In this document: positions 1 through 64,000 of the stretch, piece after piece
How positions within the stretch are numbered: the first letter of the stretch is position 1
Layout of the letters: each line of letters starts with the position of its first letter
Assembly (NCBI GenBank): GCA_016432345.1
Contig: CP066685.1
Span: forward strand, 240,236-304,235
Direction of reading: 5' to 3'
Origin: Candidatus Levyibacteriota bacterium
GTDB taxonomy: Bacteria > Patescibacteriota > Microgenomatia > Levybacterales > UBA12049
Length of the DNA stretch: 64,000 nucleotides
Notes under the pieces: model-generated
The model's input: only the letters and a program-made list of their open reading frames with translations
Told to the model about the DNA's origin: nothing
Databases searched by the model: none
Position numbers and translations under genes: made by a program

Positions 1-226
1 TCTTGAATTGAAAAACAAGGGAATTGTTCAAGATATTATTGATAGTATAATTCAGAATAATGACTTGGAACAGGCGAAAAAATTGGTAGTAAAGAAGATA
101 GAGAAATACCAAGAATTACCAAAAAACAAGCTCTACCAAAAATTAGGATCATTTTTGGCTCGACGTGGTTTTAGTTGGGAGACGATAAAAGAGTCCATTG
201 ACGAAGTCGTTAATAAAGAGGTATAA
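1..226 (+). CDS. recX: RecX-family regulatory protein, C-terminal fragment (5' end outside window)
   Basis: The frame is open to the window edge. The C-terminal helical repeat ...KLYQKLGSFLARRGFSWETIKESIDEV resembles RecX C-termini. Confidence 0.5.
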   Translation, partial: LELKNKGIVQDIIDSIIQNNDLEQAKKLVVKKIEKYQELPKNKLYQKLGSFLARRGFSWETIKESIDEVVNKEV

Positions 227-315
227 TTTGTTTATGACAAAGAGGACGCCTGTAAAAACATCTTCTTTTGTAAAGTAATCCACGTTTAAAGCGGCTTCCT
301 CTTATTGTCCAAAAT

Positions 316-1563
316 ATGTCTCAACAGCAAGATATTATTACGCTTGAAAAAAAGCTAATCGACAAAGAGGAAAAACTGGAGGTATTAAAACAAGAACTTC
401 AAGATCTAAAAGAAGAGTATATTGAAAAGCTTGAAGACGCTGCGGGGTTAACTTCTGAAGAAGCAAAAAAAGCTTTACTTTCGGAAATCGAACAAAAAGA
501 AACTCAAACTATTGCCCGTATTATTAAAGAGCGTGAAGAAGAAGCAAGACTTACCGCAGATAAAAAAGCCCAGGAAATTTTGGTTGATAGCATGCGCCAC
601 GGCGCTCTTGATTATATTGCCGAATATACAGTTTCGGTGGTTAAGGTTGAAGAAGAAGATGTAAAAGGAAGAATTATTGGCAAAGAAGGCCGCAATATTC
701 GGGCCTTTGAGCAGGCGACAGGCGTGGATGTTAATTTAGATGAAGAAGGAATTATTAAACTTTCTTCATTTGATCAGGTTCGCCGTGAAATTGCCAGACG
801 GGCTTTAGAAAAACTGGTTAAAGATACTAGAATTCAGCCATTTAGAATTGAGGAAATTGTTGAGCAATCTAAAAAAGAAGTCGAAAAAATTATGCTTGAA
901 GAAGGCGAAAAACTTTCTCACGAAGCAGGGGTATATAATCTATCTGTTGAACTTCTTTCTGTTTTGGGCAGATTCAAATTCCGCACCTCCTACGGGCAAA
1001 ATCTGGTCGTGCATACGCTTGAGGAAACAAAAATTGGTATACATATCGCTCAAGAAGTTGGCGCGGATGCAAATATTGTAAGACTTGGATGTCTTTTCCA
1101 CGATATTGGTAAAGTTGTTAAAGGTGAAGGTAGCCATGTTAAATTAGGAGTTGATCTGTTAAAGCGTTTTAACGTGCCAGAAGCGGTTGTTAATTGTGTG
1201 GCAGAGCATCATGAGGATAAGCCGTTTTCATCGCTGGAGTCGGTAATTGTACATATTGCAGATGCTATTTCCGGCGCCAGGCCGGGCGCTCGATATGAGG
1301 ATTACGAAAATTATGTCAAACGGCTTTCCGATATGGAAAATATTGCCAAAAGATACGAAGGCGTTGAAGACGCCTATGCATTTGAAGCAGGACGAGAACT
1401 TCGGGTAATTATTAATCCCGGCAAACTCGATGATGCGCAGACAGTGTTGATTGCTAATAAAATTAGGGAAGAAGCAACCAAGTCCTTAGCAGTGCCAGGA
1501 GAAATAAAAGTAACAGCCATTCGTGAATTCCGCGCTGTTTCTCCCGAACAATCTGCTGTTTAG
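316..1563 (+). CDS. rny: Ribonuclease Y (KH + HD domains), lacking the usual N-terminal membrane anchor
   Basis: Coiled-coil N-terminus, KH motif GKEGRNIRAFEQATGVDV, and HD domain LFHDIGK...AEHHEDKP. Upstream in-frame stops exclude a TM extension. Confidence 0.9.
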   Translation: MSQQQDIITLEKKLIDKEEKLEVLKQELQDLKEEYIEKLEDAAGLTSEEAKKALLSEIEQKETQTIARIIKEREEEARLTADKKAQEILVDSMRHGALDYIAEYTVSVVKVEEEDVKGRIIGKEGRNIRAFEQATGVDVNLDEEGIIKLSSFDQVRREIARRALEKLVKDTRIQPFRIEEIVEQSKKEVEKIMLEEGEKLSHEAGVYNLSVELLSVLGRFKFRTSYGQNLVVHTLEETKIGIHIAQEVGADANIVRLGCLFHDIGKVVKGEGSHVKLGVDLLKRFNVPEAVVNCVAEHHEDKPFSSLESVIVHIADAISGARPGARYEDYENYVKRLSDMENIAKRYEGVEDAYAFEAGRELRVIINPGKLDDAQTVLIANKIREEATKSLAVPGEIKVTAIREFRAVSPEQSAV

Positions 1564-1574
1564 CATTTACCATC

Positions 1575-1604
1575 TTGACAAAGTGTTTGTTTTCATTGTA
1601 TTGT
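1575..1604 (+). promoter_or_regulatory. Candidate sigma70-type promoter for hup
   Basis: TTGACA at 1575-1580, an 18-nt spacer, then TATTGT at 1599-1604. It sits about 50 nt upstream of the hup GTG start. Confidence 0.35.
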
Positions 1605-1652
1605 TGAGCTAAATTAATCTGCATGTATTTTTAATCTTCTGCCCGGAGGGGG

Positions 1653-1934
1653 GTGAAGAAGTTGACAAAAAAAGACTTAATAGAATTAGTAGCAAAAAAA
1701 GCAAATCTTACCAATAAGGCCGCGCGAGATTCTGTAGCTGCTTTTTTAAATGCAATTCGTGATTCATTAAAACGCGGAGAAAAAGTGGTCATAACAGGAT
1801 TTGGCACATTTTCGGTGAGAAACCGCGCGACTCGGCCAGGACGAAATCCTAAAACTGGAGAAAAAATAACCATCCAAGCTCGAAAAGCTCCTGGATTCAC
1901 ACCAGGAAAAACACTTAAAAAAGTGGTAAGATAA
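1653..1934 (+). CDS. hup: HU family DNA-binding protein
   Basis: GTG start preceded by GGAGGGGGG. The full-length match to the HU/IHF fold includes GFGTFSVRNRATRPGRNPKTGEKITI (the beta-arm with RNPxTG). Confidence 0.92.
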   Translation: MKKLTKKDLIELVAKKANLTNKAARDSVAAFLNAIRDSLKRGEKVVITGFGTFSVRNRATRPGRNPKTGEKITIQARKAPGFTPGKTLKKVVR

Positions 1935-1950
1935 ATTCACACAATATAAA

Positions 1951-1989
1951 AAGAAGCTTCCTAAGTTAATTAGGTGGCTTCTTTTGGTA
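1951..1989 (+). terminator. Rho-independent terminator after hup
   Basis: Stem AAGAAGC..CCTAA / TTAGG..GCTTCTT (1951-1983) followed by a TTTT run. Confidence 0.7.
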
Positions 1990-1993
1990 TAAT
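1985..1993 (+). promoter_or_regulatory. Extended -10 promoter element (TGGTATAAT) for the ABC-2 transporter operon
   Basis: Exact TGnTATAAT consensus at 1985-1993. The predicted TSS is near 2000, and the operon ATG is at 2076. Confidence 0.5.
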
Positions 1994-1999
1994 TAAATC

Positions 2000-2072
2000 A
2001 GCGTTTAGTTAATAGCGTCTAGCGTTTAGTTTTTTTCGTAACTATACGCTAATTTGCTAGACGCTAAACGCT
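2000..2072 (+). promoter_or_regulatory. Cluster of GCGTTTAG/GCGTCTAG boxes forming a long imperfect inverted repeat in the transporter leader
   Basis: AGCGTTTAG(2000-08)..GCGTCTAGC(2015-23) is complementary to GCTAGACGCTAAACGCT (2056-72). An extra GCGTTTAG lies at 2022-29. The 3' arm ends 3 nt before the ATG. Confidence 0.5.
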
Positions 2073-2075
2073 TTT

Positions 2076-3044
2076 ATGATTATTTCTGTTTCTCATCTTT
2101 CAAAATATTATCAGGTTTATAAAAAAGAACCTGGATTATGGAGGTCTGTTTCTTCTTTTTTTGCCAGAAAATACGAAACAATAAAAGCAGTAGAAGATAT
2201 ATCATTTTCTATTACCGAAGGAGAGTTAGTTGGTTTTATTGGTCCAAACGGCGCTGGTAAAACAACCACGCTTAAATGTTTGTCCGGGCTTTTGTATCCA
2301 ACACATGGAAGTATATCGGTTTTAGGATTTACACCCTACGAGAGAAAATATGCCTATCTTAAACAAATGTCCCTAGTTATGGGACAGAAGAATCAGTTGT
2401 GGTGGGATTTGCCAGTGATTGAAAGTATTGAGTTGTATAAAGAAATCTACAATGTTTCTGATAATGAATATAAAAAATCACTTTTGGAATTAACAGAACT
2501 TTTGGAAGTTAAAGATTTGCTGCGAGTGCAAGTAAAAAAATTATCGCTGGGGGAGCGAATGAAATGTGAACTTTTGGCAGCGCTTATTCATCGGCCAAAA
2601 GTTTTATTTTTGGACGAACCAACAATTGGTTTAGACGTTGTTATGCAAAAAAAATTGCGGGAGTTTATTAAAGAATATAACAAGCGATATAAAGCAACAA
2701 TTATGCTAACCAGTCATTACATGAGAGATGTAGAGGCATTGTGTAAGCGAGTAATAATTATTAATCATGGGAAAATGCTATACGATGGAGAGCTTTTAGA
2801 ACTTATTAAAAAACATGCTCCATATAAATTGATTAAAGTTATTTTAAAAGAATCAATTAACATTAAGAGAATAGAGCAATTGGGAGAAGTATTACATTTT
2901 TCTTATCCGGAATTTATTTTACGGGTAGATCATAAAAAAATGGGGCAAGCTGCCACCAAAATTTTGGAAGAATTTCCGGTAGAGGATGTAACGATAGAAG
3001 ATCCAGATATGGAGTATGTTATTAGGGGCATGTTTACAAAATAA
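2076..3044 (+). CDS. ABC transporter ATP-binding protein (ABC-2 type, uncharacterised substrate)
   Basis: Walker A GPNGAGKTT, signature LSLGERMK, Walker B LFLDEPT. It is followed by two ABC-2 permease genes. Confidence 0.88.
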   Translation: MIISVSHLSKYYQVYKKEPGLWRSVSSFFARKYETIKAVEDISFSITEGELVGFIGPNGAGKTTTLKCLSGLLYPTHGSISVLGFTPYERKYAYLKQMSLVMGQKNQLWWDLPVIESIELYKEIYNVSDNEYKKSLLELTELLEVKDLLRVQVKKLSLGERMKCELLAALIHRPKVLFLDEPTIGLDVVMQKKLREFIKEYNKRYKATIMLTSHYMRDVEALCKRVIIINHGKMLYDGELLELIKKHAPYKLIKVILKESINIKRIEQLGEVLHFSYPEFILRVDHKKMGQAATKILEEFPVEDVTIEDPDMEYVIRGMFTK

Positions 3045-3045
3045 A

Positions 3046-3840
3046 ATGAGAAAATATTTTTTAGTTATCACAAATACATGGAACGAAATACTGACTTATC
3101 GGCTTAGTTTTATTTTATGGAGACTGCGGACAGTTTTACAGCTTTTAACAATATACTTTCTTTGGTCATCTTTAATACCGCATCAAAAAACACTTTTTGG
3201 CTACTCGCAGTCGCTAATGCTTACCTATGTTATTGGGACTTCATTTATTAGCTCGATTGTTCTTTCGACCAGAACTCACGAAATTGGAGAAAATATAAAC
3301 AGCGGAAATTTATCTGCCTTTTTGGCAAGACCAATCGGATATTTTGGTTATTGGTTTGCGCGGGATATGGGAGATAAATTAGGAAATATTACGTTTTCTC
3401 TTATTGAGCTAGCTTTTTTATTTTTTCTTATTAATCCTCCTTTATTTTTCCAAACAGATGTTATATATTTGTTATTTTTTATTACCACTATTTTTTTAGG
3501 GATTATATTACATTTTTGCATTGGATCGCTTCTTGGTATGATCGGTTTTTGGAGTCCCGAAGTATGGGCGCCAAGATTTATTTTTTTTATCTTAATTGGT
3601 TTTTTTGCCGGTTCTTTATTTCCTTTAGATATATTTCCAAAACCAATATTTAATTTATTGCAATTTATGCCATTTTCTTACCTATTGTTTTTCCCATTAA
3701 AAATATATCTTGGTCAATTATCTGTGCCGCAAATAATGCAAGGAATAAGTATTTCGCTTGTATGGATTATTTTTTTGTCTGGTTGTCTTTATTTTGTTTG
3801 GAGAAAAGGACTTAAAATGTATACGGCATATGGAAATTAA
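3046..3840 (+). CDS. ABC-2 family transporter permease
   Basis: Multi-TM hydrophobic protein. The likely start is MRKYFLV (ATG 3046), 2 nt after the ATPase stop. Operon context supports the call. Confidence 0.7.
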   Translation: MRKYFLVITNTWNEILTYRLSFILWRLRTVLQLLTIYFLWSSLIPHQKTLFGYSQSLMLTYVIGTSFISSIVLSTRTHEIGENINSGNLSAFLARPIGYFGYWFARDMGDKLGNITFSLIELAFLFFLINPPLFFQTDVIYLLFFITTIFLGIILHFCIGSLLGMIGFWSPEVWAPRFIFFILIGFFAGSLFPLDIFPKPIFNLLQFMPFSYLLFFPLKIYLGQLSVPQIMQGISISLVWIIFLSGCLYFVWRKGLKMYTAYGN

Positions 3841-4618
3841 AAGATATTTTAGATTGTGGTTATTATTTACCCGCTTAACTACAATGGTAGCGTTTCAATC
3901 TCGGTTTGGGGCGATCGTATTTTTATTTGGTAAACTTTTGCGTTTTTTATTTTTTTTATTGTTTATTGTTGTTTTGGTGTCTAAAACACAAACACTGGTT
4001 GGTTATTCTATTTGGCAAATTGTTTTTTTCTTTGCCACATTTAACTTGATTGACACAATACCACAGCTTCTTTGGCGAGAAGTGTACAGATTTAGGAGTT
4101 ATGTGGTAAGTGGATTTTTTGATTATATTATTACCAAGCCAATTTCACCTCTTTTTCGAAGTCTTTTTGGCGGAAGTGATATACTTGATATCGTCATGCT
4201 TATTATTTCTTTTATTTTTATTTTTTTCTCCGCAGCAAAGTTAGAAATACTTACTCTTATGGGAATAATTAGTTTTTGCGCGCTTGTTTTAAATGCGATG
4301 GTTATATCGCTTGCATTGCATATTTTTGTACTTTCAATTGGTATTCTGACAACAGAAATTGATAATGCTATTATGTTGTATCGGGACTTAACGCAAATGG
4401 GGCGGTTGCCAATTGATGTATATGCACAACCCCTAAGAGGGTTTTTGACATTTATTATACCGGTTGGAATTATGATTACCTTTCCGGCAAAAGCTATCAT
4501 GGGTTTGTTATCTTGGCAGATGTTGATTTTTTCTTTTGCAGCTGGTTTGACATTTTTTATTTTGAGTCTTTTTTGCTGGAATTTTGCTCTTAAACACTAT
4601 GCAAGCGTTAGTAGTTAA
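3830..4618 (+). CDS. ABC-2 family transporter permease (second subunit)
   Basis: Multi-TM protein. The likely start is MEIKRYFRL (ATG 3830), overlapping the previous stop by 11 nt. Confidence 0.7.
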   Translation: MEIKRYFRLWLLFTRLTTMVAFQSRFGAIVFLFGKLLRFLFFLLFIVVLVSKTQTLVGYSIWQIVFFFATFNLIDTIPQLLWREVYRFRSYVVSGFFDYIITKPISPLFRSLFGGSDILDIVMLIISFIFIFFSAAKLEILTLMGIISFCALVLNAMVISLALHIFVLSIGILTTEIDNAIMLYRDLTQMGRLPIDVYAQPLRGFLTFIIPVGIMITFPAKAIMGLLSWQMLIFSFAAGLTFFILSLFCWNFALKHYASVSS

Positions 4619-4636
4619 ACTTGCTATAATAGAGTT

Positions 4637-5677
4637 ATGACTATCAGGTTACGTACGGCATTTTTTATTGTTTTAGGTATTTTACTGTTGTGGTTTTTGT
4701 ATCTGGAGAGAGAAATTCTTACTCCCTTTGTTTTAGCGGGCATTTTTGCTTATGTTTTTAATCCAATTGTTAACTTTCTTTCTCATAAAATACGACTGCC
4801 AAGAATTTTGTCTATTATTATTATTTATGCCATTATTATTGGCTGCATTGTTACAATTGCGATTGCCTTAACAAGCCGAGTATTAGAAGAATCTTCGCAG
4901 TTAACAGGTTATGTGCACGATGTAACCATACAAATTGAAGAGCAAATCAAGACCCTTCCTGATTGGATTGCGCCTGCAGCAAAAGATGCGCTTATTTCTA
5001 TTCGAAAATCAATGCTTTTTTCTCCAGAATACCTGCTTACTCTTTTCCCTCAAGCCATATCCAGAATTGTTAGTTTTATTCTGTTTCTTTTTTCCGGATT
5101 CTTTTTCTTAAAAGAAGGCGCGGGTATGTTTGAAAAGGCATTAACTTTTGTTCCTAACGATTACAAAATCGAGGTAGAAATACTTTTTCGAAGAATAAAT
5201 GCAGTCCTTAACGGGTATTTACGCGGACAAATTTTTATGGTGTTTTTGGTTTCTTTAATATTGTTTATTGCGCTTTCTGTTTTGGGTGTTAAGTTTGCCC
5301 TTATTTTGGCCATATTCTCGGGCATTGCCGAAATTGTGCCGATTGTTGGCCCAATTGTCGCAACATCAATAGCGGCGCTTATTACTTTTTTTAGCGGGAC
5401 AGGGAATTTTGCATTTTCTCCATTACAGGGAGCAATTGTTGTGGTTATTGTCTATACTGTTACCAGGCAATTGCAGGATTATTTTGTTATACCCTATATT
5501 TTAGGAAGAATAACAAAATTACACCCTTTGGTTATTTTATTTTCTGTTCTTGCGGGAGAACATTTGATAGGGCCGCTTGGTCTTATACTTGCGGTTCCAA
5601 TCGCAGCCACACTTAAAATACTGCTTGAGTATTCTATAGATAAGGTAAACGACCGAGCGAGTATTAAAAAATCCTAG
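4637..5677 (+). CDS. AI-2E family transporter (PerM/UPF0118)
   Basis: About 8 TM helices, with family-typical FVLAGIFAYVFNPIVNFL and C-terminal LAVPIAATLKILLEY motifs. Confidence 0.8.
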   Translation: MTIRLRTAFFIVLGILLLWFLYLEREILTPFVLAGIFAYVFNPIVNFLSHKIRLPRILSIIIIYAIIIGCIVTIAIALTSRVLEESSQLTGYVHDVTIQIEEQIKTLPDWIAPAAKDALISIRKSMLFSPEYLLTLFPQAISRIVSFILFLFSGFFFLKEGAGMFEKALTFVPNDYKIEVEILFRRINAVLNGYLRGQIFMVFLVSLILFIALSVLGVKFALILAIFSGIAEIVPIVGPIVATSIAALITFFSGTGNFAFSPLQGAIVVVIVYTVTRQLQDYFVIPYILGRITKLHPLVILFSVLAGEHLIGPLGLILAVPIAATLKILLEYSIDKVNDRASIKKS

Positions 5678-5990
5678 GAAGTGAGTAAGCCAGATTTTGT
5701 TTTTATCGCAATCTATCTATGCCCTCAAACTTTGATGCTCCCGTAAAGCAGGTAATAACGCACCATTCGGAGGTTGCAGCAGGTAGGATTGCCCGTTTCA
5801 CTCCCACTCGTCTCTGTTGCTCTCAAGTTTTGTTAGTTCAAAACCTGCTCTACACTCCAACACGTGGGTAAAAAGTGTAGAGACCGGCTATTGCTAGCCA
5901 GAGCTTACGCCCTGTCCCCGGCTTTACACCTGTCTGGACTTTCCTGTGTATTCATGAATCTGAACACACTAGCGATTCTTCTTCCTAGGA
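5672..5990 (-). ncRNA. rnpB: RNase P RNA (bacterial type A-like, compact)
   Basis: Read on the minus strand: P4 5' motif GGAAAGUCC (plus 5936-44), CAACAGAGA, UAGAUAGAUUGC, and 3' ACAAAAUCUGGCUUAC (plus 5685-5700). The P1 stem is UCCUAGGAAG / CUUCCUAGGA (5981-90 with 5672-81). Confidence 0.9.
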
Positions 5991-5998
5991 TTAACTAA

Positions 5999-8896
5999 TT
6001 ATAGCACATGACAGAGCATTTTGTATTCGCAGTTTTGGCAGAAGATTGATTTACTGCAGGCAAAGCTGCTTGTTTCTATTTCTTCTAATTTGGTAAAAAT
6101 AAGTTCTTTTGCTTTTTCTAAATCTTCACGAGTCCTTTGTGTTGTTATTTTTTTTCCTTCTTCAATATAATCGAGTGTCAACAGCACATCTTCTGGATTT
6201 CTGTTAAATAGCGCATCGTTAACATTCATGGCAGCTAAGGCATACATGGTTAATTGCAGATTGGCAGCAAGATCGTTTTCTTTTGGCATATTACTGCCGG
6301 TTTTGTAATCGATAATTTCAATTTTATTTCCTTCAATTTTGTCAACTCTGTCTATTCTTCCGCCAATCTTAATAACTCTTTTTCGATTTAAATCTTTTAG
6401 AAAAAACTGAAAAGAAACCTCAACGCCAAGTGGAGATATGTTGGTTGTTGGATTATTTTCTAAGTAATTTGTAAGAACATATTTTGCTTTTTCAAATGCT
6501 TTATTGTGGTGTTGTTTATTTGCATACCCTTCATTAATCCAGTGTTTTTCTAAAAACCCAATAATTTCTTTTTTGTCCGGTTTTCTTCCCTGAATTAATT
6601 CTTGATAAAAATCTCTTAGCGCTGAGTGAATACTTGTGCCAAAGCTTAACGCCGCCGTTGGTTCTGATGGAATTTTTAAAATATATCTTAATTTGTAATG
6701 TAAAGGACATATATCAAAACACTGCAGTTGCGAGAAAGAGAGATAAGTTATAGGGATAACATCAAGACTTTTAATTTTTGCTGTTTCTTTTTGACTTGTT
6801 TTTTCTGCCCATTCTAACAATGATTCTTGAACAGCAGTTTTTTCTAATTTTACTTTTGCAAGTTTTTTTACAACATACGATTCTCCGAGTGTTTCATAAA
6901 CGAATGGAGAAATCTTCCGTTCGCGTTTTCCTTCGCCATAGTATTTTGCGCCAGTTAAAAAAAGGATGTCTTGGGCCCTGGTCATGCCAACATAAAAAAG
7001 CCGTCGTTCTTCTTGAAGGTGATAATCTCCCACAGGTAAGATTTCTTTTATGAGTTCTTGAGGAATGGGAATCTGCTCTTTACGTTCTCTTGTTGGGAAG
7101 CGTTGGTTTACCAGATTTACTAAAAAAACAATTGGAAACTCAAGACCCTTACTGGAATGGATAGTTAAAATGTTTACTGCATTGTTATCTGCCCAGTCGG
7201 TATTAGAAGATAGCGGACTCTCCCCCATTTGCATAGAAAGATCAATCCAATCAATAACTGCAAATACGCTTGCGTCTTCGTGTTCGACCTCGTACGTTTT
7301 TAGCTTATCAAAAAATTTGGCAATATTTTTTGCTCTCCTTTCTTCTATTTCATTTTTAGTTTGTAAAAGCTGCGGTAGGATTTTTGAGTCTTGAAGAAAA
7401 TAGTAGAGGATTTGTCCCGCAGTATCTTTTGACAGTCTTCCTAAATGTTGCTTTATCATAGCAACTATTTTTTTTAATATCTCTTTTGATTCTTCTGTAA
7501 GATTTGTTTCATCTGCTTTTTCTAGTGCTTCAAAAAGCGTTAAGTTTTTTTTCTTAGCAAAAATAAGAACTGCGGCGATATCTCGTGGTTCAATCTTAAA
7601 TATAGTCATGTTGAGGATGCGGTATAAAGAAGCTGTGTCTTCAAAGTTATATAGTACTTTTAGATAGGCAATTAGATCCTTAATTTCTTCTTGGTGAAAC
7701 AGTTGTCCGGGACCTAAAAATTGGTATGGAATGTGGGCTCGTTCAAAACTGCGGACAAAGGATTGGGCGTGGTCGTTGGCCCTAACCAAAATAGCAATAT
7801 CGTTGTAATGATAATCGGCGACAAGTTCTTTTATTTCTTTAGCAACCTGTTCTGCTTCATCCTCTACTCTTTCTGTAAATATCAGCTTAATTGGTTCTCC
7901 TTTGATGTTTCGTACAGATGTTAGTTTTTTGTCTACTTTTTCTTTTACCTCCAGCCTGTCTGGGTTGTTCTGCTGGATAAGTAAATATGATTTATTAAGA
8001 ATTTCCTGTGTAGATCGGTAATTTTCTGTTAGTGTGATAACTTTGCATTTTGGAAACTGCTTTCGAAACTGAATAATGTTGGATATTGCCGCCCCCCGCC
8101 ATCTGTAAATTGCTTGGTCATCGTCTCCGACAACTGTAATATTTTTTCTTTCTCCGGCTAAAAGAATAGCGAGTTGATTTTGAGCGAAATTTGTATCTTG
8201 AAATTCGTCAACAAGGATATATTTAAATTGTTCTTGATATATTTTAAGGATGTTATTTCTGGTTCTAAAAAGTTTTAGGGTATTGGCAATAAGGTCAGAA
8301 AAGTCCATCATGCTTTCTTTAGTTTTTAATTCTTCATATGCTTGGTAAGCATATGCCAACTCCAAGTTTTTTTTTACCTCGTCGCCGTTTTGACTTTGAG
8401 CCCAACTTAGGTATTCATTGGGCGATACGTCTTCATCTTTTAGTCTGGAAAAATGCTGCAGCATTCCTTCTAAAAACTTATGGGGATTACCCAAAGGCCG
8501 AAAGTAATCAAGACTAAATTGAAAAAGATGTTTTCGAAGAAAAAGAATTGCCTCTGTTTCTGTAATAAGCGTATAGTTGGGATTAAGGCCAATATTTATT
8601 GCTTCACTTCTCAAAATCCGATCACAGAAGGCGTGGAATGTGGCAATCCACATCTGCGTATAACCATATGGCATTACCACATCAATTCTCTCTTCCATTT
8701 CGCGGCTTGCTTTTTCGGTGAATGTAAGAGCTAAAATGTTTGATGGATGAATATTCTTTTCAAGAATGAGGTATTTAATACGTTCTGTTATAACTGTTGT
8801 TTTGCCGCTTCCTGCGCCCGCAATAATAAGCAATGGTCCTTCTCCATATTTTACTGCTAAAAGCTGCTTTTTATTGAGGATTCGTCCGTTGACCAT
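5999..8896 (-). CDS. UvrD/PcrA-type SF1 helicase fused to a C-terminal PD-(D/E)xK (AddB/Cas4-like) nuclease with a Cys cluster
   Basis: Walker A GAGSGKTT, DEFQDTN and TIHSSKGLEF motifs. The C-terminus has IDRVD...IIDYKTG, QLTMYALA and CSKSIFCQNCEYKMLC. Confidence 0.85.
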   Translation of the reverse strand: MVNGRILNKKQLLAVKYGEGPLLIIAGAGSGKTTVITERIKYLILEKNIHPSNILALTFTEKASREMEERIDVVMPYGYTQMWIATFHAFCDRILRSEAINIGLNPNYTLITETEAILFLRKHLFQFSLDYFRPLGNPHKFLEGMLQHFSRLKDEDVSPNEYLSWAQSQNGDEVKKNLELAYAYQAYEELKTKESMMDFSDLIANTLKLFRTRNNILKIYQEQFKYILVDEFQDTNFAQNQLAILLAGERKNITVVGDDDQAIYRWRGAAISNIIQFRKQFPKCKVITLTENYRSTQEILNKSYLLIQQNNPDRLEVKEKVDKKLTSVRNIKGEPIKLIFTERVEDEAEQVAKEIKELVADYHYNDIAILVRANDHAQSFVRSFERAHIPYQFLGPGQLFHQEEIKDLIAYLKVLYNFEDTASLYRILNMTIFKIEPRDIAAVLIFAKKKNLTLFEALEKADETNLTEESKEILKKIVAMIKQHLGRLSKDTAGQILYYFLQDSKILPQLLQTKNEIEERRAKNIAKFFDKLKTYEVEHEDASVFAVIDWIDLSMQMGESPLSSNTDWADNNAVNILTIHSSKGLEFPIVFLVNLVNQRFPTRERKEQIPIPQELIKEILPVGDYHLQEERRLFYVGMTRAQDILFLTGAKYYGEGKRERKISPFVYETLGESYVVKKLAKVKLEKTAVQESLLEWAEKTSQKETAKIKSLDVIPITYLSFSQLQCFDICPLHYKLRYILKIPSEPTAALSFGTSIHSALRDFYQELIQGRKPDKKEIIGFLEKHWINEGYANKQHHNKAFEKAKYVLTNYLENNPTTNISPLGVEVSFQFFLKDLNRKRVIKIGGRIDRVDKIEGNKIEIIDYKTGSNMPKENDLAANLQLTMYALAAMNVNDALFNRNPEDVLLTLDYIEEGKKITTQRTREDLEKAKELIFTKLEEIETSSFACSKSIFCQNCEYKMLCHVL

Positions 8897-8926
8897 GCAG
8901 TTATTTTACCACAAGTAATTTTTTTC

Positions 8927-9898
8927 TTATTCTTCCAACCTTTTTGTAGTTTGTAATTTATAACCAAGTTGAGAAAATCCAGTTATAACATTATGAAATT
9001 GAGACGCGGCATTATTCAAATGTTTTCCTAAAACACCTAAATTTTCATCAACTTTTTCGTAATCAATCTGCAATGCCTGCAAAAGTCGAAAAACATCTTT
9101 GGCGTGAGCCTCGATTTTTTTCCCTTCAAAAGACAGCAGAATTGTTTGTAAGTGCATATATAAAGTGCTGGGAGAAACAATATAAATCCGGTTGCGTTTG
9201 GCATACTCCATAATTTCAACATTATTTACAACTTCGTAATACACCGATTCACTGGGTACATACATCAAGGCAAAATCCATAGTGCCTTCCTCTGGCAAAA
9301 TATATTTTTTGGCAATTGTTTCGATGTGTTTTTTAATATCCCGAATAAATTCTTTTTCAACTGATTCTCGTTCGGTTTTATTTTCGGCTTTTATCATTTT
9401 CTGGAAGTTTTCCATCGGGAATTTGGCGTCAATTGGTAAAATGCCGGCATCAGTTTTAATGGCCGCATCAACTTTTTCTCCGGATTTAAATTGGTATTGT
9501 AAATTAAAACTGTTTTTGGGAAACATTTGAGAAATTAAATCTTTTAATACTTGCTCGCCAATGTTGCCCCGCAGTTTGGGGCTTTTTAAAAAATCTTGCA
9601 GCTCTTTCATGCTGCGGCCAATTTCAGACATTTGCCCAACTTCTCGTCCGACATCTTTAATTACTATTGCTGCCCGATCAAGTCGTTCATTTAATTGTTT
9701 TGAGTTTTCTTGCAGAATCTTTGTCATATCCGTCGAGCTTGTCTGCATAGAAGTCTGCATGCTTTTAAGCCAGGCAATAAGAGTCTCGTCTTGTTTGCTT
9801 TTTCCAAGATCAGAAAGTTTTTTATTCAGGAAATAAATCACAATTCCAAAACCGAGGATAATAAGGATAATTACCGGCAGCAAGTTTTCCATGGGCAT
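8927..9898 (-). CDS. rmuC: DNA recombination protein RmuC
   Basis: N-terminal TM segment, coiled coil, and the conserved core DAAIKTDAGILPIDAKFP...FALMYVPSESVYYE. Confidence 0.85.
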   Translation of the reverse strand: MPMENLLPVIILIILGFGIVIYFLNKKLSDLGKSKQDETLIAWLKSMQTSMQTSSTDMTKILQENSKQLNERLDRAAIVIKDVGREVGQMSEIGRSMKELQDFLKSPKLRGNIGEQVLKDLISQMFPKNSFNLQYQFKSGEKVDAAIKTDAGILPIDAKFPMENFQKMIKAENKTERESVEKEFIRDIKKHIETIAKKYILPEEGTMDFALMYVPSESVYYEVVNNVEIMEYAKRNRIYIVSPSTLYMHLQTILLSFEGKKIEAHAKDVFRLLQALQIDYEKVDENLGVLGKHLNNAASQFHNVITGFSQLGYKLQTTKRLEE

Positions 9899-9942
9899 TT
9901 ATTCTACCATATTATGGTAAAGATACAATAATAAGAGTGTTA

Positions 9943-9990
9943 AATCTGAATTTATTTTAATCTTTCGAAAGATCATAGTAAATTCAGATT
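9943..9990. promoter_or_regulatory. Nested hairpin containing copy 1 of a 21-nt box (ATCTTTCGAAAGATCATAGTA), between the yerC-like 3' end and the rmuC start
   Basis: 12-bp outer arms AATCTGAATTTA (9943-54) / TAAATTCAGATT (9979-90). The inner perfect palindrome is ATCTTTCGAAAGAT (9960-73). Confidence 0.55.
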
Positions 9991-9998
9991 AAATCTTA

Positions 9999-10445
9999 TT
10001 AGAATGGTTTGTTTTGTTTTCTGCGTTCTTCCCACTGTTTTCGGCGGACTTCTGTCCAGTTAGTGCCATATTTGGGTGGCAACGCTTGTGTTAAAAAATG
10101 ATCAAGATCTTGCCAAAACTTTTCCCATTTTTCCTTGCTCATAATTTGTTCAACCGCCATTTTGTATCCTTTTCCTCTGTGTGTAAGATTTGTTTTGACA
10201 TTCCAGATAGTTTGATTACTTACTTTGAGTTTATTATTTATTAAAGGATAGTCATGTCCTTTTATAAGCATAAATGCAATCGCTAATCGTTTTGATAGCA
10301 TAAGTTTTTCGGTCGGACTCAAAAGATCATCAAGAAACATAGAAATTTTTTCTTTTGTGGAAAGCATAGCAAGAGACATCCAAAAAAGATCTAAAATTCT
10401 TTCCTCAACATCTTTGTGTAAATACCGTTTTGAAACTTGAGCCAT
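9999..10445 (-). CDS. TrpR/YerC/YecD-like DNA-binding protein
   Basis: The central region LSPTEKLMLSKRLAIAFMLIKGHDYPLINNKLKVSNQTIWNVK fits the Trp-repressor-like HTH pattern (..E...L..R...A.ML..G..Y..I......S..TI..V). Confidence 0.55.
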   Translation of the reverse strand: MAQVSKRYLHKDVEERILDLFWMSLAMLSTKEKISMFLDDLLSPTEKLMLSKRLAIAFMLIKGHDYPLINNKLKVSNQTIWNVKTNLTHRGKGYKMAVEQIMSKEKWEKFWQDLDHFLTQALPPKYGTNWTEVRRKQWEERRKQNKPF

Positions 10446-10467
10446 ATTCTACTTGATGAATAAAATA

Positions 10468-10490
10468 TGATCTTTCGAAAGATCATAGTA
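10468..10490. promoter_or_regulatory. Copy 2 of the 21-nt box; an 18-nt perfect palindrome upstream of the yerC-like gene (candidate operator)
   Basis: TGATCTTTCGAAAGATCA (10468-85) lies 23-40 nt upstream of the start at 10445. The 21 nt at 10470-90 are identical to 9960-80. Confidence 0.55.
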
Positions 10491-10584
10491 TGTTCATTTT
10501 TATTGTGGGGGATTTTTGGAAGGCTGTCAAGGATACAAAAAAAGTAAATGTGAAGACAGTAAAATATTATAGGCTCTTGACATC

Positions 10585-10593
10585 GGGGGGGGG
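10585..10593 (+). repeat. G9 homopolymer tract upstream of the pilin-like gene
   Basis: Nine consecutive G in an AT-rich genome. The tract lies between a TTGACA box (10577-82) and the ATG at 10614. Confidence 0.8.
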
Positions 10594-10613
10594 AATTGTG
10601 TTTACTGGATATA

Positions 10614-11267
10614 ATGGCAGCACTGACAAATCAAAACCAGGGAATGTCCGAAGATACAAAAACAATTATAACAGTGCTGCTTCTCATTTTTGTTTTTCCA
10701 GTAGGCGTTATCCTGATGTGGGTTTGGATGAAATGGCCAACGTGGGTTAAGATTCTCATAACGTTGGTAATGATTCTTCCCTTACTGGTTGTGATTGGTG
10801 CTGTTTCTGCTCTTGGGCTACTTGTTGCTGTAAATCCTGCAGGAATGGTTGTTAAAGCAAACGATACGGCAAGATTAAAGGATTTAGTCACAATTCAGGA
10901 AGCTATTAATAACGCTGCGCAAACTAATTCTTCTTTCTGCAACGGCCAAGTTGGTTTATGTGCAGGAGATTCGACTGATAAATTATACGATGTTAAAAAA
11001 GCAGACGGGACTGGTTGGGTAAAGATTAAGCTTAATTCATTAACAAGTTTGCCAATAGATCCGATTAATGATTCAAATTATTCATATACATATTGTTCTG
11101 ATGGAAAAGATTGGGAAATACAAGCCAGGGTGCAATCAAAACAAATCTTGGAAAAGGCTGCAAATGATGGCGGAGATGATCCCGATCAATATGAAGTTGG
11201 GACAAGATTAACGCTTTGTCAAGAATATCTTGATAAAAATCCAAACTATTTAAAAAGCAATCATTAA
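10614..11267 (+). CDS. Membrane protein with a type IV pilin/pseudopilin-like globular domain (no canonical prepilin signal)
   Basis: Two N-terminal TM segments, followed by ANDTARLKDLVTIQEAINNA...GWVKI...LPIDPINDSNYSYTY...DGGDDPDQYEVGT. This pattern is typical of CPR pilin-like proteins. Confidence 0.5.
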   Translation: MAALTNQNQGMSEDTKTIITVLLLIFVFPVGVILMWVWMKWPTWVKILITLVMILPLLVVIGAVSALGLLVAVNPAGMVVKANDTARLKDLVTIQEAINNAAQTNSSFCNGQVGLCAGDSTDKLYDVKKADGTGWVKIKLNSLTSLPIDPINDSNYSYTYCSDGKDWEIQARVQSKQILEKAANDGGDDPDQYEVGTRLTLCQEYLDKNPNYLKSNH

Positions 11268-11288
11268 TTTTACTGCTGAGATATTGTA

Positions 11289-12314
11289 TTAATCAAAGTA
11301 CAGCTCTGGATTTGCGGTGAGTTTTTTCCAGGAGATCTCTTTATAATTAAAAAACGCTGCTGCGGCGATCATGGCGCCATTATCTGTACAGAGATTTTTA
11401 GGAGGCACAGATAATGAAATTTTCAATTTTAATTTTTCAATTTTCAATGCAAATTCCTCTTTTATTTTTTGATTTGCCGCAACGCCGCCGGAAAGAAGAA
11501 GTGATTTAATATTATATTTTTCTGAAGCTTTGAGAGTTTTTTTAATTAGTACGTCGATTATTGCTTGTTGGATACTTGCTGATAAATCGGCAATTATTTC
11601 ATTGTTTAATTTTTTTATTGTTTTGACTTCACGAAATACTGCTGTTTTTAGGCCGCTAAAACTAAAGTCGAAATCATCCGATCCAATAAGGGGGCGGGGA
11701 AAATTAAATACTTTTGGGTTTCCAAGTTCTGCGGCTTTTTCGATTGCCGGACCTCCTGGATATGATAAGTTCAAAAGTCTTCCAATTTTGTCAAATGCCT
11801 CACCAGCTGCGTCATCGCGGGTCCCTCCCAACCACTTTATTTTTCCATGATCTTTTAATAAAACCAAATCAGTATGTCCACCCGAAACAATGAGCGCAAG
11901 GGCGGGAAATTCAATGTCAGCGTTTAGTTTAGAATCAATAAAGTTAGCGTATATATGACCAATCAGGTGATTTACTGGCACAAGTGGTTTTTTCCAAATG
12001 TATGATAGTGTTTTTGCTGTTTCGACTCCTACTAATAGACTGCCAATAAGTCCTGGGCCATAGGTTATGGCAATCGTATCTATATCGTTATGAGTAAGAA
12101 TAGATTCTTTAAGAGCCTGTTTAATAACTGGAAGAATGTATTGTATCTGTGCTCTTGCAGCAGTTTCTGGAATTATGCCGCCTGTTTTGGCATGCATGGG
12201 GAGTGAGGAGGCGATAACATTTGTAACAAGTTTTACTGTTTTGTCATGGGGATTTGCTTCAATAACTGCGGCTGCGGTTTCGTCGCAGGAAGTCTCAATG
12301 CCTAAGATTCTCAT
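11289..12314 (-). CDS. tsaD: tRNA N6-adenosine threonylcarbamoyltransferase
   Basis: MRILGIETSCDETAAAV N-terminus, HxxxH metal site (NHLIGHIY), and full-length Kae1/TsaD architecture. Confidence 0.93.
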   Translation of the reverse strand: MRILGIETSCDETAAAVIEANPHDKTVKLVTNVIASSLPMHAKTGGIIPETAARAQIQYILPVIKQALKESILTHNDIDTIAITYGPGLIGSLLVGVETAKTLSYIWKKPLVPVNHLIGHIYANFIDSKLNADIEFPALALIVSGGHTDLVLLKDHGKIKWLGGTRDDAAGEAFDKIGRLLNLSYPGGPAIEKAAELGNPKVFNFPRPLIGSDDFDFSFSGLKTAVFREVKTIKKLNNEIIADLSASIQQAIIDVLIKKTLKASEKYNIKSLLLSGGVAANQKIKEEFALKIEKLKLKISLSVPPKNLCTDNGAMIAAAAFFNYKEISWKKLTANPELYFD

Positions 12315-12784
12315 TACAGATTTTCAAGTTTTACCTCGCCCCCTTTTTTTATGCCAAATTTTTGGGAAAGTCCGGCATTAATTTCGAGCACTTTATCTGC
12401 TGGCTCATCCGGCCTTAATATTTGTGGAGTTTCGTCTGGAGATGCAAGAGGTTTGGTATTTTCAAAAATAGTAATAATTTTATTTTGATTAATATAGATA
12501 ATATCAATTGGAAATTTCATATTTTTCATCCAGAATGGGTAGGTATCTGGAGTATCAAAAACAAAGATCATGCCAGAATCTTGAGGTATAGATGTTTTTT
12601 CTGATAGGCCAATTTCTTTTTCTTGTGGAGTTTTGGCAATAAGAAGTGAAAATTTATGGTTATTAATTGTTGCCATCGGGGTTTTTGTAAGAAAAGGAAT
12701 ATTCTTTTTAAGATCACTTTGAAAAAAGGCAATACCGCCAATTATAGCCAGAAGAAGCGCAAAGAGTGCCAGGATCATTTTCAT
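12314..12784 (-). CDS. DUF192 domain-containing protein
   Basis: N-terminal signal/TM segment. The core MIFVFD...YPFWMKNMKFPIDIIYIN matches the DUF192 (COG1430) pattern. Confidence 0.7.
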   Translation of the reverse strand: MKMILALFALLLAIIGGIAFFQSDLKKNIPFLTKTPMATINNHKFSLLIAKTPQEKEIGLSEKTSIPQDSGMIFVFDTPDTYPFWMKNMKFPIDIIYINQNKIITIFENTKPLASPDETPQILRPDEPADKVLEINAGLSQKFGIKKGGEVKLENL

Positions 12785-13254
12785 AATAATTTTGTTAATT
12801 GGTTTGTCGATTTGTTTTTTATTCTGCTCACAACATCTATAACTTTTGCTTGTATAAGTTTTGCCTGTCTTTCTTTATGATATCTGTTGGGGTCGCCTGT
12901 TGTTGTGGCAATTATAGTAGGTTTGAGTTTAGATATCAAGCTGTCATAGTCGTTATTGTTTTCAAGTTGCGGGAGCATAATAATAGTATTAATAGGTTCA
13001 ATAGTAGCAAGTACCTTGGCTCGATCCGTTTGGGTGTGAATTGGCCTGTTTTTTCCCTTTAATTTTTTTATAGTTTCATCGCTTTCCAAGAGTACAAAAA
13101 GAACATCTCCGTAAGTTTTTGCTTTTTTAAAAAACTCAACATGTCCAGTATGTAAAACATCAAAACAACCACCTATCAAAACAACAGATTTACCTTCCTG
13201 TTTTAACTGTTTTGAAAGTTCTGTTGCTTTTTTAATGTTTAAAATCTTATTCAT
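12781..13254 (-). CDS. Cytidylyl/adenylyltransferase family protein (RfaE domain II-like)
   Basis: GGCFDVLHTGHVEFF nucleotidyltransferase (HxGH) motif. The probable start MNKILNIKK forms an ATGA overlap with the VanW stop. Confidence 0.7.
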   Translation of the reverse strand: MNKILNIKKATELSKQLKQEGKSVVLIGGCFDVLHTGHVEFFKKAKTYGDVLFVLLESDETIKKLKGKNRPIHTQTDRAKVLATIEPINTIIMLPQLENNNDYDSLISKLKPTIIATTTGDPNRYHKERQAKLIQAKVIDVVSRIKNKSTNQLTKLL

Positions 13255-14672
13255 TCTTTTGTTCCTTTCAGGTAGATTGCTTGCCACGGACGATAGCGTG
13301 AGACAAACGTATCTGTAATAATAACTTTGCCATCTTTGGCAACTTCACGTGTAAATGTAGCTGTTGCTCCAGGAGCAGCGTAGTCAATTTGTTTTATAGT
13401 GCCTTTAGGAAGAGATGGATCATCTTGATATAAGTTGGGAAGGGCAGGCGTCTGGTTTGTTAGTATAGGTTTACTTATAGTAACTTGCCTATTGTCTTTT
13501 TCGCCATAGAGATAAAACGTTAAACGCTGTATTTTTGGGTCAATTTCAGTTTGGATTAAAATATGATTGTTTGTGTCGTTTTTAAAACGTAAATCAACAT
13601 TTGGAACATAGACAGTTGCATCAAAACCGGGAGGCGAATCTTGTTCGTAATAGCCTACTCTGTAATCATGCGCATGTCTTTCTACAATCGGAAGACCGGC
13701 GTTTAGAATGGCTCTAAAAAGAGTTGTTGAAACTTGACATACTCCTCCCCCATCACCAAGAATGGTTTTTCCTTCTTGAATTATGTATGCTTGTTTATAT
13801 CCAGTGAATGCGGAAACATCGCCAAGCGCCTTGCCAAAGGAAAATGTTTCTCCTGGATCCACAAGAATGCCATTAATTTTTGCTGCTGCTAAGGTAATGT
13901 TATAGATTCTGTTTGGTATGGAATGTTGAAAAAGAGATGTTCCGCTCCCAATAAGCTCTTTAATACCCAAAGTGTTTGCTTGGTCTGTTGTTACTTTTGG
14001 TTTTAATACTTTTAGAGGCACGTCAATTATAATTTTTTTGGTATTAGCGGTTTTTATTAGGTGTGGAATTTTTGAGGAAAGAGACCTTTTAATAGCCTCC
14101 ATATTTACTTCTTGCCCTTCTTTCGATGGTCTAAATGTGGTTACTCTGCCATTTTGAAATTGAAAAAGAGCATCAATAGGTTCAATTGTTGCTTCATTTA
14201 TGATGGGGGTAAGAGACTCTTGCAGTTTGTTTTCCGAGAATTGATATGAAGGTGAAAGACTAACTTCGTTTAGGTACGATTGTAATACAAGACTAATATT
14301 TGAGAGCAGATTATCTGATCTGCCAATGTTTAGAGCTTGTTCTGCCAAAAGACTACTATTATATCCAATATTAAGTTCTTGCGCGGTTATGCTAATTGTT
14401 TTTGTCGGATACACAAATAAAACTTCTGTTTTTCCGATTTGTGAGTTTTTTTGCGCAAAATATATTTTTATATCGCTTGGCTTTTTCCCGCCAAAATCAA
14501 CATTATCAATCATAACTCCTGGAAATACTCTATTTTGGTAATGTTTTTGAAAAATAATAAAAAGAAAGCTGGTAAAGAAAAAAAGGCCAAAAAAAGCGCC
14601 AGTCAGAAACCAAAAAAAACTTTTAATAATTCTAAGAAGTATCTTTTTTTTGGAGGATTGCTTTTTAGTCAT
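13251..14672 (-). CDS. VanW family protein
   Basis: N-terminal TM segment, and VanW core GGGVCQVSTTLFRAILNAGLPIVERHAHDYRVGYY. Confidence 0.85.
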   Translation of the reverse strand: MTKKQSSKKKILLRIIKSFFWFLTGAFFGLFFFTSFLFIIFQKHYQNRVFPGVMIDNVDFGGKKPSDIKIYFAQKNSQIGKTEVLFVYPTKTISITAQELNIGYNSSLLAEQALNIGRSDNLLSNISLVLQSYLNEVSLSPSYQFSENKLQESLTPIINEATIEPIDALFQFQNGRVTTFRPSKEGQEVNMEAIKRSLSSKIPHLIKTANTKKIIIDVPLKVLKPKVTTDQANTLGIKELIGSGTSLFQHSIPNRIYNITLAAAKINGILVDPGETFSFGKALGDVSAFTGYKQAYIIQEGKTILGDGGGVCQVSTTLFRAILNAGLPIVERHAHDYRVGYYEQDSPPGFDATVYVPNVDLRFKNDTNNHILIQTEIDPKIQRLTFYLYGEKDNRQVTISKPILTNQTPALPNLYQDDPSLPKGTIKQIDYAAPGATATFTREVAKDGKVIITDTFVSRYRPWQAIYLKGTKE

Positions 14673-14715
14673 TTTTATTTGCCTTATTTATTGTGTAGGT
14701 ATTATACTATACCTT

Positions 14716-16143
14716 ATGGAAGAGAATACAATTTTTCAACAAGAAAGCAGTCCTAAAAAAGAAACTCCGCAAAACAGAGCAGTTGCTTCCGAGAAATCTT
14801 CTCCAATGCAAATGCGGCAGCAGCCATTAGATTCAAACGAAAATAGCGGGTTTCCATCTGCTTTGATAATAAAAGGAATACTAGGACTATTTTTTGCAGC
14901 ATTTGTATTTTTTATTGTCATGCAGTTTGTTTTGCCTAAATTTAAACAAACGACAAAAGGAACAGTAAATATTTTGTATTGGGGATTATGGGAAGACGAC
15001 AATATTATGAAAGGAATTATTGCAGATTTTGAAAAGAATAATACAAATATCAAAATTTCTTATATAAAGCAAGATAATAAACAATATAAAAACAGGGTTA
15101 TGACTAGAATTCAAAATGGCAGCGGGCCTGATATTTTTCTTTTCCATAACACCTGGTTGCCGCAAATGTATACTTTTTTATTGCCTTTGCCAAATGATGT
15201 GATGTCAAAAGATGAATTCCAAAATTTTTTTTATCCAGTTGTTATTAATGATCTAACAAGAAGAGGAGCAATATATGGCATTCCGACAAATATTGACGTT
15301 TTAAGTCTTTTTATAAATACAGAGATATTTACAAATGCTGGTGTTATCCCACCAACCAATTGGCAGGAATTTGCAAATACAGCTCGTTTGCTTACGGTTA
15401 AAGATGAGACAGGAAAAATTAAAACATCAGGAACAGCAATGGGAACATTTGATAATATAATTCATGCTCCAGATATTATGTCGCTTCTTTTTGCCCAAAA
15501 CGGCGCAAATTTTTCTGATCTTTCACAAAATCAAAAAAGCGTTGTTGATGCGCTTGATTTTTATGCTTCTTTTGCCAAAGACGAGGGAAAAGTTTGGGAT
15601 ACTTCGCTTGATCCATCAATTATTGCTTTTGCAAAAGGAAATGTGGCAATGTATTTTGGCTATTCGTGGGATATTTTTGCAATAAAACAACTTAATCCGC
15701 AATTTTCATTTAAGGTGGTGTCGGTTCCTCATCTTTCGGGCCGCGCTATGACTATTGCCAGTTATTGGGCAAATGGGGTGTCGGCAAAAAGCAAACATCA
15801 AAAAGAAGCAATGATTTTTATAAAGTTTTTAAGCCAGAAAGATATTATGCAAAAACTTTTTACAGAAGAATCAAAAACCAGACTTTTTGGCGAGCTCTAT
15901 CCAAGAAAAGATTTAGCAGACAGTTTAAAAGACAACCAGCTAGTTTATCCATTTATTAGTCAGGCAAATGATGCCATGTCTTCTTTTTTTGCCAGCGATA
16001 CTTTTGATGATGGGATTAATTCACAGATGAATGCGTATTTAGGCAATGCTGTAAGATCGGTGCTTAATGGCACTTCGGCAGAAACAGCGGTTGAAACTTT
16101 AACAAAAGGCGTCGCCCAAGTGTTAGGTCAATATGGGCAGTAA
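14716..16143 (+). CDS. Extracellular solute-binding protein (ABC sugar-type), orphan
   Basis: TM anchor followed by an SBP family 1 pattern (ILYWGLWEDD..FEKNNTNIKISY..DIFLFHNTW). The probable start is MEENT (14716). No adjacent permease or ATPase gene. Confidence 0.7.
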   Translation: MEENTIFQQESSPKKETPQNRAVASEKSSPMQMRQQPLDSNENSGFPSALIIKGILGLFFAAFVFFIVMQFVLPKFKQTTKGTVNILYWGLWEDDNIMKGIIADFEKNNTNIKISYIKQDNKQYKNRVMTRIQNGSGPDIFLFHNTWLPQMYTFLLPLPNDVMSKDEFQNFFYPVVINDLTRRGAIYGIPTNIDVLSLFINTEIFTNAGVIPPTNWQEFANTARLLTVKDETGKIKTSGTAMGTFDNIIHAPDIMSLLFAQNGANFSDLSQNQKSVVDALDFYASFAKDEGKVWDTSLDPSIIAFAKGNVAMYFGYSWDIFAIKQLNPQFSFKVVSVPHLSGRAMTIASYWANGVSAKSKHQKEAMIFIKFLSQKDIMQKLFTEESKTRLFGELYPRKDLADSLKDNQLVYPFISQANDAMSSFFASDTFDDGINSQMNAYLGNAVRSVLNGTSAETAVETLTKGVAQVLGQYGQ

Positions 16144-17041
16144 TATATCGAAAAATATCCTCAAGACAATTTTATATAGCGATCTATTTGATTACCCATT
16201 AACAATAGACGAAATATCATATTTTCTTATAAATGATAGAAAAATACCAAACCAAAGAATTAAAGAATATATACAGGTATCGTCTTTTTTGGTTGAGAAA
16301 AATGGATACATTTGTTTGAGAAAAAGAGAATTTATAATAAAAAAAAGGTTGTTAGCAAAAAAACATAGTGCCAAAAAATACAAAGTCGCAAAAAAGGCAA
16401 GCTGCATTTTATCTTTTATTCCCACGATCTCTCTTGTAGGGGTAAGTGGTACTTTAGCGATGGAGAATGTTTTGGAAAATGATGACATTGATATATGTAT
16501 CGTTGCAAAAAAAAATACGCTTTGGATTACGCGTTTTTTAGCAACCATTTTGCTTGACATATGTAAAATGCGCAGAAAAAGAAAAATGGGGAATGTTTCT
16601 GATAAAATATGTTTGAATATGTTTATAGAAGAAAGTGCATTAGCTTTTCCAAAAGGAAAACAAAATCTTTATACGGCACATGAAGTTGTTCAGATGAAGC
16701 CACTTTTCGATAGGAATAATACATATAAAAAATTCATTTTGGCAAATATGTGGGTTAAAAAGTTTTTGTCAAACGCAACGATTAGATTCAAGATTCAAGA
16801 TTTATCCCGATCAAATCGGGATTTAAGATTTAAGAATAAAGAAAAAAATTCATTATTCGTTAATCATTATTCGTTAATCGTTCTTGAATTTCTTGCCAAG
16901 AAGTTACAGCTTTGGTATATGTACAAACATAGAGAAAATGAGGAGGTGGGAGACCATTTTCTTGCTTTTTATCCATTTGACTATGCAGAAAAAGTACTAA
17001 GCAGATATGAAGAAAAATTGAGAAAATATCATATAGTATGA
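16133..17041 (+). CDS. Pol-beta-superfamily nucleotidyltransferase domain protein (hypothetical)
   Basis: GVSGTLAMENVLENDDIDICIV fits the GS-x(n)-DxD NTase motif. The ORF carries an internal repeat-rich patch. Confidence 0.45.
   Translation: MGSNISKNILKTILYSDLFDYPLTIDEISYFLINDRKIPNQRIKEYIQVSSFLVEKNGYICLRKREFIIKKRLLAKKHSAKKYKVAKKASCILSFIPTISLVGVSGTLAMENVLENDDIDICIVAKKNTLWITRFLATILLDICKMRRKRKMGNVSDKICLNMFIEESALAFPKGKQNLYTAHEVVQMKPLFDRNNTYKKFILANMWVKKFLSNATIRFKIQDLSRSNRDLRFKNKEKNSLFVNHYSLIVLEFLAKKLQLWYMYKHRENEEVGDHFLAFYPFDYAEKVLSRYEEKLRKYHIV
16784..16877 (+). repeat. Repeat-rich patch inside a CDS: heptamer repeats flanking a hairpin, plus a 14-nt tandem duplication
   Basis: AGATTCA x2 plus AGATTTA (16784-804). 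Hairpin ATCCCGAT-CAA-ATCGGGAT (16804-22). GATTTAA x2 (16820-33). TCATTATTCGTTAA x2 (16850-77). Confidence 0.8.
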
Positions 17042-18048
17042 AACTGTATCATCTTGTTGCGTGCGGCGGCACGTTTGACCATTTTCATAAAGGACACAAA
17101 GATTTTTTACAATTTGCTATTTTCCAAACTAACAAACTTATTATCGGGATCACAAGCGACAAATACATTGAAAACTCAAAACTCAAAACTCAAAACTCAA
17201 AACTCATAGAATCATACGAAGAGAGAAGGAAAAATGTTGAGGATTTTTTACGGGAGGAGAATTTTTTTAATAATGCACGGATAGTTTCTATAGATGATAT
17301 ATTTGGGCCGACACTTTCGCAACAGTATCCAATAAAAGCACTTATTGTATCCGAACAAACACAAAGTGGCGCAGAGGTAATTAATAAACGCAGGAAAGAG
17401 AAAAAACTTTTACCTTTGAAAATTATTGTTTATCCCATGACAAAATCGCAAGATGGTAACGTTATTTCTTCTTCAAGAATTAGAATGGGAGAAATTGATA
17501 GAGAGGGAAGGCTTTATATTCAATTTTCCTGGTTATCTCATGCCCTTATACTTCCAGATGATATTAGGCAAAAGTTAAAGCATCCACTGGGAATTTTGTC
17601 AAAAGATATTAAGCATCAATTACAGGATTTGGATTCAGATAAAACAATAACTGTTGGTGATGTTGCAACAAAAGCATGTAATGAACTTTCATTCAATCAG
17701 AAAATATCTATAATTGATTTTGTTGTGCAGAGAGAAAAAAAATTTTCAGATATTTCACAGCTTGGATTTTCGGGAGATGAACAATTGATAGAAGTTGTTA
17801 ATCCACCAGGCAGTTTAACGCCAGAACTCTTTGCATGCGCAAAAGAAATTTTTTCCAAAACTAATAATAATCGTTATATTGTAAAAATTGACGGAGAAGA
17901 AGACTTGGCAGTTTTACCGTTTCTTTTGGCAGCTCCTTTAGGATTTGTAATTTTATATGGCCAGCCGCATGAAGGAGTTGTTGAAATTCAGGTTTCCGAA
18001 AGAATGAAAAAAAGAGCCTTTGATATCGTCTCGAAATTTACCTTATAG
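17038..18048 (+). CDS. Fusion protein: archaeal-type phosphopantetheine adenylyltransferase-like domain + DUF359 (putative GTP-dependent dephospho-CoA kinase-like) domain
   Basis: N-terminus CGGTFDHFHKGHKDFL (HxGH nucleotidyltransferase). C-terminal half has VGDVATK...IIDFVVQREKK...IDGEEDLAVLPFLLAAPLGFVILYGQPHEGVV, which matches DUF359/COG1909 as I recall it. Confidence 0.55.
   Translation: MKLYHLVACGGTFDHFHKGHKDFLQFAIFQTNKLIIGITSDKYIENSKLKTQNSKLIESYEERRKNVEDFLREENFFNNARIVSIDDIFGPTLSQQYPIKALIVSEQTQSGAEVINKRRKEKKLLPLKIIVYPMTKSQDGNVISSSRIRMGEIDREGRLYIQFSWLSHALILPDDIRQKLKHPLGILSKDIKHQLQDLDSDKTITVGDVATKACNELSFNQKISIIDFVVQREKKFSDISQLGFSGDEQLIEVVNPPGSLTPELFACAKEIFSKTNNNRYIVKIDGEEDLAVLPFLLAAPLGFVILYGQPHEGVVEIQVSERMKKRAFDIVSKFTL
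17171..17205 (+). repeat. (AAAACTC)x5 heptanucleotide tandem repeat inside a CDS
   Basis: Five perfect head-to-tail copies, translated as ENSKLKTQNSKL. Confidence 0.95.
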
Positions 18049-18108
18049 TATTATTACTAGAGGTTCTTGACAAAAAAAGTAATATACTATACCATTCAGT
18101 TGTTTTCT

Positions 18109-18146
18109 AATTCCCTCACGATTCTTGCGAGGGAATTTTCTTTGAA
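18109..18146 (+). terminator. Intrinsic-terminator-like hairpin in the greA leader
   Basis: AATTCCCTC (18109-17) / GAGGGAATT (18129-37) followed by TTTTCTTT. It lies between a TTGACA box (18067-72) and the greA ATG (18151). Confidence 0.5.
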
Positions 18147-18150
18147 GAGT

Positions 18151-18624
18151 ATGGCGCAGAATAAAAAAATTTATTTAACAAAAGAAGGTTTGGCAGAACT
18201 TAGAAAAGAACTTGAGAATCTTACAAAGACTAGGAGGCCAGATGTATTAGAAAGAGTTTCGCAGGCAAGAAGTCTTGGTGATCTTTCCGAAAATGCCGAA
18301 TATGCTGCGGCTCGAGAAGAACTTTCTTTTATTGATGGAAGAATAGACGAGCTAGAGGAGCTTATTCGACAGGCAAGCGTTATTCATGAAGCCGGCAAAA
18401 GGGGTTCGGTATTGGTGAAGCTTGGTTCAAAAGTTACACTGCACGTAAATGGTAAAAAAGAAAATTTTATGGTTGTTGGTGAATGGGAAGCGGACCCCTT
18501 AGCCAAGAAGATTTCGCACGAATCCCCTCTTGGCAAGGCGTTAATTGGAAAAAAGGTTGGAGAAAAAGTTGAAGTAACTGCACCGGCAGGTAAAATACTG
18601 TATACTATTGTTAGTGTTGATTAA
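18151..18624 (+). CDS. greA: Transcription elongation factor GreA
   Basis: MAQNKKIYLTKEGLAELRKELENL..., acidic-tip motif GDLSENAEYAAA, and a C-terminal FKBP-like domain. Confidence 0.92.
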   Translation: MAQNKKIYLTKEGLAELRKELENLTKTRRPDVLERVSQARSLGDLSENAEYAAAREELSFIDGRIDELEELIRQASVIHEAGKRGSVLVKLGSKVTLHVNGKKENFMVVGEWEADPLAKKISHESPLGKALIGKKVGEKVEVTAPAGKILYTIVSVD

Positions 18625-18642
18625 AACTGCCCGCTTACGAAC

Positions 18643-19995
18643 ATGACCGCATCGATTGTCGTAAAATTCGGTGGAACATCGGTAAGTACAAAAAAAAATA
18701 TTCAAACAATTGGTGATGTTGTCCGCCGTTTAAAAGACAAACATCCTGTTGTAGTGGTTTCGGCATTAAGTAAAGTTACAGATTTATTGTTAAGCGCCGC
18801 AAATTCCCCAATCAAAGAAGCAAATGAAAAAATTGAAGAAATAAGAAAAAAACATAAGCAGCTTATTAGAGAATTATGGCAGGACGAAAAATCTGCAAAT
18901 AAGGTTTTTTCTTTTATTAACAAACAACTGCAGCTAGTTAGTCAACTTCTGAAACAAAATAACAAAGATAAGCGTTTACTTGATAGCATTGTTTCACACG
19001 GAGAGATAATATCTTCTTACATAATAAGTCAGTGGTTGACTTATCAAAATATACCGTCTGTTCAAATTGTTGCCACAGAAATAATTGTTACAGATAATAA
19101 TTTTGGATCAGCAGAGTTTTTGGAAAAGCCAACAAAAAAACAGGTCCAAAAAATGCTTTTTCCCCTAATCAAAAACAGTATTGTCCCAATAGTTACAGGA
19201 TTTATTGGAGCAACCAAAGGCGGAAAAGTAACAACGTTGGGCCGTGGAGGATCAGATTATTCAGCATCAATTATTGGTTTTGCGCTTGGTTCAGCAGAAG
19301 TACAAATTTGGACCGATGTTGATGGCGTTTTTACCGCTGACCCGCGGGTTGTCAAAACAGCACGATCAATTCCAGAAATTACTTTCCAGGAAGCGTCTGA
19401 AATGGCATTTTTAGGCGCAAAAGTTTTACATCCTCGTACCATGCGACCGGTGGCAAAGGCAGGTATTTCTGTACGAATATTAAATACATTTAATCCTAAA
19501 AATCAAGGTACGAGGATCGTAAGTAGAAAAGAAAGAAAAAGCAGAATTACTGCGATTACTTTTAAGAGAAAAGTAGTTTTACTAACAATTAAAGCGGAGC
19601 AGATGTTTATGACAACAGGATTTTTAGCAAAAATATTTGATATTTTTAAAGAGGCAAATATTTCGGTTGATTTGGTTAGCGTGTCGGAAGTAACCGTATC
19701 TTTAACCCTTGATATGGTGGATAATTTGCAGGACGCGGTTAAAAAAATAGATAAATTTTCCCGCATAGTAGTTGACCAAGATGCCGCGGTTGTGTCGGTG
19801 ATTGGTGAGCATATTGGAAGGTATCATCATGCAATACGCAATGTTTTTTCGATTCTTGATAAAAAACATATCCGGGTAAAAATGATTTCCTTTAGCGCCC
19901 AAAACCGCAACATCAGTTGTGTTATTAAAAGCTCGTGTTGGGAGGAAGCTGTACAAGCGCTGCATGATGAGTTATTATTAGGAGGAGGAAAATGA
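18643..19995 (+). CDS. lysC: Aspartate kinase
   Basis: VVKFGGTSV N-terminus, an amino-acid kinase fold, and C-terminal ACT repeats. First gene of the lysine/DAP cluster. Confidence 0.9.
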   Translation: MTASIVVKFGGTSVSTKKNIQTIGDVVRRLKDKHPVVVVSALSKVTDLLLSAANSPIKEANEKIEEIRKKHKQLIRELWQDEKSANKVFSFINKQLQLVSQLLKQNNKDKRLLDSIVSHGEIISSYIISQWLTYQNIPSVQIVATEIIVTDNNFGSAEFLEKPTKKQVQKMLFPLIKNSIVPIVTGFIGATKGGKVTTLGRGGSDYSASIIGFALGSAEVQIWTDVDGVFTADPRVVKTARSIPEITFQEASEMAFLGAKVLHPRTMRPVAKAGISVRILNTFNPKNQGTRIVSRKERKSRITAITFKRKVVLLTIKAEQMFMTTGFLAKIFDIFKEANISVDLVSVSEVTVSLTLDMVDNLQDAVKKIDKFSRIVVDQDAAVVSVIGEHIGRYHHAIRNVFSILDKKHIRVKMISFSAQNRNISCVIKSSCWEEAVQALHDELLLGGGK

Positions 19996-20732
19996 AAATA
20001 GCGCTGATCGGGCATGGAAACATGGGGCAAGAAATTCATACTCTTCTTAAAGAGGATAATAAGCATGAAATTGTATCCGTAAGTTATAAAAATATTACCG
20101 ACAAATTAGATATTAATACTATAAAAAAAGCAGACGTGGCAATTGATTTTACCTCGGCAGATATTGTTTTGGATACTATAGAGAAAGTTGCATCGCAAGG
20201 AATAAATTTAGTTGTTGGAACAACAGGTTGGTACGACAAACTTTCTGATGTCGAAAAAATTGTTAAAAAAACAAAGATTGGACTGATTTTTGGAAAGAAT
20301 TTTTCGCTAGGAGCAAATATATTTTTTCAGATTGTCGGTTTTTCGGCAAAGCTTTTTGCGAAGTATGGTAAGTATGATGTTGCCGGATTTGAAATGCATC
20401 ACACAGGTAAAAAAGATAGTCCCAGTGGAACGGCTAAAAAATTAGCAGCAGTGATTATGGAAAACTTTCCCAAGAAAAAAACACTAGAGACAGGAAGACT
20501 AGATAGGCAAATTCGCGAAGATGAGTTACATTTTGCATCGATACGAGCTGGGCGAAATTTTGGTTATCACGAAGTGCTTTTTGACAGTCAGGCAGACGAA
20601 GTAAAACTTTCGCACGCGGCGCATAGCAGGCGCGGATTTGCCGAAGGGGCTATACTTGCCGCGCAATATATAAAAGGAAAGAAAGGCATTTACGGCTTTG
20701 AAGATTCATTTTTAAAGGGGGTGATAAAATGA
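19992..20732 (+). CDS. dapB: 4-hydroxy-tetrahydrodipicolinate reductase
   Basis: N-terminal GxGxMG Rossmann fold and the EMHHTGKKDSPSGTA signature. Confidence 0.9.
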   Translation: MKIALIGHGNMGQEIHTLLKEDNKHEIVSVSYKNITDKLDINTIKKADVAIDFTSADIVLDTIEKVASQGINLVVGTTGWYDKLSDVEKIVKKTKIGLIFGKNFSLGANIFFQIVGFSAKLFAKYGKYDVAGFEMHHTGKKDSPSGTAKKLAAVIMENFPKKKTLETGRLDRQIREDELHFASIRAGRNFGYHEVLFDSQADEVKLSHAAHSRRGFAEGAILAAQYIKGKKGIYGFEDSFLKGVIK

Positions 20733-21613
20733 AAAAATTAATCGGCGCAATTACAGCATTAGTTACACCATTTACAGAAAACGGGAAAGTTGATATTGCG
20801 GCTCTTCGTAAGTTGGTTAGGTTTCAGATAGAAAGTGGAATTAGCGGACTTGTTCCCTGCGGTTCAACAGGAGAAGCAGCAACTCTTTCCGAGGAGGAAT
20901 ATCAATTAGTTATTTCAACAGTAGTAAAAGAAGTAAAGGGAAAAGTTCCTGTAGTTGCTGGCGCAGGCAGCAATGACACTGTTAAGGCAATAAAAAACTC
21001 CAAGATTGCCAAAAAAGCAGGAGCAGATATGCTTTTGCATGTAACTCCTTACTATAACAAGCCAACACCAGCAGGACTTTTAGCGCATTTTAAAACAATA
21101 GCAAATGCAGTTGATATGCCAATTATTCTTTACAATGTGCCGGGACGAACAGGTTCAAACATAACTGCTGCAACAACTTTAGATATTGCCAAAAAAGTAG
21201 ACCATGTTATTGGTGTTAAAGAAGCATCGGGAAATATTAATCAAATGATGGAGATTGTTAAAGGAGCGCCATCACATTTTTCGATATTATCGGGAGATGA
21301 TGCATTGACCCTGCCGCTTATTGCCGTGGGTGGGCAGGGCATTATTTCGGTAGTTGCTAATGAAACACCAAAAGAATTTTCGGATATGGTCAATTTTGCC
21401 TTAAACGGGAATTTTGAGAAAGCAAAAAATTTACACTACAAACTGCTTGATTTAATGAATGTTAATTTTATTGAATCAAACCCAATTCCTGTAAAGACAG
21501 CGCTAGCGTTAATGGGGAAAATTAAGGAAGTGTATCGTTTGCCGCTGACCAAAATAAGCGATAAAAATAAAGAAGTTGTAGCAAATGTTTTGAAAGAAGG
21601 AGGGTGGTTATAA
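20729..21613 (+). CDS. dapA: 4-hydroxy-tetrahydrodipicolinate synthase
   Basis: GSTGEAATLS and YNVPGRTG motifs, plus the Schiff-base Lys context (GVKEASGN). Confidence 0.92.
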   Translation: MKKLIGAITALVTPFTENGKVDIAALRKLVRFQIESGISGLVPCGSTGEAATLSEEEYQLVISTVVKEVKGKVPVVAGAGSNDTVKAIKNSKIAKKAGADMLLHVTPYYNKPTPAGLLAHFKTIANAVDMPIILYNVPGRTGSNITAATTLDIAKKVDHVIGVKEASGNINQMMEIVKGAPSHFSILSGDDALTLPLIAVGGQGIISVVANETPKEFSDMVNFALNGNFEKAKNLHYKLLDLMNVNFIESNPIPVKTALALMGKIKEVYRLPLTKISDKNKEVVANVLKEGGWL

Positions 21614-22689
21614 TGGTAAAAATTCCTGTTGGTATTTTAGGCGCAACAGGTATGGTTGGGCAGAGGTTTGTTACTCTCTTAAAAAATCATCCTTGGTTTA
21701 CAGTCGCTTGTGTTGCCGCATCAGCAAAATCTGCTGGAAAGTATTATAAAGAAGCAGTAGAAAATCGCTGGGTAATGAAAGAAAAAATTCCAGACGAGAT
21801 TGCTCGTCTTTCTGTTTGTGCAGTGGAAAACGACATGAACAGAATTGCCAAGCAAGTTTCTTTTGTTTTTTCGGCTCTAGACATGGAAAAAGAGACAATT
21901 AAGGTTATTGAAAATAATTTTGCCAGTCGGGATATTCCTGTTATTTCCAATAATTCTGCGCACAGGTGGACAGAAGATGTCCCGATGATTATACCCGAGA
22001 TAAATGCTAATCACCTTTCTATTATTTCAGCGCAACAAAAACATCATGGGTGGAAAAAAGGATTTATTGTGGTAAAACCTAATTGTTCAATTCAATCTTA
22101 TGTGCCACTGCTTACACCACTTATGCAATTTCAGCCAAAAAAAATAGCAGTCACAACGCTTCAGGCAGTATCTGGGGCCGGAAAAACATTAGCCTCTTGG
22201 CCGGAAATGCAGGAGAATGTGATTCCATACATTGGAGGGGAAGAAGAAAAAAGTGAAAAAGAACCAATGAAAATTTGGGGAAAAGTCGAGAATGGAACTA
22301 TTAAAATTGCTAAAGAACAGGAAATTAGCGCAACCTGCATTCGGGTACCAGTTAATGATGGACATATGGCATCGGTTTTTGTGTCATTTGCCAAAAAACC
22401 AACACGAGAACAAATTCTTGCGGCATGGAAATCGTTCGATCCGCTCAAAAATCTCGATCTTCCTTCTGCTCCACATCCATTTATTACGGTATTTGAGGAG
22501 GATAATAGACCTCAAACACATCTTGATAGAGATTTGGGTAATGGAATGGGAATTAGCGTGGGGAGACTTAGAGAAGACAAAATATTTGATTATAAATTTA
22601 TTGGTCTTTCCCATAACACCATCCGCGGCGCAGCAGGGGGCGCAGTCCTCACCGCAGAATTATTAAAAGCAAAAGGGTTTATTAAGTGA
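21613..22689 (+). CDS. asd: Aspartate-semialdehyde dehydrogenase
   Basis: GATGMVGQ NAD(P) site and active-site Cys in KPNCSIQ. The ATG overlaps the dapA TAA, and a GGAGGG SD lies upstream. Confidence 0.9.
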   Translation: MVKIPVGILGATGMVGQRFVTLLKNHPWFTVACVAASAKSAGKYYKEAVENRWVMKEKIPDEIARLSVCAVENDMNRIAKQVSFVFSALDMEKETIKVIENNFASRDIPVISNNSAHRWTEDVPMIIPEINANHLSIISAQQKHHGWKKGFIVVKPNCSIQSYVPLLTPLMQFQPKKIAVTTLQAVSGAGKTLASWPEMQENVIPYIGGEEEKSEKEPMKIWGKVENGTIKIAKEQEISATCIRVPVNDGHMASVFVSFAKKPTREQILAAWKSFDPLKNLDLPSAPHPFITVFEEDNRPQTHLDRDLGNGMGISVGRLREDKIFDYKFIGLSHNTIRGAAGGAVLTAELLKAKGFIK

Positions 22690-22690
22690 C

Positions 22691-23884
22691 ATGGCAACAA
22701 TAAATAGGAATTACGACAAACTGGGAGGCGGGTATTTATTTTCCGAAATAACAAGACGTACAAAAGCATTTCAGGAAAAACATCCTAGTATAATGCTTTT
22801 GCGTCTTGGTATTGGTAATACAACACAATCGCTTACCCCGACGGTTATTAAAGGTTTGCAATCTGGTGTTGAAAAACTTGCAGATGCAAAAACGTATACC
22901 GGTTATGGCGACGAGCGGGGAGATATTAGACTTCGATTTGCATTTGCCAATTGGTATAAAGAGAGAGGCATAAATCTTACCACATCGGAAATTTTTATTT
23001 CTGATGGCGCCAAACCCGACACTGCCAATATCCAATCTATTTTTGGGCAAAATTGTGTTGTGGCAGTTTCTGATCCAGCATACCCTGTGTATGTAGATAC
23101 GGCAATTATTGGGGGGCGAAAAATCGTATATATGCCATGCATAAAAGATAATGGTTTTATCCCGTCTCTGCCAAAAGGAAAAGTGGATATCATCTATATT
23201 TGCAGTCCTAATAATCCAACAGGCGCTGTTGTCACCAAAAAACAATTGCAAGCATTTGTTGATTATGCCATAAAATATAAAGCTGTTATTGTTTTTGACG
23301 CAGCTTATTCTGAATATATAACAGATAAAAATTTGCCAAAGAGCATTTACGAAATACCTGGCGCCAAAAAATGCGCCATAGAAATAAGTAGTTTTTCGAA
23401 GTGGGCCGGGTTTACAGGAGTACGTTTGGGCTGGACTGTGGTGCCAATTGATTTGGTTGTGGAAGGTTCAGAAAAAGGAAAGGTAAATAGTTTGTGGAAC
23501 AGGCGACAGATAACCATGTTTAACGGTGCATCCAATATTGCTCAAGAGGGTGGGCTTGCAGTGTTGTCGGAGAAAGGGCAAAAAGAATCGAAAGAATTAA
23601 TTAGTTATTACATGAAGAATGCGGCAATTATTAAAAAGGGTTTTTCAAAAATAGGTTTGCAAGTTTTTGGCGGAGAAAATGCACCGTACATCTGGCTTAA
23701 AACTCCTCAAAAAATGAGTTCCTGGGATTTTTTTGATAAATTATTAAACGAAGCACATGTGGTGGGTACTCCTGGTGTTGGTTTTGGCCCACAAGGAGAG
23801 GGATATTTCCGTTTAAGCGCTTTTGGTAATCGGGAGCAAATCGAAAAAGCAATCAAAAGCATTCAAGAAAATCTAAAACTATGA
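22691..23884 (+). CDS. dapL: LL-diaminopimelate aminotransferase
   Basis: N-terminal RNYDKLGGGYLFSEITRR..LRLGIGNTTQSL matches the DapL hallmark (..F.KL..GYLF.EI.RR...LGIGDTT). Class I aminotransferase fold (SFSKWAGFTGVR). Confidence 0.85.
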   Translation: MATINRNYDKLGGGYLFSEITRRTKAFQEKHPSIMLLRLGIGNTTQSLTPTVIKGLQSGVEKLADAKTYTGYGDERGDIRLRFAFANWYKERGINLTTSEIFISDGAKPDTANIQSIFGQNCVVAVSDPAYPVYVDTAIIGGRKIVYMPCIKDNGFIPSLPKGKVDIIYICSPNNPTGAVVTKKQLQAFVDYAIKYKAVIVFDAAYSEYITDKNLPKSIYEIPGAKKCAIEISSFSKWAGFTGVRLGWTVVPIDLVVEGSEKGKVNSLWNRRQITMFNGASNIAQEGGLAVLSEKGQKESKELISYYMKNAAIIKKGFSKIGLQVFGGENAPYIWLKTPQKMSSWDFFDKLLNEAHVVGTPGVGFGPQGEGYFRLSAFGNREQIEKAIKSIQENLKL

Positions 23885-25131
23885 CACAAAAAACATTGCC
23901 TTTTACAAAATCACAGATCGAAAAAATTATAAAAGAGTATCCGACCCCATTTCATATCTATGATGAAAAGGGAATCCGAGAGAATGCAAAAAAACTATAT
24001 AAGGCATTTTCATGGATAGAAGGATTCAAAAATTATTTTGCTGTAAAGGCAAATCCCAATCCATACCTAATCAAAATAGCAAAAGAGGAAGGAATGGGGG
24101 TTGATTGTAGTTCGTTAACAGAACTTATTCTTGCCGAAAAACTTGGGTTTAGAGATGAAGAAATTATGTTTTCTTCAAATGAAACTCATTTCCGTGAATT
24201 TCAAAAAGCAAAACAGTTGGGGGCAATTATAAATTTGGATGATATTTCACTCTTGTCATATTTAGAAAAACATGCAGGTTTACCGGAGATACTTTGTTTT
24301 CGTTATAACCCTGGGCCGCTACGGGAGGGAAATAGATTTATTGGTAATCCCAAAGAGGCAAAATTTGGTATGACAAAAAAACAATTATTTGATGGGTGTA
24401 AAACTGCCCGAGATAAAGGTGTCAAGCGTTTTGGATTGCATACTATGGTTGTCTCAAACGAGCTAGATGTAAATGCTCATGTTGAAACTGCGGCAATGCT
24501 TTTTGATTTAGTAGTCGAATTGTCAAAAAAACTCGGTATTAAATTTGAGTTTGTAAATTTAGGTGGCGGCATTGGTATTCCGTATAAACCGGAGCAAAAA
24601 TCGGTTGACTATATTTTTTTGTCAAAGGAAATCAAGAAACTATATGGAAAGAAAATTGTTGAGAATAAACTTAATCCACTACGAATTCTCATGGAGAATG
24701 GGAGGCTTATTATTGGTCCGTATGGATATTTAGTTACAACAGTTCTTCACAAAAAGGAAATTTATAAAAATTATGTAGGCGTTGATGCATGCATGGCCAA
24801 TCTTATGCGTCCTGGTATGTATGGCGCATATCATCACGAGACAATTCTTGGAAAAGAAAACAAACCGAAAAATTATACCTATGATGTTGTGGGTTCGCTT
24901 TGCGAAAACAATGATAAATTTGCCATTGACAGAAAACTGCCAAAAGTTGAGATTGGTGATATTTTGGTTATTCACGATACCGGCGCGCATGGATACTCTA
25001 TGGGTTTTCAATATAACGGTAAACTTAGGTCAGCAGAGCTTTTGCTAAAGTCAGATGGATCAATAAAGAAAATTCGCCGCGCAGAAACAATAGATGATTA
25101 TTTTGCCACATTAGACTTTAAAGGACTATAA
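23881..25131 (+). CDS. lysA: Diaminopimelate decarboxylase
   Basis: Orn/DAP/Arg decarboxylase fold. PLP-Lys context YFAVKANPN, GGGIGIPY, and C-terminal GSLCENNDKF. Operon context supports the call. Confidence 0.82.
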   Translation: MTQKTLPFTKSQIEKIIKEYPTPFHIYDEKGIRENAKKLYKAFSWIEGFKNYFAVKANPNPYLIKIAKEEGMGVDCSSLTELILAEKLGFRDEEIMFSSNETHFREFQKAKQLGAIINLDDISLLSYLEKHAGLPEILCFRYNPGPLREGNRFIGNPKEAKFGMTKKQLFDGCKTARDKGVKRFGLHTMVVSNELDVNAHVETAAMLFDLVVELSKKLGIKFEFVNLGGGIGIPYKPEQKSVDYIFLSKEIKKLYGKKIVENKLNPLRILMENGRLIIGPYGYLVTTVLHKKEIYKNYVGVDACMANLMRPGMYGAYHHETILGKENKPKNYTYDVVGSLCENNDKFAIDRKLPKVEIGDILVIHDTGAHGYSMGFQYNGKLRSAELLLKSDGSIKKIRRAETIDDYFATLDFKGL

Positions 25132-25138
25132 TAATACT

Positions 25139-26656
25139 ATGTTTTGGGCAGATGCTGTTGCGCAGGAATTAAAAAAAAGGAAGTTGCCGCTTGAATGGGT
25201 AGACGACATGAAAACTCCAAGCGGGAAAATTCATGTTGGCGCGCTTCGTGGGGTTGTAGTTCATGATCTTGCATATAAAGCTCTGCTAAGTTTAGGAGTT
25301 AAAGCAAAATATACTTATGTATTTGAAGATCAGGATCCTATGGACGGATTACCTGTTTATTTAGATCAGAATAAATACCAACAATATATGGGTTTGCCGT
25401 TATTTAAAGTTCCATCCCCCGAGAAAGGTTACGAAAACTACGCAAGATATTATGCGTCTGATTTTAAAAAAGTTTTTAACGCAATAGGATGTAATCCAGA
25501 AATCATTTGGGTTACAGATTTATATAAAAGTGGGCGAATGAATGATTGTATAAAACAAGCCTTAGATAAATCACAAGAAATAAAAAAAATCTATGAAGCA
25601 ATGTACAAAAAACAAATTTCTGATCCATGGTATCCATTTCAAGTGTATTGTGTTTCTTGTGGAAAAGTGTCAACAACAAAAGTAACAGATTGGGATGGAA
25701 AAGAAGTTACATTTACTTGTAATGTAGATGCGGTTAAATACACAAAAGGATGTGGATTTATAGGTAAAGCATCGCCCTTTAGCGATGAAAAAGAAGTTAG
25801 GGGAAAACTACCATGGAAAGTAGAATGGCCGGCAAAGTGGAAAACAATTGGAATTACTGTAGAAGGTGGAGGTAAAGATCATATGAGCGCTGGAGGCTCA
25901 TACGATCTTTCTTCGCAGATAGCAAAGAAAATTTTTGCTTATTCTCCTCCGTTTGCTTTGCCTTATGAATTTTTTTTGGTAGGAGGTAAAAAAATGTCTT
26001 CGTCTAAAGGTTTAGGGTCTTCTGCCTCTGACATGCTTGAAATTTTACCGCCAGAACTATTGCGGTTTTTAATGGTGAAAACAAAAATTAATCAGGCAAT
26101 TAATTTCGACCCTGCAGAAAAAGATACGATTTCAACACTTTTTGATGAGTATCAAAAAGCAGCAGAGGCATATTTTGAAAAAACGAGTGATGATTTAGCG
26201 CGAACTTTCGAATTATCACAAATAGATAAAGTAAAAAAACCACCTACGGTACGTTTTTCTGTTTTGGCGCAGTGGGTACAGATGCCAAATATGGATTTGG
26301 AAATTAAAAAAGAGGGTTTGGAGGAATGGGCAAAATATGCCAGGATTTGGGTAGAGCGGTTTGCCCCGGAATCGGAAAAATTTGTTGTACAAAAAGAATT
26401 ACCAGAGCAAGCCAAAAATTTGTCAGGACTGCAAAAACAGTTTCTTGCAAGATTATCAAGTGAATTAGATAAAAATTGGATTGCCGAAGATTTGCAAAAA
26501 AACCTTTTTGAATGGGCAAAAGAATTGGGTGTCTCTTCTAAAGATGCGTTTGCTGCAATATATTTATCGTTAATAGGCAAAGACCACGGCCCAAAAGCAG
26601 GGTGGATTATTTTATCCCTCGATAAAGAGTTTGTTAAAAAGAGGTTTAATGAGTAA
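25139..26656 (+). CDS. lysK: Lysine--tRNA ligase, class I (archaeal-type)
   Basis: PSGKIHVGALRG (HIGH-like) and KMSSSKG (KMSKS), with class I LysRS length and layout. Confidence 0.88.
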   Translation: MFWADAVAQELKKRKLPLEWVDDMKTPSGKIHVGALRGVVVHDLAYKALLSLGVKAKYTYVFEDQDPMDGLPVYLDQNKYQQYMGLPLFKVPSPEKGYENYARYYASDFKKVFNAIGCNPEIIWVTDLYKSGRMNDCIKQALDKSQEIKKIYEAMYKKQISDPWYPFQVYCVSCGKVSTTKVTDWDGKEVTFTCNVDAVKYTKGCGFIGKASPFSDEKEVRGKLPWKVEWPAKWKTIGITVEGGGKDHMSAGGSYDLSSQIAKKIFAYSPPFALPYEFFLVGGKKMSSSKGLGSSASDMLEILPPELLRFLMVKTKINQAINFDPAEKDTISTLFDEYQKAAEAYFEKTSDDLARTFELSQIDKVKKPPTVRFSVLAQWVQMPNMDLEIKKEGLEEWAKYARIWVERFAPESEKFVVQKELPEQAKNLSGLQKQFLARLSSELDKNWIAEDLQKNLFEWAKELGVSSKDAFAAIYLSLIGKDHGPKAGWIILSLDKEFVKKRFNE

Positions 26657-28103
26657 ATTATTTTTTCTTTTGGCTTTGCTTTTTCTTTTTACGAGACTGT
26701 ATAATCTAACCCTTTTACCTATTTTTACCGACGAGGCTATTTATATTTATTGGGCAAAGTACATTGCTACATTTCATAGTCATTTTTTTATGTCCTTAAC
26801 CGATGGTAAGCCACCGCTTTTTATTTGGTTTATTGCTTTGCTTTTGCAGGTATTTCCGCAAGATATATATCTTGCTGCCGGAAGATTAATTTCTGTTATT
26901 GCCGGCGGAGCAACTATTGTTGGAATTTACAAACTAACCAATCTTCTTTTTTCTTCAAAAAAAATTGCGTATCTTGCTGTATTTTTTTCTATTATGAATC
27001 CATTTATGCTTTTGTATGACCGACTGGCACTTTACGACAGTTTGCTTTCTGCTTTTCTTTTATGGAGTGTATACTTTGCTGTTAAGACTGCAAGTACATT
27101 AGCAAAAAAAGATGCATTGCTTTGGGGATTATTTTTGGGTTTGGGTTTTCTAACAAAACCTCCGGCAGTTATTTTTGCATTACTTACGCCTCTTTGTTTT
27201 TTTGTTTTGATCTGGAGAAAACATAAAATAACAAAGATAGTATTGTTACCTCTTATTGCAGTAGGTATCGCAGAATTGATGAATAGCATCCAAAGATTTT
27301 CTTTTAACTACCAGCTTATGGTTGAAAAAAATCAAAAATTTCAGCTTCCGGTTAACGAACTATTTTCTGCGCCATTTTACGAAATAGGAAAAAATTTTAA
27401 TGAATTATCCCAGTGGATAATTGCATATTACACAATTCCTATATTTATTGCTGGAGTTATCGGATTGCTGGTTATTTTGTATAAAGATTTTCGAAAAGGC
27501 AGTTTGCTTTTTATTCTATGGTTTGTGCCAATTATTATTTTTGCAACGGTCGGAAAAATACTTTTTCCAAGATATATTCTTTTTACCACTCCGTATTTTT
27601 TGATAGCTATCTCGGCAGTTTTATATCAAATAAAAGTTGCAAAAGTACGAATCACATTACTTATTTTTTTGTTTTTTTTGTCATTGCAATTTGATTATTT
27701 TCTGATTACAAATCCCACAAAGGCTTCATTGCCGCTTACCGATTACAATCAATATATAACAAGTGAATATTCTGGATATGGGCTAGATAAGACATTTGCT
27801 TTTCTTGATAAAGAATTAGATAATGGCCCGCGTATTACTCTGATAACAGAGGGAAAGTTTGGTCTTTTTCCTTATGCGTTTATGTTAGAGTATTGGCACG
27901 ACCCGCGCATAACTATTATTCCAAGTTGGATTCCAGACAAAAACGAGTTTGATTTATATAATCTTGCAAAATCTGCCAAAGCACTTGTGGTATTCAGCAG
28001 GCAAAAAGATGTCCCAAAATCGTACCCATTGCGTTTGGTCCTAAAAGCAGAAAAGCCGGGCCGAAGGCACCCAATATTACTTACAACATTACAAGATAGA
28101 TGA
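26649..28103 (+). CDS. Glycosyltransferase family 39 (ArnT/PMT-like) membrane protein
   Basis: More than 10 TM helices, with an N-terminal TDEAIY...DGKPPLFIW loop typical of GT-C/GT39. The probable ATG at 26649 overlaps the lysK stop. Confidence 0.6.
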   Translation: MSKLFFLLALLFLFTRLYNLTLLPIFTDEAIYIYWAKYIATFHSHFFMSLTDGKPPLFIWFIALLLQVFPQDIYLAAGRLISVIAGGATIVGIYKLTNLLFSSKKIAYLAVFFSIMNPFMLLYDRLALYDSLLSAFLLWSVYFAVKTASTLAKKDALLWGLFLGLGFLTKPPAVIFALLTPLCFFVLIWRKHKITKIVLLPLIAVGIAELMNSIQRFSFNYQLMVEKNQKFQLPVNELFSAPFYEIGKNFNELSQWIIAYYTIPIFIAGVIGLLVILYKDFRKGSLLFILWFVPIIIFATVGKILFPRYILFTTPYFLIAISAVLYQIKVAKVRITLLIFLFFLSLQFDYFLITNPTKASLPLTDYNQYITSEYSGYGLDKTFAFLDKELDNGPRITLITEGKFGLFPYAFMLEYWHDPRITIIPSWIPDKNEFDLYNLAKSAKALVVFSRQKDVPKSYPLRLVLKAEKPGRRHPILLTTLQDR

Positions 28104-28708
28104 ATTTATTAATTGCCACAACAAATAAAGGAAAACTTGCGGAATTAAAAACTTTTTTACAAGATGTTCCCGTTGAATTAGTGTCTTTATCAGATGTCGG
28201 GATAACAGATGATGTAGAAGAAACAGGAAAAACCTACAAAGAAAATTCTCAAAAAAAAGCTCTATTTTATGCCAGAAAAAGCAATCTTCCGGTAATTGCC
28301 GATGATGGAGGTTTGGAAATAGATGCGTTAGGGGGTGCGCCTGGAGTTAAATCTAGGCGATGGTTGGGAAAGGCTGAATCTGATGAAGTACTACTTAATC
28401 ATTTAGCAAGTGTGGCAAAAAATCTCCCCTATGAAAATAGGAAGGCGTGGTTTAAAACAGTTATTTCTTTTGCTTTACCCAATGGAAAAGTATGGAGTGT
28501 GAGTGGAGAAGTTGAAGGGATTATTGCAGAAAAACCGCACGTAAAAATTCTTAAAGGTTATCCGTATCGGTCGTTTTTTTATTTGCCGAAGATAAAAAAG
28601 TATTATCACGAAGATCAGTTATCAGATAAGGAACAAAAGTTGTATAATCATAGATATAAGGCGATAGAAAAATTAAAGCCCATAATTAAAAAGTATGTTA
28701 GACATTAA
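28100..28708 (+). CDS. rdgB: Non-canonical purine NTP pyrophosphatase (RdgB/HAM1)
   Basis: LIATTNKGKLAEL N-terminus and ADDGGLEIDALGGAPGVKS motif. Confidence 0.88.
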   Translation: MNLLIATTNKGKLAELKTFLQDVPVELVSLSDVGITDDVEETGKTYKENSQKKALFYARKSNLPVIADDGGLEIDALGGAPGVKSRRWLGKAESDEVLLNHLASVAKNLPYENRKAWFKTVISFALPNGKVWSVSGEVEGIIAEKPHVKILKGYPYRSFFYLPKIKKYYHEDQLSDKEQKLYNHRYKAIEKLKPIIKKYVRH

Positions 28709-29942
28709 ATTTATTCGGGAAAATCCAAGTCTTGTACAAAAATCTGCAAAAGATAAAAAAGTTGATATTAGCATTGATCATGTTTTAAAGATTGATAGAA
28801 AGTATCGAGAGCTTTTTTTATCTGTTCAAAAACTTCGGGAAGAACGAAATAAAATCGCAAAAGAACAGAATAGGGAAAGAGGGAAAGAAATAAAAGACAG
28901 GTTGGAAAAAGAAGAACATGCATTAAACTCTGTTCAAGAAAAATTGCAAGAGTGGCTTTTAAAAATTCCCAATCTTCCAAAAAGTGATGTAAAAGTTGGT
29001 AAAGATGAATCTGAAAATAAAGTCATTAAAACATATGAAGAACCTACAAAATTTAATTTTACCCCAAAAGATCATTTAGAACTTGGAGAAGCACTCGATA
29101 TTATCGATGTAGAAAGAGCTGCAAAAGTTTCTGGGGCGCGTTTTGCATATCTCAAAGGTGATGCAGTACTCTTAGAATTTGCTTTGGTTCAATTAGCGAT
29201 GGAAACTTTACTAAAAGAGGGATTTATCCCAGTTATTCCACCAGTATTAATTCATCAAGAGATTACAGAAGGTCTTGGTTATTGGCAAGCAGGCGGAAAC
29301 GAAGATTACTATTTGGTTGGAGAACCAACAGAAGGAAAAAATTTCTATCTTGCCGGAACAGCAGAGCACGCAATAGTGCCAATGCATAAAGATGAAGTAT
29401 TTCAAAAAAAAGATTTACCAAAACGGTATGTTGGGTTTTCGTCGGCATTTCGGCGAGAAGCAGGAAGTTATGGTAAAGATACAAAGGGAATTTTGCGGGT
29501 GCATCAATTCGACAAAGTAGAAATGGTTTCGTTTGTTCCAAAAGAAGAAGACGATAAAGAACATGATTATTTATTGTCTTTGGAAGAAAAATTATTTCAA
29601 ATGTTAGAGATTCCATACCAAGTAATAAAAATGTGCACTGGTGATTTAGGATTTCCAGCTGCCAGAAAATATGACATCGAAGCATGGATGCCGGGACAAA
29701 ATAAATATCGAGAAGTTACATCGGTTTCTACAGTTACTGATTTTCAGTCTCGAAGATTAAGTATTAAATACCAAGATGGTAATGAAAAAAAGTTCGCGCA
29801 TATTCTTAATGGAACTGCATTTGCAATTGGTCGGACAATTATTGCAATTTTGGAGAATTATCAGCAAGAGGACGGGTCTATAAAAATTCCAACTGTTTTA
29901 CAAAAATATATTGATAAAGATCGTATTACATCTTCAAAATAA
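28695..29942 (+). CDS. serS: Serine--tRNA ligase
   Basis: N-terminal coiled-coil arm. Class II motifs FRREAGSYGKDTKGILRVHQFDKVE and GTAFAIGRTIIAILENYQ. Confidence 0.93.
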   Translation: MLDIKFIRENPSLVQKSAKDKKVDISIDHVLKIDRKYRELFLSVQKLREERNKIAKEQNRERGKEIKDRLEKEEHALNSVQEKLQEWLLKIPNLPKSDVKVGKDESENKVIKTYEEPTKFNFTPKDHLELGEALDIIDVERAAKVSGARFAYLKGDAVLLEFALVQLAMETLLKEGFIPVIPPVLIHQEITEGLGYWQAGGNEDYYLVGEPTEGKNFYLAGTAEHAIVPMHKDEVFQKKDLPKRYVGFSSAFRREAGSYGKDTKGILRVHQFDKVEMVSFVPKEEDDKEHDYLLSLEEKLFQMLEIPYQVIKMCTGDLGFPAARKYDIEAWMPGQNKYREVTSVSTVTDFQSRRLSIKYQDGNEKKFAHILNGTAFAIGRTIIAILENYQQEDGSIKIPTVLQKYIDKDRITSSK

Positions 29943-30105
29943 TTCTCCAAAAAATATAAAAAATAACTATTGTGATTTTTGTTGTTATTGCAATCTAAAT
30001 TATTTGTTTTGAAGCAAAGGAAAATTCTTGACAAAATAAAAAAAATATTCCACGATTTATATATCATCAATCTTAAATTTTTATCATGAAAATTTAAGAA
30101 AAAAA

Positions 30106-30116
30106 AGAGGAGGTGA
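30106..30116 (+). promoter_or_regulatory. Strong Shine-Dalgarno sequence (AGAGGAGGTGA) for the mini-ORF
   Basis: Near-perfect anti-SD complement, 8-10 nt upstream of ATG 30125. Confidence 0.6.
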
Positions 30117-30124
30117 ATTACTCC

Positions 30125-30157
30125 ATGGCAAAAAAGAAAAAGAAAAAGAAAAAGTAA
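30125..30157 (+). CDS. Mini-ORF encoding MAKKKKKKKK (candidate leader or regulatory peptide)
   Basis: ATG GCA (AAA AAG)x4 TAA. Strong SD upstream, with a hairpin and a terminator downstream. It lies in the 330-nt gap before secA. Confidence 0.45.
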   Translation: MAKKKKKKKK

Positions 30158-30195
30158 ATTGGTAAGATAGTCCGCCAATTGGCGGATTACCAATT
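30157..30195 (+). promoter_or_regulatory. Nested hairpin overlapping the mini-ORF stop
   Basis: AATTGGTAA (30157-65) / TTACCAATT (30187-95) enclose the perfect palindrome TCCGCCAATTGGCGGA (30171-86). An alternative partner TTGGTAA lies at 30202-08. Confidence 0.55.
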
Positions 30196-30207
30196 GATCA
30201 GTTGGTA

Positions 30208-30249
30208 AAAACCCCGTTCCACATTATGTAGGGCGGGGTTTTTCTTTTT
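30208..30249 (+). terminator. Rho-independent terminator 24 nt upstream of secA
   Basis: AAAACCCCG (30208-16) / CGGGGTTTT (30234-42) followed by TCTTTTT. Confidence 0.7.
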
Positions 30250-30255
30250 AATGTA

Positions 30256-30264
30256 TGGTAAAAT
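30256..30264 (+). promoter_or_regulatory. Extended -10-like element TGGTAAAAT immediately upstream of secA
   Basis: A TGnTAAAAT match at 30256-64. The ATG at 30273 lies 9 nt downstream, and no SD is present. Confidence 0.3.
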
Positions 30265-30272
30265 AGTAATAT

Positions 30273-32894
30273 ATGCTTTCGTTTTTAGGAAAACTGTTTG
30301 ATTCCAATCAAAAAGAATTACAAAAGATTGCGCCTATTCTTTCTGAAATAAATTCTTTTGAAAAAAAAATTGAAAAATTAAAAGATAAAGATTTTGTAAA
30401 AAAAACAAATGAGTTTCGAGAAAGAATAAAAAGCGGGGAAGATTTAACAGTTATTCTGCCAGAGGCATTTGCGCTAGTTCGTGAAGCAGCCAAACGGACA
30501 ATAAGACAAAGACATTTTGATGTGCAGCTTATTGCCTCTACTATTTTAGCGAGCGGCAAAATTGCCGAGCAAAAAACAGGAGAAGGTAAAACTCTTTCTG
30601 CGGTACCGGCGCTTTATTTACATAGTTTAACTGGGAAAAGTGTTCATTTAGTAACGGTCAATGATTATTTGGCAAGACGAGATGCCGGATGGATGGGGCC
30701 AGTTTTTGATTTTTTGGGAATTACCGTTTCTTCTATTATTAACGAGCAGTCATTTATTTTTGATTCTTCGTATACCGATAAAGAAGTACATGATTTTAGA
30801 CTTTTGCATTTAAAACCAATTTCTAGAAAAGAGGCTTATAAGGCCGATATTGTTTATGGTATTAATTCGGAATTTGGTTTTGATTATTTACGTGATAACA
30901 TGGCAACGCAATTAGCGGATACAGTACAAAGAGGTTATTATTTTGCAGTTGTGGACGAGGTAGATTCGGTTCTTATTGATGAGGCAAGAACGCCGCATAT
31001 TATTTCGGCTCCTCAAGAGATTCCATCCCAAAAATATTATGAATATGCAAAATTAGTTGAAAAATTAAGTGAAGATACTGATTATAAAATAGATGAAAAA
31101 TTAAGAACAGCTCATTTAACAGATCATGGAATCGCAAAAATTGAAAAATTATTTGGTATTGCCAATATTTACGAAAATGATTTTGATACAGTTTATCATT
31201 TAGAAGCAGCCTTAAAAGCCAGAACGCTTTTCCAAAAAGAAAAAGATTACATTGTAAAAGATAATCAAGTTATTTTAGTTGATGAGTTTACAGGAAGATT
31301 AATGCAGGGTCGAAGATTATCCGAAGGACTTCATCAAGCAATTGAGGCAAAAGAAAATGTGCCAATCCAGAGAGAATCAAAAACTTTGGCAACTGTTTCT
31401 TTGCAGAATTATTTCCGCATGTACGAAAAATTAGCTGGCATGACCGGAACTGCTGTAACAGAAGCGGAGGAATTTAATAAAATTTATAAACTTGATGTTG
31501 TAGCTATTCCAACCAATAATCCCATGATAAGGCAAGACAGTTCGGATGCAATTTACAAGACCAATAGAGCAAAAATATCTGCGGTTATTGACGAGATAGA
31601 AAAGATTTATAAAGTAGGACAGCCTATTCTTGTTGGGACAACAGCTATTGATAAAAATGAAATTATATCTCAAGCCCTTCGCCGCCGCGGAATAAGACAT
31701 GAAGTTTTAAATGCCAAAAATCACGAGAAAGAAGCAGAAATTATATCTAAAGCAGGAGAAAAAGGAGCTGTTACTGTGGCCACAAACATGGCAGGACGTG
31801 GTGTTGATATTATTTTAGGAGGAGATCCGGGAGAGCAAGATAAAAAAACTTGGCAGAAAAAACATGACACGGTAGTTTCTTTAGGCGGACTCTATATTAT
31901 TGGAACAGAAAGGCATGAGTCAAGACGAGTTGACAATCAATTGCGAGGCAGGTCTGGAAGGCAGGGTGATCCTGGCGCATCCAGATTTTTTGTGGCGCTG
32001 GATGATGAAATTATGCGGCTTTTTGGAGGAGATATGATAGCAAACCTAATGACCCGATTTAATATGCCAGAAAATATACCGCTTGAACACCCAATTGTAA
32101 CGCGAGCAATAAGCCAAGCCCAAATTAAAGTTGAAGGATTTAATTTTGATATTCGCAAACATTTGGTTGAGTACGACGATGTGTTAAATAAACAAAGAGA
32201 AATTATTTATGTCATGCGAAGGGAGATGCTTGGAAAAGATGAAAAAAATGAAATTTCTTTAAAAGAAGAAGTTGTTAAAAAAATACAAGCAGCAATTACA
32301 ACAGCAGTAAGTCTTAGAACTACAGAAGCGCAGGAAAGAGGACAGTTGCCAATAACTGCTATTGTTTCGGATTTTGCAATGATTATTCCATTTGATGAGG
32401 CGTCGCAAGAGCAATTAAAAAAACAATTAGAGCAAATACAAGACGAACAAGAGAAAATATCTTTTCTTTCTAATTTGGCAGTTGATATTTACAATAACCG
32501 CGAAAAGCAGGTTGGAAAAGACGTTATGGAACAAATTGAACGATTTGTGGTGTTGTCTGTTATTGATAATTTGTGGACAGACCATTTAGATGCTGTAGAA
32601 AATTTACGCCAGGGTATTGGACTTAGGGGATACGGACAACGTGATCCGCTGGTTGAATATAAAAACGAAGCATTTCGTATGTTTGAGCAGCTAATCAATG
32701 CAATAGATGATGAGATTGTACATAGAATTTATAAAATTCAGGTTGCTGCACAACCAGCCTTACAACAAGAAGAAATATCAAACAATAAAAAAGCATCAAA
32801 AGTACCGAAGGGAGAGAAGTTGGGGCGTAATGATCCCTGTCCTTGCGGTTCTGGCAAAAAATGGAAGAAATGTCATTACCCAAATGTTTCATAA
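30273..32894 (+). CDS. secA: Preprotein translocase ATPase SecA
   Basis: Full-length SecA with MLSFLGKLFDSNQKEL, DEAD-like VVDEVDSVLIDEARTP, and the C-terminal zinc motif CPCGSGKKWKKCH. Confidence 0.95.
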   Translation: MLSFLGKLFDSNQKELQKIAPILSEINSFEKKIEKLKDKDFVKKTNEFRERIKSGEDLTVILPEAFALVREAAKRTIRQRHFDVQLIASTILASGKIAEQKTGEGKTLSAVPALYLHSLTGKSVHLVTVNDYLARRDAGWMGPVFDFLGITVSSIINEQSFIFDSSYTDKEVHDFRLLHLKPISRKEAYKADIVYGINSEFGFDYLRDNMATQLADTVQRGYYFAVVDEVDSVLIDEARTPHIISAPQEIPSQKYYEYAKLVEKLSEDTDYKIDEKLRTAHLTDHGIAKIEKLFGIANIYENDFDTVYHLEAALKARTLFQKEKDYIVKDNQVILVDEFTGRLMQGRRLSEGLHQAIEAKENVPIQRESKTLATVSLQNYFRMYEKLAGMTGTAVTEAEEFNKIYKLDVVAIPTNNPMIRQDSSDAIYKTNRAKISAVIDEIEKIYKVGQPILVGTTAIDKNEIISQALRRRGIRHEVLNAKNHEKEAEIISKAGEKGAVTVATNMAGRGVDIILGGDPGEQDKKTWQKKHDTVVSLGGLYIIGTERHESRRVDNQLRGRSGRQGDPGASRFFVALDDEIMRLFGGDMIANLMTRFNMPENIPLEHPIVTRAISQAQIKVEGFNFDIRKHLVEYDDVLNKQREIIYVMRREMLGKDEKNEISLKEEVVKKIQAAITTAVSLRTTEAQERGQLPITAIVSDFAMIIPFDEASQEQLKKQLEQIQDEQEKISFLSNLAVDIYNNREKQVGKDVMEQIERFVVLSVIDNLWTDHLDAVENLRQGIGLRGYGQRDPLVEYKNEAFRMFEQLINAIDDEIVHRIYKIQVAAQPALQQEEISNNKKASKVPKGEKLGRNDPCPCGSGKKWKKCHYPNVS

Positions 32895-35304
32895 ATTGCA
32901 TAAGTATAAAGGAATATTAGTTTTTTTCTGCATCATTTCTTTTTTGAATGGTGTTATTTTTTGGCAAGTATTTTTACAAAACAAAATTCCTTTATCTGCG
33001 AATCTCTTGGTATCTCTTTTTAGTCCATGGAAACAAGAAAAATTTTCGGGTTGGGAGGTTGGTATTCCAAATAAGCCATCTGGTAAAGATGATTTGTGGA
33101 TTTTCTATCCCCAAAGAACATTTTCTACAACTGTTTTAAAAAATAAAGAAATTCCTTTGTGGAATCCATATAGTTTTTCTGGTAATTATCACTTGGGACT
33201 TTCGGAAACTGCTATTTTTTATCCATTTAATCTTTTATTTTTATTTTTTCCACAAATTGATGTTTGGGTATTATTGATTATTATTGAGCCTATTATTACA
33301 GGAGTAGGTATGTATTTATTTTTGAAAACAATAGTTTCCCAAGAAAAATCAGCGATATTTGGAGCATTAGCTTTTGCTTTTTCGGGCGTTATTATTACCC
33401 GCGCGATAGATGGATTAAGTGTTGGACATACACTTATTTGGATGCCGTATGTTTTTTGGGGCGTGGAATCGTTTTTACAGACAAAAAAAATAAGATTTTT
33501 ATGGGTAATTCTTATCTCTTTATGTTTTTCTCTTTTGGCAGGATGGTTTCAGTTTACATTTTATATTTTGTTTTTTTCATTATTATACGCATTGTTTGAA
33601 ATATCTTTTGAAAAAAAGAAAGATACGAAAAGAAATCTTTTTATTGTTATTCCTTTTTTATTATTTCCATTGCTTACTCTTTTTCATACGATACCTGCTT
33701 TAGAAGCCCTTGCGGACTCTCCGCGTTTGGCATTGGAAGGAAGATTATTTTCTTATCAACATTTAATGCCGTTTATCCATATAGCAACAATTATTTTTCC
33801 CGACTTTTGGGGCAATCCTGCGGTCTACAATTTTTATGGCCCAAGTGATTACAAGGAATCAATTTTGTTTGTCGGAGTAATACCATTATTTTTCTCTCTT
33901 TTATTAATTAGTAGACATAAGACAAAAAAAGAATTATTTTTTATTTTGGCGATTATTATCGCTTTCCTTTTAGGAATAGATAATCTTTTTTCTAAAGCAT
34001 TGCTGTTGTTGCATCTGCCAATATATAGTTCGTTTATTCCTAGCAGAATATTTGTTGTTGCAATTTTTTCTTTTTGCGTTTTGGCTTCTTTTGGTTTTGA
34101 TTTTGTTTTGATTGAGGATAAAGAAAAAGTATGGAGAAAGATAAAAAAAGTTTTCCTTTATTTGTGGTTGGCGGTTGTATTATTTGTTATATTTGTAGGT
34201 TATAAAATTGTGATAGATCCTGGTATTTTGTCTCGTGTTGATAATTTTGGGTTAAATACGAATGTTTCGGCAATACAAATTCGCAGTACAATTGTTTCTG
34301 TTGGTATTTTTATATTATTGACAATAATATGCGTATTTTTTAAAAATAAATACAAAAGAAACATTTTTTTTGGTTGTGTTATTGCTGTTTTCTTTTTACA
34401 AAGTTATATATTTGCTCAAAAGTATATACCATTTTCGCAGCGGCAGTTTTTGTATCCAGAACACCCTGTATTTAAATATTTAAAAGAACATCAGGGATTA
34501 GATCGTTTTATGAGTATTGGTTTGGGTCATATTGCTCCAAGTCTGCCTTTACAGTTTGGCTTATATTCCCCAGAAGGGATTGGGTCAATGTATATTCGTC
34601 GTTATGGAGAATTTGTTAGATATATGCAATATGGAGATTTTGGAATTCCAAATAAAATTGCTTTTGATATGGAAATAAGCCCCAAGGATGTTTTTACTCC
34701 TCTAAATAAAAGATTCTATAATTTTGTTTCACTAACAAGTATAAAATATATTGTGGTTGATAAAAAATCTATGGAAGAATTAAAGATAATTCCTGATAAG
34801 GATAATTTTGTGCTGGTTTGGGAGAATGAGAAATGGCAAATATATGAATATAAAAAAACTATGCCGAGATTTTTTGTTACCAGCGACTATAAAATTATTA
34901 CTAATAAAGAAAAAATTCTTCAGACTTTGTTTAGCAACGAGTTTAACCCAGCAAAAGTTATTCTTGAAGAAAATCCCGGTTTTGCGCCAAAAGAATATCT
35001 GGGAAATGTAAAAGTTTTTAACTATTCTCCAAATAAAATAACAATGCAGGTCGAATCAGATAATAACGCGCTTATTTATTTTTCCGATACTTATACGAAA
35101 GCATTCAAGGCGTTTATTGATGGAAAAGAAGGTAGAATTCTTCGCGCCAACTATACGTTTCGGGCCATTCCGGTTGAAAAAGGAAAACATATTGTTGTTG
35201 TTAGATATGATACAACCGGTGTTTCTGCGGGGTTTATTATTGCTGGCTTTGTGCTTACGAGTTTTGGTATTATGACATTGATAGTTAGCAGAAAGAAAAT
35301 ATAA
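32884..35304 (+). CDS. YfhO-family large polytopic membrane protein (putative glycosyl-transfer related)
   Basis: About 800 aa with many TM helices and a C-terminal beta-rich domain ending in a TM segment. The probable start MFHKLHKYKG overlaps the secA stop. Confidence 0.5.
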   Translation: MFHKLHKYKGILVFFCIISFLNGVIFWQVFLQNKIPLSANLLVSLFSPWKQEKFSGWEVGIPNKPSGKDDLWIFYPQRTFSTTVLKNKEIPLWNPYSFSGNYHLGLSETAIFYPFNLLFLFFPQIDVWVLLIIIEPIITGVGMYLFLKTIVSQEKSAIFGALAFAFSGVIITRAIDGLSVGHTLIWMPYVFWGVESFLQTKKIRFLWVILISLCFSLLAGWFQFTFYILFFSLLYALFEISFEKKKDTKRNLFIVIPFLLFPLLTLFHTIPALEALADSPRLALEGRLFSYQHLMPFIHIATIIFPDFWGNPAVYNFYGPSDYKESILFVGVIPLFFSLLLISRHKTKKELFFILAIIIAFLLGIDNLFSKALLLLHLPIYSSFIPSRIFVVAIFSFCVLASFGFDFVLIEDKEKVWRKIKKVFLYLWLAVVLFVIFVGYKIVIDPGILSRVDNFGLNTNVSAIQIRSTIVSVGIFILLTIICVFFKNKYKRNIFFGCVIAVFFLQSYIFAQKYIPFSQRQFLYPEHPVFKYLKEHQGLDRFMSIGLGHIAPSLPLQFGLYSPEGIGSMYIRRYGEFVRYMQYGDFGIPNKIAFDMEISPKDVFTPLNKRFYNFVSLTSIKYIVVDKKSMEELKIIPDKDNFVLVWENEKWQIYEYKKTMPRFFVTSDYKIITNKEKILQTLFSNEFNPAKVILEENPGFAPKEYLGNVKVFNYSPNKITMQVESDNNALIYFSDTYTKAFKAFIDGKEGRILRANYTFRAIPVEKGKHIVVVRYDTTGVSAGFIIAGFVLTSFGIMTLIVSRKKI

Positions 35305-35318
35305 ATAAATATAATTTA

Positions 35319-36167
35319 ATGGATAATTCAACAAGACCACATTATCATCATTTAAAAGAAAAGTGGACAGCAAAAAACAAAAGTTTGCAGGCGAGACTTT
35401 GGGATAAGCATAAAGATTCTCTTTCACAGCTAGCCATAGGCTCGTTAAGCGGACTGATGATGCTTTCTTCTCCAGGTATATCGCAATTGTCTCCTTCTCA
35501 ACTATCTGTAATTCAAGAAGCGCCGATTAGCAAACATGCATTTCTTGTGGCAGATTTATCACACGTGTTGCCAAAAGAAATGCGGCCTTTATCAGAAGAA
35601 GAAGAAAAAAAGGTTTCGGATGTTTTCTCTCGCTATTTTTCTTTTAAGGCGATTGCAGAGTTGGATGGGAAAAAACTTAACAGAAGTTATGGACTTATTG
35701 GTCAGGAACAACATTTGGCAAGGTACCCGGGAGATAATTTGGGCAGCCATTTTGATTCAGAAGGCCAAGCGCAGCAGTTTGCAAGTCAAGGCATGGCACC
35801 AGGTCTTGGTGCATTTGGATATTTTGTTCCTTCAAAGCAGCATTTGACAGAAAAAGATAATTTGCGGGAAAAATATTACATTGCTGTCCAGACATTTCTT
35901 GTTCCTGATTACGTTCAAAGGTTAGCTGAATACCGAGATTTTTTTCGATTTAGAAAAATGTTAGTTGTCAATCCGCAAAACGGCCAAGCAGTTGTTGCGG
36001 TTATTGGAGATGCGGGGCCCGGAGAATTTACAGGCAAACATCTTGGGGGATCGCCCGAAGTTATGCGTCATTTAGAGCGAGTTGATGGTTCGATGCGTGG
36101 ACCAGTAATTTATTTTTTTATTGATGATCCAAATGATACAATTCCCTTGGGACCAGTTAATTTATGA
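35319..36167 (+). CDS. Hypothetical protein; the C-terminus weakly resembles an RlpA-like DPBB domain
   Basis: An N-terminal hydrophobic segment follows a basic region. The C-terminal LVVNPQNGQAVVAVIGDAGPGEFTGKHLGGSPEVMRHL resembles the V.N..NG..V.V...D.GP pattern. Confidence 0.3.
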   Translation: MDNSTRPHYHHLKEKWTAKNKSLQARLWDKHKDSLSQLAIGSLSGLMMLSSPGISQLSPSQLSVIQEAPISKHAFLVADLSHVLPKEMRPLSEEEEKKVSDVFSRYFSFKAIAELDGKKLNRSYGLIGQEQHLARYPGDNLGSHFDSEGQAQQFASQGMAPGLGAFGYFVPSKQHLTEKDNLREKYYIAVQTFLVPDYVQRLAEYRDFFRFRKMLVVNPQNGQAVVAVIGDAGPGEFTGKHLGGSPEVMRHLERVDGSMRGPVIYFFIDDPNDTIPLGPVNL

Positions 36168-36493
36168 AACATTTTTACAGTCATCTTATCGAAACTTCAA
36201 CTCTTAGTCTGGCGCTTGGAGATATGGAATTATCACAAGTTGAGCGTTTAGAACTACTTTCTCTTGCGCACGAAAATCTCCATCATGCGGTTTTGGACAC
36301 TGTGCTTTCCGAACTTTCAGAAAACGATAAGAAATTATTTCTACAACATTTGGCAGTTGATAATCACGATAAAATTTGGGAATTATTAAAAAGCAAAGTA
36401 GAAAATATAGAAGAAAAAATTAAAAAAGCAGCAGAAAGTTTAAAAGAAGAATTACACAAAGATATTTTAGAAGCAAGACATAAAAAAAATTAA
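36164..36493 (+). CDS. Hypothetical helical protein
   Basis: An ATGA overlap couples it to the upstream gene. No recognisable motif. Confidence 0.4.
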   Translation: MKHFYSHLIETSTLSLALGDMELSQVERLELLSLAHENLHHAVLDTVLSELSENDKKLFLQHLAVDNHDKIWELLKSKVENIEEKIKKAAESLKEELHKDILEARHKKN

Positions 36494-36930
36494 ATCCTAA
36501 TGCGGTAGCGTTTGGTGAAGGATTTGCCGGATGCAAGAGTTCCTGTAACTTCAAAAATTGCATTTGTAATATTAGTGTGATAGCGGCAGATATTTTTTGA
36601 ACAGGTGCCAAATAAAAGCTCGCGACTTGCACTGCTTCCTTCGTCTTTTCTAACCGATCCACCAGCTCCTTCTTCCCTACCTTCGGTTCGGTAGATCAGT
36701 GCATAGGATACATTTGAGGCGTTTTGCAGATTGCTAAAGTAAACAAGAAGCGCTTTTCGGTCTCGTCTTAATTTCGGCGAAACACTAATTCCTACTGTTT
36801 TTCCAGATGAATTTATTACTTTTTTAGCAGTTCCCGCAGATTTTGCCTGCGGCAAAACCTTTGCCGAAGCTTCAAAGGGAAAAAGAAAAGAAACAAAAAG
36901 TAAGATTGTTGTTAGAATTAGTGTTTTCAC
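36490..36930 (-). CDS. Hypothetical secreted protein
   Basis: Signal peptide MKTLILTTILLFVSFLFPFEASA. Convergent with the upstream + strand genes. Confidence 0.5.
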   Translation of the reverse strand: MKTLILTTILLFVSFLFPFEASAKVLPQAKSAGTAKKVINSSGKTVGISVSPKLRRDRKALLVYFSNLQNASNVSYALIYRTEGREEGAGGSVRKDEGSSASRELLFGTCSKNICRYHTNITNAIFEVTGTLASGKSFTKRYRIRI

Positions 36931-36962
36931 ATTAATAAGTATATCATATGGGTTTTAATTTT

Positions 36963-36971
36963 TGGTAGAAT
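36963..36971 (+). promoter_or_regulatory. Extended -10-like element TGGTAGAAT upstream of the RhuM-family gene
   Basis: A TGnTAnAAT match 30 nt upstream of ATG 37001. Confidence 0.35.
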
Positions 36972-37000
36972 AGAGATGATGCTTTAGTATTAATATAAAT

Positions 37001-38002
37001 ATGATGAAAAATAAATTACCAGAAAATCAAATAATTATTTACGAAACAGATGATGGGAAAGCTCGTATTGATGTTCGTTTTGAAGAAGAAAATGTTTGGT
37101 TGACGCAAAAATTGCTAGCAGATCTGTTCGGCACTACAACGGCAAACATCAACATGCATCTTAAAAACATATTTCAACAAAAAGAACTTGATGAAAATTC
37201 AGTTATTAAGGATTTCTTAATAACTGCTTCTGATAGAAAGCAGTACAGGGCAAAACATTATAACCTGGAAGCAATTATTGCTATTGGGTATCGCGTTAAT
37301 TCAAGTCGTGGCACATTATTCCGTCAATGGGCAACCGAACGATTAAAAGAATATATTGTCAAAGGTTTTACTCTTGATGATATGCGTCTTAAGCAGGGTG
37401 GGCATAAGTCTCGATATTTTGAAGAGCTGTTACAGAGAATTCGCGACATTCGAAGTAGTGAGCGGATGTTATATCAAAAAGTAACCGATATTTACGCGAC
37501 ATCTATTGATTATCGGAAAGATGCTAAAGAGACTGATATTTTTTTCAAAACCGTGCAGAATAAGATGCACTATGCTGTAAGCGGTAAAACTGCTGCTGAA
37601 ATTATAACGGAACGAGTTGATAAAAATAAAAAGAATCTCGGTCTGACAAACTTTTCAGGTTACCATCCAATTAAAAGAGATATCTATATAGCGAAAAATT
37701 ATCTTTATGAAGAAGAGCTGAAAATGCTTAATCGTATTGTTGATGCTTATCTTTCTTTTGCCGAAATTCAGGCGATAAGCGAGAAAACAATGATAATGAA
37801 AGATTGGATTAAAAAACTTGATGAGTATCTTATGCTTATGGGTAAAGGCATATTAAAAAATGCCGGCAAGGTAAGTATGGAAGAAGCGCAAGGTAAAGCA
37901 GACGAGGAATTTTTGGAAAGCAAAAAATCAGAGGATAAAAAGTATGTTTCTGATTTTGACCGCGAGGTAAAAAAGCTGTTAAGAATGAAGAAAGAAAAAT
38001 AA
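37001..38002 (+). CDS. RhuM family protein
   Basis: N-terminal IIIYETDDGKARIDVRFEEENVWLTQKLLADLFG...NLEAIIAIGYRVNSSRGTLFRQWAT is typical of the RhuM family. Confidence 0.75.
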   Translation: MMKNKLPENQIIIYETDDGKARIDVRFEEENVWLTQKLLADLFGTTTANINMHLKNIFQQKELDENSVIKDFLITASDRKQYRAKHYNLEAIIAIGYRVNSSRGTLFRQWATERLKEYIVKGFTLDDMRLKQGGHKSRYFEELLQRIRDIRSSERMLYQKVTDIYATSIDYRKDAKETDIFFKTVQNKMHYAVSGKTAAEIITERVDKNKKNLGLTNFSGYHPIKRDIYIAKNYLYEEELKMLNRIVDAYLSFAEIQAISEKTMIMKDWIKKLDEYLMLMGKGILKNAGKVSMEEAQGKADEEFLESKKSEDKKYVSDFDREVKKLLRMKKEK

Positions 38003-38034
38003 ATCTATTTCTGATAAAATAACAAGAAACAATT

Positions 38035-38112
38035 ATGTCAGTTTTTGATAATTTTACCAACCGCTACTCCCTCTCCAAAACCCTGAGGTTTGAGCAACAT
38101 ATAACTCTTTAG
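38035..38112 (+). pseudogene. cas12a: cas12a (cpf1) 5'-terminal remnant: 20 homologous codons, then 5 unrelated codons and a stop
   Basis: Encodes [20 protein letters not shown]|QHITL*. Recalled Cas12a N-termini include Fn [23 protein letters not shown] and Lb [23 protein letters not shown]. Confidence 0.75.
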
Positions 38113-38164
38113 GATTGTTTAGCTCGTAGTATCTTACAAGCTTCGTTTTTGTTAGAATTACATT

Positions 38165-40675
38165 ATGCAAAAAGAAGCTAAGGCAAGGATTAAAATTAAT
38201 GAACTTCTCAAAAGTTCAGGCTGGCGTTTTTTTGATGATGAAAAAGGTAAAGCAAACATAGTTTTGGAAAACAATGCAAAAGTCACCAAACAGGCTATAG
38301 ACGAATTCGGCAATGATTTTGAGAAAACACAAAAAGGGTTCATTGACTTTTTATTACTTGATGAAAAGGGTTTTCCGTTTGTAGTTTTGGAGGCAAAATC
38401 CGAGGATAAAGACCCACTTGACGGTAAAGAGCAGGCTCGTCGTTATGCCCAATCGCAAAATGTTCGTTTTATTATTCTCTCCAATGGCAACCTGCATTAT
38501 TTTTGGGATTTAGAACGGGGTAATCCGTCCGTTATTATTACGTTTCCATCTTATCAATCACTTAAGCACTCCGAATCGTTCAATCCGAGTTTTTTGACAC
38601 TTGCCGAAGAAAAGGTTGAAAACGACTACATACTTCTCACTCAAAACCCAAATTATCAAAAAGACCCGCGCTGGATAGATAAAACCCAAAAAGAAGCTTT
38701 AATAAAAGAGCAAGATTTGAAGTTATTACGACCATATCAATTAGCAGCAATTCACACTTTACAAAACGAAGCCAAGAAAGGCAATGATAGATATCTTTTT
38801 GAAATGGCTACCGGTACAGGCAAAACTCTTATTTCCGCAGCAGTTATCAAATTATTTCTCAAGTCCGGCAACGCAAAGCGAATTTTATTTTTAGTTGATC
38901 GTTTGGAATTGGAAGATCAGGCGTGGAAAAACTTCGCTAAGATTTTAAAAAACGACTACACATGTGTTATCTATAAAGGAAATCGTGATGATTGGCGTAA
39001 GGCAGAAGTTGTTGTTTCCACAGTACAAAGTTTGTCATTCAACAGCAAATATAAAAAACTCTTTAGTCCGACAGATTTTGATCTGATTATTTCTGATGAA
39101 GCGCATCGTTCTATTGGTGGCAACAGCCGTGCCGTATTTGAGTATTTTGTCGGTTATAAATTAGGACTTACTGCCACCCCAAAGGATTACCTTAAAAACA
39201 TTGACCCCCAAAAATTAAGCGAGAAAGATCCCCGATCATGGGAACGTCGTCAGCTGTTGGATACTTATCAAACATTTGGTTGTGAATCGGGCGAGCCAAC
39301 ATTCAAGTATAGTTTGCTTGATGGTGTTAAAGATGGATATCTGGTAAATCCTATTGTTGCGGATGCAAGGACAGAAATAACAACAGAACTTTTATCCGAA
39401 AAGGGCTATTCTTTAATCGTTGAGAACGATGAGGGTATTGAAGAGGAGCAAGTTTTTTTTCAAAAAGATTTCGAGCGTAAATTCTTTTCAGACAAAACAA
39501 ATAAAATCTTTTGCAAAACATTTTTGGAAAATGCACTTAAAGACCCAGTAAGTGGAGAGATTGGAAAATCAATCATTTTCTGTGTTAGTCAAGCACACGC
39601 ATCAAAAATTACTCAAATTCTTAACGAGTTTGCAGATTCACTTTGGTCTGACAAATATAACTCTGATTTTGCTCTACAAATTACTTCAAATATCGGTGAT
39701 GCACAACAATTCGTAATTAACTTTTCAGATAAAAGCAATAACCTCAATGGTCATACAAAATGGCTTGAAAATTACAAATCAAGCAAAACCAGAGTATGCG
39801 TAACTGTTGGTATGATGACGACTGGTTATGATTGTCAAGATATATTAAACATTTGCATGATGCGTCCCATTTTTTCTCCTACCGATTTTATTCAAATCAA
39901 AGGACGAGGGACACGTAAATATACTTTTAAATACAAAGACAGCGAAAATGAAATAATTTCTACCGAAAAAGCTACTTTCAAACTTTTTGACTTTTTCGCC
40001 AATTGCGAATACTTCGAGAAAAAATTTAACTACGACCAAGAATTAAAACTACCTATCGGTAAAGGAACTGGTGGTAGCGGTGGTGGAGGGATTGATATAG
40101 ATGAGGTAACAGTTGCCACACCAGACCCGCTTAAAACACTTACCCAAACCCCCATAGGATTAGCCGGTATGAAAGTGGATTGGAAGTTCTTTGAAAAGTT
40201 TGAATCTGTGGTCAAAAACAATTCTGTTGTCAAACAAAAATATGAACAAGGAGATATTTCCGGTATTGAGGAATATGTAAAAAACGAGATCTTTGAAAAG
40301 CCAGAGGACTATTTCAACTTGGAGAAACTTCGTAAATCAGTAAAGGCAGACCGCCGCATTAGCTTAAAAGAGATACTGGAGAAAATCTTCGGCGGAATAA
40401 ATAAATTTAAATCTAAAGATGAATTACTGGAAGAGGAATTTGAAAAGTTTGTTACAATTTACAAACCGGAAAGTAAATATGTTCTCCCAATTAAAAATTA
40501 TCTTAAAGCGTATATAACCGACTCCGAAATTCGGGACATTGTTGAGAGAAAAGAATACAGCCGTTTTGCCACTAATCCCAAAGTTACAATGAGAGACTTT
40601 AAAGAATTAAATGGCTATCGCGAAATTGTGCCGGAATATGTCAAAGATTATGTTTCTATTAACACTTATTTGTAA
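38165..40675 (+). CDS. hsdR: Type I restriction enzyme R subunit (HsdR)
   Basis: N-terminal PD-(D/E)xK (FIDFLLLDE..VVLEAKS). SF2 motifs MATGTGKT, ISDEAHRS and QIKGRGTR. The C-terminal helical region is EcoEI-R-like. Confidence 0.85.
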   Translation: MQKEAKARIKINELLKSSGWRFFDDEKGKANIVLENNAKVTKQAIDEFGNDFEKTQKGFIDFLLLDEKGFPFVVLEAKSEDKDPLDGKEQARRYAQSQNVRFIILSNGNLHYFWDLERGNPSVIITFPSYQSLKHSESFNPSFLTLAEEKVENDYILLTQNPNYQKDPRWIDKTQKEALIKEQDLKLLRPYQLAAIHTLQNEAKKGNDRYLFEMATGTGKTLISAAVIKLFLKSGNAKRILFLVDRLELEDQAWKNFAKILKNDYTCVIYKGNRDDWRKAEVVVSTVQSLSFNSKYKKLFSPTDFDLIISDEAHRSIGGNSRAVFEYFVGYKLGLTATPKDYLKNIDPQKLSEKDPRSWERRQLLDTYQTFGCESGEPTFKYSLLDGVKDGYLVNPIVADARTEITTELLSEKGYSLIVENDEGIEEEQVFFQKDFERKFFSDKTNKIFCKTFLENALKDPVSGEIGKSIIFCVSQAHASKITQILNEFADSLWSDKYNSDFALQITSNIGDAQQFVINFSDKSNNLNGHTKWLENYKSSKTRVCVTVGMMTTGYDCQDILNICMMRPIFSPTDFIQIKGRGTRKYTFKYKDSENEIISTEKATFKLFDFFANCEYFEKKFNYDQELKLPIGKGTGGSGGGGIDIDEVTVATPDPLKTLTQTPIGLAGMKVDWKFFEKFESVVKNNSVVKQKYEQGDISGIEEYVKNEIFEKPEDYFNLEKLRKSVKADRRISLKEILEKIFGGINKFKSKDELLEEEFEKFVTIYKPESKYVLPIKNYLKAYITDSEIRDIVERKEYSRFATNPKVTMRDFKELNGYREIVPEYVKDYVSINTYL

Positions 40676-40677
40676 AT

Positions 40678-40869
40678 ATGAAAAAACAAAAAACAGGTTG
40701 CAGACATGATTATAAAAACGCCATTCAAGTTGGAAATGTTGATTATCAATGCCGTCTTTGTGGTGGACTTCTTGATCCAGGCGAGTGGTTTCTGATGAAT
40801 AGTTTTGAATTTATAGATGTGGATGTAAAAAGAGAAACAAAAATAAAAAAAGATAATAAAAAAAGATAA
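40678..40869 (+). CDS. Small Cys-containing (zinc-ribbon-like) protein with a Lys-rich tail
   Basis: 63 aa, tightly packed between hsdR and hsdMS (3-4 nt gaps). Contains C-x-H...CxxC (CRHD...CRLCGG). Confidence 0.5.
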   Translation: MKKQKTGCRHDYKNAIQVGNVDYQCRLCGGLLDPGEWFLMNSFEFIDVDVKRETKIKKDNKKR

Positions 40870-40873
40870 TATT

Positions 40874-43351
40874 ATGCTTAATCAAGAAACCAAACGAAAA
40901 ATTGATTCTGCCCGCGACATTTTAGTTGGCAAAGTCCCGGATCCAAAGGCCCAAGTTGAACAAATCACCACAGCTTTAATCTATAAGTTTATGGATGACA
41001 TGGACAAGACATCGCAAGAACTAGGTGGTAAGGCTAGATTTTTCACTAATGGTTACGAAAAATACGCGTGGACAAAATTGATGGATGCCAAACTGGGTGG
41101 ACACGAGAAACTCGATCTGTATATGGAAGCACTTGCTAAACTTTCTTTAAATCCCCATATTCCCCAATTATTCCGTGATATTTTCAAAGATGCATTTCTA
41201 CCCTATCGTAATCCTGAAACTCTAAGTTTATTTTTGAAAGAAATAAACGGTTTTACTTACGAACATAGCGAGGATCTAGGGGATTCATTTGAATACTTAC
41301 TTTCGGTTTTGGGAAGCCAGGGAGATGCAGGACAATTCCGAACTCCTCGGCACATTATTGATTTTATAGTAGATGTCGTTAACCCCAAAAAAGATGATAC
41401 CATCTGCGATCCTGCTTGTGGCACTGCTGGTTTTTTAATTTCTGCCTACAAACATATACTCAAACAGCATGATGGAAAAAATGACCCTGAAAACAAAGAA
41501 AAACCACTTACCCCAGATGAACGAAAAAAACTCATGGATCATTTTACAGGTTATGACATTAGCCCAGATATGGTTCGACTCTCGAGAGTTAATTTATATC
41601 TGCATGGGTTTCCCAATCCGACGATTTACGAATACGACACGCTTTCAAGTGAGGAAAAATGGGATGAAAGTTTTGATGTAATGCTTGCTAACCCTCCGTT
41701 TATGACTCCCAAAGGGGGTATCAAACCGCATAAGCGTTTTAGTGTTCAAGCCAATCGTTCCGAAGTTTTATTTGTGGATTACATTTTAGAACACCTACGT
41801 CCAAATGGCCGTGCGGGTATTATTGTGCCGGAAGGAATTATTTTTCAATCAGGCAATGCTTATAAACAACTCCGTAAGTTATTAGTCGAAGAAAATTATC
41901 TGTGGGCTGTAGTGTCACTTCCCGCTGGAGTATTCCAGCCTTATTCGGGGGTTAAAACTTCAATTTTGTTTTTAGACCGTGAACTTGCAAAAAAATCAGA
42001 TTCAGTCGTATTTATGAAAGTCAACAATGATGGGCTTGACTTGGGAGCCCAAAGAAGGGAAATAAAAGAAAATGATTTACCAACAGCTTTAATGCTATTG
42101 AATAGTTATAAGAAAAATATTACTTCAAATAATTTACCACAAACCAATGATCTGGAAACATTAACAAAGAATACAATTTCAATTTTTGTACCCAAATCTA
42201 AGATTCGAGAACTCGGTGATTATTACCTGACTGGAGAACGATATAAAGAAATTAACGAGCTAAAAAATCAAAAATGGCCTATGGTGGAGTTGGGTGATAT
42301 TTGTATAGTTTTAGATAGTAAACGAAGACCAGTAACAAAAGCAGACAGAAAATCTGGAAAATATCCTTATTATGGTGCAACAGGCATATTGGATTATGTT
42401 GATGGGTTTTTGTTTGACGAAAAACTTGTATTAGTTGGAGAAGATGGAGCTAAATGGGGTAAAGGTGAGAAAACTGCTTTTATTGCTGAAGGTAAATATT
42501 GGGTGAATAATCATGCACATGTTATGCGACCCATAAGAGACAGACTTATTGATGAATACCTTGTGCCAGTTCTTAATTCAATGGACTTAACACCATATAT
42601 TACAGGAGTGACAGTCCCAAAGTTGAATCAGGAAAGGTTGAGGTCAATAAAAATCCCTTTACCACCGATTGAGGTACAAAAAAAAATAGTTGAGGAAGTA
42701 GAAAGTTACCAGAAAATTATTGACGCTGCTAAACAGATAGTAAACAGTTGGAAACCTGAAATTGAGATAAATACTGCTTGGGAGCTAAAAAAAATCAGTG
42801 AGGTGGCTGAAATTAATCCTTCAAAACCTAAATTTAAAGAATGGGATTTAGATAAAGACGTCTTTTTCTTACCAATGTCAGTACTCGATACGAATTCTCC
42901 TAACCCGAAAAAAATGGAAAAAAGAAAACTGAAAGAAGTTATAAATGGTTACACCTGTTTTAAAAATGATGATGTGTTGTTGGCGAAAATTACCCCATGC
43001 TTCGAAAATGGAAAATCCGGAATTGTAAAGCTAGACGGTGTTGGGTTTGGATCAACAGAGTTTATTGTGATTAGAGCAGATAGATCAAAAGTTGAACCGC
43101 TTTGGTTATGGTATTTTATTTTTTCAGATAGTTTTAAAATAAACGGTATTCCAAAAATGTCTGGTTCAGCAGGGCAAAAAAGATTACCTGTAACTTACGT
43201 TGAAAATTATGAAATTCCGGTGCCGAACCTTGAAACACAAAAAGCAATAATAGCTACACTTAAACTCAATTATGATTATATAAAAAATACTAAAGAAAAT
43301 ATAATTCCCCAATTAGAGCAAAAGATTCAGGCTGTGCTGGAAGAAATATGA
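40874..43351 (+). CDS. hsdMS: Type I R-M methyltransferase-specificity fusion (HsdM-HsdS in one polypeptide)
   Basis: AdoMet motif DPACGTAGFL and catalytic LANPPFM. From about aa 470 there are two HsdS TRDs (WPMVELGDICIV...; WELKKISEVAEI...), each followed by a conserved helix (PLPPIEVQKKIVEEVE; VPNLETQKAIIATL). Confidence 0.85.
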   Translation: MLNQETKRKIDSARDILVGKVPDPKAQVEQITTALIYKFMDDMDKTSQELGGKARFFTNGYEKYAWTKLMDAKLGGHEKLDLYMEALAKLSLNPHIPQLFRDIFKDAFLPYRNPETLSLFLKEINGFTYEHSEDLGDSFEYLLSVLGSQGDAGQFRTPRHIIDFIVDVVNPKKDDTICDPACGTAGFLISAYKHILKQHDGKNDPENKEKPLTPDERKKLMDHFTGYDISPDMVRLSRVNLYLHGFPNPTIYEYDTLSSEEKWDESFDVMLANPPFMTPKGGIKPHKRFSVQANRSEVLFVDYILEHLRPNGRAGIIVPEGIIFQSGNAYKQLRKLLVEENYLWAVVSLPAGVFQPYSGVKTSILFLDRELAKKSDSVVFMKVNNDGLDLGAQRREIKENDLPTALMLLNSYKKNITSNNLPQTNDLETLTKNTISIFVPKSKIRELGDYYLTGERYKEINELKNQKWPMVELGDICIVLDSKRRPVTKADRKSGKYPYYGATGILDYVDGFLFDEKLVLVGEDGAKWGKGEKTAFIAEGKYWVNNHAHVMRPIRDRLIDEYLVPVLNSMDLTPYITGVTVPKLNQERLRSIKIPLPPIEVQKKIVEEVESYQKIIDAAKQIVNSWKPEIEINTAWELKKISEVAEINPSKPKFKEWDLDKDVFFLPMSVLDTNSPNPKKMEKRKLKEVINGYTCFKNDDVLLAKITPCFENGKSGIVKLDGVGFGSTEFIVIRADRSKVEPLWLWYFIFSDSFKINGIPKMSGSAGQKRLPVTYVENYEIPVPNLETQKAIIATLKLNYDYIKNTKENIIPQLEQKIQAVLEEI

Positions 43352-43767
43352 ATGTAGAAAAATACAAGGAAGATTTGAAAAGAGAGGTATCCAAAAAAAA
43401 GAGTGAGGGTTATCAATTTATTCCTATCATTTCGGGAGCAACATCTTTATATTTTCTACAAAGAATTATTTTTTCGAATTTACCGTACGATAAATTTATA
43501 CTTGCAATTGGTGCCGTTTTGATAGTTTTTGGAATTTCTGCTTTTCTTTTTTGGTCACTAAAAAGAGCCGAACAAGACAAAGATAAGTATTTATTAAGTA
43601 CGGTTGGCAAAATTGTAGAGGATGTGTTTAAGCATTACGGAGTATCTATGGCGAGTAACGCAGCTGGTCCAACAACAGCTAATCAAATGAATCCAATTAT
43701 GCTAACTATTGTAGACTTAGTAAGCGGTCTAAAAGAGCTAATGCAGAAAAGCTATACAAAAAACTAA
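43348..43767 (+). CDS. Hypothetical 2-TM membrane protein, translationally coupled to hsdMS
   Basis: Its ATG overlaps the hsdMS TGA. Two hydrophobic helices. No recognisable motif. Confidence 0.5.
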   Translation: MNVEKYKEDLKREVSKKKSEGYQFIPIISGATSLYFLQRIIFSNLPYDKFILAIGAVLIVFGISAFLFWSLKRAEQDKDKYLLSTVGKIVEDVFKHYGVSMASNAAGPTTANQMNPIMLTIVDLVSGLKELMQKSYTKN

Positions 43768-43807
43768 ATACATAATTTTAGAAGTTCAGGTATAATAAAT
43801 TAACAAT

Positions 43808-44173
43808 ATGCCAAGTCTACAAGTTAATTGGGTTAAAAATTCAAATAATAATCAGTGGTTTGATCTTTTGAGGCTTGATCTCAATGCGCCTTATTTTCTG
43901 AATAAGGAAGGGGTTTATATTTTATGGTACTCTAGTCCGTCAGGAGCGAAAGTAATACGAGTTGGTCAAGGAGATATTGGGAGCAGATTAAGGGAACACA
44001 GGAGTAATCCAGAAATTTTAAGATACTCTAGCTATGGACAATTAAAAGTTACCTGGGCATTAGTAGATTCGCAGTACAAAGATGGGGTAGAAGCATTTTT
44101 ATATGATTCTTATAGTCCTTTAATTGGTGAAAGGTCACCTGCTGCCCAACCTATTTCGGTAAATCTAATATGA
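43808..44173 (+). CDS. GIY-YIG-like domain protein (hypothetical nuclease)
   Basis: GVYILWY..(x9)..VIRVGQG..GSRLREHRS...GVEAFLYD follows the GIY-x(9-11)-YIG-R...E spacing. Confidence 0.45.
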   Translation: MPSLQVNWVKNSNNNQWFDLLRLDLNAPYFLNKEGVYILWYSSPSGAKVIRVGQGDIGSRLREHRSNPEILRYSSYGQLKVTWALVDSQYKDGVEAFLYDSYSPLIGERSPAAQPISVNLI

Positions 44174-44649
44174 TAAATTGGGTTGATGTAGCAAAAACCT
44201 TTCTTGAAAGTCTATTAGGACCTTTAGTTGTTGGTTTAGTTATTTGGCGAGTTGGGAAAAATGAAGTTGATAAGAGAATTAAAAATGAGGCAATAAGAGA
44301 TTTAATGACTTTTAGAGGTGATTATTCTTCTCCAGAATTTCGTCGATCGCTTAACAAAGTTTCGATTACATTCCATGGAGATGAAGCGATCAGGCAGCAA
44401 ATTCGTGATTTATACGAGGATATCAATAATCCGGGTAACTCGGAAACAAATATAAATAGAAAAATAGTTGGGTTAATATACAATTTATGCAGAAAGAATG
44501 GTTTTGGTGGTATTACTGAATATGATATTGACCAATCATTCCCAGAACAAAAACAAACACCTACTTCAACTTTAACTCCTACTTCACACCAAGTTTTACA
44601 GGATAAACCTAAAATTCCAAAAAATGGAAAGAATAAGAAAACAAAATAG
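44170..44649 (+). CDS. Hypothetical membrane-anchored protein with a T/P/K-rich tail
   Basis: ATGA overlap with the upstream gene, and an N-terminal TM segment (LLGPLVVGLVIW). No recognisable motif. Confidence 0.45.
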   Translation: MINWVDVAKTFLESLLGPLVVGLVIWRVGKNEVDKRIKNEAIRDLMTFRGDYSSPEFRRSLNKVSITFHGDEAIRQQIRDLYEDINNPGNSETNINRKIVGLIYNLCRKNGFGGITEYDIDQSFPEQKQTPTSTLTPTSHQVLQDKPKIPKNGKNKKTK

Positions 44650-44705
44650 TTTAAGTGACTAATTATTATAATTTAAGCAGAAAATAAATGTGTATGAAAG
44701 ATGAA

Positions 44706-44741
44706 CTCAAATACCAATAGCACATTTCTACTTTTGTAGAT
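44706..44741 (+). CRISPR. Single orphan type V-A (Cas12a-type) CRISPR repeat
   Basis: The 3' part ATTTCTACTTTTGTAGAT (44724-41) matches the conserved V-A handle UCUACU-N3-5-GUAGAU. No second repeat occurs within the window. Confidence 0.6.
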
Positions 44742-44745
44742 CTAG

Positions 44746-44754
44746 TGGTATACT
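44746..44754 (+). promoter_or_regulatory. Extended -10-like element TGGTATACT upstream of the 44765 gene
   Basis: A TGnTATACT match 11 nt upstream of the ATG, immediately after the orphan repeat. Confidence 0.3.
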
Positions 44755-44764
44755 AGAGCAGATA

Positions 44765-45373
44765 ATGAAAAATCCAAATGTTGTGCGGTTTGTTGGTCTT
44801 GGGGTAGTAATAATAATGCTTGTTGCTTTTGGCATTTTCTTTTTTTCCTCTTCAAAAAAATCTGATCCTGTTCCTTTGCAGCAAAATGTACCGGTGGAAA
44901 CAAAAAAATCTCCATCTCTTACAACAAAAACTTATGTTGACGATGCAGGATTTCAATTTGATTACCCAGATGATTTGACTGTTGCTAAAAAAGACAACAC
45001 AAGTTCTGTTACATATTCATCTTTAGAAATTGTATCAAAAGAGGTATCTGGATCTATGTTTTTTCTGGTTGAGGACACCAAAGCTAAATCTGTTGACGAA
45101 TTGGTAGAGAAAAATACGACAACAAAAGAAGCAGCACTTGGAAGTTTGGAGGCTATAGAAGTAACAGGTGGCGATAAAACGACACTTTTTGCCATTGATC
45201 AAGGGATACTTTTTCAAGTAACTCTTTATAGAGCAACAGACAAGTCGTATTGGGATGGTGTATACCAAACAATTATTTCGAGTTTTTCCTTTGTTGCTCC
45301 TGCCGCAAGTTCTCAAAGTTCTTCGGATAGCGACAATAATGATGTAGTTCAAGAAGAGGATATTATTGAATAA
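44765..45373 (+). CDS. Hypothetical membrane-anchored protein
   Basis: An N-terminal TM segment, then a soluble domain and an acidic Ser-rich tail. Overlaps the tkt start by 8 nt. Confidence 0.5.
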   Translation: MKNPNVVRFVGLGVVIIMLVAFGIFFFSSSKKSDPVPLQQNVPVETKKSPSLTTKTYVDDAGFQFDYPDDLTVAKKDNTSSVTYSSLEIVSKEVSGSMFFLVEDTKAKSVDELVEKNTTTKEAALGSLEAIEVTGGDKTTLFAIDQGILFQVTLYRATDKSYWDGVYQTIISSFSFVAPAASSQSSSDSDNNDVVQEEDIIE

Positions 45374-47237
45374 TATGAACCAAAATAATAGCTGGAAAGC
45401 TAAGGCAACCTTAATTCGTAAATGGTCTCTTGTTTCAACATCTGCAGCAGGTTCTGGACACCCCACCTCTTGTATGTCGGCAGCAGATTTAGGAACAGTT
45501 TTATTTGATAAATATTTTTGTTTTGATATTAAAAATCCCAAGAATCCAAATAACGATCGGTTTGTTTTATCCAAAGGCCACGCATCACCACTTTTATACG
45601 CGCTTTTTGCCATGAGCGGAGGACTCAAAATTGAAGAACTAAAAACCTTGAGAAAATTTGGCAGTCGTTTGGAAGGACATCCAACACCACGATTTCCATA
45701 TGCCGATGTTACTACGGGTTCGCTTGGTCAAGGTTTATCTGTAGGCGCAGGAATGGCATTTTCAATTCATAATTCAGAATTCAGAATTCAGAATTTGCCT
45801 AAGGTGTATGTACTTTTGGGGGATGGCGAGTTGGCAGAAGGCAGTGTGTGGGAAGCGGCAAATTTTGCTTCTTATTATAAATTGAATAATCTTATTGCCA
45901 TTGCCGATATCAATGGTTTGGGGCAGAGTCAGGAAACAATGTTTAATCATCATATCAATGAATATACCGATCGTTTTTCGGCATTTGGCTGGGAAGTAAT
46001 TGCTATTGATGGTCATGATTTTTTGGAAATTGATAAAGCATTATCACTGGCTGTTAATAATAAATCGGATAAGCCGTTTGTGATTATTGCCAAAACAGAA
46101 AAAGGCAAAGGCGTTTCTTTTTTGGAGGGAAAAAATGGATGGCATGGGAAGCCGCTTAAAAAGGATGAATTAGAAAAAGCGTTGTTGGAGTTGGGAGAGG
46201 TTTCGGATGATTTAAGATTTACGTTGAAGTTGCCTAGAGAATCGCAGACTGATACAAGGTCACACCTTGTACAAGGTGCGACCTTAACAAATCCCCCTTA
46301 TAAAAAGGGTGAGGAAGTTGCAACACGGGAAGTGTATGGACAAGTTTTGGCAAAGCTTGGAGATAGCAATACTTTAATATATGCTTTAGATGGCGATACG
46401 AAAAATTCTACATATTCTCAGGATTTCTTAAAAGCTCATCCGGATAGGTTTATTGAATGTTTTATTGCCGAGCAAAATATGGTGGGTGTGGCAACAGGAC
46501 TTTCTACACAAGGAAAAATTCCATTTGTATCAACGTTCGCCGCGTTTTTAACAAGAGCGTTTGACCAAATAAGAATGGCTGCGGTTTCAAAAGCCAATGT
46601 AAAGTTTGTTGGTTCGCATGTTGGTGTTTCGATTGGAGAAGATGGGCCATCGCAAATGGGACTTGAAGATATGGCTATGTTTGGCGCTCTTCCTGATTCT
46701 ATTATTTTACACCCATCAGAAAGTGTATCAACAGCCAAACTTTTGCCGCAGATGGTATCCCATGTTGGTATTTCGTATCTTCGAACCTTGCGAGCAAAAA
46801 CAGCGGTTTTGTATGATAATAATGAAGAATTTGTTGTCGGTGGTTCAAAAATTCTCAAAAGATCAAAAACAGATATACTAACTGTTGTGGCTGCGGGTAT
46901 CACTGTTTTTGAGGCGCTTAAAGCATACGATATACTAAGAAGTGAGGGTATAATAATACGTGTTGTTGATTGTTATTCGGTAAAGCCAATCGATGACAAA
47001 ACGTTAATTAAGAGTTTAAAAGAGACAAAGAAAAAAATTATTATTACTGTTGAAGATCATTTTGAGCATGGCGGTTTGGGGGATTTTGTTTTGGATGCTG
47101 TTTCTGAAACAGGAGTACATGTTATAAAAATGGCAGTTAATCATATTTCTCGTTCTGGGACAAAAGATGAGGTTATGGAAGATGCCGGCATTACAGCGAA
47201 ACATATTGTTGAAAAAGTAAAAAAACTAATTGATTAG
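45366..47237 (+). CDS. tkt: Transketolase, with the N-terminal (TPP-binding) and C-terminal (Pyr + C-terminal) sections fused in one ORF
   Basis: N-terminal half: SGHPTSCMSAADL, GSLGQGLSVGAGMA, LLGDGELAEGSVWEA. C-terminal half: ATREVYGQVLAKLG, FIAEQNMVGVATGL. The linker at about aa 285-320 contains the palindromic element. Confidence 0.88.
   Translation: MNNMNQNNSWKAKATLIRKWSLVSTSAAGSGHPTSCMSAADLGTVLFDKYFCFDIKNPKNPNNDRFVLSKGHASPLLYALFAMSGGLKIEELKTLRKFGSRLEGHPTPRFPYADVTTGSLGQGLSVGAGMAFSIHNSEFRIQNLPKVYVLLGDGELAEGSVWEAANFASYYKLNNLIAIADINGLGQSQETMFNHHINEYTDRFSAFGWEVIAIDGHDFLEIDKALSLAVNNKSDKPFVIIAKTEKGKGVSFLEGKNGWHGKPLKKDELEKALLELGEVSDDLRFTLKLPRESQTDTRSHLVQGATLTNPPYKKGEEVATREVYGQVLAKLGDSNTLIYALDGDTKNSTYSQDFLKAHPDRFIECFIAEQNMVGVATGLSTQGKIPFVSTFAAFLTRAFDQIRMAAVSKANVKFVGSHVGVSIGEDGPSQMGLEDMAMFGALPDSIILHPSESVSTAKLLPQMVSHVGISYLRTLRAKTAVLYDNNEEFVVGGSKILKRSKTDILTVVAAGITVFEALKAYDILRSEGIIIRVVDCYSVKPIDDKTLIKSLKETKKKIIITVEDHFEHGGLGDFVLDAVSETGVHVIKMAVNHISRSGTKDEVMEDAGITAKHIVEKVKKLID
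45771..45795 (+). repeat. (AATTCAG)x3.5 heptanucleotide tandem repeat inside tkt
   Basis: AATTCAGAATTCAGAATTCAGAATT, translated as NSEFRIQN, in the loop preceding VYVLLGDGE. Confidence 0.9.
46256..46288 (+). repeat. Palindromic element copy A (33 nt, in-frame in the tkt linker)
   Basis: AAGGTCACACCTTGTACAAGGTGCGACCTTAAC. One arm mismatch. Translated as RSHLVQGATLT. Confidence 0.9.
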
Positions 47238-47269
47238 AAGGTCGCACCTTGTTAAGGTGCGACCTTAAC
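47238..47269 (+). repeat. Palindromic element copy B (32 nt, intergenic, directly after the tkt stop)
   Basis: AAGGTCGCACCTTGTTAAGGTGCGACCTTAAC. Perfect 13-bp arms. Starts 1 nt after the TAG stop. Confidence 0.9.
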
Positions 47270-47276
47270 ACAGATT

Positions 47277-48182
47277 ATGTGGATTGGATTTTTTGGCATA
47301 CTTGTGATTGGTATATTAGGTGGAAGCACCCCAATATTAGTTAAGTTAGGATTAACAGAATTTCCTCCATTGCTACTTACAACACTGCGATTTATCATTG
47401 CGACTATTATATTTTTACCCTTTTTTCTTCAAGAGAAAAGACATCTTACAAGACATGATATTTGGATTTTATTTACTAGATCCCTATTTTTTGCCGGAAA
47501 CGCAGGTATTTTTAGCATTGCTATACAATATACCACAGCAATAATTTCGCAAGTTCTTTATAGTTTTGTTCCTGGGATAGTTTTGGTTATGAGTTTTCTT
47601 TTTTTACGAGAGAATATGACAAAACAAAGAATCATAGGTTTATTTATTGCAGTAATTGGTGTTGGTATTCTTATTCAACAATCAATTATAAAAACAGAGG
47701 TATTAACATTTGGCACCTTGATTGGTAATATGTTGACCTTGCTTGCAGCTTTATCATGGTCTGCATATACTGTGGTTTCAAAGAGATTGACAGATGTCTA
47801 TAGTCCGGTTGTTACCACATTTGCAAGTTTTGTAACAATAATAATTATTCTTGTTCCCCTTTTACCTATTGAGTATATATTGCAACCAGTACAACTGGAA
47901 AATGTTGATTTGTCTGGTGTTGGTAGTGTTATGTACTTGGGTATTTTTTCTTCTGCATTTATGTTTTTTCTTACACAATTATTAATACAAAAGACAAGTT
48001 CTTTTGTTACATCACTTTCTCAATATCTAGCGCCATTTGCCGGTGCTATGATTGCTATTCCGATTTTAGGAGAAAAACTTACGCCACTGTTTTTTCTTGC
48101 AGGAGTTTGTGTAGTTGTCGGTGTTTTTTACGCAACAAGTTACGAAGGTGTAAGAAAACACATAAAATCCGTGTTACAATAA
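47277..48182 (+). CDS. DMT superfamily (EamA-like) transporter
   Basis: Ten predicted TM helices in two EamA-like halves. Confidence 0.75.
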   Translation: MWIGFFGILVIGILGGSTPILVKLGLTEFPPLLLTTLRFIIATIIFLPFFLQEKRHLTRHDIWILFTRSLFFAGNAGIFSIAIQYTTAIISQVLYSFVPGIVLVMSFLFLRENMTKQRIIGLFIAVIGVGILIQQSIIKTEVLTFGTLIGNMLTLLAALSWSAYTVVSKRLTDVYSPVVTTFASFVTIIIILVPLLPIEYILQPVQLENVDLSGVGSVMYLGIFSSAFMFFLTQLLIQKTSSFVTSLSQYLAPFAGAMIAIPILGEKLTPLFFLAGVCVVVGVFYATSYEGVRKHIKSVLQ

Positions 48183-48186
48183 ACTC

Positions 48187-48627
48187 ATGAAGAATGAGGA
48201 GCTTGTTGAAGAGTCTTGGGATAAGAAAAAAATTGCGATTGCAGCAATACTTCTTTTTTGTCTTGTTGGTTTTGTGTATGCAGCGAAAAATTATTTTTTA
48301 GAGAGTTTTGAGCAAACACGAAAGACATCTCCGAAATCACCTGGTTCTGTTGCAGGTGCTTCTGCAGAGGAAAATAAAGACTCGTCTTCCGATTCAAAAG
48401 ATGACAGTAAACCATTCTCTTTTACATTTAATTCCTCTTCAATTCGATCTGAAGCGCAGAAAAAATTGGATTCTCTAAAAGAACAGGTAGGTAATTTAAG
48501 CGTTGAAGATGTTGCGTCTTCGTCTCCACAACTGCAGAGAGTAATCAATGACATAAAGGCTTTAGAACAATACCCCAAAAACCAGGCAAAACAGATGTGT
48601 GAGAATATTTGTAAGAGCTTAGAATGA
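48187..48627 (+). CDS. Hypothetical membrane-anchored protein
   Basis: One TM segment, then a Ser/Asp-rich low-complexity region and a helical C-terminus. Confidence 0.45.
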   Translation: MKNEELVEESWDKKKIAIAAILLFCLVGFVYAAKNYFLESFEQTRKTSPKSPGSVAGASAEENKDSSSDSKDDSKPFSFTFNSSSIRSEAQKKLDSLKEQVGNLSVEDVASSSPQLQRVINDIKALEQYPKNQAKQMCENICKSLE

Positions 48628-49883
48628 TAAAAAGACTTTTAAGATTTATTGGACCTGGTTTTATTACCGGGGCATCCGATGATGACCCGTCGGGAATTGC
48701 TACCTATTCCCAAACAGGCGCCCAGTTTGGATATGGACAATTGTGGACAGCGCTTTTTTCGTTTCCCCTTATGGTAGCTGTACAGGAAATGTCGGGGCGG
48801 ATCGGTTTGATTACGGGTAAAGGATTGGCTGGTGTTATCAAAGAGCACTATTCAAAAAAAATTTTGTATCCTGCAGTATTGCTTCTTTTTGTGGCTAACA
48901 CTATTAATATAGGCGCAGATTTGGGGGCTATGGCGGCTGTGGCGCAGCTGGTGTTTGGCTTGCCTTTTATTGTGTGGCTGATCGGCATGGTTATTACTAC
49001 ACTGGTTTTGGAAATTTTTGTTTCGTACAAACTTTATGCTAAATATCTTAAATACTTAACTTTCTCTCTTTTTTCTTACGTTATAACTGCATTTATTGTA
49101 AAAATAAATTGGCAAGAGGTATTGACTGCAAGTATTATTCCTTCATTTTCTTTTCATAAAGAATATCTTTTTAACATTGTGGCAATTTTTGGTACAACAA
49201 TTTCGCCTTATCTTTTTTTCTGGCAAGCTTCAGAAGAAGTGGAAGAAGAAGTGGCGCATCATCGAATTCGCAGAATGGGAGCAGGGCAGCCAAAAGTAAC
49301 ACCAAAAGATATTTCGCGCCTTAATATAGATACTATTGTTGGGATGTTTTTCTCTAATCTTGTTATGTGGTTTATTGTTGTTACAACCGGCGCAACCTTA
49401 TTTACTCACGGCATACGAGATATAAAGACTGCCCAAGACGCGGCGTTGGCGCTAAGACCTTTGGCTGGAGATTTTGCATTTGGACTTTTCGCCCTGGGAA
49501 TTATTGGTACAGGTTTTTTGGCAGTGCCAGTTTTAGCTGGTTCGGCATCGTATGCAATTTCTGAAAGCTTTGGTTGGAAAGCAGGATTGTATCAAAAGCT
49601 TAAATCTGCGCATGGATTTTATGGGGCGATAACGATTGCAACATTGATTGGAATTCTTATCAATTTTATAGGCATAGATCCAATGAGCGCGTTATACTAC
49701 ACAGCAGTAATCAATGGGTTTATTGCCCCGCCGCTTTTGATTATTATTCTGCTTATTGCCAATAACAAAGCAATCTTAAAAGACCAAGTAAATGGGAAAT
49801 TGCTTAATATCTTAGGTATTGCAACTGTTGTTATTATGATTATTGCTGCTGTTTTGCTGGCTGCATCATTATGGAAGAATTAA
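48624..49883 (+). CDS. NRAMP-family divalent metal cation transporter
   Basis: [29 protein letters not shown]-terminal motif and 11 TM helices. Confidence 0.8.
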
Positions 49884-50884
49884 AAGAAAAAACTCAAAAA
49901 TTTTTAGAAAAAATTGATGTGGAAGAAAAAAGAAAGCAAATTCGTCAATTAGAGGCAGAAAGTACTCAAGTAGCATTTTGGCAAGACCACAAAAGCGCAG
50001 CTCAAAAAATGAAACTGTTGTCTGATTTACAAAAAGAGGTTGAAGAATTAGATTGGCTTTCTGAACTTATTAATAATGGTGAGTATGGAGAAGCAGAAAA
50101 AATACTTAAAAAATTAGAAACTATGTTATATTTTTGCGGTTCATACGATAAAGGCGCTGCGATTTTGTCAATTCATTCAGGTCAAGGCGGAGTTGAGGCA
50201 ATGGACTGGGCGCAAATGCTGTACAGAATGTACACCAGGTTTTGCGAAAAAAAAGGTTGGGCATATGAAATTATCGAAGAAACACCAGGGGACGAAGCGG
50301 GTTTAAAAAGTATTACTATTTCAGTTGATGGAAAATACGCATACGGTAATCTTAAATATGAGGCAGGCGTTCACAGGCTGGTTCGACAATCGCCCTTTAA
50401 TGCAGATAAGTTGCGACAAACCTCCTTTGCTTTAATTGAGGTACTGCCGCAAATAGAAGATGATAAAGAAATTGTGGTAAAAGATGACGATTTGGAATGG
50501 GAATTCTATCGAAGCGGCGGCCACGGCGGGCAGAATGTTAATAAAGTTTCAACTGCTGTTAGGCTTAAACACAAGCCAACAGGAATTATTGTAACAGCGC
50601 AATCAGAGCGATATCAGGGGCAAAACAGAGAGAATGCTCTAAAAATTTTACGGGCGAAATTGTGGCTCTTTGAAGAAGAGGAAAGAAAAAAAGAGGAGCA
50701 AAAATTAAAAGGAGGATACAAAACTCCTGGTTGGGGAAACCAGATTCGTTCTTACGTTTTGCATCCATACCATATGGTAAAGGATTTACGTACAAATTTT
50801 GAGACGGCAAATACAGAAGCAGTCTTAAATGGAGAATTAGAGGGATTTATAGAAGATGAATTAAGAGGGTTGTCAAATGTTTAA
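49871..50884 (+). CDS. prfB: Peptide chain release factor 2 (single ORF, no programmed frameshift)
   Basis: SPF tripeptide (RQSPFNA) and GGQ ([11 protein letters not shown]). Contiguous frame from the ATG. Confidence 0.9.
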
Positions 50885-50915
50885 AAATGTGATTTACTAG
50901 AGAAGGAGGATTATC

Positions 50916-51383
50916 ATGGAGAAGATGGAGAAAAAGGAAAATCAAGAAGTGCTCCATGAATTTAATAAAGACGTTAAAATTTCTATGTTTTCAACAAAAT
51001 TTCTTGCGATTGTTGGCGTAGCTATTATATTTGGTTTGGGCAGCGGCTATTTGTTAGCTTCGTACGATACTGGCAGTATGGTTTCTAAAATAAATGGCAC
51101 TACTGGCGAGTCGTCAGTTTCTAAAGGAACAATTGTTGGCTCAAGTGATACAAAAACTTTTAAAGATACCGCAGAGGGAGTGCTTGAAGAAGGCGGAATT
51201 GAAGACGAGGGGCAATATCATCTGGTTAGACCAGGCGGAGATAGCCAAAATGTGTATTTAACATCATCAATTGTTGATCTGTCTGTTTTTGTTAAGAAAA
51301 AGGTAAAAGTGTGGGGAGAGACAAATGCTGCAAAAAGAGCTGGTTGGCTCATGGACGTGGGTCGGGTAGAAGTATTAGAATAA
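50916..51383 (+). CDS. Hypothetical membrane-anchored protein
   Basis: GAAGGAGGA SD upstream, one TM segment, and a beta-rich C-terminus. Confidence 0.5.
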   Translation: MEKMEKKENQEVLHEFNKDVKISMFSTKFLAIVGVAIIFGLGSGYLLASYDTGSMVSKINGTTGESSVSKGTIVGSSDTKTFKDTAEGVLEEGGIEDEGQYHLVRPGGDSQNVYLTSSIVDLSVFVKKKVKVWGETNAAKRAGWLMDVGRVEVLE

Positions 51384-51389
51384 TTCCTC

Positions 51390-52073
51390 ATGATAAAACT
51401 TGATAAAGTTTCCAAGACTTTTATGCTTGGCACATCTAGCTTAACAGATATAACTCTGACTATTGAGAAAGGAGAATTTGTTTTTGTGGTTGGCCCAACA
51501 GGAAGCGGTAAAACAACACTTTTTAGACTTTTAATTAGGGATATGTTTCCGACAAAAGGCACCATAGTTGTGGGAGAATTTGATGTTACCAAATTATCCA
51601 GCCGCAAGGTTCCACATCTTCGAAAAAAAATCGGCGTGGTATTTCAGGATTTAAAACTGCTAATGGATCGGACAATTTTTGAAAATGTTATGTTACCATT
51701 GGAAGTGTCTGGTATAAAACCAGAAGAAGCAAAAAAAAGAGTTGAAGACGTATTAAAACATGTTGGAATTTTGGAGCAATATAATAAATTTCCCATACAG
51801 CTTTCTGGAGGAGAGCGACAACGGGCGGCAATAGCCAGGGCGCTAGTTTTTTCGCCAGATATTCTTTTGGCAGATGAGCCAACTGGTAATTTAGATCCAA
51901 AGACGGGTCAGGAGATTGTAAAAATTTTGCAGGGAATAAATGAGAAAGGAACAACTGTAATTATGGCCACACATAATGTGGATATTGTAAATAATTTGGG
52001 AAAAAGAGTAGTGGCGTTAGATAAAGGAAAATTGATTCGCGATCAGAAAAAAGGAAAATATGCGACATCTTAA
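51390..52073 (+). CDS. ftsE: Cell division ATP-binding protein FtsE
   Basis: Walker A GPTGSGKTT, signature LSGGERQR, Walker B LLADEPT. Adjacent to ftsX. Confidence 0.9.
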   Translation: MIKLDKVSKTFMLGTSSLTDITLTIEKGEFVFVVGPTGSGKTTLFRLLIRDMFPTKGTIVVGEFDVTKLSSRKVPHLRKKIGVVFQDLKLLMDRTIFENVMLPLEVSGIKPEEAKKRVEDVLKHVGILEQYNKFPIQLSGGERQRAAIARALVFSPDILLADEPTGNLDPKTGQEIVKILQGINEKGTTVIMATHNVDIVNNLGKRVVALDKGKLIRDQKKGKYATS

Positions 52074-52926
52074 AACAGCCTGGCGACATATTAGGCGTTC
52101 TCCCTACCAAGCGTTTGCCGCTGTTTTTATTATGGCCCAAACCTTTTTTGTGTTAACTTTTTTTGCCTTTTTAATATTTGCTTCATCTCGAATTATCGCC
52201 TATTTTGAGTCAGTCCCACAAGTAACAGCCTTTTTTAAGGAAGAGGCAAAACAGGAAGATATAGATACTCTTTCGCAAAAAGTAAAAGAGACGGGTAAAA
52301 TTGCAAAGCTGGAATTTGTGTCCAAAGAAGAAGCGCTCAAGATTTATAAAGAACAAAATAAAGATGATCCATTGCTTTTAGAGCTTGTTACGGCAGAAAT
52401 TTTGCCTGCGGCGCTAAAGGTTTCTGCCATAAAAATAGATGATCTAACGCAAATATCAGAAATGCTTAGTGGTTCGATAATTGTTGAGCGGGTTATTTTT
52501 CAAAAAGATGTTGTGCAAAATCTGGCGGTGTGGACAAATGCCTTGCGTAAAATTGGAATAGCATTAAGTGCTATTTTAGCCTTGGATGCGATATTTCTGA
52601 TGGTAATTATTATTGGTATTAAAATATCTCAGAAAAAAGACGAAATCGAAATTGTTCGGCTTATTGGAGCAACAGGATGGTATGTAAGGTGGCCGTTTAT
52701 TTACGAAGGTGTATTTTATGGAGTAAGTGGAGCATTTTTGGGGTGGCTTTTGGCCTTAGGGCTTTTTTGGTACGCTACACCATTTTTGTCGTCTTTCTTA
52801 AAGGGAATTCCGCTTTTTCCAATTCCGATTATTTTTTTCTTCCAGCTTCTAGGGATTGAGCTTTTAATCGCGATATTTTTAGGAATAGTTTCAAGTTTTT
52901 TAAGCGTACTTAGATATCTTAAATAA
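52060..52926 (+). CDS. ftsX: Cell division permease FtsX
   Basis: A TM segment, a periplasmic ECD (FVSKEEALKIYKEQ), and three C-terminal TM segments. Overlaps ftsE. Confidence 0.88.
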   Translation: MRHLKTAWRHIRRSPYQAFAAVFIMAQTFFVLTFFAFLIFASSRIIAYFESVPQVTAFFKEEAKQEDIDTLSQKVKETGKIAKLEFVSKEEALKIYKEQNKDDPLLLELVTAEILPAALKVSAIKIDDLTQISEMLSGSIIVERVIFQKDVVQNLAVWTNALRKIGIALSAILALDAIFLMVIIIGIKISQKKDEIEIVRLIGATGWYVRWPFIYEGVFYGVSGAFLGWLLALGLFWYATPFLSSFLKGIPLFPIPIIFFFQLLGIELLIAIFLGIVSSFLSVLRYLK

Positions 52927-52933
52927 GAATTAG

Positions 52934-52954
52934 GAATAATGAATTATGAATTAT
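52934..52954 (+). repeat. Heptamer repeat GAATAAT-GAATTAT-GAATTAT spanning the start-codon region
   Basis: Gives three ATGs 7 nt apart (52939, 52946, 52953), each in a different frame. Only 52953 opens the long ORF. Confidence 0.8.
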
Positions 52955-54209
52955 GGGAATGTGCAAAAAAATAGTCAAATTTTTAATCGTTTTTTTGATC
53001 TTCTTTTCTTTTAACGGAGTTTCTTTTGCGGTCGATGAAACTTCAACGCCTACTCCGTCAGTAACAATTACGCCAGTTCCAGATACCAGCAAAGAGCAAC
53101 AAGATTTACAAAATAAAATAAATGAACTGCAGGGGAAAGTTAAAGATTTACAAGGTCAGGAGCGCACGCTTTCTTCTCAAATTAACGTGATGGATAATCA
53201 GATTAAGTTGACCGAACTTCGTATTAACTCGACAAAACAGCAAATAGTTAGTATTTCTGGCGATATCCAAACAGCCAATAAAAAAATTGATTCGCTGGAA
53301 CAGGCGCTTAGGAAATTAACGAAGGTTCTTATCAATAGAATCGTTGTTACATATGAAGTTGGGAGTATTCAACCTTTTCATATACTTTTGGCCTCGGATA
53401 ACGCCCAAGATTTTTTATCGAGACTTAGTTATTTAAAAGTCGCGCAGGAAAACGACAAAAAACTTATTTTCGCCACCCAACAGGCCAAAAACGACTACGT
53501 AACCCAAAAACAGATTTTTGAAGATAAAAAGAAAAAAGTAGAAGCGTTAAAAACGCAGTTAGAAGCATATACCAAACAATTAAGTGTTGACAAGCAAAAT
53601 AGACAGAGATTATTAACAGAAACACAGGGAGACGAAGCAAATTATCAAAAATTACTTGCTCAAGCAGAGGCCCAACTTGCTGCTTTTTCTAACTTTGCCG
53701 CTGCTCGGGGAGGAGCAAGTATTTTAAATAACCAAACTGTTTGTGATGACTGGGGATGTTATTACAATCAACGAGATAGTCAATGGGGCAATAATTCACT
53801 TAATAATACCAAATATACTATTGCGAGTGATGGTTGTTTGGTAACTGCGATGGCAATGGTCTATACCCATTATGGCCATCGGGGTGTTACACCCTTAACC
53901 ATTAACAGCCGATCGGAAAATTTTGCTTCTTATTACCCTGCCTATTTGAGCAAAACTATTATGGCAGATGGAGCAATAAGTAGCAGAGTAAACGCGACTA
54001 TTGATAGCATACTTTCTTCGGGGCATCCGGTGGTTGTTGGAGTTTCCTATGATGGCGGGCCAATTCCAGACCATTTTGTTGTTATAATAAGCGGATCAAA
54101 TGGAAATTATAAAATGAATGATCCATTTACTCCAAATGGTCATAACATAGATTTTTCTAGTTATTATTCGGTTGGTGGTATTCGAGAAATAGCTAAAGTT
54201 GTTTTTTAA
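52953..54209 (+). CDS. Secreted coiled-coil protein with a C-terminal papain-like (C39-like) cysteine peptidase domain; candidate FtsEX-controlled cell-wall hydrolase
   Basis: Signal peptide and an EnvC/PcsB/CwlO-like coiled coil (QINVMDNQIKLTELRIN...FLSRLSYLKVAQEND). C-terminal SDGCLVTAMAMVYTHYGH...HFVVI supplies Cys/His candidates. Confidence 0.6.
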   Translation: MGMCKKIVKFLIVFLIFFSFNGVSFAVDETSTPTPSVTITPVPDTSKEQQDLQNKINELQGKVKDLQGQERTLSSQINVMDNQIKLTELRINSTKQQIVSISGDIQTANKKIDSLEQALRKLTKVLINRIVVTYEVGSIQPFHILLASDNAQDFLSRLSYLKVAQENDKKLIFATQQAKNDYVTQKQIFEDKKKKVEALKTQLEAYTKQLSVDKQNRQRLLTETQGDEANYQKLLAQAEAQLAAFSNFAAARGGASILNNQTVCDDWGCYYNQRDSQWGNNSLNNTKYTIASDGCLVTAMAMVYTHYGHRGVTPLTINSRSENFASYYPAYLSKTIMADGAISSRVNATIDSILSSGHPVVVGVSYDGGPIPDHFVVIISGSNGNYKMNDPFTPNGHNIDFSSYYSVGGIREIAKVVF

Positions 54210-54214
54210 ACAGC

Positions 54215-55051
54215 ATGTCTGTACCAAGAATTGTTTGGGGCATTTTTTCTGTATTGCTCTTTTTTGTTTTTTATTTTCTTTTTCCGCAAAAAACTTTTGC
54301 CGCATTTTCATTAAGTATTTCAAGTATTAATCCGGATACTGTTTCTAGTAGTGGTCAAGAGGTAACAGTAAATATAAGTATAAATGATTTGCCTAGTGAG
54401 TCTTATTTTCGTGTTGCTTGGCAGAAATCATCGGGTGAGACCTATTTTGGATATATGTTGAATAACAATAATGATTGGGTAAAAGTTGAATCTAGCCAGG
54501 ATTGTAAAAATTACTATAAAATTTCGGATTTAACTACGACGTCTTTAACAATAAAAACAAAAATTGGCGAAGAAAATACAGTCAATAACAGATCATATCT
54601 TTTAAAAGCTAGACGATATACGACTAGTTGTTCTTCATATTATACAGATAGTGATCCGGTTTCAATACAAGTAAATTTTTCTACTTTAACTGCGACACCG
54701 ACACAAGTTCCATTTCCTACTCAAATAAAAACACCTACTCCTATTCCAACAAACAAATCAACCCCAACCTCAAAAGCAACACAAACGCCTACATTTACTT
54801 TTACTCTCACGCCAACAACAAAAGTTGTTGTCCCAACAATAGAGGGAATTGATATTGGTCCAACGTCTATTTTGGGTGAAATGGTTACGGCAGCGCCGTC
54901 GGCAATGCCAACGGAAGCTATACAGAAAGAAGAAGGGCCGTTTTTTGATTTTCCAAAAATTGCCATCGGACTTGGTTTTGTGTTTCTTTCAACGTCTGGT
55001 ATACTAGCGTTTCGAAGTTACAAAAAGAGTCAAGGAGATGATTACAGGTAG
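54215..55051 (+). CDS. Hypothetical surface protein (signal peptide, T/P-rich linker, C-terminal TM anchor)
   Basis: N-terminal signal, the TPTPIPTNKSTPTSKATQTPTFTFTLTPT linker, and the C-terminal IAIGLGFVFLSTSGILAF...KK anchor. Confidence 0.55.
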   Translation: MSVPRIVWGIFSVLLFFVFYFLFPQKTFAAFSLSISSINPDTVSSSGQEVTVNISINDLPSESYFRVAWQKSSGETYFGYMLNNNNDWVKVESSQDCKNYYKISDLTTTSLTIKTKIGEENTVNNRSYLLKARRYTTSCSSYYTDSDPVSIQVNFSTLTATPTQVPFPTQIKTPTPIPTNKSTPTSKATQTPTFTFTLTPTTKVVVPTIEGIDIGPTSILGEMVTAAPSAMPTEAIQKEEGPFFDFPKIAIGLGFVFLSTSGILAFRSYKKSQGDDYR

Positions 55052-55475
55052 CTATAAAAAAACCCAAAGTCTTGGGGAAGAATTTGTTAAAAGGTCGCAC
55101 CTGGTACAAGGTGCGACCTTAACAGCAAAGGTTGTTGCATTGCATGGGGATTTGGGTGGCGGGAAAACAACATTTACCCAGGGAATCGCAAAGGGATTAG
55201 GAATAAAAAGACGAATTATATCGCCGACGTTTGTCGTTGTTAGAACTTATAAAATAAAATTTAAGAAATTTTATCACATTGATTTATATAGAATTCAAAG
55301 TCTAAAAGATATTGAGGGATTGGGAATTGAGGAGATTTTAGAAAATCCAGAAAATATTGTGGTTATTGAATGGGCAGAAAGGCTTGGGGATTTATTACCA
55401 AAAAAAAGAACAGATGTTTATTTTGAATATCTAGATAAAAATAAGCGTAGAATTACTTATGATTTCAAATATTGA
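55038..55475 (+). CDS. tsaE: tRNA threonylcarbamoyladenosine biosynthesis ATPase TsaE (carries an 11-aa insert from the palindromic element)
   Basis: P-loop GDLGGGKTTFTQGIAKGLG, PTFVVVRTY, and HIDLYR. Confidence 0.85.
   Translation: MITGSYKKTQSLGEEFVKRSHLVQGATLTAKVVALHGDLGGGKTTFTQGIAKGLGIKRRIISPTFVVVRTYKIKFKKFYHIDLYRIQSLKDIEGLGIEEILENPENIVVIEWAERLGDLLPKKRTDVYFEYLDKNKRRITYDFKY
55091..55123 (+). repeat. Palindromic element copy C (33 nt, in-frame in tsaE)
   Basis: AAGGTCGCACCTGGTACAAGGTGCGACCTTAAC, translated as RSHLVQGATLT, just upstream of the P-loop. Confidence 0.9.
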
Positions 55476-56034
55476 GAAAGCAATTAAAATATTAAAAGAG
55501 GGGGGGATTGTAATTTTTCCCACAGACACTGCTTTTGGTATTGGCTGTCGAGTAGACAATAAAGAATCGGTGCGAAGGTTATTCAAAATTAGAAAGCGGC
55601 CCCAAACTCAAGCAATGTCTATTTTAATTGATACAATTACAATGGCAAAAAAGTATGTTTTGAAAATTCCACAGGATGTTATAGATAAACTTATCGAGCC
55701 GTATTGGCCTGGCGCATTAACAATTGTTTTATCGGCAAATATGAAATCGGTTTCATCGTTAGTTAGGGGTGGAGGAGAAACAGTTGGGGTAAGAATTCCA
55801 AACCACGCAATTGCCAGAAAACTTATTCGTGGTGTGGGTGTTGGTATTTTGGGTCCCTCGGCAAATTTCCATGATGAACAAACACCTTATCGGTATGAGG
55901 ATTTAAATCCAAAACTCATAAAATTAGTTGATTATGTTATTCCAGGCGAATGTTTGGTTGGCAAGGCGTCCACTGTTATTGATTGTTCAGAAAAACCGTG
56001 GGCAGTGGTTAGAGAGGGAGCAATCAAATTATGA
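55459..56034 (+). CDS. tsaC: L-threonylcarbamoyladenylate synthase (YrdC/TsaC type)
   Basis: GGIVIFPTDTAFGIGC, the PGALTIVL motif, and a single YrdC domain of about 190 aa. Confidence 0.88.
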   Translation: MISNIEKAIKILKEGGIVIFPTDTAFGIGCRVDNKESVRRLFKIRKRPQTQAMSILIDTITMAKKYVLKIPQDVIDKLIEPYWPGALTIVLSANMKSVSSLVRGGGETVGVRIPNHAIARKLIRGVGVGILGPSANFHDEQTPYRYEDLNPKLIKLVDYVIPGECLVGKASTVIDCSEKPWAVVREGAIKL

Positions 56035-56342
56035 CTACTTTAATAATAGATACTTCAAGTAATGAGTATATTTATGTTGGATTATCCATTGATGGGAAAA
56101 CAGATAATATCAAACAAAAAATTGATGCAAGAAAGGCTCAGGTGGTGCTTCCACTTATTGACAAGCTTTTAGACAAGCATCAATTGAAGCCAACGGACAT
56201 TAGTTCTATAGAAGTTAATGTTGGTCCTGGGTCTTTTACCGGCCTTCGAGTAGGGATGGTTATAGCAAATGCGTTAGCTTATTCACTAAAAATTTCGGTA
56301 AATAATAAACCAGTTGGAGAATTTATTGAACCCACTTATTAA
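56031..56342 (+). CDS. tsaB: TsaB-like protein, N-terminal domain only (103 aa)
   Basis: LIIDTSSNEYIYVGL...VNVGPGSFTGLRVGMVIANALAYSL. The ORF ends after the first ASKHA half-domain. Confidence 0.7.
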   Translation: MTTLIIDTSSNEYIYVGLSIDGKTDNIKQKIDARKAQVVLPLIDKLLDKHQLKPTDISSIEVNVGPGSFTGLRVGMVIANALAYSLKISVNNKPVGEFIEPTY

Positions 56343-56360
56343 TATTGTTATACTGGTTGT

Positions 56361-57212
56361 ATGTTTCTAAAATTTCTACATCATTTTTTTCTTCCTCATG
56401 AGTCTAATAATCACCGGCCTAAAGTTCTTCATCACACATCGCTGATGTTTTTTATTTTTGTTTTTCTGGTTGGACAAATAATGATGGGATCGGCAAAAGC
56501 AAATTTTGGAGATGTTTTGGGAGCAAAGATCGATGTCTCTGTAGAGCGGCTTTTGCAGTTAACAAATGACGAAAGACAGAATAAAGGCTTAAGATCGCTT
56601 CTTCTAAATGATAAATTGTCCAAAGCCGCTTTTTTAAAAGGTACATATATGCTTCAGAAAAATTATTGGGCTCATAATGCGCCTGATGGGACAACGCCAT
56701 GGGTTTTTATTAGACAGACAAAGTATGACTATGTTTATGCTGGAGAAAACTTAGCGCGGGGATTTACAAATTCTTCTGATGTTGTTAAGGCATGGATGGA
56801 AAGTCCAACACATAGAGATAATATGCTTTCCACAAATTATAAAGACATTGGTTTTTCGGTGTTAGAAGGAAAACTGTTAGGAGAGGATACCACATTAGTT
56901 GTTGAGATGTTTGGCAGTACAGAACCTATGGTGCTTGGAAGCCAACCTGAAAAGACTATTCCGAGTAAAGAGGTTCTTCCTCAAATTGCTTTAGAAAAAG
57001 TAATAAATACGCCAGTTTTTGATATTTCATTAGTCTCGCGATATGTGGGGATAGCCACACTAGCCCTATTTATTTTTATTTTTGTTATTGACCTAATTAT
57101 CATAGAAAGAAGAAAAATCGTGAGGCTTGTTGGACATAATTTAGATCATATAACATTTCTTTTTATGATATTGTTATTTATTATTCTTTTTAATCGCGGA
57201 TCAATTTTATGA
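56361..57212 (+). CDS. CAP/SCP (YkwD-like) domain protein with TM anchors
   Basis: ERQNKGLRSLLLNDKLSKAA...YWAHNAPDG...AGENLARGF...AWMESPTHRDNML. Confidence 0.8.
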   Translation: MFLKFLHHFFLPHESNNHRPKVLHHTSLMFFIFVFLVGQIMMGSAKANFGDVLGAKIDVSVERLLQLTNDERQNKGLRSLLLNDKLSKAAFLKGTYMLQKNYWAHNAPDGTTPWVFIRQTKYDYVYAGENLARGFTNSSDVVKAWMESPTHRDNMLSTNYKDIGFSVLEGKLLGEDTTLVVEMFGSTEPMVLGSQPEKTIPSKEVLPQIALEKVINTPVFDISLVSRYVGIATLALFIFIFVIDLIIIERRKIVRLVGHNLDHITFLFMILLFIILFNRGSIL

Positions 57213-57475
57213 TAAAAAATAAGATTAAAGAACACATTTTTTATTATTTTTCTTTGTTATCTGTTGTTATTTTAGGTGTGTTTTTAACACTGCAATTTCC
57301 TGGAAACAAGCAGATTCAGATGATGACAATTGTTATTACAACTTTCTTTTATGTTGGTTTTGGAATAGTACATCATAGGGAAAATCACAACTTAAGCGCA
57401 AAAATTGTGGTAGAATATATGTTAATTGGGGCTTTAGGAATGACTATTGCTTCATTTTTTTTACTTGGGTCATAG
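57209..57475 (+). CDS. Hypothetical small membrane protein
   Basis: Three hydrophobic helices and an ATGA overlap with the upstream gene. Confidence 0.5.
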   Translation: MIKNKIKEHIFYYFSLLSVVILGVFLTLQFPGNKQIQMMTIVITTFFYVGFGIVHHRENHNLSAKIVVEYMLIGALGMTIASFFLLGS

Positions 57476-57480
57476 AGTTT

Positions 57481-58221
57481 ATGAAAGGAATAATTTTAGC
57501 AGGAGGATTAGCAACAAGGTTGCGGCCTTTGACATGGGTAACGAATAAACATTTATTGCCAATTTATAACAAACCCATGATTTTTTTTCCGCTTACTGCA
57601 ATGGCTAAGGCAGGTGTTAAAGATGTTCTTATTACAAGCTCGTCAGATCACGCTGGGCATTTTGCTGCACTTCTAAAGCATGGAGAGGATTTTGGTTTGA
57701 ATCTTGAGTTTGTTGTGCAAGAAAATCCAAAAGGAGGGATTTCGGACGCAATAAGGCTTGGAGAGAGTTTTGCGAAAAATCAACCCATCTTAGTTATTTT
57801 AGGAGATAATATTTTTACGTTCAATTTAAAAAATAGCATTGACCGGTTTTTACAAAGAGGAAAAGGAGCGGTTGTTTTTGGAGTAAAAATGGCAACAGAA
57901 TCAAAGCAATATGGAGTGATTGAAGTAGATATGGAAGGCAAGGTAAAATCTATAGAGGAAAAGCCTGAGAATCCGAAATCCGATATTGCGCAAGCTGGTA
58001 TTTATTTATATGATAATTGCGTATTTGATTATATTAAAAACCTTGTTCCATCTGCCAGAGGAGAACTTGAAGTAACTGATCTTAATAATCAGTACGTCAA
58101 GGAAGGCACAATGTATTGCGAAATGCTTGATTGGTGGGTAGATGCCGGGACATCGTTTGACGAATTGCTTAGGGCTAATAATCTAGTTGCTGAAAAGGTA
58201 AAAAAAGGAGAAATTATATGA
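57481..58221 (+). CDS. Sugar-phosphate nucleotidyltransferase (glucose-1-phosphate thymidylyltransferase-like, short form)
   Basis: MKGIILAGGLATRLRPLT and LGDNIF motifs. Adjacent to dTDP-glucose dehydratase. Confidence 0.8.
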   Translation: MKGIILAGGLATRLRPLTWVTNKHLLPIYNKPMIFFPLTAMAKAGVKDVLITSSSDHAGHFAALLKHGEDFGLNLEFVVQENPKGGISDAIRLGESFAKNQPILVILGDNIFTFNLKNSIDRFLQRGKGAVVFGVKMATESKQYGVIEVDMEGKVKSIEEKPENPKSDIAQAGIYLYDNCVFDYIKNLVPSARGELEVTDLNNQYVKEGTMYCEMLDWWVDAGTSFDELLRANNLVAEKVKKGEII

Positions 58222-58646
58222 GTATTGCAAAAATTGAGGATGCAAAAAAAGTTACAACATACGACCCAGATAAAAATGTAAATGGTTCTCTTGTCGAATT
58301 ATATAAAGATGGAGATAAAACAGTTGCGTATTTGACTTCTGTAAAACAGGGAATGTTTAAGGGATACCATTTGCATAGGGTGCGGGCAGCGCGATACGCG
58401 CCATTAAAAGGAAAAATGAAAATTATTCTTTACAGGCCAGGATCAAATGAGAAAGAGGAGTACATTCTTGATGCAGAAAATCCCCAAAGACTGTTTATTC
58501 CAAAAGATATTGCAACAGGACTTGAATGTATTGGAAATGAAGAAGCCTGGCTGATTAATTATCCCAATCCTCCTTATGATCCAAGTCTTAAAGATGAGCA
58601 AGTTGAATATACAGAAGAAGAGTTGGAAAAAGGTATTGTAAAGTAA
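58218..58646 (+). CDS. RmlC-like cupin (sugar epimerase/isomerase family)
   Basis: Small cupin with NGSLVELYK...KGYHLHR. Located between the thymidylyltransferase and the 4,6-dehydratase. Confidence 0.5.
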   Translation: MSIAKIEDAKKVTTYDPDKNVNGSLVELYKDGDKTVAYLTSVKQGMFKGYHLHRVRAARYAPLKGKMKIILYRPGSNEKEEYILDAENPQRLFIPKDIATGLECIGNEEAWLINYPNPPYDPSLKDEQVEYTEEELEKGIVK

Positions 58647-58649
58647 TGT

Positions 58650-59666
58650 ATGAGACTTCTAGTAACTGGCGGCGCGGGGTTTATTGGATCAAATTTTATA
58701 CTCTATTGGCTTAAGCAATATCCGCAAGATAAAATCATAAATTTTGATAAATTAACTTACGCTGGCAATTTAGAAAATCTTGAAGAGATAGAAAAAAATC
58801 CATCTTACACGTTTATTCAAGGAGATATTTGCGATGCAAGACAAGTGGATAGCGCAATGAAAGGAATAGATGTGGTGGCGCATTTTGCCGCAGAAAGCCA
58901 TGTTGACCGTTCAATCATGGAGCCAGCATCATTTGTGATGACAAATACGGCGGGTACACAGGTGCTTCTTGATGCAGCAGTAAAAAATAAGGTAAAGAAA
59001 TTTCATCATGTTTCAACAGATGAAGTATACGGTTCGCTTGATCTTAATAATTTGAGTAAGTTTAATGAACAAACACTTTATGATCCCAGAAGTCCATATT
59101 CAGCTAGTAAAGCTGGGTCAGACCATTTGGTTAGAGCATATCATGCAACTTTTGGGTTACCAATTACAATTACAAATTGTTCAAATAATTTTGGGCCATA
59201 CCAATTTCCAGAGAAGCTTATTCCACTTGCAATTACAAATATTTTGGAAGGTAAAAAAGTGCCGGTATATGGGGACGGGTTGTATGTTAGGGATTGGTTG
59301 TATGTCGAAGATCATTGCCGGGCAATTGATTTGGTTTTGCAAAAGGGAAAAATTGGAGAGACATATTGTGTTGGCGGGTTAACGGAGGATATTAATAACT
59401 TGGCAATTATAAAGAAAATTTTGTCTCTTCTTGGAAAAGATGAAGAGTTTATAGAATTTGTCAAAGACAGACCAGGACATGATAGAAGGTATGCTGTTGA
59501 TTGGTCAAAAATTAAAAATGAGCTTGGTTGGGAGCCAGCGCATAATTTTGATGAATGGCTTGAAAAGACTATAGAATGGTATAAAACTCACGTAAGTTGG
59601 TGGAAACGGGTAAAAAGCGGCGAGTATCAGGAGTATTACAAAAAGCAATATAACATGCTACAATAA
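58650..59666 (+). CDS. rfbB: dTDP-glucose 4,6-dehydratase
   Basis: VTGGAGFIGSNF, HFAAESHVDRS, STDEVYG, and YSASKAGSDHLVRAY. Confidence 0.9.
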   Translation: MRLLVTGGAGFIGSNFILYWLKQYPQDKIINFDKLTYAGNLENLEEIEKNPSYTFIQGDICDARQVDSAMKGIDVVAHFAAESHVDRSIMEPASFVMTNTAGTQVLLDAAVKNKVKKFHHVSTDEVYGSLDLNNLSKFNEQTLYDPRSPYSASKAGSDHLVRAYHATFGLPITITNCSNNFGPYQFPEKLIPLAITNILEGKKVPVYGDGLYVRDWLYVEDHCRAIDLVLQKGKIGETYCVGGLTEDINNLAIIKKILSLLGKDEEFIEFVKDRPGHDRRYAVDWSKIKNELGWEPAHNFDEWLEKTIEWYKTHVSWWKRVKSGEYQEYYKKQYNMLQ

Positions 59667-59675
59667 TACATTATT

Positions 59676-60971
59676 ATGATAATAACTTTTGTCGGGCATG
59701 GGTATGTGGGGCTTGTTTCTGCTTCTATTTTTGCTGATTTAGGAAATACGGTTTGGGTAATTGGTCACACAGCGGAAAAAGTCGAAAACCTTAAAAAAGG
59801 CATAATTCCAATTTACGAGCCAGGACTGGATGAAATTGTTAAAAGAAATGTAAAAGCAAAACGGTTACTGTTTACTTTAGACTACGACGAGGCAATTCCT
59901 CAATCAGAAGTTGTTTTTATTGCCGTTGGCACTCCTCCAAAATCAACTGGAGAAGCAGATTTGTCGGTTGTATATGAAGTTGCAAAAAAAGTTGGAAAAT
60001 ATCTTGATGGATATACGGTTGTTATTACTAAAAGCACAGTTCCCGTTGGCACTAACTTTGAAGTTAAAAAAATTATTGAAGAAGTTATACCGCAAAAGGC
60101 CACTTTTGATGTAGCATCGGTGCCTGAATTTTTACGGGAAGGACAGGCAATTTCTGACACATTGCATCCAGATAGAATAATTATTGGTACAGAAACAAAA
60201 AAAGCAGAAGAAAAACTTGTGGAATTACACAAACCAATAGATGGGGTAATGGTTTTAACTAATATCAAAACTGCAGAGATGATAAAATATGCCGCAAATG
60301 CATTTTTAGCGACAAAAATTTCGTTTGCCAATGCCATAGCCCAACTTTGTGAAATAACAGGAGCAGACGGGTTGGCAGTGCTTGAGGGTATTGGTTTGGA
60401 CAAGCGCATTGGAAAATCATTTCTTTCTCCAGGAGCTGGTTACGGAGGAAGTTGTTTCCCCAAAGATGTAAAAGCATTAATTGCTATTGCAAAACAACAT
60501 GGATACGATTTTGCCCTTCTTAAAGAAGTAGAAAATATTAATAAACAAGCCGTAAATCAGATTGTTTCTAAAGTAAAACGACTATTAAATAATGATGTAG
60601 AAAATAAAACAATTGGTATTTTAGGATTATCATTTAAACCAGACACCGATGATATGAGAGACGCGCCATCTATTATTATTGTTCGTAAATTACAGGAGAT
60701 GGGCGCAAAGATAAAAGCCTATGATCCAATTGCGGTGGAAAAATCCAAGAATATCTTAAAAGGAATTACCTATTATAAAGATTCTTACGAAGTGGCTAAA
60801 GATTTAGATATTTTAATTATTATGACAGAGTGGAATGAGTTTAGACAATTAGATTTAGGAAAAATAAAATCTCTTATGAAGCAACCGATACTTATTGACG
60901 GTCGAAATATTTACGAACCCCAACAAGCAAAAGAGCTTGGATTTGTCTACCAAGGTGTTGGTAGATCGTAA
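59676..60971 (+). CDS. ugd: UDP-glucose 6-dehydrogenase
   Basis: GHGYVGL Rossmann fold, catalytic GGSCFPKD, and the C-terminal UDP-binding domain. Confidence 0.9.
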   Translation: MIITFVGHGYVGLVSASIFADLGNTVWVIGHTAEKVENLKKGIIPIYEPGLDEIVKRNVKAKRLLFTLDYDEAIPQSEVVFIAVGTPPKSTGEADLSVVYEVAKKVGKYLDGYTVVITKSTVPVGTNFEVKKIIEEVIPQKATFDVASVPEFLREGQAISDTLHPDRIIIGTETKKAEEKLVELHKPIDGVMVLTNIKTAEMIKYAANAFLATKISFANAIAQLCEITGADGLAVLEGIGLDKRIGKSFLSPGAGYGGSCFPKDVKALIAIAKQHGYDFALLKEVENINKQAVNQIVSKVKRLLNNDVENKTIGILGLSFKPDTDDMRDAPSIIIVRKLQEMGAKIKAYDPIAVEKSKNILKGITYYKDSYEVAKDLDILIIMTEWNEFRQLDLGKIKSLMKQPILIDGRNIYEPQQAKELGFVYQGVGRS

Positions 60972-60974
60972 TAC

Positions 60975-61934
60975 ATGACAAAAGCATTAATTACAGGCAT
61001 ATCGGGATTTGCGGGTAGTTTTCTGGCAGAATACTTAATTTCCCTGAAAAAATATAAAGTAAGCGGTACATATTTGGTTTCGGGTAGCCTTAAAAACCTT
61101 TCTTCCGTAAAAGATAATTTGGAATTAACACAAGTTGATCTGATAAATCAAGAGGGCATTGAGCAGCTTATAGAAAGGGAGCGCCCTGATGTTATATTTC
61201 ATCTTGCAGCTTTACCTGGAGTTGGATCAAGTTTTGATAAACCTGCAGAAACAATTATTAATAATGTTGCTGCGCAAGTGCATCTTTTAGAAGCTATTAG
61301 AAAAGCAGAGCTTTTTGATTGTCGAATTCTTGTTGTCTCTTCGGCAGATGTATATGGAAAAATAGCAAAAGAGGATTTACCTATAGATGAGGAAACCAAA
61401 TTTTATCCAAGCAGCAGCTACGCTGTTTCTAAAATAACGCAAGATTTTTTGGGGCTACAGTATTTTTTGTCGTACAATATGAAGATTATTCGCGCGCGGC
61501 CGTTTAATCATGTTGGTCCGCGTCAATCATCGGGTTTTGTTATTGCAGATTTTGCGCAAAAAATAGCCAAGATAGAAAAAGGATTGCAAGAGCCGATACT
61601 TAACGTTGGAAACCTGGAAGCCCGGCGAGATTTTACCGATGTAAGAGATATGGTGCGGGCGTATGAACTTTTGATTAGTCTTGGTAAGACAGGAGATGTA
61701 TATAATATTGGTTATGGTAAATCATATAAAATTTCAAAGATATTACAAATGTTTCTTTCAATCACGAGAGTAAAAATAACAATACGAAAAGACCAAAGCC
61801 TTCTTCGGCCCCAGGATTTATTAGAGCGTGTATGTGATAATAGCAAGTTTGTAAAGCTAACAGGTTGGAAGCCAGAGATTACTTTAGAACAAACGTTAAA
61901 AGATACTCTGGATTACTGGAGAGATATCGTTTAG
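60975..61934 (+). CDS. rmd: GDP-4-dehydro-6-deoxy-D-mannose reductase-like SDR (Rmd-type)
   Basis: ITGISGFAGSFLAEYL and YAVSK. Adjacent to gmd. Confidence 0.65.
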   Translation: MTKALITGISGFAGSFLAEYLISLKKYKVSGTYLVSGSLKNLSSVKDNLELTQVDLINQEGIEQLIERERPDVIFHLAALPGVGSSFDKPAETIINNVAAQVHLLEAIRKAELFDCRILVVSSADVYGKIAKEDLPIDEETKFYPSSSYAVSKITQDFLGLQYFLSYNMKIIRARPFNHVGPRQSSGFVIADFAQKIAKIEKGLQEPILNVGNLEARRDFTDVRDMVRAYELLISLGKTGDVYNIGYGKSYKISKILQMFLSITRVKITIRKDQSLLRPQDLLERVCDNSKFVKLTGWKPEITLEQTLKDTLDYWRDIV

Positions 61935-61951
61935 AATAATATCTAAATAAC

Positions 61952-62929
61952 ATGAAAAAAGCACTTATTACCGGAATTACAGGGCAAGACGGATCATATT
62001 TGGCAGAATTTCTTTTGGAAAAAGGGTATAAAGTTTACGGATTAACTAGAAGAACCAGCACGGTAAATAATGAGCGAATTGCGCACATTCAAGATCGTAT
62101 AACGTTGGTTCAGGGCGATCTTTTGGATCAGAGTTCTCTTTCAGCCGCGCTTATGGAAACAGAGCCAGATGAGGTTTATAATCTTGCTGCGCAGTCCTTT
62201 GTTAAAACTTCATGGAATCAGCCTGTGCTTACAGGAGAGTTTACAGCTTTAGGAGTAACAAGACTTCTTGAGGCAATAAGGACAATCAATTCAAAGATAA
62301 AGTTTTATCAAGCTTCGTCGTCTGAAATGTTTGGCAAAGTTACAGAAACACCCCAAAAAGAGACAACTAGATTTCATCCCCGAAGTCCATATGGAGTCGC
62401 TAAGGTTTATGGGCATTATATTACGGTTAATTATAGAGAAAGTTTTGGGATATTTGCATGTTCTGGAATTTTGTTTAATCACGAGTCTCCCAGAAGAGGT
62501 TTAGAGTTTGTTACCAGAAAAATTACTCGTGCAGTTGCTAGGATAGTTTTGGGAAAACAAGATAAATTAGAGCTTGGCGACCTTAATCCTAAAAGAGATT
62601 GGGGGTTTGCAGGCGATTATGTGGAGGCAATGTGGTTGATGCTGCAGCAGGAGAAAGCCGATGATTATGTAATTGCAACTGGAGAAAATCATTCCGTTTC
62701 GGAATTTGTGGAATTGGCGTTTCAGGCTGTTGACATAAGTGATTGGAAGAAGTATGTTGCGGCAAATAAAACTGAACATCTGCGTCCTGCAGAGGTGGAT
62801 TATTTAATTGGAGATTATAGTAAAGCAAAAAAAGTTCTTGGATGGAAGCCAAAAACAAACTTTAAACAATTAGTAGACATGATGGTTCGTGCTGATGTGA
62901 AAATGGAAAAAGGAAATGGAAAAGCATAA
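61952..62929 (+). CDS. gmd: GDP-mannose 4,6-dehydratase
   Basis: [37 protein letters not shown], and FNHESPRRG. Confidence 0.92.
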
Positions 62930-62932
62930 ATT

Positions 62933-63904
62933 ATGCAGAGCGTTTTGGTTTCTGGCGGGGCAGGATTTATAGGTTATCATCTTTGTAAACTTCTTTTAGA
63001 GAAAATTTTTGAAGTCTATTGTGTAGATAATTTTCTTACCGGATCACAAGAAAATATTGCTTCATTATCAAAAAATTCACATTTTCATTTTATAGAAAAA
63101 GACGTGACGGAAAGAGAAGTGTGTAATGTGTTTGAGGCTATATCTTTTTCAGCAGTTTTTCATCTTGCTTCCCCAGCTTCCCCCAACAAAAAAAGTCCAA
63201 GAAGCTATATCGCTTACCCAATTGAGACATTATTAGTTAATTCAATTGGCACGCAAAATATGCTAGAAATAGCAAAAAAACATAAATCTAAATTTCTTTT
63301 TACTTCATCATCAGAGGTGTATGGAGATCCAGCTATTACACCTCAAAAAGAAGATTACTTTGGAAATGTAAATCCAAATGGTGTTAGATCTGTATATGAT
63401 GAAGCAAAGCGCTTTGGGGAAGCAATAACAATGGCGTATGTGCGAAAATTTAATATGGATTGTCGTATTGTCAGAATTTTTAATACATATGGTCCTAATA
63501 TGCAAAAGGATGATGGCAGAGTTGTTTCTAATTTTATTAACCAGGCATTAGAAAATAAAGATATCACAATTTATGGTGATGGGATGCAAACGCGAAGTTT
63601 TTGCTATGTTGATGATATGGTTTTAGGTTTAACTAAAGCTCTTTTTATAGATAAATCAAAAGGAGAAGTAATTAATTTAGGGAATCCAGACAAGCGAACC
63701 ATAGCGGAACTTGCTACAATAATTAAAGATCTAACCATGTCTCAATCAAAAATTATCTATGAATCATTGCCAGAAGACGATCCAAAAGAGAGAAAACCAG
63801 ATATTAAAAAAGCGCAAAGCCTTCTTGGGTGGCAACCGAATATGGCGCTTAACGATGGACTTAGAAAAACAATAGTCTATTTTAGACAAATTAGACAAAC
63901 ATGA
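62933..63904 (+). CDS. uxs: UDP-glucuronate decarboxylase (UDP-xylose synthase)
   Basis: SGGAGFIGYHL, SSSEVYGDP...PQKEDYFGNVNPNGVRSVYDEAKR, and RIFNTYGP. Confidence 0.85.
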   Translation: MQSVLVSGGAGFIGYHLCKLLLEKIFEVYCVDNFLTGSQENIASLSKNSHFHFIEKDVTEREVCNVFEAISFSAVFHLASPASPNKKSPRSYIAYPIETLLVNSIGTQNMLEIAKKHKSKFLFTSSSEVYGDPAITPQKEDYFGNVNPNGVRSVYDEAKRFGEAITMAYVRKFNMDCRIVRIFNTYGPNMQKDDGRVVSNFINQALENKDITIYGDGMQTRSFCYVDDMVLGLTKALFIDKSKGEVINLGNPDKRTIAELATIIKDLTMSQSKIIYESLPEDDPKERKPDIKKAQSLLGWQPNMALNDGLRKTIVYFRQIRQT

Positions 63905-64000
63905 AAGTTATCATTATTATTCCAACATACAACGAAAAGGGGAATATAGAGCGTCTCATTGAGATTTTGCAAAATGATGTTTTTCCTAACATAAAAAATC
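63901..64000 (+). CDS. Family 2 glycosyltransferase, N-terminal fragment (runs off the window)
   Basis: MKVIIIIPTYNEKGNIERLIE is typical of a GT2/Dpm1-like N-terminus. ATGA overlap with the uxs stop. Confidence 0.6.
   Translation, partial: MKVIIIIPTYNEKGNIERLIEILQNDVFPNIKN

Follow-up and report, generated by a model that had tools for sequence, protein, structure and literature searches.

A conserved, probable oligo-lysine mini-gene lies between serS and secA in uncultured Levyibacteriota

The window, by which we mean the whole 64-kb stretch of DNA that was analyzed, comes from a Candidatus Levyibacteriota genome and contains a secA gene preceded by a compact set of sequence features (Table 1). 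A Shine-Dalgarno (SD) sequence leads into a mini-ORF for the peptide MAKKKKKKKK. This ORF is followed by three short segments, a, b and c, of which b can pair with either of the other two, and then by an intrinsic terminator. A preliminary description of this DNA had placed the SD, the mini-ORF, the hairpin arms, the palindrome, the terminator and secA, and a direct look at the window sequence found all of its coordinates to be right. Pfam finds all SecA domains in the secA product. A homologue search listing matches of at least 70% identity returned a 100% identical protein named SecA from Candidatus Levyibacteriota and did not extend to other CPR phyla, and an exact look-up of the window SecA sequence found nothing on record.

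Table 1. Features of the mini-gene locus, in window positions.
Feature	Position	Strand	Sequence or description
Region upstream of promoter	29971..30027	+	Boxes TGTGATTTTTG (29971-81), CAATCTAAA (29991-99) and TTTGAAGCAAAG (30008-19); A-rich stretch
Putative promoter of the mini-gene	30028..30056	+	-35 TTGACA (30028-33), 17-nt spacer, -10 CACGAT (30051-56)
5'-UTR stem-loop	30071..30099	+	TCTTAAATTTTTA / TGAAAATTTAAGA; from the fold of the predicted transcript
Shine-Dalgarno	30106..30116	+	AGAGGAGGTGA; core GGAGGTGA at 30109-16, ATG 8 nt further on
Mini-ORF	30125..30157	+	ATG GCA (AAA AAG)x4 TAA, giving MAKKKKKKKK; stop codon 30155-30157
Element a	30157..30165	+	AAUUGGUAA; forms the 5' side of helix a:b; shares its first base with the end of the stop codon
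Capping hairpin H1	30171..30186	+	TCCGCCAATTGGCGGA; palindrome inside helix a:b; from folds
Element b	30187..30195	+	TTACCAATT, also given as UUACCAAUU; common strand, pairs with a or c
Loop of hairpin b:c	30196..30199	+	GATC (GAUC); conserved, within the UGAUCA palindrome
Element c	30200..30208	+	AGTTGGTAA, also given as AGUUGGUAA; alternative partner of b, abuts the terminator
Intrinsic terminator	30208..30249	+	AAAACCCCG...CGGGGTTTT (3' part also given as CGGGGUUUU), then T-run UUUUUCUUUUU; seen in folds
Extended -10 promoter of secA	30256..30264	+	TGGTAAAAT; 8 nt ahead of the secA ATG; a neighbor, outside the mini-gene unit
secA	30273..32894	+	ATG 24 nt past the T-run; no SD

These features far exceed what is expected by chance. 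Folds of 176-nt and 106-nt stretches had z-scores of -5.7 and -6.3, with none of 200 shuffles folding as well, and the fold of the predicted whole transcript had a z-score of -6.0. The SD had been called the best match noticed in the window, and its core, GGAGGTGA, indeed occurs only once in the 64 kb with both strands counted. The Lys tract and the palindrome TCCGCCAATTGGCGGA are likewise single-copy in the window. Compared to all SD-preceded ORFs of 5-60 aa in the window, the mini-ORF is a clear outlier, with a K/R content of 0.8 vs 0.38 for the next. A repeat or mobile element was discarded as an explanation, since neither the palindrome nor the Lys tract nor the SD recurs in the window, and each related locus, like the window, holds one copy of the unit. 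No tRNA or tmRNA was found.

The preliminary description suggested looking for a K-rich mini-ORF and hairpins upstream of secA in related genomes. The whole unit is kept in relatives: 135 distinct sequences of uncultured Levyibacteriota (CPR) have it between serS and secA, with one copy in each genome. A K/R-rich, SD-driven mini-ORF stands ahead of secA in 53 of 80 species-representative Levyibacteriota loci, and five further loci escaped the filter, four with a GTG or TTG start and one with a degenerate SD. At least 15 of 80 related genomes do not have the unit at the position before secA and, thus, it is not essential there. When metagenomes were scanned by the hairpin motif alone, 120 loci were obtained and about 100 of them were the mini-gene unit between serS and secA. 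The gene adjoining the unit is secA in approximately 95% of cases, with 45-75 nt from element c to the secA ATG.

Promoter motifs precede the mini-ORF throughout this sample. TTGAC[AT] is present in 127/127 units having enough upstream sequence. A -10 element of the form nAnnnT follows at a spacing of 16-18 nt in 124 units (17 nt in 117), and the most frequent hexamers are CACGAT, CAACAT and CACTAT; the consensus among relatives is TTGACA-17-CAnGAT. A consensus promoter scan did not pick up the mini-gene promoter because its -10 is weak. The predicted transcription start is near 30063. An alignment of about 40 relatives gave the upstream consensus TgATTTTTg-N9-CAatCtAAAc-N7-tTTTGAAGCaaagaAaaat-CTTGACAAa, and each of the upstream boxes is either unique or without enrichment elsewhere in the window. 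This conserved region resembles an UP element or a region where a factor binds. The 5'-UTR varies among relatives in both length (median ~51 nt) and sequence. A possible internal promoter at element a (TGGTAAGNT) was rejected, as its -7 T is not conserved among relatives.

The ORFs of the 135 units encode 9-34 aa, mostly Lys, and most of the peptides are 9-12 residues of nearly pure Lys. Relatives keep the SD as (A)GGAGGTGA, with 6-10 nt between its GGTG end and the start codon. When the start codon was picked from SD spacing alone in 108 units, the Lys frame was used in 107 of them. Only ATG, GTG or TTG occurs at the start position, and only TAA or TAG is used as the stop codon. Ala occupies position 2 in 115 units, and Pro does so in 19. 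Lys residues outnumber Arg residues by 1084 to 97 (~11:1), acidic residues are limited to one Asp and one Glu among approximately 1,560 residues, and the composition is otherwise K, A, R, T, V and P. Four or five K/R codons always come just before the stop codon, even in the long variants. No hydrophobic, signal or transmembrane segment and no known arrest motif was found in the peptide. These data support the view that the mini-ORF is real and under selection for translation.

Runs of AAA/AAG codons can slow or slip ribosomes, as the preliminary description pointed out for this ORF. Across the family, this effect is disfavored: AAG makes up 65% of the Lys codons in the units vs 17% in the long ORFs of the window, and the longest A-run is usually only 5-6 nt. 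Such a bias speaks against poly(A) slippage by design and in favor of faithful translation. Frameshifting of the dnaX type uses a -1 signal made of an upstream SD, A_AAA_AAG and a downstream hairpin, and the window copy has an in-frame A_AAA_AAG (GCA AAA AAG), an SD and a hairpin. This candidate was rejected since the heptamer is not conserved (A-run of 5 or fewer in 78/135 units) and AAG is preferred, the hairpin starts at the stop codon and not 5-8 nt past the slip site, and the alternative frames end at differing places among relatives. A second tiny ORF (UUG AUC AGU UGG UAA) and a conserved backup stop in shifted frames were both excluded by inspection, as neither is conserved across the a-offset classes and the GATCGA clade.

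The stop codon had been described as overlapping the 5' arm of a hairpin around a perfect palindrome. This arrangement is present in the window, and the position of the stop codon inside helix a:b is conserved, with the register of the helix starting 0 nt from the first base of the stop in 71 units, 1 nt from it in 34 and 2 nt in 7. Element a pairs with b at 8 or more of 11 positions in 117/135 units, and the longest complementarity between them averages 8.65 nt, compared to 4.0 nt in control windows. Position 4 of b forms an A-U pair with a in 87 units, a G.U pair in 17 and a G-C pair in 11, and 2 are mismatched. When this base of b is C, it is never paired with c, and the innermost b:c pair is lost (0/17 paired). 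In helix a:b, the paired share of cells is 89.6% and covariation scores 0.095 vs 0.069, with 0/500 shuffles reaching either value. The palindrome H1 that caps the helix is variable, and relatives have other hairpins or loops there, such as UCCGUC..GACGGA or GCUAUUUGGAGC; through such hairpin insertions, the a-to-b spacing ranges from 9 to >40 nt.

The alternative pairing, in which b joins a or c, was also correctly recognized and is conserved. Helix b:c has 93.9% of its cells paired and its covariation does not go beyond shuffles, so that the evidence for this helix is sequence conservation, in a sample selected with part of that same motif. TGATC is present in nearly all of the unit-carrying secA-anchored loci. 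The three-way complementarity of a, b and c has been re-made with different sequences in distant clades (L024, L070 and L120), and G.U pairs are frequent in both helices. Helix a:b is more stable than b:c in 125/135 units, by a mean of 3.7 kcal/mol. In the window copy, the two states are isoenergetic (-19.5 vs -19.3 kcal/mol) and the minimum-energy fold of the full transcript uses b:c. Covariation supports helix a:b, which is predicted to be the more stable state in most units.

One alternative is that none of this is translated. The unit could be a non-coding sRNA, or a DNA palindromic operator (TTACCAA-N-TGATCA-N-TTGGTAA) for a regulator of the secA or mini-gene promoter, with the ORF being incidental. 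The b/loop/c segment is a near-perfect 22-bp palindrome that is highly conserved without covariation, and A/G-rich tracts are free of stop codons in any frame, both of which would fit. However, the use of the Lys frame in all but one of the 108 units, the consensus SD at a fixed spacing and the restriction of the start position to ATG, GTG and TTG would not be expected of an incidental ORF. In DNA or on the opposite strand, the frequent G.U pairs would turn into A/C mismatches; in addition, the wide range of a-to-b spacing suits RNA and not a protein-DNA site, and the distance to the secA promoter is variable. We consider this explanation very unlikely.

An intrinsic terminator 24 nt ahead of secA had been proposed, and both the folds and the relatives bear it out. 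In 130/132 units, a hairpin is followed by a T-run; it has a mean of -14 kcal/mol and starts within about 3 nt of the end of c. A consensus terminator scan did not pick it up because its loop is longer than the 8-nt limit of the tool. The terminator hairpin folds on its own, in competition with neither a:b nor b:c. The preliminary description had cautioned that the alternative pairing shares only about 1 nt with the terminator arm, and the overlap with c is in fact 1 nt in the window and at most ~1-3 nt across the units.

Since the unit was first described as a leader of secA, we asked whether a Lys-codon leader or arrest peptide could govern terminator readthrough or the translation of secA. 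The close and frequent adjacency of secA, the 45-75 nt that separate c from its ATG, and the presence of a short ORF, alternative hairpins and a terminator are all in favor of such control. Known Sec monitors (SecM and others) are also located upstream of secA (PMC10987492). SecM, MifM, VemP, ApdA/ApdP and the RQH family are, like the mini-ORF, small ORFs just upstream of secA (PMC10987492). The survey of these arrest peptides makes no mention of Patescibacteria, CPR or lysine (PMC10987492). Unlike the Sec/YidC arrest peptides, the mini-gene peptide lacks a signal or transmembrane segment as well as any known arrest motif, there is a terminator and a separate promoter before secA, and secA has no SD for a stall to unmask. 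The comparison with SecM and MifM is not supported.

The region ahead of secA points the same way. An extended -10 (TGnTAnAAT) of secA is present in 125/129 units; its distance to the ATG is most often 6 or 9 nt, and secA has no SD. With the promoter this close, the secA mRNA is apparently leaderless, and secA and several other genes in the window are probably expressed from leaderless mRNAs. In an RNA read through from the mini-gene, the secA start would be an internal AUG without an SD. The extended -10 of secA is also found in relatives without the mini-gene. In L141, L157/L165, L197 and L150, unrelated genes occupying 0.4-2 kb in all lie between the mini-gene terminator and secA. The serS-secA adjacency persists where the unit is missing and, therefore, the linkage is ordinary gene-order conservation. 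Because secA has its own promoter that is kept without the mini-gene, other genes can be inserted between them, and the terminator is outside the toggle, the reading as a secA attenuator or arrest peptide is unsupported. We regard it as very unlikely, and the mini-gene unit appears not to be a control region for secA.

The layout had also been likened to leader-peptide attenuators, and part of this likeness holds. As in the his, trp, thr, phe and leu attenuators, there is a very short ORF with a strong SD in which the codons of one amino acid dominate. Three segments pair as 1:2 or 2:3 in an exclusive manner, here a:b or b:c, a ribosome that reaches the end of the ORF can cover the first of them, and an intrinsic terminator lies downstream. 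The likeness ends at segment 3. Here c is not a strand of the terminator and, therefore, the switch cannot antiterminate. In addition, the downstream gene, secA, is served by a promoter of its own and does not belong to the Lys pathway. Lys operons are regulated through the L-box riboswitch, and we know of no described Lys-codon leader peptide.

Database searches found no known family for the unit. Across the whole window, no Rfam family reached its gathering threshold. A permissive Rfam scan of 29900-30320 gave a best sub-threshold score of 29 bits vs 50, driven by the terminator, and there was no match to Rfam leader families, the best being Thr_leader at 18 bits vs a gathering score of 55. 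Pfam and NCBIfam gave no match to seven variants of 22-34 aa at E-values up to 10, a weak negative given that these queries are short and of low complexity. The exact sequences of ten longer variants (23-36 aa) were not found among 15 billion predicted proteins. Full-text literature searches found no description of the mini-gene element. The mini-gene has never been annotated before.

Taken together, we think it rather probable that the locus is a stand-alone oligo-lysine micro-gene, with its own promoter, its own terminator and a ribosome-sensitive RNA fold, and not a leader of secA. The preliminary description had mentioned an independent tiny cationic-peptide gene as a caveat; with promoter and terminator motifs of its own, a conserved Lys frame and independence from secA, this is the reading that the evidence favors. 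Counting against it, no function of a 9-10-residue oligolysine has to our knowledge been documented in bacteria.

We infer from the motifs that transcription would proceed from the sigma-70-type promoter TTGACA-17-CACGAT, starting near 30063, and would end at the intrinsic terminator near 30249. This would give an RNA of approximately 190 nt with a hairpin at each end. Its A/G-rich, unstructured middle would be translated from the strongest SD in the window, yielding MAKKKKKKKK here and a mostly-lysine peptide of 9-34 aa in relatives. With no ribosome present, the a:b state would be favored. A ribosome on the last Lys codons or on the stop codon would unwind a, leaving b free for c, and the resulting b:c hairpin would present the conserved UGAUC loop adjoining the terminator. 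If so, the 3'-UTR would report the ribosome occupancy of the mini-ORF. With the terminator taking no part in the toggle, any output would have to come from the mini-transcript itself, and candidates for this output are its stability, its retranslation or the exposure of the conserved c/loop segment.

It is possible, though rather unlikely, that this switch is the point of the unit. In such a translation-gated riboregulator, translating the Lys run would matter and the peptide would be a by-product. The speed or occupancy of ribosomes on the Lys codons, reflecting Lys-tRNA supply or translational capacity, would set b:a vs b:c. The single-stranded UGAUCAGUUGGUAA by the terminator would be exposed or masked accordingly and would act in trans on RNA or protein, making the transcript a dual-function or sensor sRNA. 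Several observations agree with this, including the leader-peptide architecture, in which K/R codons always come just before a stop codon that falls within a:b, and the complementarity of a, b and c that was conserved and re-made in the distant clades. Lys is strongly preferred over Arg, the b/loop/c sequence is far more conserved than the length of the ORF, and the ground state has c unpaired next to the terminator, like many sRNAs.

Other observations count against a riboregulator. Scanning the window turned up no base-pairing (b-like) target of the c/loop segment, and none was conserved in approximately 1 Mb of related-locus flanks (several kb each), where the highest-ranking "hits" corresponded to element a in its opposite-strand reading. 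Three-way pairing by itself can account for the sequence conservation. The AAG bias and the short A-runs suggest smooth decoding that is not prone to stalling. Ala or Pro at position 2 and the non-random composition of the long variants (K, A, T, V, P) seem to reflect constraints on a product.

Dual-function sRNAs such as SR1/SR1P, RNAIII/hld and SgrS/SgrT are short, have their own transcription and termination, and combine a small ORF with conserved structured segments, as in this unit. For the unit, the independent promoter and terminator are found at the level of motifs. It differs from these sRNAs in that no base-pairing target was found in the window or in the ~1 Mb of flanks. We know of no counterpart in SR1-, RNAIII- and SgrS-type RNAs of a stop codon within the switch helix.

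Under the micro-gene reading, our best guess is that the peptide works as a polycation, with nucleic acid or the ribosome as its binding partner. A more specific proposal, which we offer as speculation that is more likely wrong than right, is that AK8 (with Met removed), which would rank with the shortest and most homopolymeric conserved gene products known, is made abundantly from a mini-mRNA protected by hairpins. It would serve as a polyamine- or protamine-like polycation for the ribosome or the packed nucleoid of ultra-small cells, and the stop-containing a:b/b:c switch would gauge ribosome occupancy and tune its own output. The Lys:Arg ratio of 11:1 exceeds the prediction of a pure charge requirement, which counts against a polycation.

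Some features recall small basic proteins. In size and composition, the long variants (22-34 aa, e.g. MPVKKTAAKKKTAVKKTVKKTVAKKKKK) are like bTHX, bS22, bL37, eL41 and the K/A/P/T-rich tails of the histone H1 type, and the strong SD and dedicated promoter of the mini-gene recall highly expressed genes. Ala/Lys-rich extensions are known in CPR ribosomal proteins, such as uS19 in Parcubacteria (PMC9297842). The mini-gene peptides differ from the small basic ribosomal peptides in several respects: most have 9-12 residues and consist almost entirely of Lys, Pfam and NCBIfam gave no match, and the unit is missing from some related genomes.

If the micro-gene reading is true, a gene conserved throughout a CPR lineage has escaped gene callers and is missing from family databases, and a tempting mis-annotation as a SecM-like regulator of secA is corrected. 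The lower size limit of conserved bacterial genes would move to a near-homopolymer of 9-10 codons. The RNA logic of leader peptides, in which the end of an ORF decides between 1:2 and 2:3 pairing, would be found outside transcription attenuation, with the stop codon within the switch helix. For the genome-reduced, uncultured CPR bacteria, the mini-gene would provide a handle on charge neutralization or on the sensing of translation status.

The ORF, Shine-Dalgarno (SD) sequence, hairpins, and terminator of the preliminary description match the sequence exactly. They are listed in the table below together with three mutually complementary RNA segments, a, b, and c, of which b can pair with either a or c; H1 is the variable hairpin enclosed by a:b.

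Features of the Lys-rich mini-gene and its surroundings in the window
Feature	Position	Strand	Remark
serS	28695-29942		upstream flanking gene
Shine-Dalgarno AGAGGAGGTGA	30106-30116	+	read from sequence
Mini-ORF ATG GCA (AAA AAG)x4 TAA	30125-30157	+	read from sequence
Element a AAUUGGUAA	30157-30165	+	begins at stop-codon base 3
H1 palindrome TCCGCCAATTGGCGGA	30171-30186	+	read from sequence
Element b UUACCAAUU	30187-30195	+	GAUC loop directly 3'
Element c AGUUGGUAA	30200-30208	+	3' of the GAUC loop
GC-rich hairpin and U-run	end near 30249	+	24 nt 5' of the secA ATG (30273)
secA extended -10 TGGTAAAAT	30256-30264	+	motif; secA without SD
secA	30273-32894		downstream flanking gene

Three features of the element are beyond chance. 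The region folded with z = -5.7 and -6.3, with 0 of 200 shuffles as good (the predicted transcript gave z = -6.0). The 64-kb window has a single copy of the SD core GGAGGTGA, and the mini-ORF is an extreme outlier among the window's short SD-preceded ORFs. Rfam, tRNA, and tmRNA searches returned nothing that explains the mini-gene region. The TTGGTAA/TTACCAA heptamer occurs 27 times in the whole window (15.9 ± 3.9 expected); 3 copies are within the element and the others are scattered with no obvious pattern.

By its SecA relatives, the window belongs to Candidatus Levyibacteriota, a lineage of the CPR/Patescibacteria. An SD-driven K/R-rich mini-ORF was found upstream of secA in 53 of 80 species-representative loci. 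The filter passed over five further units among the 80, four with a GTG or TTG start and one with a degenerate SD. At least 15 of the 80 loci have no unit, and there serS adjoins the secA promoter directly. A metagenome scan using the hairpin motif alone (TACCAAYTGATCRNTTGGTA) gave 120 loci, about 100 of which are the mini-gene unit between serS and secA; the remainder look like chance matches. Species and metagenome loci were pooled and de-duplicated to give 135 distinct units. The unit is single copy at each locus, including the window. At one related locus (L074:2730-3001), the conserved promoter and a terminator are kept between serS and secA and the SD, K-rich ORF, and b:c hairpin are lost; this copy may have decayed or been re-purposed. 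At another (L071, ~2560-2800), the mini-gene slot just 5' of the secA promoter is occupied by an unlike small basic ORF, MPKPKIGRVSVKTKPSKPPQIQPKKGKGK, with a GGAGGTGA SD and a terminator and without a/b/c elements.

The motifs around the ORF indicate that the mini-gene is an independent transcription unit, and we infer the transcript start and 3' end from them. The upstream consensus among relatives is TgATTTTTg-N9-CAATCTAAAc-N7-TTTTGAAGCAAAG-(A-rich)-CTTGACAAA-N17-CAnGAT. Every one of 127 units has a -35 of TTGAC[AT]; in 124 a -10 of nAnnnT follows at 16-18 nt, and in 117 the spacing is 17 nt. A stable terminator hairpin (mean -14 kcal/mol) with a T-run was found in 130 of 132 units, starting at the end of c, give or take ~3 nt. 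The predicted RNA of ~190 nt has a stem-loop 5' of an unstructured ORF and three hairpins 3' of it. The ~57 bp 5' of the -35 (29971-30027), with boxes TGTGATTTTTG, CAATCTAAA, and TTTGAAGCAAAG, show nucleotide-level conservation even between genomes whose SecA proteins share only ~70% identity; candidate explanations are an UP element, a factor-binding site, or phased A/T tracts. Elsewhere in the window, greA (ATG 18153, MAQNKKIYLTKEGLAELRKELENL...) is preceded by CTTGACA-N16-TATACC (18066-18155), and its short leader has an intrinsic-terminator-like hairpin, TTCCCTCACGATTCTTGCGAGGGAATTTTCTTT, reminiscent of GraL, the terminated leader of greA in E. coli.

The preliminary description is partly supported: its ORF, hairpins, and terminator are real, and its reading of them as a secA leader resembling an attenuator or an arrest peptide is not borne out. 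secA has its own promoter. The extended -10 was found in 125 of 129 units of relatives and also at loci without the mini-gene. The commonest distances from its end to the ATG are 6 nt (47 units) and 9 nt (27 units), and such short spacing implies a leaderless or nearly leaderless secA mRNA. Some loci carry material between the mini-gene terminator and secA, either identifiable genes (a membrane protein, a toxin-antitoxin-like pair, and others in L141, L157/L165, and L197) or ~0.4 kb of extra sequence (L150). The separate -10, its presence without the mini-gene, and the intervening genes speak against a secA leader or attenuator; the adjacency reflects conserved serS-secA gene order with no mechanistic link. 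A Sec-monitoring arrest peptide is likewise not supported: the Lys peptide has none of that class's features. Neither CPR nor lysine is mentioned in a survey of such peptides across 30,000 genomes (PMC10987492). An extended -10 (TGnTAAAAT or TGnTATAAT) 6-14 nt 5' of an ATG with no SD occurs at secA (30256-30275) and at 4622(+), 8911(-), 38012(+), and 54080(+), and leaderless mRNAs thus seem common in this genome. The listed YfhO-like ORF (32707-35304) overlaps the secA 3' end by 188 nt (32707-32894), and its real start probably lies further downstream.

Translation of the mini-ORF is suggested by its frame. With the start picked solely by SD distance, the purine tract is in the Lys frame in 107 of 108 units, compared to about one third per frame expected for a non-coding tract; the remaining unit appears to carry a 1-nt indel. 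Only ATG, GTG, or TTG is found at the start position, 6-10 nt from the end of the SD GGTG. The peptides are 9-34 aa long (mode 9) with Ala (115 units) or Pro (19) at residue 2, and their pooled residue counts are K 1084, A 227, R 97, T 66, V 46, P 21, Asp 1, and Glu 1. AAG makes up 65% of Lys codons in the mini-ORFs vs 17% in the window's long ORFs, and the longest A-run is usually 5-6. The family therefore avoids long A-runs, where ribosomes and polymerases slip, which is the opposite of the selection expected for a slip- or stall-based device. The stop codon, at 30155-30157 in the window, is TAA (102), TAG (33), or TGA (0) in the 135 units; TGA ends 13 of the window's 47 long ORFs. Either a:b pairing or an RF1 requirement could explain the absence of TGA. 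Ten variants of 23-36 aa were all absent from a collection of 15 billion proteins, and Pfam and NCBIfam gave no matches for the peptide.

The 16 nt from the stop codon onward have a mean of 8.65 nt of contiguous complementarity to b, compared to 4.0 nt in control windows. At least 8 of 11 a:b positions are paired in 117 of 135 units, with the first pair at stop-codon base 1, 2, or 3 in 71, 34, and 7 units. The Y of CCAAYUG, a covarying position, forms A-U (87), G.U (17), or G-C (11) pairs with a and is mismatched in 2 units; with C at this position, pairing to c is seen in 0 of 17. In a 99-sequence alignment, 89.6% of a:b cells were paired and covariation scored 0.095 vs 0.069; neither value was reached in 500 shuffles. 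For b:c, 93.9% of cells were paired, covariation was no higher than in shuffles, and four pairs were fixed by the pattern used to select loci, so the case for b:c is one of conservation. The many G.U pairs show that it is plus-strand RNA that pairs. H1 remains a hairpin through changes of sequence and length (e.g., CCGCC/GGCGG vs CCGUC/GACGG). Distant clades (L120, L024) rebuild the a/b/c competition from other sequences. In six loci (L006, L008, L022, L038, L049, L053), b is duplicated in the mini-gene 3'-UTR (TTACCAATTATTACCAATTGATCA); a:b1 and b2:c could coexist there, and competition would not be obligatory. In constrained folds from stop-3 to the end of c, 125 of 135 units favored the a:b state, with a mean margin of 3.7 kcal/mol; the two states were equal in the window copy (-19.5 and -19.3 kcal/mol).

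Since a and b are transcribed ahead of c and a:b is usually more stable, an untranslated RNA would hold the stop codon in a:b, leaving UGAUCAGUUGGUAA single-stranded next to the terminator. A ribosome on the last Lys codons or terminating would unwind a, and b:c could then form. The terminator is outside this toggle, so termination would be constitutive and the output a property of the mini-transcript, with transcript stability, repeated translation, or c/loop exposure as candidates. No target for the c/loop segment was found in the window, and none was conserved in ~1 Mb of flanks. Three-way complementarity can by itself explain the strong sequence conservation, leaving the conserved GAUC loop unaccounted for. 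Leader-peptide attenuators are closest in logic, but their defining coupling of switch and terminator is missing, and the unit matches no described family.

We consider the mini-gene to be probably a stand-alone, peptide-coding gene with a ribosome-gated 3'-UTR. The strong SD, dedicated promoter, terminal mRNA hairpins, and AAG bias fit abundant, faithful making of a polycationic peptide. A translation-gated riboregulator is the less likely reading; the Lys preference (11:1 over Arg) and the K-run always present beside the stop codon agree just as well with a sensor. In size and composition, long variants such as MPVKKTAAKKKTAVKKTVKKTVAKKKKK resemble tiny basic ribosomal proteins or tails of the histone-H1 type. 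Ala/Lys-rich extensions are known in CPR ribosomal proteins (PMC9297842). The mini-gene, which is never called by gene callers, is strongly conserved, unannotated, and unusually small, and it is therefore of clear interest.

Follow-up and report, generated by a model that had tools for sequence, protein, structure and literature searches.

A probable relic of a type V-A CRISPR-Cas locus around a type I restriction-modification cassette in a Candidatus Levybacteria genome

Introduction

Degenerate or orphan CRISPR loci are among the closest described counterparts of the locus presented here. In Escherichia coli strains, type I-F systems have reportedly been reduced to remnants in which just a repeat or a leader is kept. 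At defence islands or hotspots, alternative defence systems are found at one chromosomal site in related strains. Solitary CRISPR-like repeats without adjoining cas genes (Racrs) are carried by viruses or plasmids just downstream of a promoter, and solitary V-A repeats were shown by experiment to inhibit Cas12a (Camara-Wilpert et al. 2023, PMC10651486).

Here we analyzed 64 kb of a ~760-kb contig (the whole 64-kb stretch is called the window below) from a groundwater bacterium of Candidatus Levybacteria (CPR). We assign a probability of roughly 0.85 to the reading that a type V-A locus was once present at one site in the window and now survives as two relics, with a type I restriction-modification (R-M) cassette between them. 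It is a clean yet unsurprising case of one defence system in another's place, and a new example of an already known kind of event.

As at orphan CRISPR loci, a leftover repeat appears to mark the position of a former CRISPR-Cas locus, a position which at orphan loci is still filled in related strains. In contrast to them, the window keeps both extreme ends of the locus, its host is a CPR bacterium, and the interior is another defence system of near-equal length. With both ends kept and an interior of near-equal length, it is exceptionally simple to locate the breakpoints. As at defence hotspots, some relatives have no insert at the site and others carry varied cargo: RhuM (PDC-S05), a DinD-like gene (PDC-S13), type I R-M, or V-A remnants. 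What sets the island apart from them is that neither an integrase nor a transposase nor flanking direct repeats were detected, and its turnover seems to have left scars of the prior occupant. With Racrs the locus shares a single CRISPR-like repeat without adjoining cas genes, and repeats of its family are found as single copies in the phage-like contigs L098 and L100. However, the copy in the window is chromosomal, lies between core genes and stands at the end of a locus with a preserved cas12a start; it thus departs from the virus or plasmid carriage of Racrs, and a simple sigma-70 scan, perhaps ill-suited to CPR promoters, revealed no promoter upstream of it.

Results

The left relic is a cas12a start. 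The features of the locus are listed in Table 1. An initial annotation had claimed that a short ORF on the plus strand (25 codons, ATG at 38035) encodes the N-terminus of Cas12a, that the homology ends abruptly, and that a stop follows five codons later. A profile HMM built on 89 full-length Cas12a proteins was compared with the six-frame translation of the window (2,466 segments). Positions 38035 to 38094 gave the sole match (E 2.2e-7, HMM positions 1 to 22), and the second-best segment reached an E-value of 0.43. When the 25-aa peptide was compared with PDB sequences by phmmer, 25 of 26 matches were Cas12a-family nucleases, a few of them deposited under other names. Residues 1 to 20 paired with the extreme N-terminus of nearly all PDB matches (best E 1.2e-3). 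They are identical to P0103 at 18 and to P0027 at 17 of 20 positions, both CPR-type Cas12a proteins that pass NCBIfam TIGR04330. At the DNA level, 53 of the first 60 nucleotides (nt) of the intact cas12a gene of L104 (L104:1547-1606) are identical to the relic (88%). This alignment ends exactly at 38094, and the left junction is 38094/38095. No continuation of Cas12a sequence was found when 38095 to 38164 was read directly in all frames, and the tail QHITL, followed by the stop at 38110 to 38112, is unrelated to Cas12a. Both the claimed N-terminus and its abrupt end were thus borne out. The 5' end of cas12a (60 nt) is now part of an ORF that runs into foreign sequence.

The rest of Cas12a (REC, PI, RuvC and Nuc domains) is absent from the six frames of the window, where no HMM match beyond positions 1 to 22 was obtained. 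Searches of the window by tblastn with the Cas12a of L102 returned nothing, and those with its Cas1 and Cas2 gave no significant match. Tandem Repeats Finder (TRF) found no CRISPR array in the window. The absence of the cas12a body, cas1, cas2 and array noted earlier therefore stands.

The right relic is a complete repeat. The motif ATTTCTACTTTTGTAGAT is present at 44724 to 44741 as a single copy; an exact match of this 18-mer is expected in the window by chance 1.6e-5 times. The V-A stem-loop had been recognized correctly at this position, but the relic is not limited to 18 nt and corresponds to a full 36-nt repeat at 44706 to 44741. The repeat is predicted to fold into a stem-loop of 5 bp (UCUAC/GUAGA), and AAUUUCUACUGUUGUAGAU is, according to the literature, the scaffold in use for Cas12a crRNAs. 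The 36-nt repeat is identical at 34 of 36 positions to the 12 repeats of L102 and L099, at 32 of 36 to the 12 repeats of L103, and at all 36 to L014. Since the L102 and L103 arrays adjoin cas12a, the proposed placement among V-A repeats was upheld. That only one copy exists holds even with 11 mismatches allowed in the window. A search of Rfam revealed no matching family.

We suggest that this repeat was the terminal repeat of the lost array. The sequence directly before it may be the last spacer: its length agrees with the spacers of L102 and L103 (25 to 30 nt), its part at 44687 to 44705 is identical in L014, and it has a weak similarity to L094 (p ~0.013) in a comparison picked after the fact. 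No protospacer for it was found in viral contigs. The right junction lies somewhere within 44650 to 44705.

Table 1. Features of the locus and its flanks (positions in the window)
Feature	Position	Strand	Basis
146-aa gene left of the site	36490-36930	-	
Left half of ancestral intergenic spacer, TAATAAGTATATCATATGGGTT	36931-36954	.	Aligns with uninterrupted spacers of L095, L097
Variable defence island, ~7.8 kb, bounds +/- ~3 nt	36955-44744	+	Empty sites in L095, L097, L111
RhuM-family gene, PADLOC candidate defence family PDC-S05	37001-38002	+	Pfam PF13310 E 1.4e-101; PADLOC E 1e-132
cas12a relic, start codon and codons 2-20	38035-38094	+	HMM; phmmer; DNA identity to L104
Five-codon tail QHITL and stop, no Cas12a relation	38095-38112	+	Intact genes read L-K/R-P here
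hsdR, type I restriction subunit	38165-40675	+	Pfam ResIII, HSDR_N, Helicase_C; PADLOC REase_I E 8.5e-57
63-aa ORF, C-x-H ... C-x-x-C pattern, possible zinc ribbon	40678-40869	+	Translation; no family match
Fused hsdM-hsdS, methyltransferase and two specificity domains	40874-43351	+	Pfam; PADLOC
139-aa ORF with hydrophobic stretches	43348-43767	+	Translation; no significant family
121-aa ORF	43808-44173	+	Translation; no family match
159-aa DUF6680 protein	44170-44649	+	Pfam PF20385 E 6e-7
Possible last spacer of lost array, weak evidence	44679-44705	+	Length; L014 identity; weak L094 similarity
Complete solitary 36-nt type V-A CRISPR repeat, CTCAAATACCAATAGCACATTTCTACTTTTGTAGAT	44706-44741	+	Identity to real arrays; stem-loop
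Right half of ancestral spacer, conserved TGGTATACT element upstream of PsbP2	44745-44764	+	
PsbP_2-like membrane-anchored protein, right-flanking core gene	44765-45373	+	Pfam; synteny in Levybacteria relatives
tkt (transketolase), after PsbP2 gene	45366-47237		Pfam

One intact locus matches both relics. In L103 (JGI Ga0395807_0000191), cas12a-cas4-cas1-cas2 and a 12-repeat array are present in the same order and on the same strand as the relics. The Cas12a N-terminus agrees at 17 of 20 positions and the repeat at 32 of 36, and the span from the ATG to the last repeat is 6,569 nt, compared with 6,707 nt in the window. For L102 (Ga0180732_1004385) the values are 15 of 20 and 34 of 36. The window thus shares with these CPR/Patescibacteria V-A loci the N-terminal motif of Cas12a and the 36-nt repeat family, and the 3' part of the repeat, CATTTCTACTTTTGTAGAT, is invariant. 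In contrast to L103 and L102, the window keeps just codons 1 to 20 and one repeat, without cas1, cas2, array or REC, RuvC and Nuc domains and with no island ORF assigned to cas4, and the flanking genes differ from theirs. Judged by sequence, the locus is a relic of a type V-A system and not a member, and both relics belong to one V-A subfamily, colinear on one strand.

A type I R-M cassette lies between the relics. In Pfam, PADLOC and NCBIfam searches, the island ORFs received family assignments other than cas genes, or none. The hsdR product matched the NCBIfam EcoAI-family R subunit with an E-value of 9e-69, which is below the curated cutoff. The HsdM-HsdS fusion (825 aa) contains Pfam N6_Mtase (E 4e-54) and two Methylase_S domains, and matched MTase_I (E 1e-99) and Specificity_I (E 4e-74) in PADLOC. 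This fusion departs from the classic three-gene layout of type I R-M. The features expected of a type I system are nevertheless present: an HsdR with a nuclease N-terminal region and an SF2 helicase motor, and an HsdM methyltransferase joined to an HsdS with two target-recognition domains. The locus is therefore predicted to encode R-M defence now. The earlier description of the interior as hsdR, a Zn-ribbon ORF, hsdMS and three small genes agrees with the family assignments and translations, the zinc ribbon being a possible one. No donor for the R-M cassette was detected.

The island occupies a variable site. In L095, L097 and L111 the flanks are joined directly by an uninterrupted spacer (38 nt in L095 and L097, 58 nt in L111), and the island is also absent from L016 and L026. 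When TAATAAGTATATCATATGGGTT was aligned with the spacers of L095 and L097, 9 and 19 of 3000 shuffles, respectively, scored as well. A GTGGTATACT-like sequence was detected whether or not the site is occupied (L014, L094, L096, L097 and L111); by eye, the TGGTATACT element resembles a -10 element. The RhuM gene had been taken as an anchor for comparison with related genomes; it lies inside the island. The idea of a hotspot gained support from the empty sites and from the other cargo in other relatives, such as the DinD-like PDC-S13 gene in L096 and L094. The absence of a transposase and an integrase from the island (Pfam, PADLOC), and of significant flanking direct repeats, had also been noted correctly.

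Three contigs may tie a V-A locus to this site. In L014, the identical repeat is located directly before PsbP2, with 19 nt of contig sequence remaining on its upstream side. In L094, a decayed copy is located directly before PsbP2 (0 of 2000 shuffles scored as well). The tie provided by L104 is indirect: its intact cas12a comes directly after a DinD-like gene with ~80% identity to the one that stands before PsbP2 in L094 and L096. The syntenic comparison revealed the repeat before PsbP2 in L014 and, decayed, in L094; among the contigs examined, none has an intact locus from cas12a to the array between the two core genes.

Discussion

The following course would explain these data. In the original state, a V-A locus would have occupied the variable site between the 146-aa minus-strand gene and the PsbP_2-like gene, in the order cas12a, probably adaptation genes, and array, with the last repeat abutting the promoter region of PsbP2. 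The lost part would start at codon 21 of cas12a and end inside the last spacer or just ahead of it (~6.5 kb). Its place is now taken by a 6.6-kb cassette with type I R-M (hsdR, a small Cys-containing ORF and fused hsdM-S) and three small ORFs. The proposal that one defence system replaced another agrees with the relics of one V-A locus around the R-M genes; that this happened by overwriting in a single step, by illegitimate recombination rather than by insertion and subsequent deletions, is what we infer. The order of events is conjectural, as would be any reuse of the former cas12a promoter. Within the 32 nt that separate RhuM from the relic, a simple scan, which may not suit CPR promoters, detected no promoter-like site on the plus strand, and the sequence ahead of the relic ATG is not homologous to that preceding intact cas12a genes.

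Since the nuclease body, the adaptation genes and the array are missing, CRISPR immunity from this locus is gone, and the relics are probably inert. The search for cas sequences covered the 64-kb window, and another V-A system might lie in a different part of the genome; none of 94 Cas12a matches was on a ~760-kb contig.

Could the two matches be unrelated? Each element is short, Pfam has no match for the 25-aa peptide, and Rfam has no family for the repeat. The ORF could then resemble Cas12a by chance or be an independent small gene, and the 18-nt motif could be a chance hairpin or terminator. We rejected this reading as extremely improbable, based on the distance in E-value between the relic and the next HMM segment, the DNA identity to a real cas12a start, the rarity of the 18-mer and the extension of its similarity to 34 of 36 nt of real arrays, and the fit of both elements, in the right order and strand, to the single intact locus L103. 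Equally hard to credit is a chimera made during assembly or binning, joining a CRISPR-bearing to an R-M-bearing strain. The source is a metagenome-assembled genome, and CRISPR arrays often break assemblies. However, the left junction (RhuM, relic, hsdR) is present in six contigs and the right one (DUF6680, repeat, PsbP2) in at least seven. Their assemblies are independent and draw on separate runs from two accession series (SRR12113xxx and SRR43434xx), both junctions are unchanged in them, and one 14-kb contig covers the whole island. The chimera was therefore rejected as well.

A weightier alternative, which we still consider unlikely, is that the solitary repeat is a functional unit kept or brought in by the island. 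Its role could be that of a Racr-like decoy for the Cas12a of rival elements or that of a regulatory, crRNA-like RNA next to the PsbP2 promoter, and the cas12a stub may be a genuine relic even so. The repeat is complete, its stem-loop is intact, and inhibition of Cas12a by such repeats has experimental precedent (PMC10651486). Moreover, the repeat and the 19 nt preceding it (44687 to 44741) are 100% identical in the window and L014, whereas the neighbouring DNA is just 50 to 92% identical. This is above the expectation for a neutral relic and suggests a segment that was recently transferred or recombined, or that is under selection. Recent recombination can explain it, and the L014 contig starts exactly 55 nt before the first mismatch, as would be expected from a branch in the assembly graph where two co-assembled strains have upstream sequence in common. 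Several further observations speak against a function. A simple sigma-70 scan, perhaps ill-suited to CPR promoters, found no promoter-like site on the plus strand at 44500 to 44900. Searches of the window revealed no Cas12a partner. The L094 copy has decayed and lost its stem, as expected without selection. Finally, position and orientation are exactly those of a terminal repeat, and the other end of the locus is preserved too. We thus favor the terminal repeat of a lost V-A array, and find it unlikely that the repeat and at least 19 preceding nt were kept by selection to serve as a functional RNA within this chromosomal island.

One copy of this repeat family is present in each of the phage-like contigs L098/L101 and L100, which would suit a decoy. 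These single repeats are identical to the host array of L102 at 36 of 36 positions, and L102 and L098/L101 originate from the same metagenome.

Two Cas12a-associated relics flank a restriction-modification cassette

A type I restriction-modification (R-M) cassette lies at a variable intergenic site between two colinear relics of one type V-A subfamily. The left relic belongs to a 25-codon ORF, read directly in the window, with its ATG at 38035 and its stop at 38110-38112. The initial annotation had likened its first ~20 residues to Cas12a, and this likeness was borne out. When the 25-aa peptide was searched against PDB sequences with phmmer, 25 of the 26 matches were Cas12a-family nucleases, nearly all aligned at the extreme N-terminus. 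We also ran a Cas12a profile, built from 89 full-length Cas12a proteins, against the 2,466 stop-to-stop segments in the six frames of the window. The stub was the sole significant match (26.5 bits, E 2.2e-7, HMM positions 1-22); the runner-up had an E value of 0.43. By these scores, the Cas12a match is not a chance one. Pfam returned no match with the peptide as query.

The N-termini of 94 Cas12a relatives, fetched with the Cas12a of metagenomic contig L102 as query, were set against the relic. The best were the database proteins P0103 (18/20 residues) and P0027 (17/20), encoded in comparison loci L104 and L103, respectively; both pass the NCBIfam Cas12a model. At the DNA level, the stub is 88% identical (53/60 nt) to the start of the P0103 gene and 80% identical to the cas12a start in L103. 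Both alignments end at 38094/38095, so that the left junction reads ...AGGTTTGAG / CAACATATAAC...; past codon 20, intact cas12a genes run on with L-K/R-P codons and the window diverges. A 40-aa chimera of the relic and a consensus continuation, used as query, was uninformative (it drew no more than 14 short fragments, whose ranking followed its artificial part). A degenerate DNA pattern for a 14-residue peptide was absent from the viral contigs searched. The cas12a of contig L108 (N-terminus, 17/20) was set aside, because its GC-rich, unrelated context has no bearing on the window locus. Directly 3' of it, where cas4, cas1 and cas2 would normally stand, is a 1,189-aa ORF without a Pfam match (L108:5075-8644).

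The solitary repeat is a complete type V-A repeat

The right relic contains the motif ATTTCTACTTTTGTAGAT at 44724-44741, on the same strand as the stub. It is the sole copy in the window even at three mismatches, and an exact 18-mer of this kind is expected 1.6e-5 times given the base composition of the window; by that measure, it is not a chance occurrence. A loose pattern run against viral contigs had a single match, in the phage-like contig L098, in which the 36 nt ending in GTAGAT agree with the window at 34/36 positions. A pattern designed from this comparison was used to scan metagenomes and retrieved two contigs (L099 and L102); in each of them, CTCAAATACAAATATCACATTTCTACTTTTGTAGAT occurs 12 times at a spacing of 61-63 nt. 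The L102 array stands after cas2, a split cas1 and the 1,149-residue C-terminal part of cas12a. The corresponding 36 nt of the window, CTCAAATACCAATAGCACATTTCTACTTTTGTAGAT, differ from CTCAAATACAAATATCACATTTCTACTTTTGTAGAT solely within the variable 5' part and keep the 3' stem-loop intact. Because they match the 12-copy arrays, of which that in L102 stands beside cas genes, these 36 nt are, as judged from sequence, a complete type V-A repeat. The earlier proposal of a single V-A motif was thus right in type and copy number but too short, as the element spans 36 nt and not 18 nt alone. Publications on Cas12a use a related scaffold, AAUUUCUACUGUUGUAGAU, as the standard crRNA handle; Rfam has no matching family for the repeat.

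The right junction lies within 44650-44705. In length, the 27 nt preceding the repeat fit the spacers of L102 and L103 (25-30 nt), and L014, a contig from a relative, shares 19 of these nucleotides. The similarity of this putative last spacer to L094, another relative, is suggestive only over 29 nt (p ~0.013, chosen after the fact), and over the whole intergenic region upstream of the repeat, similarity between the window and L094 was not significant. No protospacer for the putative spacer was found in viral contigs, and the spacers of L102 and L103 matched neither the phage fragments examined nor the window.

Both relics correspond to the ends of one kind of V-A locus

The V-A locus in L103 is intact, with the gene order ftsZ, cas12a (P0027), cas4, cas1, cas2, followed by 12 repeats of CTCAAATATAGATAGTACATTTCTACTTTTGTAGAT, which agrees with the window repeat at 32/36 positions. 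Measured from the cas12a ATG through the terminal repeat, the locus covers 6,569 nt in L103; the corresponding span in the window is 6,707 nt. At the level of sequence and gene order, these comparisons show the relics to be colinear and of one kind of V-A system. In the 64 kb, no further cas remnants were detected by tblastn with Cas12a, Cas1 and Cas2 or by HMM search, and no CRISPR array was found, as the initial annotation had stated for the cas12a body, cas1, cas2 and the array. In contrast to a type V-A system, the window locus has neither effector, nor array, nor adaptation genes; what remains is the relic of such a system.

Other V-A loci also showed irregularities. In L102, cas1 is in two ORFs (L102:3945-4965) and cas4 is missing. 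In L104, the DinD-like gene upstream of cas12a is also split (L104:628-1457), and cas12a is followed not by cas4 but by a gene that looks Bro-N-like by eye. Both loci may themselves be eroding.

The cassette between the relics

Pfam and PADLOC assignments confirmed the type I R-M genes between the relics.

Features of the island and its flanking genes in the window
Feature	Position	Strand	Assignment or evidence
146-aa gene	36490-36930	-	
RhuM	37001-38002	+	
cas12a stub (first 20 codons)	38035-38094	+	Cas12a profile
hsdR	38165-40675	+	HSDR_N, ResIII, Helicase_C; PADLOC REase_I
63-aa ORF	40678-40869		C-x-H ... C-x-x-C pattern
hsdM fused to two-domain hsdS	40874-43351		family searches including PADLOC
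139-aa ORF	43348-43767		hydrophobic stretches, no family
121-aa ORF	43808-44173		no family
DUF6680 protein	44170-44649		family search
Type V-A repeat	44706-44741	+	12-copy arrays
PsbP2	44765-45373		PsbP_2-like

The cassette is indistinct from its surroundings in base composition. As the initial annotation had noted, neither an integrase nor a transposase was found in the island, and no flanking direct repeats were significant. The likeness TAGAGAT/GGTAGAA between the left edge of the island and its right flank, considered as a flanking duplication, was at chance level, and the direct repeat D11 (15 nt, at 36906 and 38146) was put down to chance. Exact-protein look-ups with PsbP2, RhuM, DUF6680 and HsdR led back to the same strain and arrangement each time and gave neither a donor nor another context for the cassette. 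An assembly artefact was ruled out: the RhuM-stub-hsdR and repeat-PsbP2 junctions recur in independent assemblies from runs of two accession series, and a single 14-kb contig covers the entire island. The 121-aa ORF has a GIY-YIG-like motif by eye (GVYILWY ... VIRVGQG ... RL.EH) and no Pfam, NCBIfam or PADLOC match; it could encode a small nuclease belonging to the cassette.

RhuM, stub and hsdR share one orientation with short gaps (32 nt from the RhuM stop to the relic ATG, then 52 nt), which makes transcription of hsdR by read-through from RhuM plausible, equally so as from a re-used cas12a promoter. A scan reported no sigma-70-like site on the plus strand of the 32-nt gap; by eye, it contains an extended -10-like TGATAAAAT at 38012-38020 and nothing else. 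The sequence upstream of the relic ATG has no similarity to the cas12a upstream regions of L103 and L104.

The site is variable among relatives

PsbP2 of the window is NCBI locus HYV37_01590 of a Candidatus Levyibacteriota MAG, and the nearest transketolase relatives are Levybacteria too, the closest by tkt being L014 (79% amino-acid identity). In relatives, the backbone runs from g35319 and g36164 through the minus-strand 146-aa gene to PsbP2 and tkt. Between the 146-aa gene and PsbP2, the site is empty in L095, L097 and L111 (38-58 nt). L096 has a DinD-like gene directly 5' of PsbP2, and L094 has a DinD-like gene (PADLOC PDC-S13), a 183-aa ORF and then a decayed repeat, CTCAAATGATGATACATCTCTACTTTTATAGGT, which has lost its stem (0/2000 shuffles score as high). 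In L014, a repeat identical to that of the window precedes PsbP2, and the contig extends just 19 nt further upstream. In the window, the site holds RhuM, the stub, the R-M cassette and the repeat. Alignment with the empty sites bounds the island at ~36955-44744; RhuM (PADLOC PDC-S05) is thus part of it, and its right end falls 3 nt past the repeat. The 183-aa ORF (L094:672-1223), without a family match, adds to the cargo seen at this hotspot.

The intact cas12a of L104 stands directly downstream of a DinD-like gene ~80% identical to that adjoining PsbP2 in L094 and L096; all three contigs are from one sequencing project. The repeats in L014 and L094 and this DinD-cas12a adjacency, along with the other site states, support a placement of V-A loci at the variable site in this clade, although no single contig has an intact locus between both core genes. 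In species-representative genomes, cas12a was absent from the site in all 80 tkt-anchored loci. In the more distant Levybacteria, the space between the anchors is taken up by rearranged ORFs whose sizes recur, with no sign of an island like that of the window. The proposed defence-system hotspot is supported by its empty, differently loaded and relic-bearing states and by a repeat at the same place in two relatives.

Origin of the conserved repeat and history of the locus

Over 44687-44741, which correspond to the first 55 nt of L014, identity between the window and L014 is 100%. A comparison of window 44687-45313 with L014:1-720 gave 75-92% identity in the 230 nt that follow, through the 5' half of PsbP2, and ~50% in the 3' half of that gene; in tkt, identity is 65-85%. 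The L014 PsbP2 is 70-73% identical to those of the empty-site contigs L095 and L097, versus 56% to that of the window. A neutral, vertically inherited relic should not be so conserved, and two readings were weighed. The pattern suggests a tract of recombination at the island's right edge. A recent exchange between lineages, by recombination or transfer, fits the mosaic identity and also the start of the L014 contig exactly 55 nt before the first mismatch; this start would correspond to an assembly-graph branch between co-assembled strains with common upstream sequence. Selection on the solitary repeat as a functional element could also account for the identity. Inhibition of Cas12a by solitary V-A repeats has been demonstrated (PMC10651486), and the phage-like contigs L098/L101 and L100 carry one copy each, identical (36/36) to the host array of L102, which is from the same metagenome as L098/L101 (Ga0180732). 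However, the scan for promoters gave no promoter-like site upstream of the window repeat, the L094 counterpart of the repeat is decayed, and the window repeat marks precisely one end of a locus that has kept its other end as well. We consider selection for function quite improbable, though it should be borne in mind.

The phage-contig repeats are intergenic, single and 36 nt long (L098:7534-7569, the same contig and copy as L101:10035-10070, IMGVR_UViG_3300020171_000072 / Ga0180732_1000371; and L100:3156-3191, Ga0180007_10022864), and related small ORFs stand after the repeat in both phage contigs. They may be solitary repeat units, or RNA anti-CRISPRs directed at Cas12a of the type found in Patescibacteria (CPR).

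As to the window, a once-complete V-A locus would have lost its interior, either by illegitimate replacement or by an insertion with later deletions. The locus presumably no longer provides CRISPR immunity, and the 25-codon ORF and the repeat are probably inert. CRISPR-Cas loss, orphan repeats and turnover at defence islands and hotspots are all well established, so the kind of event is already known, and CRISPR or R-M biology is unchanged by this locus. What commends this example is the cleanness of the scar and its uncultured CPR host. With both V-A ends kept around a cassette of nearly equal length, the breakpoints of a defence-system displacement can be read at base level in Levybacteria, a lineage that cannot be cultured, and one intergenic site documented in empty, differently loaded and relic-bearing versions constitutes a mapped hotspot.

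The 20-codon stub and the solitary repeat are also search handles for other erased V-A loci, and a warning to annotators that Cas12a stubs are not small genes. Other very short ORFs consisting of the Cas12a N-terminus alone occur on long contigs: P0013 (37 aa, 93-kb contig), P0014 (49 aa, 22-kb contig), P0009 (64 aa, 7.6-kb contig) and P0006 (43 aa). They may represent cas12a genes broken by frameshifts, or V-A loci erased like this one.

Follow-up and report, generated by a model that had tools for sequence, protein, structure and literature searches.

The window, that is, the whole 64-kb stretch of Levybacterium DNA analysed here, carries genes for transketolase (tkt), an EamA-family transporter and TsaE, together with three copies of a short palindromic element of the form AAGGTC(G/A)CACCT-loop-AGGTGCGACCTTAACA (Table 1). 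A sequence-only reading of the window had proposed three copies, two of them in frame within tkt and tsaE, and pattern search and sequence read-out both returned exactly three. An invariant A follows each copy, so that the unpaired tail of the element is AACA. The public gene call for tkt has a start that differs from that of the ORF used here.

Table 1. Positions of the element copies and of the genes around them in the window.
Feature	Coordinates	Strand	Description
Transketolase gene (tkt)	45366-47237	+	623-aa ORF, hosts copy A; best structure matches are human-type transketolases
Copy A	46256-46289 (46256-46288 = AAGGTCACACCTTGTACAAGGTGCGACCTTAAC, + A)	+	REP-type hairpin inside the transketolase ORF
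Copy B	47238-47270 (47238-47269 = AAGGTCGCACCTTGTTAAGGTGCGACCTTAAC, 32 nt, + A)	+	REP-type hairpin in the tkt/EamA spacer
EamA-family transporter gene	47277-48182	+	orthologue annotated PF00892 EamA in locus L046
tsaE	55038-55475	+	145-aa ORF, PF02367, hosts copy C
Copy C	55091-55124 (55091-55123 = AAGGTCGCACCTGGTACAAGGTGCGACCTTAAC, + A)	+	REP-type hairpin inside tsaE

All three copies are predicted to fold into stable hairpins, as had been anticipated. The 13-bp stem of copy A has one mismatch and encloses the loop GTAC, that of copy B, also 13 bp, has no mismatch and the loop GTT, and the single mismatch of copy C is loop-proximal. Predicted energies were -16.9, -22.6 and -25.8 kcal/mol (copy B, -22.6), with z-scores of -4.2 to -6.6. 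The general unit is a 13-bp stem formed by AAGG-N5-CCTT and its complement, with a loop of 3-7 nt and the unpaired 3' AACA tail. N5 in the source lineage is TCGCA/TGCGA, and each stem arm is itself a near-palindrome (AAGGT-NNN-ACCTT). No pattern match was found in 100 dinucleotide-preserving shuffles of the window (0 expected by chance). The generalised hairpin had no further occurrence in the 64-kb window, its shuffles or 20-kb transposase loci. Six 13-mer half-sites are present in the window, all within the three copies; a DNA uptake sequence was ruled out, as no half-site occurs there alone.

Copies A and C are read in a common frame and both are translated as RSHLVQGATLT. The same frame in copy B would give RSHLVKVRP and a stop, in agreement with the earlier description. 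Copy B begins 1 nt past the tkt TAG (47235-47237), again as described, and ends 6 nt ahead of the ATG at 47277, occupying the 39-nt spacer from the tkt stop to the start of the EamA-family gene. Alignment to human and split-chain transketolase structures placed copy A in the inter-domain linker, which is hypervariable among 40 homologues. Copy C lies in the TsaE loop directly before strand β1 and the P-loop, and alignments to solved TsaE structures start downstream of the insert. The seven extra TsaE residues are absent from 16 TsaE orthologues.

The closest relative, GCA_964544105.1, is syntenic with the window at ~80% amino-acid identity, and all three orthologous sites are empty in this genome. 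Its tkt-EamA spacer measures only 7 nt, compared with 39 nt in the window. The relative carries the element elsewhere, in ribD (L014) and upstream of a trpF-like ORF (L027), and comparison of the tkt linker also revealed a decayed copy at the copy A site in L047. As judged by these alignments, the copies are insertions and not ancestral sequence. The comparison gave no exact junctions, because the empty-site genome differs at ~20% of amino-acid positions, and no consistent target-site duplication was seen in 16 oriented copies. MITEs have terminal inverted repeats with a target-site duplication and are mobilised by a DDE transposase; the enzyme associated with the element is a Y1.

It had been pointed out that two copies bracket the C-terminal half of tkt. 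Their positions are as described, but the bracketing looks incidental, because copy A lies in the inter-domain linker and copy B in the 3' spacer, both permissive places there, and the orthologous tkt of the relative is intact without either. The 11 identical residues encoded by two copies might instead point to a coding motif of ancient origin, to similarity by chance or to an artefact of assembly. Such an origin is almost certainly wrong: one copy is intergenic, the shuffles yielded no match, the residues are missing from orthologues, the sites of the closest relative are empty, and the same DNA is present in unrelated genes and spacers at more than three sites elsewhere. Copy C was moreover found in four independent Logan contigs, three of which were read (runs SRR12113425, SRR12113385 and SRR12113428), and is therefore not an assembly artefact.

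The same hairpin was found in ~40 further loci, mostly in Patescibacteria MAGs. The collection scans were run with one arm order; the stem pattern identified 32 stretches in species-representative genomes, against roughly 1 expected by our own rough estimate, and the tail-specific pattern identified nine metagenome stretches. Scanned viral contigs gave 0 matches to the element and no sign of a phage vector. Loops are variable and flanks unrelated among the family copies. An apparently extraordinary conservation of the stem across phyla was rejected as an artefact of the search pattern, since a relaxed pattern returned lineage-specific N5 variants. Copy number is low, with three copies per 64 kb in the window and at most three exact-core copies per representative genome (one arm order scanned).

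About 70% of the ~40 distinct sites are intergenic and mostly intercistronic, and ~9, or about one in four of those sampled, are intragenic. The placement is mainly extragenic, at gene 3' ends and in co-directional spacers, as it is for REPs. Whole co-directional spacers of 38-48 nt are filled by window copy B and by the copies in L006, L017, L032, L035 and L042. At the 3' end of pheS (L040/L043) the stop codon is supplied by the element, and at that of a GATase gene (L029) the last residues are encoded by it; altogether, two or three copies donate the final residues or the stop codon of a gene. Intragenic copies mostly share one reading frame, with RSHLxQGAT(L/F) in frame in tgt (L012), folD (L024, between its two domains), uvrC (L036) and a 472-aa ORF (L005). 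Mixed frames are used in ribD (L014), a CofE-like gene (L044) and a gene for an LTD protein (L007). The frame bias probably reflects selection. The AACA tail (TGTT on the other strand) is present in 16 of 16 oriented copies. By our own count it is on the coding strand at 10 of 13 independent tail-bearing sites; copies in L005, L030 and L038 have the opposite orientation.

The complete filling of many co-directional spacers, the high stability of the hairpins and the bias of the tail toward the coding strand would suit a functional RNA, acting mainly as an mRNA stabiliser, processing site or attenuator between co-transcribed genes, with the intragenic copies as by-products. REPs are known to be exapted for RNA roles, and a role of this kind is compatible with a mobile origin. 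For REPs, the same location pattern has been read as a sign of RNA function (PMC3733652). As the main explanation of the element, however, a functional RNA appears quite unlikely. The hairpin is dispensable in the closest relative, where the sites are empty and the gene order is identical. Copies within ORFs and in the opposite orientation misfit a strand-specific role, and the flanking of transposase genes described below would be left unexplained. No U-tract was present, none of the three copies was called a terminator in a consensus scan, and no Rfam family matched.

An intrinsic (Rho-independent) terminator was also considered and rejected, as copy B is followed by AACACAGATTATG, which has no T-tract, and none of the three copies is terminator-like. 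Rfam searches of the whole window and of copy B gave nothing meaningful, and no tRNA or tmRNA genes were found in the window.

Three of the 143 ORFs within 2.5 kb of element copies matched PF01797 Y1_Tnp (IS200-like) above the Pfam threshold, with scores of 38-43 bits against a cut-off of 23. The sole NCBIfam match of these three proteins was NF047646, REP-associated tyrosine transposase, at 39-50 bits. Since these scores are below the equivalog cut-off of 80 bits, the RAYT-like protein is a divergent relative and not a certified equivalog. The Y1 genes of L020 and L033 have the GGTCGCACC hairpin on both sides, and that of L057 has it upstream. AAGG-N5-CCTT hairpins also abut the gene in all five further homologues, which come from Levy-, Davies- and Curtissbacteria and one unnamed run; in total, seven of the eight Y1 genes examined are directly flanked by such hairpins.

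The N5 segment co-varies with lineage, and L048-L056 carry lineage-specific variants. In the MAGs CAYZZG and CALRFD, the dispersed copies (L024, L035) are of the variant found beside the gene, and L050 has at position 4450 a dispersed copy of the same variant as its gene-flanking hairpin. Related genomes thus show the arrangement of a REPtron, in which the element flanks a RAYT gene and the same variant is dispersed. Within the 64-kb window, which is part of a contig of 762,565 bp, no Y1 transposase was found among the 40 of 61 ORFs scanned with Pfam; of the other ORFs, most of those downstream of tkt were identified by different means. The source genome itself would presumably encode the enzyme. 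Run SRR12113385, one of those with copy C, also contains a contig with the RAYT-like gene (L051); this has a different stem variant, GGTTACACC, and may belong to another Levybacterium.

All aligned family members share the motifs LMPNHxHL (HUH) and SRYIHL (Tyr) without variation, and in the family profile both align to ISDra2 TnpA. Searched on its own against PDB sequences, the RAYT-like protein had no match, and profile and fold searches were needed. An AlphaFold model of a family member (mean pLDDT 75.7) had as its top Foldseek match in the PDB 4er8_A, the E. coli RAYT-REP complex (E 8.1e-7, target TM-score 0.62, identity 14%). IS200/IS605 transposases were the next matches. The fold of the family protein is thus RAYT-like as modelled. 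The protein has ~225 aa, including a C-terminal extension of ~75 aa, and its family has at least 7,987 database homologues, with identities of 60-87% across named Davies-, Levy-, Shapiro-, Curtiss- and Gottesmanbacteria. Distinct MAGs from two candidate phyla share a gene neighbourhood, with the gene beside uvrA or between uvrA and uvrB. The putative promoter of the Y1 gene appears to lie within the hairpin upstream of it, the loop of which contains TTGACA, an arrangement that would allow autoregulation by hairpin binding.

A Y1 gene with hairpins could also represent an ordinary autonomous insertion sequence of the IS200/IS605 type, the solitary hairpins being solo ends or PATE-like derivatives, instead of a REP/RAYT system whose transposase is domesticated and single-copy. 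The Pfam assignment (IS200-like), the NCBIfam scores under the RAYT cut-off, the strong fold matches to IS200/IS605 transposases and the low copy number of the hairpin are consistent with this. We nevertheless regard it as very unlikely. An identical palindromic unit is present on both flanks, with no distinct left and right ends, and units of ~33 nt also occur dispersed on their own, with no gene attached. In the fold search a RAYT itself ranked first. Moreover, the identity of homologues across candidate phyla and their shared uvrA(-uvrB) neighbourhood are more like those of vertically inherited RAYTs (PMC5581495).

The similarity to IS608 and ISDra2, and to palindrome-associated derivatives of this family, consists of the Y1 HUH fold and motifs and of enzymes that recognise subterminal hairpins; the conserved sequence next to the hairpin recalls the tetra- and pentanucleotides of cleavage and target sites. 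The element differs in that its dispersed unit is a bare 33-nt hairpin and not a gene-carrying insertion sequence, and the genes called in the fetched transposase loci included no TnpB partner.

Two perfect 13-bp inverted arms around a spacer of 3-7 bp would also be expected of a double-stranded binding or recombination site recognised by a protein dimer, for instance an operator or an Xer/dif-like or lox-like core. This appears highly improbable, because a dimer of fixed geometry could not accommodate spacers that range between copies from 3 to 7 nt or more. Compensatory changes were found in 5 of the 13 stem pairs, with 97% of cells paired, and point to selection on the hairpin, although this count is partly circular because the hairpins were partly picked for complementarity. 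In addition, some copies are intragenic, the closest relative has empty sites, and the associated protein is a Y1 enzyme of the hairpin-binding type, with no recombinase or regulator associated. Resemblances of the tail to rrn BoxA (CUUUAACAA), of GTGC-N6-AAC to the EcoKI site and of the arms to a dif/lox-type core were judged coincidental, as spacers vary, copies also lie within genes and the element is linked to the Y1 enzyme.

The three copies are probably short non-autonomous mobile hairpins of the REP type, associated with a RAYT-like Y1 transposase. The comparison is with the REPtrons of REP/REPIN-RAYT systems, such as E. coli TnpA-REP (PDB 4er8) and the REPIN-RAYT of Pseudomonas (PMC3116915, PMC5581495, PMC3479197, PMC3733652). 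In common with these, the element is a G+C-rich stem-loop within the size range of 20-40 nt (33-34 nt, with a stable 13-bp stem) that ends in an unpaired, conserved tetranucleotide, and it is dispersed mostly between co-directional or convergent genes, near gene ends. One hairpin type flanks a small HUH/Tyr Y1 gene on both sides and co-varies with the transposase lineage, and the modelled protein fold comes closest to 4er8. Intragenic copies read in frame and copies that donate stop codons both occur, as has been described for REPs (PMC3733652).

Several features set the element apart from known REPs. The hosts are Patescibacteria/CPR with small, compact genomes. Stems are perfect (in the window that of B, with one mismatch each in A and C), with near-palindromic arms, and most units stand alone and do not form inverted doublets. 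Classical REP-rich genomes have tens to hundreds of copies, compared with the low apparent copy number here, and about a quarter of the sampled sites are intragenic. The ~225-aa protein with its C-terminal extension scores under the NCBIfam RAYT equivalog cut-off. The two REP super-families are tagged GTAG or CGTC (PMC3733652), whereas the tag here is AACA (TGTT on the other strand), which places the element in neither.

The sequence-only reading had likened the repeat to the Rickettsia palindromic elements (RPEs), as a selfish repeat inserted in frame into genes. The behaviour is borne out by the empty sites and by the copies in other genes: as with RPEs, a selfish palindromic repeat is found between genes and in frame in conserved genes, where it encodes a short peptide at permissive positions (copies A and C, and tgt, folD, uvrC and ribD of relatives). 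This is behaviour in common and not family membership, and the system is of the REP/RAYT type rather than an RPE. Longer RPEs such as RPE-1 measure ~100-150 bp, and RPEs are not known outside Rickettsia. The present element has 33-34 nt, a Levybacterium host, no sequence similarity to RPEs and an associated RAYT-like gene, whereas we know of no transposase for RPE-1. The intragenic repeats of R. conorii listed with REPs in other work are RPE-4 and RPE-6, so that the two categories already overlap among short intragenic repeats (PMC3733652).

Short G+C-rich palindromes of A+T-rich genomes that can sit in frame also include the small dispersed repeats of cyanobacteria, the PARCEL elements of Mollicutes and mitochondrial GC clusters. 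These differ in that their sequences and hosts are unrelated to those of the element, and to our knowledge none is tied to a flanking Y1 transposase.

By analogy with E. coli RAYT and IS200/IS605 TnpA, catalysis by the Y1 enzyme and a single-stranded-DNA mechanism are likely. The RAYT-like enzyme would bind the hairpin as folded single-stranded DNA, and its catalytic tyrosine would cut and rejoin the DNA beside the hairpin, dispersing copies in trans. In compact genomes, copies would persist only where harm is small. Three kinds of permissive site can be envisaged: gaps of a few nucleotides that separate co-directional genes (copy B); the ends of genes, to which CCTTAA in the tail can contribute a stop codon; and positions within genes at a loop or inter-domain linker, where the net length keeps the frame (copies A and C). 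The frame used within genes would be one that is free of stops and of Cys and Pro (RSHL..GATL).

A further proposal is that the RAYT-REP system is ancient, vertically inherited and domesticated in Patescibacteria, and has been kept despite streamlining because the host uses it. This is unlikely. Possible host uses are intercistronic RNA structures, the remodelling of essential proteins by donated stop codons and linkers, and a link to nucleotide-excision repair; the last is hinted at by the position of the gene next to uvrA or between uvrA and uvrB, and by the one in-frame copy in uvrC. The apparent promoter within the upstream hairpin is a second hint, in this case of regulation.

Literature searches found no report of REPs or RAYTs in CPR, in line with the earlier impression that such an element had not been described there, and a search for the sequence string of the element returned unrelated PCR primers only. 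In-frame insertion is not new in itself, because in-frame and stop-codon-donating REPs are documented in other phyla (PMC3733652); the element is a known kind of selfish element in a new phylum. REP/RAYT systems are known chiefly from Proteobacteria, with a few further phyla. An association of Y1 transposase genes with larger genomes has been reported (PMC6006769). The RAYT-like family found here is large and well conserved, and its presence, together with its hairpins, in the small, dense genomes of CPR bacteria widens the range of long-lived intragenomic replicators.

That about a quarter of the sampled sites are inside genes can be attributed to the small amount of intergenic DNA in CPR genomes, and it makes the remodelling of proteins by REPs unusually visible, in the form of peptides added to loops, segments of linkers and stop codons supplied to genes. 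The element accounts for odd inserts of 7-11 residues and for C-terminal extensions in CPR proteins. The hairpin and enzyme are now defined as a pair that is open to direct in vitro testing. An apparent enrichment of copies near contig ends was dropped, since the genome scan delivers its loci as blocks of a fixed 8 kb, so that the end of a locus is not the end of a contig. True contig-end copies are few (L015, L016, L021, L025 and L026), and the element may cause some MAG contig breaks.

Direct reading and mismatch-tolerant searches bore out the three-copy palindrome of the sequence-only reading, with copies A and C sharing one reading frame (RSHLVQGATLT) in the transketolase and TsaE ORFs and copy B intergenic after the tkt stop. 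No fourth copy was found in the 64-kb window by these methods. The 13-nt arm has six matches in the window, all within the three copies, and shuffled versions of the window gave none to the element. As an invariant A lies directly 3' of every copy, the unit was taken as a 13-bp stem (AAGGTCGCACCTT / AAGGTGCGACCTT) closed by a loop of 3-4 nt, with AACA as its unpaired tail. Predicted folding energies span -16.9 to -25.8 kcal/mol (z-scores -4.2 to -6.6), much lower, and the hairpins hence much more stable, than in shuffled controls. Assembly artefacts had been named as a possible source of the copies; this was ruled out by finding the TsaE copy again in Logan contigs assembled independently from three runs.

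Both intragenic insertion sites are structurally permissive. Copy C lies directly before strand beta1 and the P-loop of TsaE, and alignments to solved TsaE structures start only after it. Copy A is in the hypervariable inter-domain linker of transketolase, at the position of the chain break of a split-chain transketolase in a structure alignment. The closest relative found, GCA_964544105.1, is syntenic with the window at about 80% protein identity. All three sites are empty there: tsaE is 21 bases shorter, the tkt linker is unrelated, and the spacer from tkt to the next gene is 7 nt versus 39 nt in the window. Copy C adds 7 residues to TsaE relative to 16 orthologues. On sequence comparison, the window copies are insertions. 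The relative carries the element at other places, in ribD and upstream of a trpF-like ORF (L014 and L027; L numbers denote stretches of other genomes or metagenome contigs). A less closely related transketolase gene (L047, 72% identity) has a decayed copy (AAGGTCGGATTTTATGCAAGGTTCGTCCTTAGCA) at the same linker position, so insertion into the tkt linker is older or recurrent.

GCA_964544105.1 is titled 'uncultured Gammaproteobacteria' yet has the gene order of the window, and its TsaE and transketolase are about 80% identical (L045, L046). At least one MAG titled 'uncultured Gammaproteobacteria bacterium' is clearly a Levybacterium, and such titles are unreliable for taxonomy (L045, L046; other TPA MAG loci L005-L030).

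The element belongs to the REP-type hairpins, and a RAYT-like Y1 transposase is encoded by the gene that it flanks. When 143 ORFs within 2.5 kb of copies were scanned in one Pfam batch, three were Y1_Tnp, IS200-like (L020, L033 and L035, about 223 aa each). In NCBIfam they match nothing but the REP-associated tyrosine transposase model, and that below its equivalog cut-off; in L020 and L033 the studied hairpin stands on both sides of the gene. The family has at least 7,987 homologues, the named ones from Davies-, Levy-, Shapiro-, Curtiss- and Gottesmanbacteria at 60-87% identity. All five further members fetched have a hairpin AAGG-N5-CCTT / loop / AAGG-N5'-CCTT abutting the gene, usually on both sides, with a lineage-specific N5 (ACGGA, TTGCA/TTACA, TCGGA, TGCCA; TCGCA in L057). 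In all, a flanking hairpin was seen at 7 of the 8 distinct transposase genes examined. Elsewhere in the 20-kb transposase loci the generalised pattern was absent, as it was from the remainder of the window and from window shuffles. Across twelve hairpins, some chosen for complementarity, 97% of cells are paired and 5 of 13 stem pairs show compensatory changes.

The RAYT-like proteins have an invariant HUH motif (LMPNHxHL) and tyrosine motif (SRYIHL), both of which align to ISDra2 TnpA in the family profile. When an AlphaFold model of one member (mean pLDDT 75.7) was compared with the PDB, the E. coli RAYT-REP hairpin complex ranked first (4er8, E 8e-7), followed by IS200/IS605 transposases. 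No transposase was found among the window ORFs scanned. L051 (from SRR12113385, one of the three runs with the TsaE copy) is a RAYT-like contig with a different stem variant and may come from another Levybacterium.

In L048, a near-consensus sigma-70 promoter (11/12 match) is contained in the hairpin that precedes the RAYT-like gene, with TTGACA in the loop, 17 nt, then AATAAT ending 6 nt before the ATG. L020, L050, L055 and L057 also have the TTGACA(T) loop ahead of the gene. Judged from sequence, this arrangement suggests a leaderless transcript in L048 and hints at autoregulation, with expression controlled via the enzyme's own putative binding site. The gene adjoins uvrA in a Levybacterium and lies between uvrA and uvrB in a Daviesbacterium (L048/L049, L052-L054); intragenic REPs in excision-repair genes are recorded in other phyla (PMC3733652).

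Contrary to confinement to three sites, 32 stretches matched when a single genome of each species was scanned for the exact stem with any 3-9-nt loop, against roughly one expected by chance in our estimate, and a tail-specific scan of metagenome contigs added 9. Viral contigs gave no matches. Most genome matches are low-G+C Patescibacteria MAGs (Davies-, Gottesman- and Yonathbacteria, Paceibacterota, Saccharibacteria) or MAGs mislabelled Gammaproteobacteria. Copy numbers look low; of two possible arm orders, a single one was scanned for in the public collections. Loop and flank sequences vary, the left flank is T-rich, and all 16 oriented copies of the window-type subfamily share the AACA tail. 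Most copies are intergenic, many filling the whole 38-48-nt spacer of co-directional genes. By our count, 10 of 13 independent sites have the tail on the coding strand. This is suggestive at best; either RNA-level selection or a mechanism that acts on single-stranded DNA in a strand-specific way could account for it.

About nine copies are internal to real genes. The frame RSHLxQGAT(L/F) is used by both arms in six of nine and by at least one arm in eight. Selection most simply explains this bias, because in the third frame the tail reads TAA, barring that frame, and Cys and Pro (KVAPCTRCDL) disfavour another. At the 3' end of pheS (L040/L043) the overlapping element supplies the stop codon in the third frame, and it encodes the last residues of a GATase gene (L029).

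Features of the window and of stretches L001-L057 from other genomes and metagenome contigs
Feature	Stretch	Coordinates	Strand	Remarks
Copy A	window	46256-46288		in transketolase ORF
Copy B	window	47238-47269		between tkt stop and next start codon
Copy C	window	55091-55123		in TsaE ORF
Intragenic copy	L005			472-aa ORF
Intragenic copy	L007			LTD-domain protein
Intragenic copy	L012			tgt
Intragenic copy	L014			ribD, in frame
Intragenic copy	L024			folD, between its two domains
Intragenic copy	L036	5147-6484		uvrC, in frame, RNase H domain; coordinates of the stretch that holds the copy
Intragenic copy	L044			CofE-like ligase gene
Promoter hairpin	L048	553-598		
TTGACA(T) loop	L020	1285-1316 (hairpin)		
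TTGACA(T) loop	L050	2256-2283 (hairpin)		
TTGACA(T) loop	L055	9955-9983 (hairpin)		
TTGACA(T) loop	L057	5598-5626 (hairpin)		
Second stem variant	L010	3262-3289		AGGTTTCACCT TGTACA AGGTGAAACCT
Contig-end hairpin	L016	2513-2541		
Hairpin identical to that of L016	L023	61-89		
Actinobacterial hairpin	L008	1100-1200		
Actinobacterial hairpin	L034	2960-3030		
GATCTTTCGAAAGATC-core palindrome	window	9919-10014		
Trp-repressor-family gene	window	9999-10445	minus	between the two palindromes
GATCTTTCGAAAGATC-core palindrome	window	10456-10497		
Full-length TsaD	window	11289-12314	minus	
Apparent defence or variable island	window	35319-44649		directly upstream of tkt
RhuM-family gene	window	37001-38002		in island
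Type I restriction R subunit	window	38165-40675		in island
Fused methylase-specificity protein	window	40874-43351		in island
103-aa ORF	window	56031-56342		next after Sua5/YrdC-like gene

A hairpin next to such a gene is the 'REPtron' arrangement by which REP/RAYT systems are defined (PMC3116915, PMC5581495, PMC3733652). On the model of the RAYT of E. coli and of IS608/ISDra2, the enzyme would recognise the hairpin in single-stranded DNA, and its tyrosine, catalytic by homology, would cleave and join next to it, so that copies spread in trans. Selection would then sort the survivors into intercistronic spacers, gene ends and in-frame loops or linkers, as these genomes have almost no intergenic DNA.

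The likeness to Rickettsia palindromic elements held for behaviour but not for family, the window element being a REP-type hairpin with a RAYT-like gene. Di Nocera et al. described in-frame intragenic REPs in several phyla, many in repair genes, and stop codons supplied by REP termini; they equated the intragenic R. conorii repeats that they found with RPE-4 and RPE-6 (PMC3733652). Our literature search found no paper joining RAYT or REPIN with CPR, in agreement with the view that such an element was undescribed for this group. New features are the CPR host, the lack of a GTAG or CGTC tag, the self-palindromic arm design, the divergent RAYT-like clade (about 225 aa) and the high share of copies inside genes. 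In a survey of HUH endonucleases, genomes with these Y1 genes were larger on average (PMC6006769).

Several copies are found either right at a true contig end or no more than about 200 nt away from one (L015, L016, L021, L025, L026), and hairpin and flank are identical in L016 and L023. The element may contribute to MAG fragmentation, and copy numbers may hence be underestimated. In one MAG, a single intergenic region holds both the second stem variant of L010 and, 0.5 kb away, a GGTCGCACC copy, so more than one variant can occur in a genome. An identical 11-nt stem (AGGTCGCACCT...AGGTGCGACCT) with a CCGG loop, set in runs of related half-sites, occurs in 73% G+C Actinobacteria (L008 and L034; a Pseudactinotalea suaedae isolate and a Beutenbergiaceae MAG) and may belong to an unrelated REP-like family with the same stem core.

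Elsewhere in the window, a different palindrome occurs twice (23-40 nt shared) and is plausibly the operator for autoregulation of the Trp-repressor-family gene. In the island upstream of tkt, the surrounding ORFs have no clear function, five lacking a Pfam match and one matching DUF6680 only. The 103-aa ORF has an exact counterpart in L001, whose only recorded match is PF00814 (TsaD-family); it could be a minimal TsaB-like partner or a remnant.
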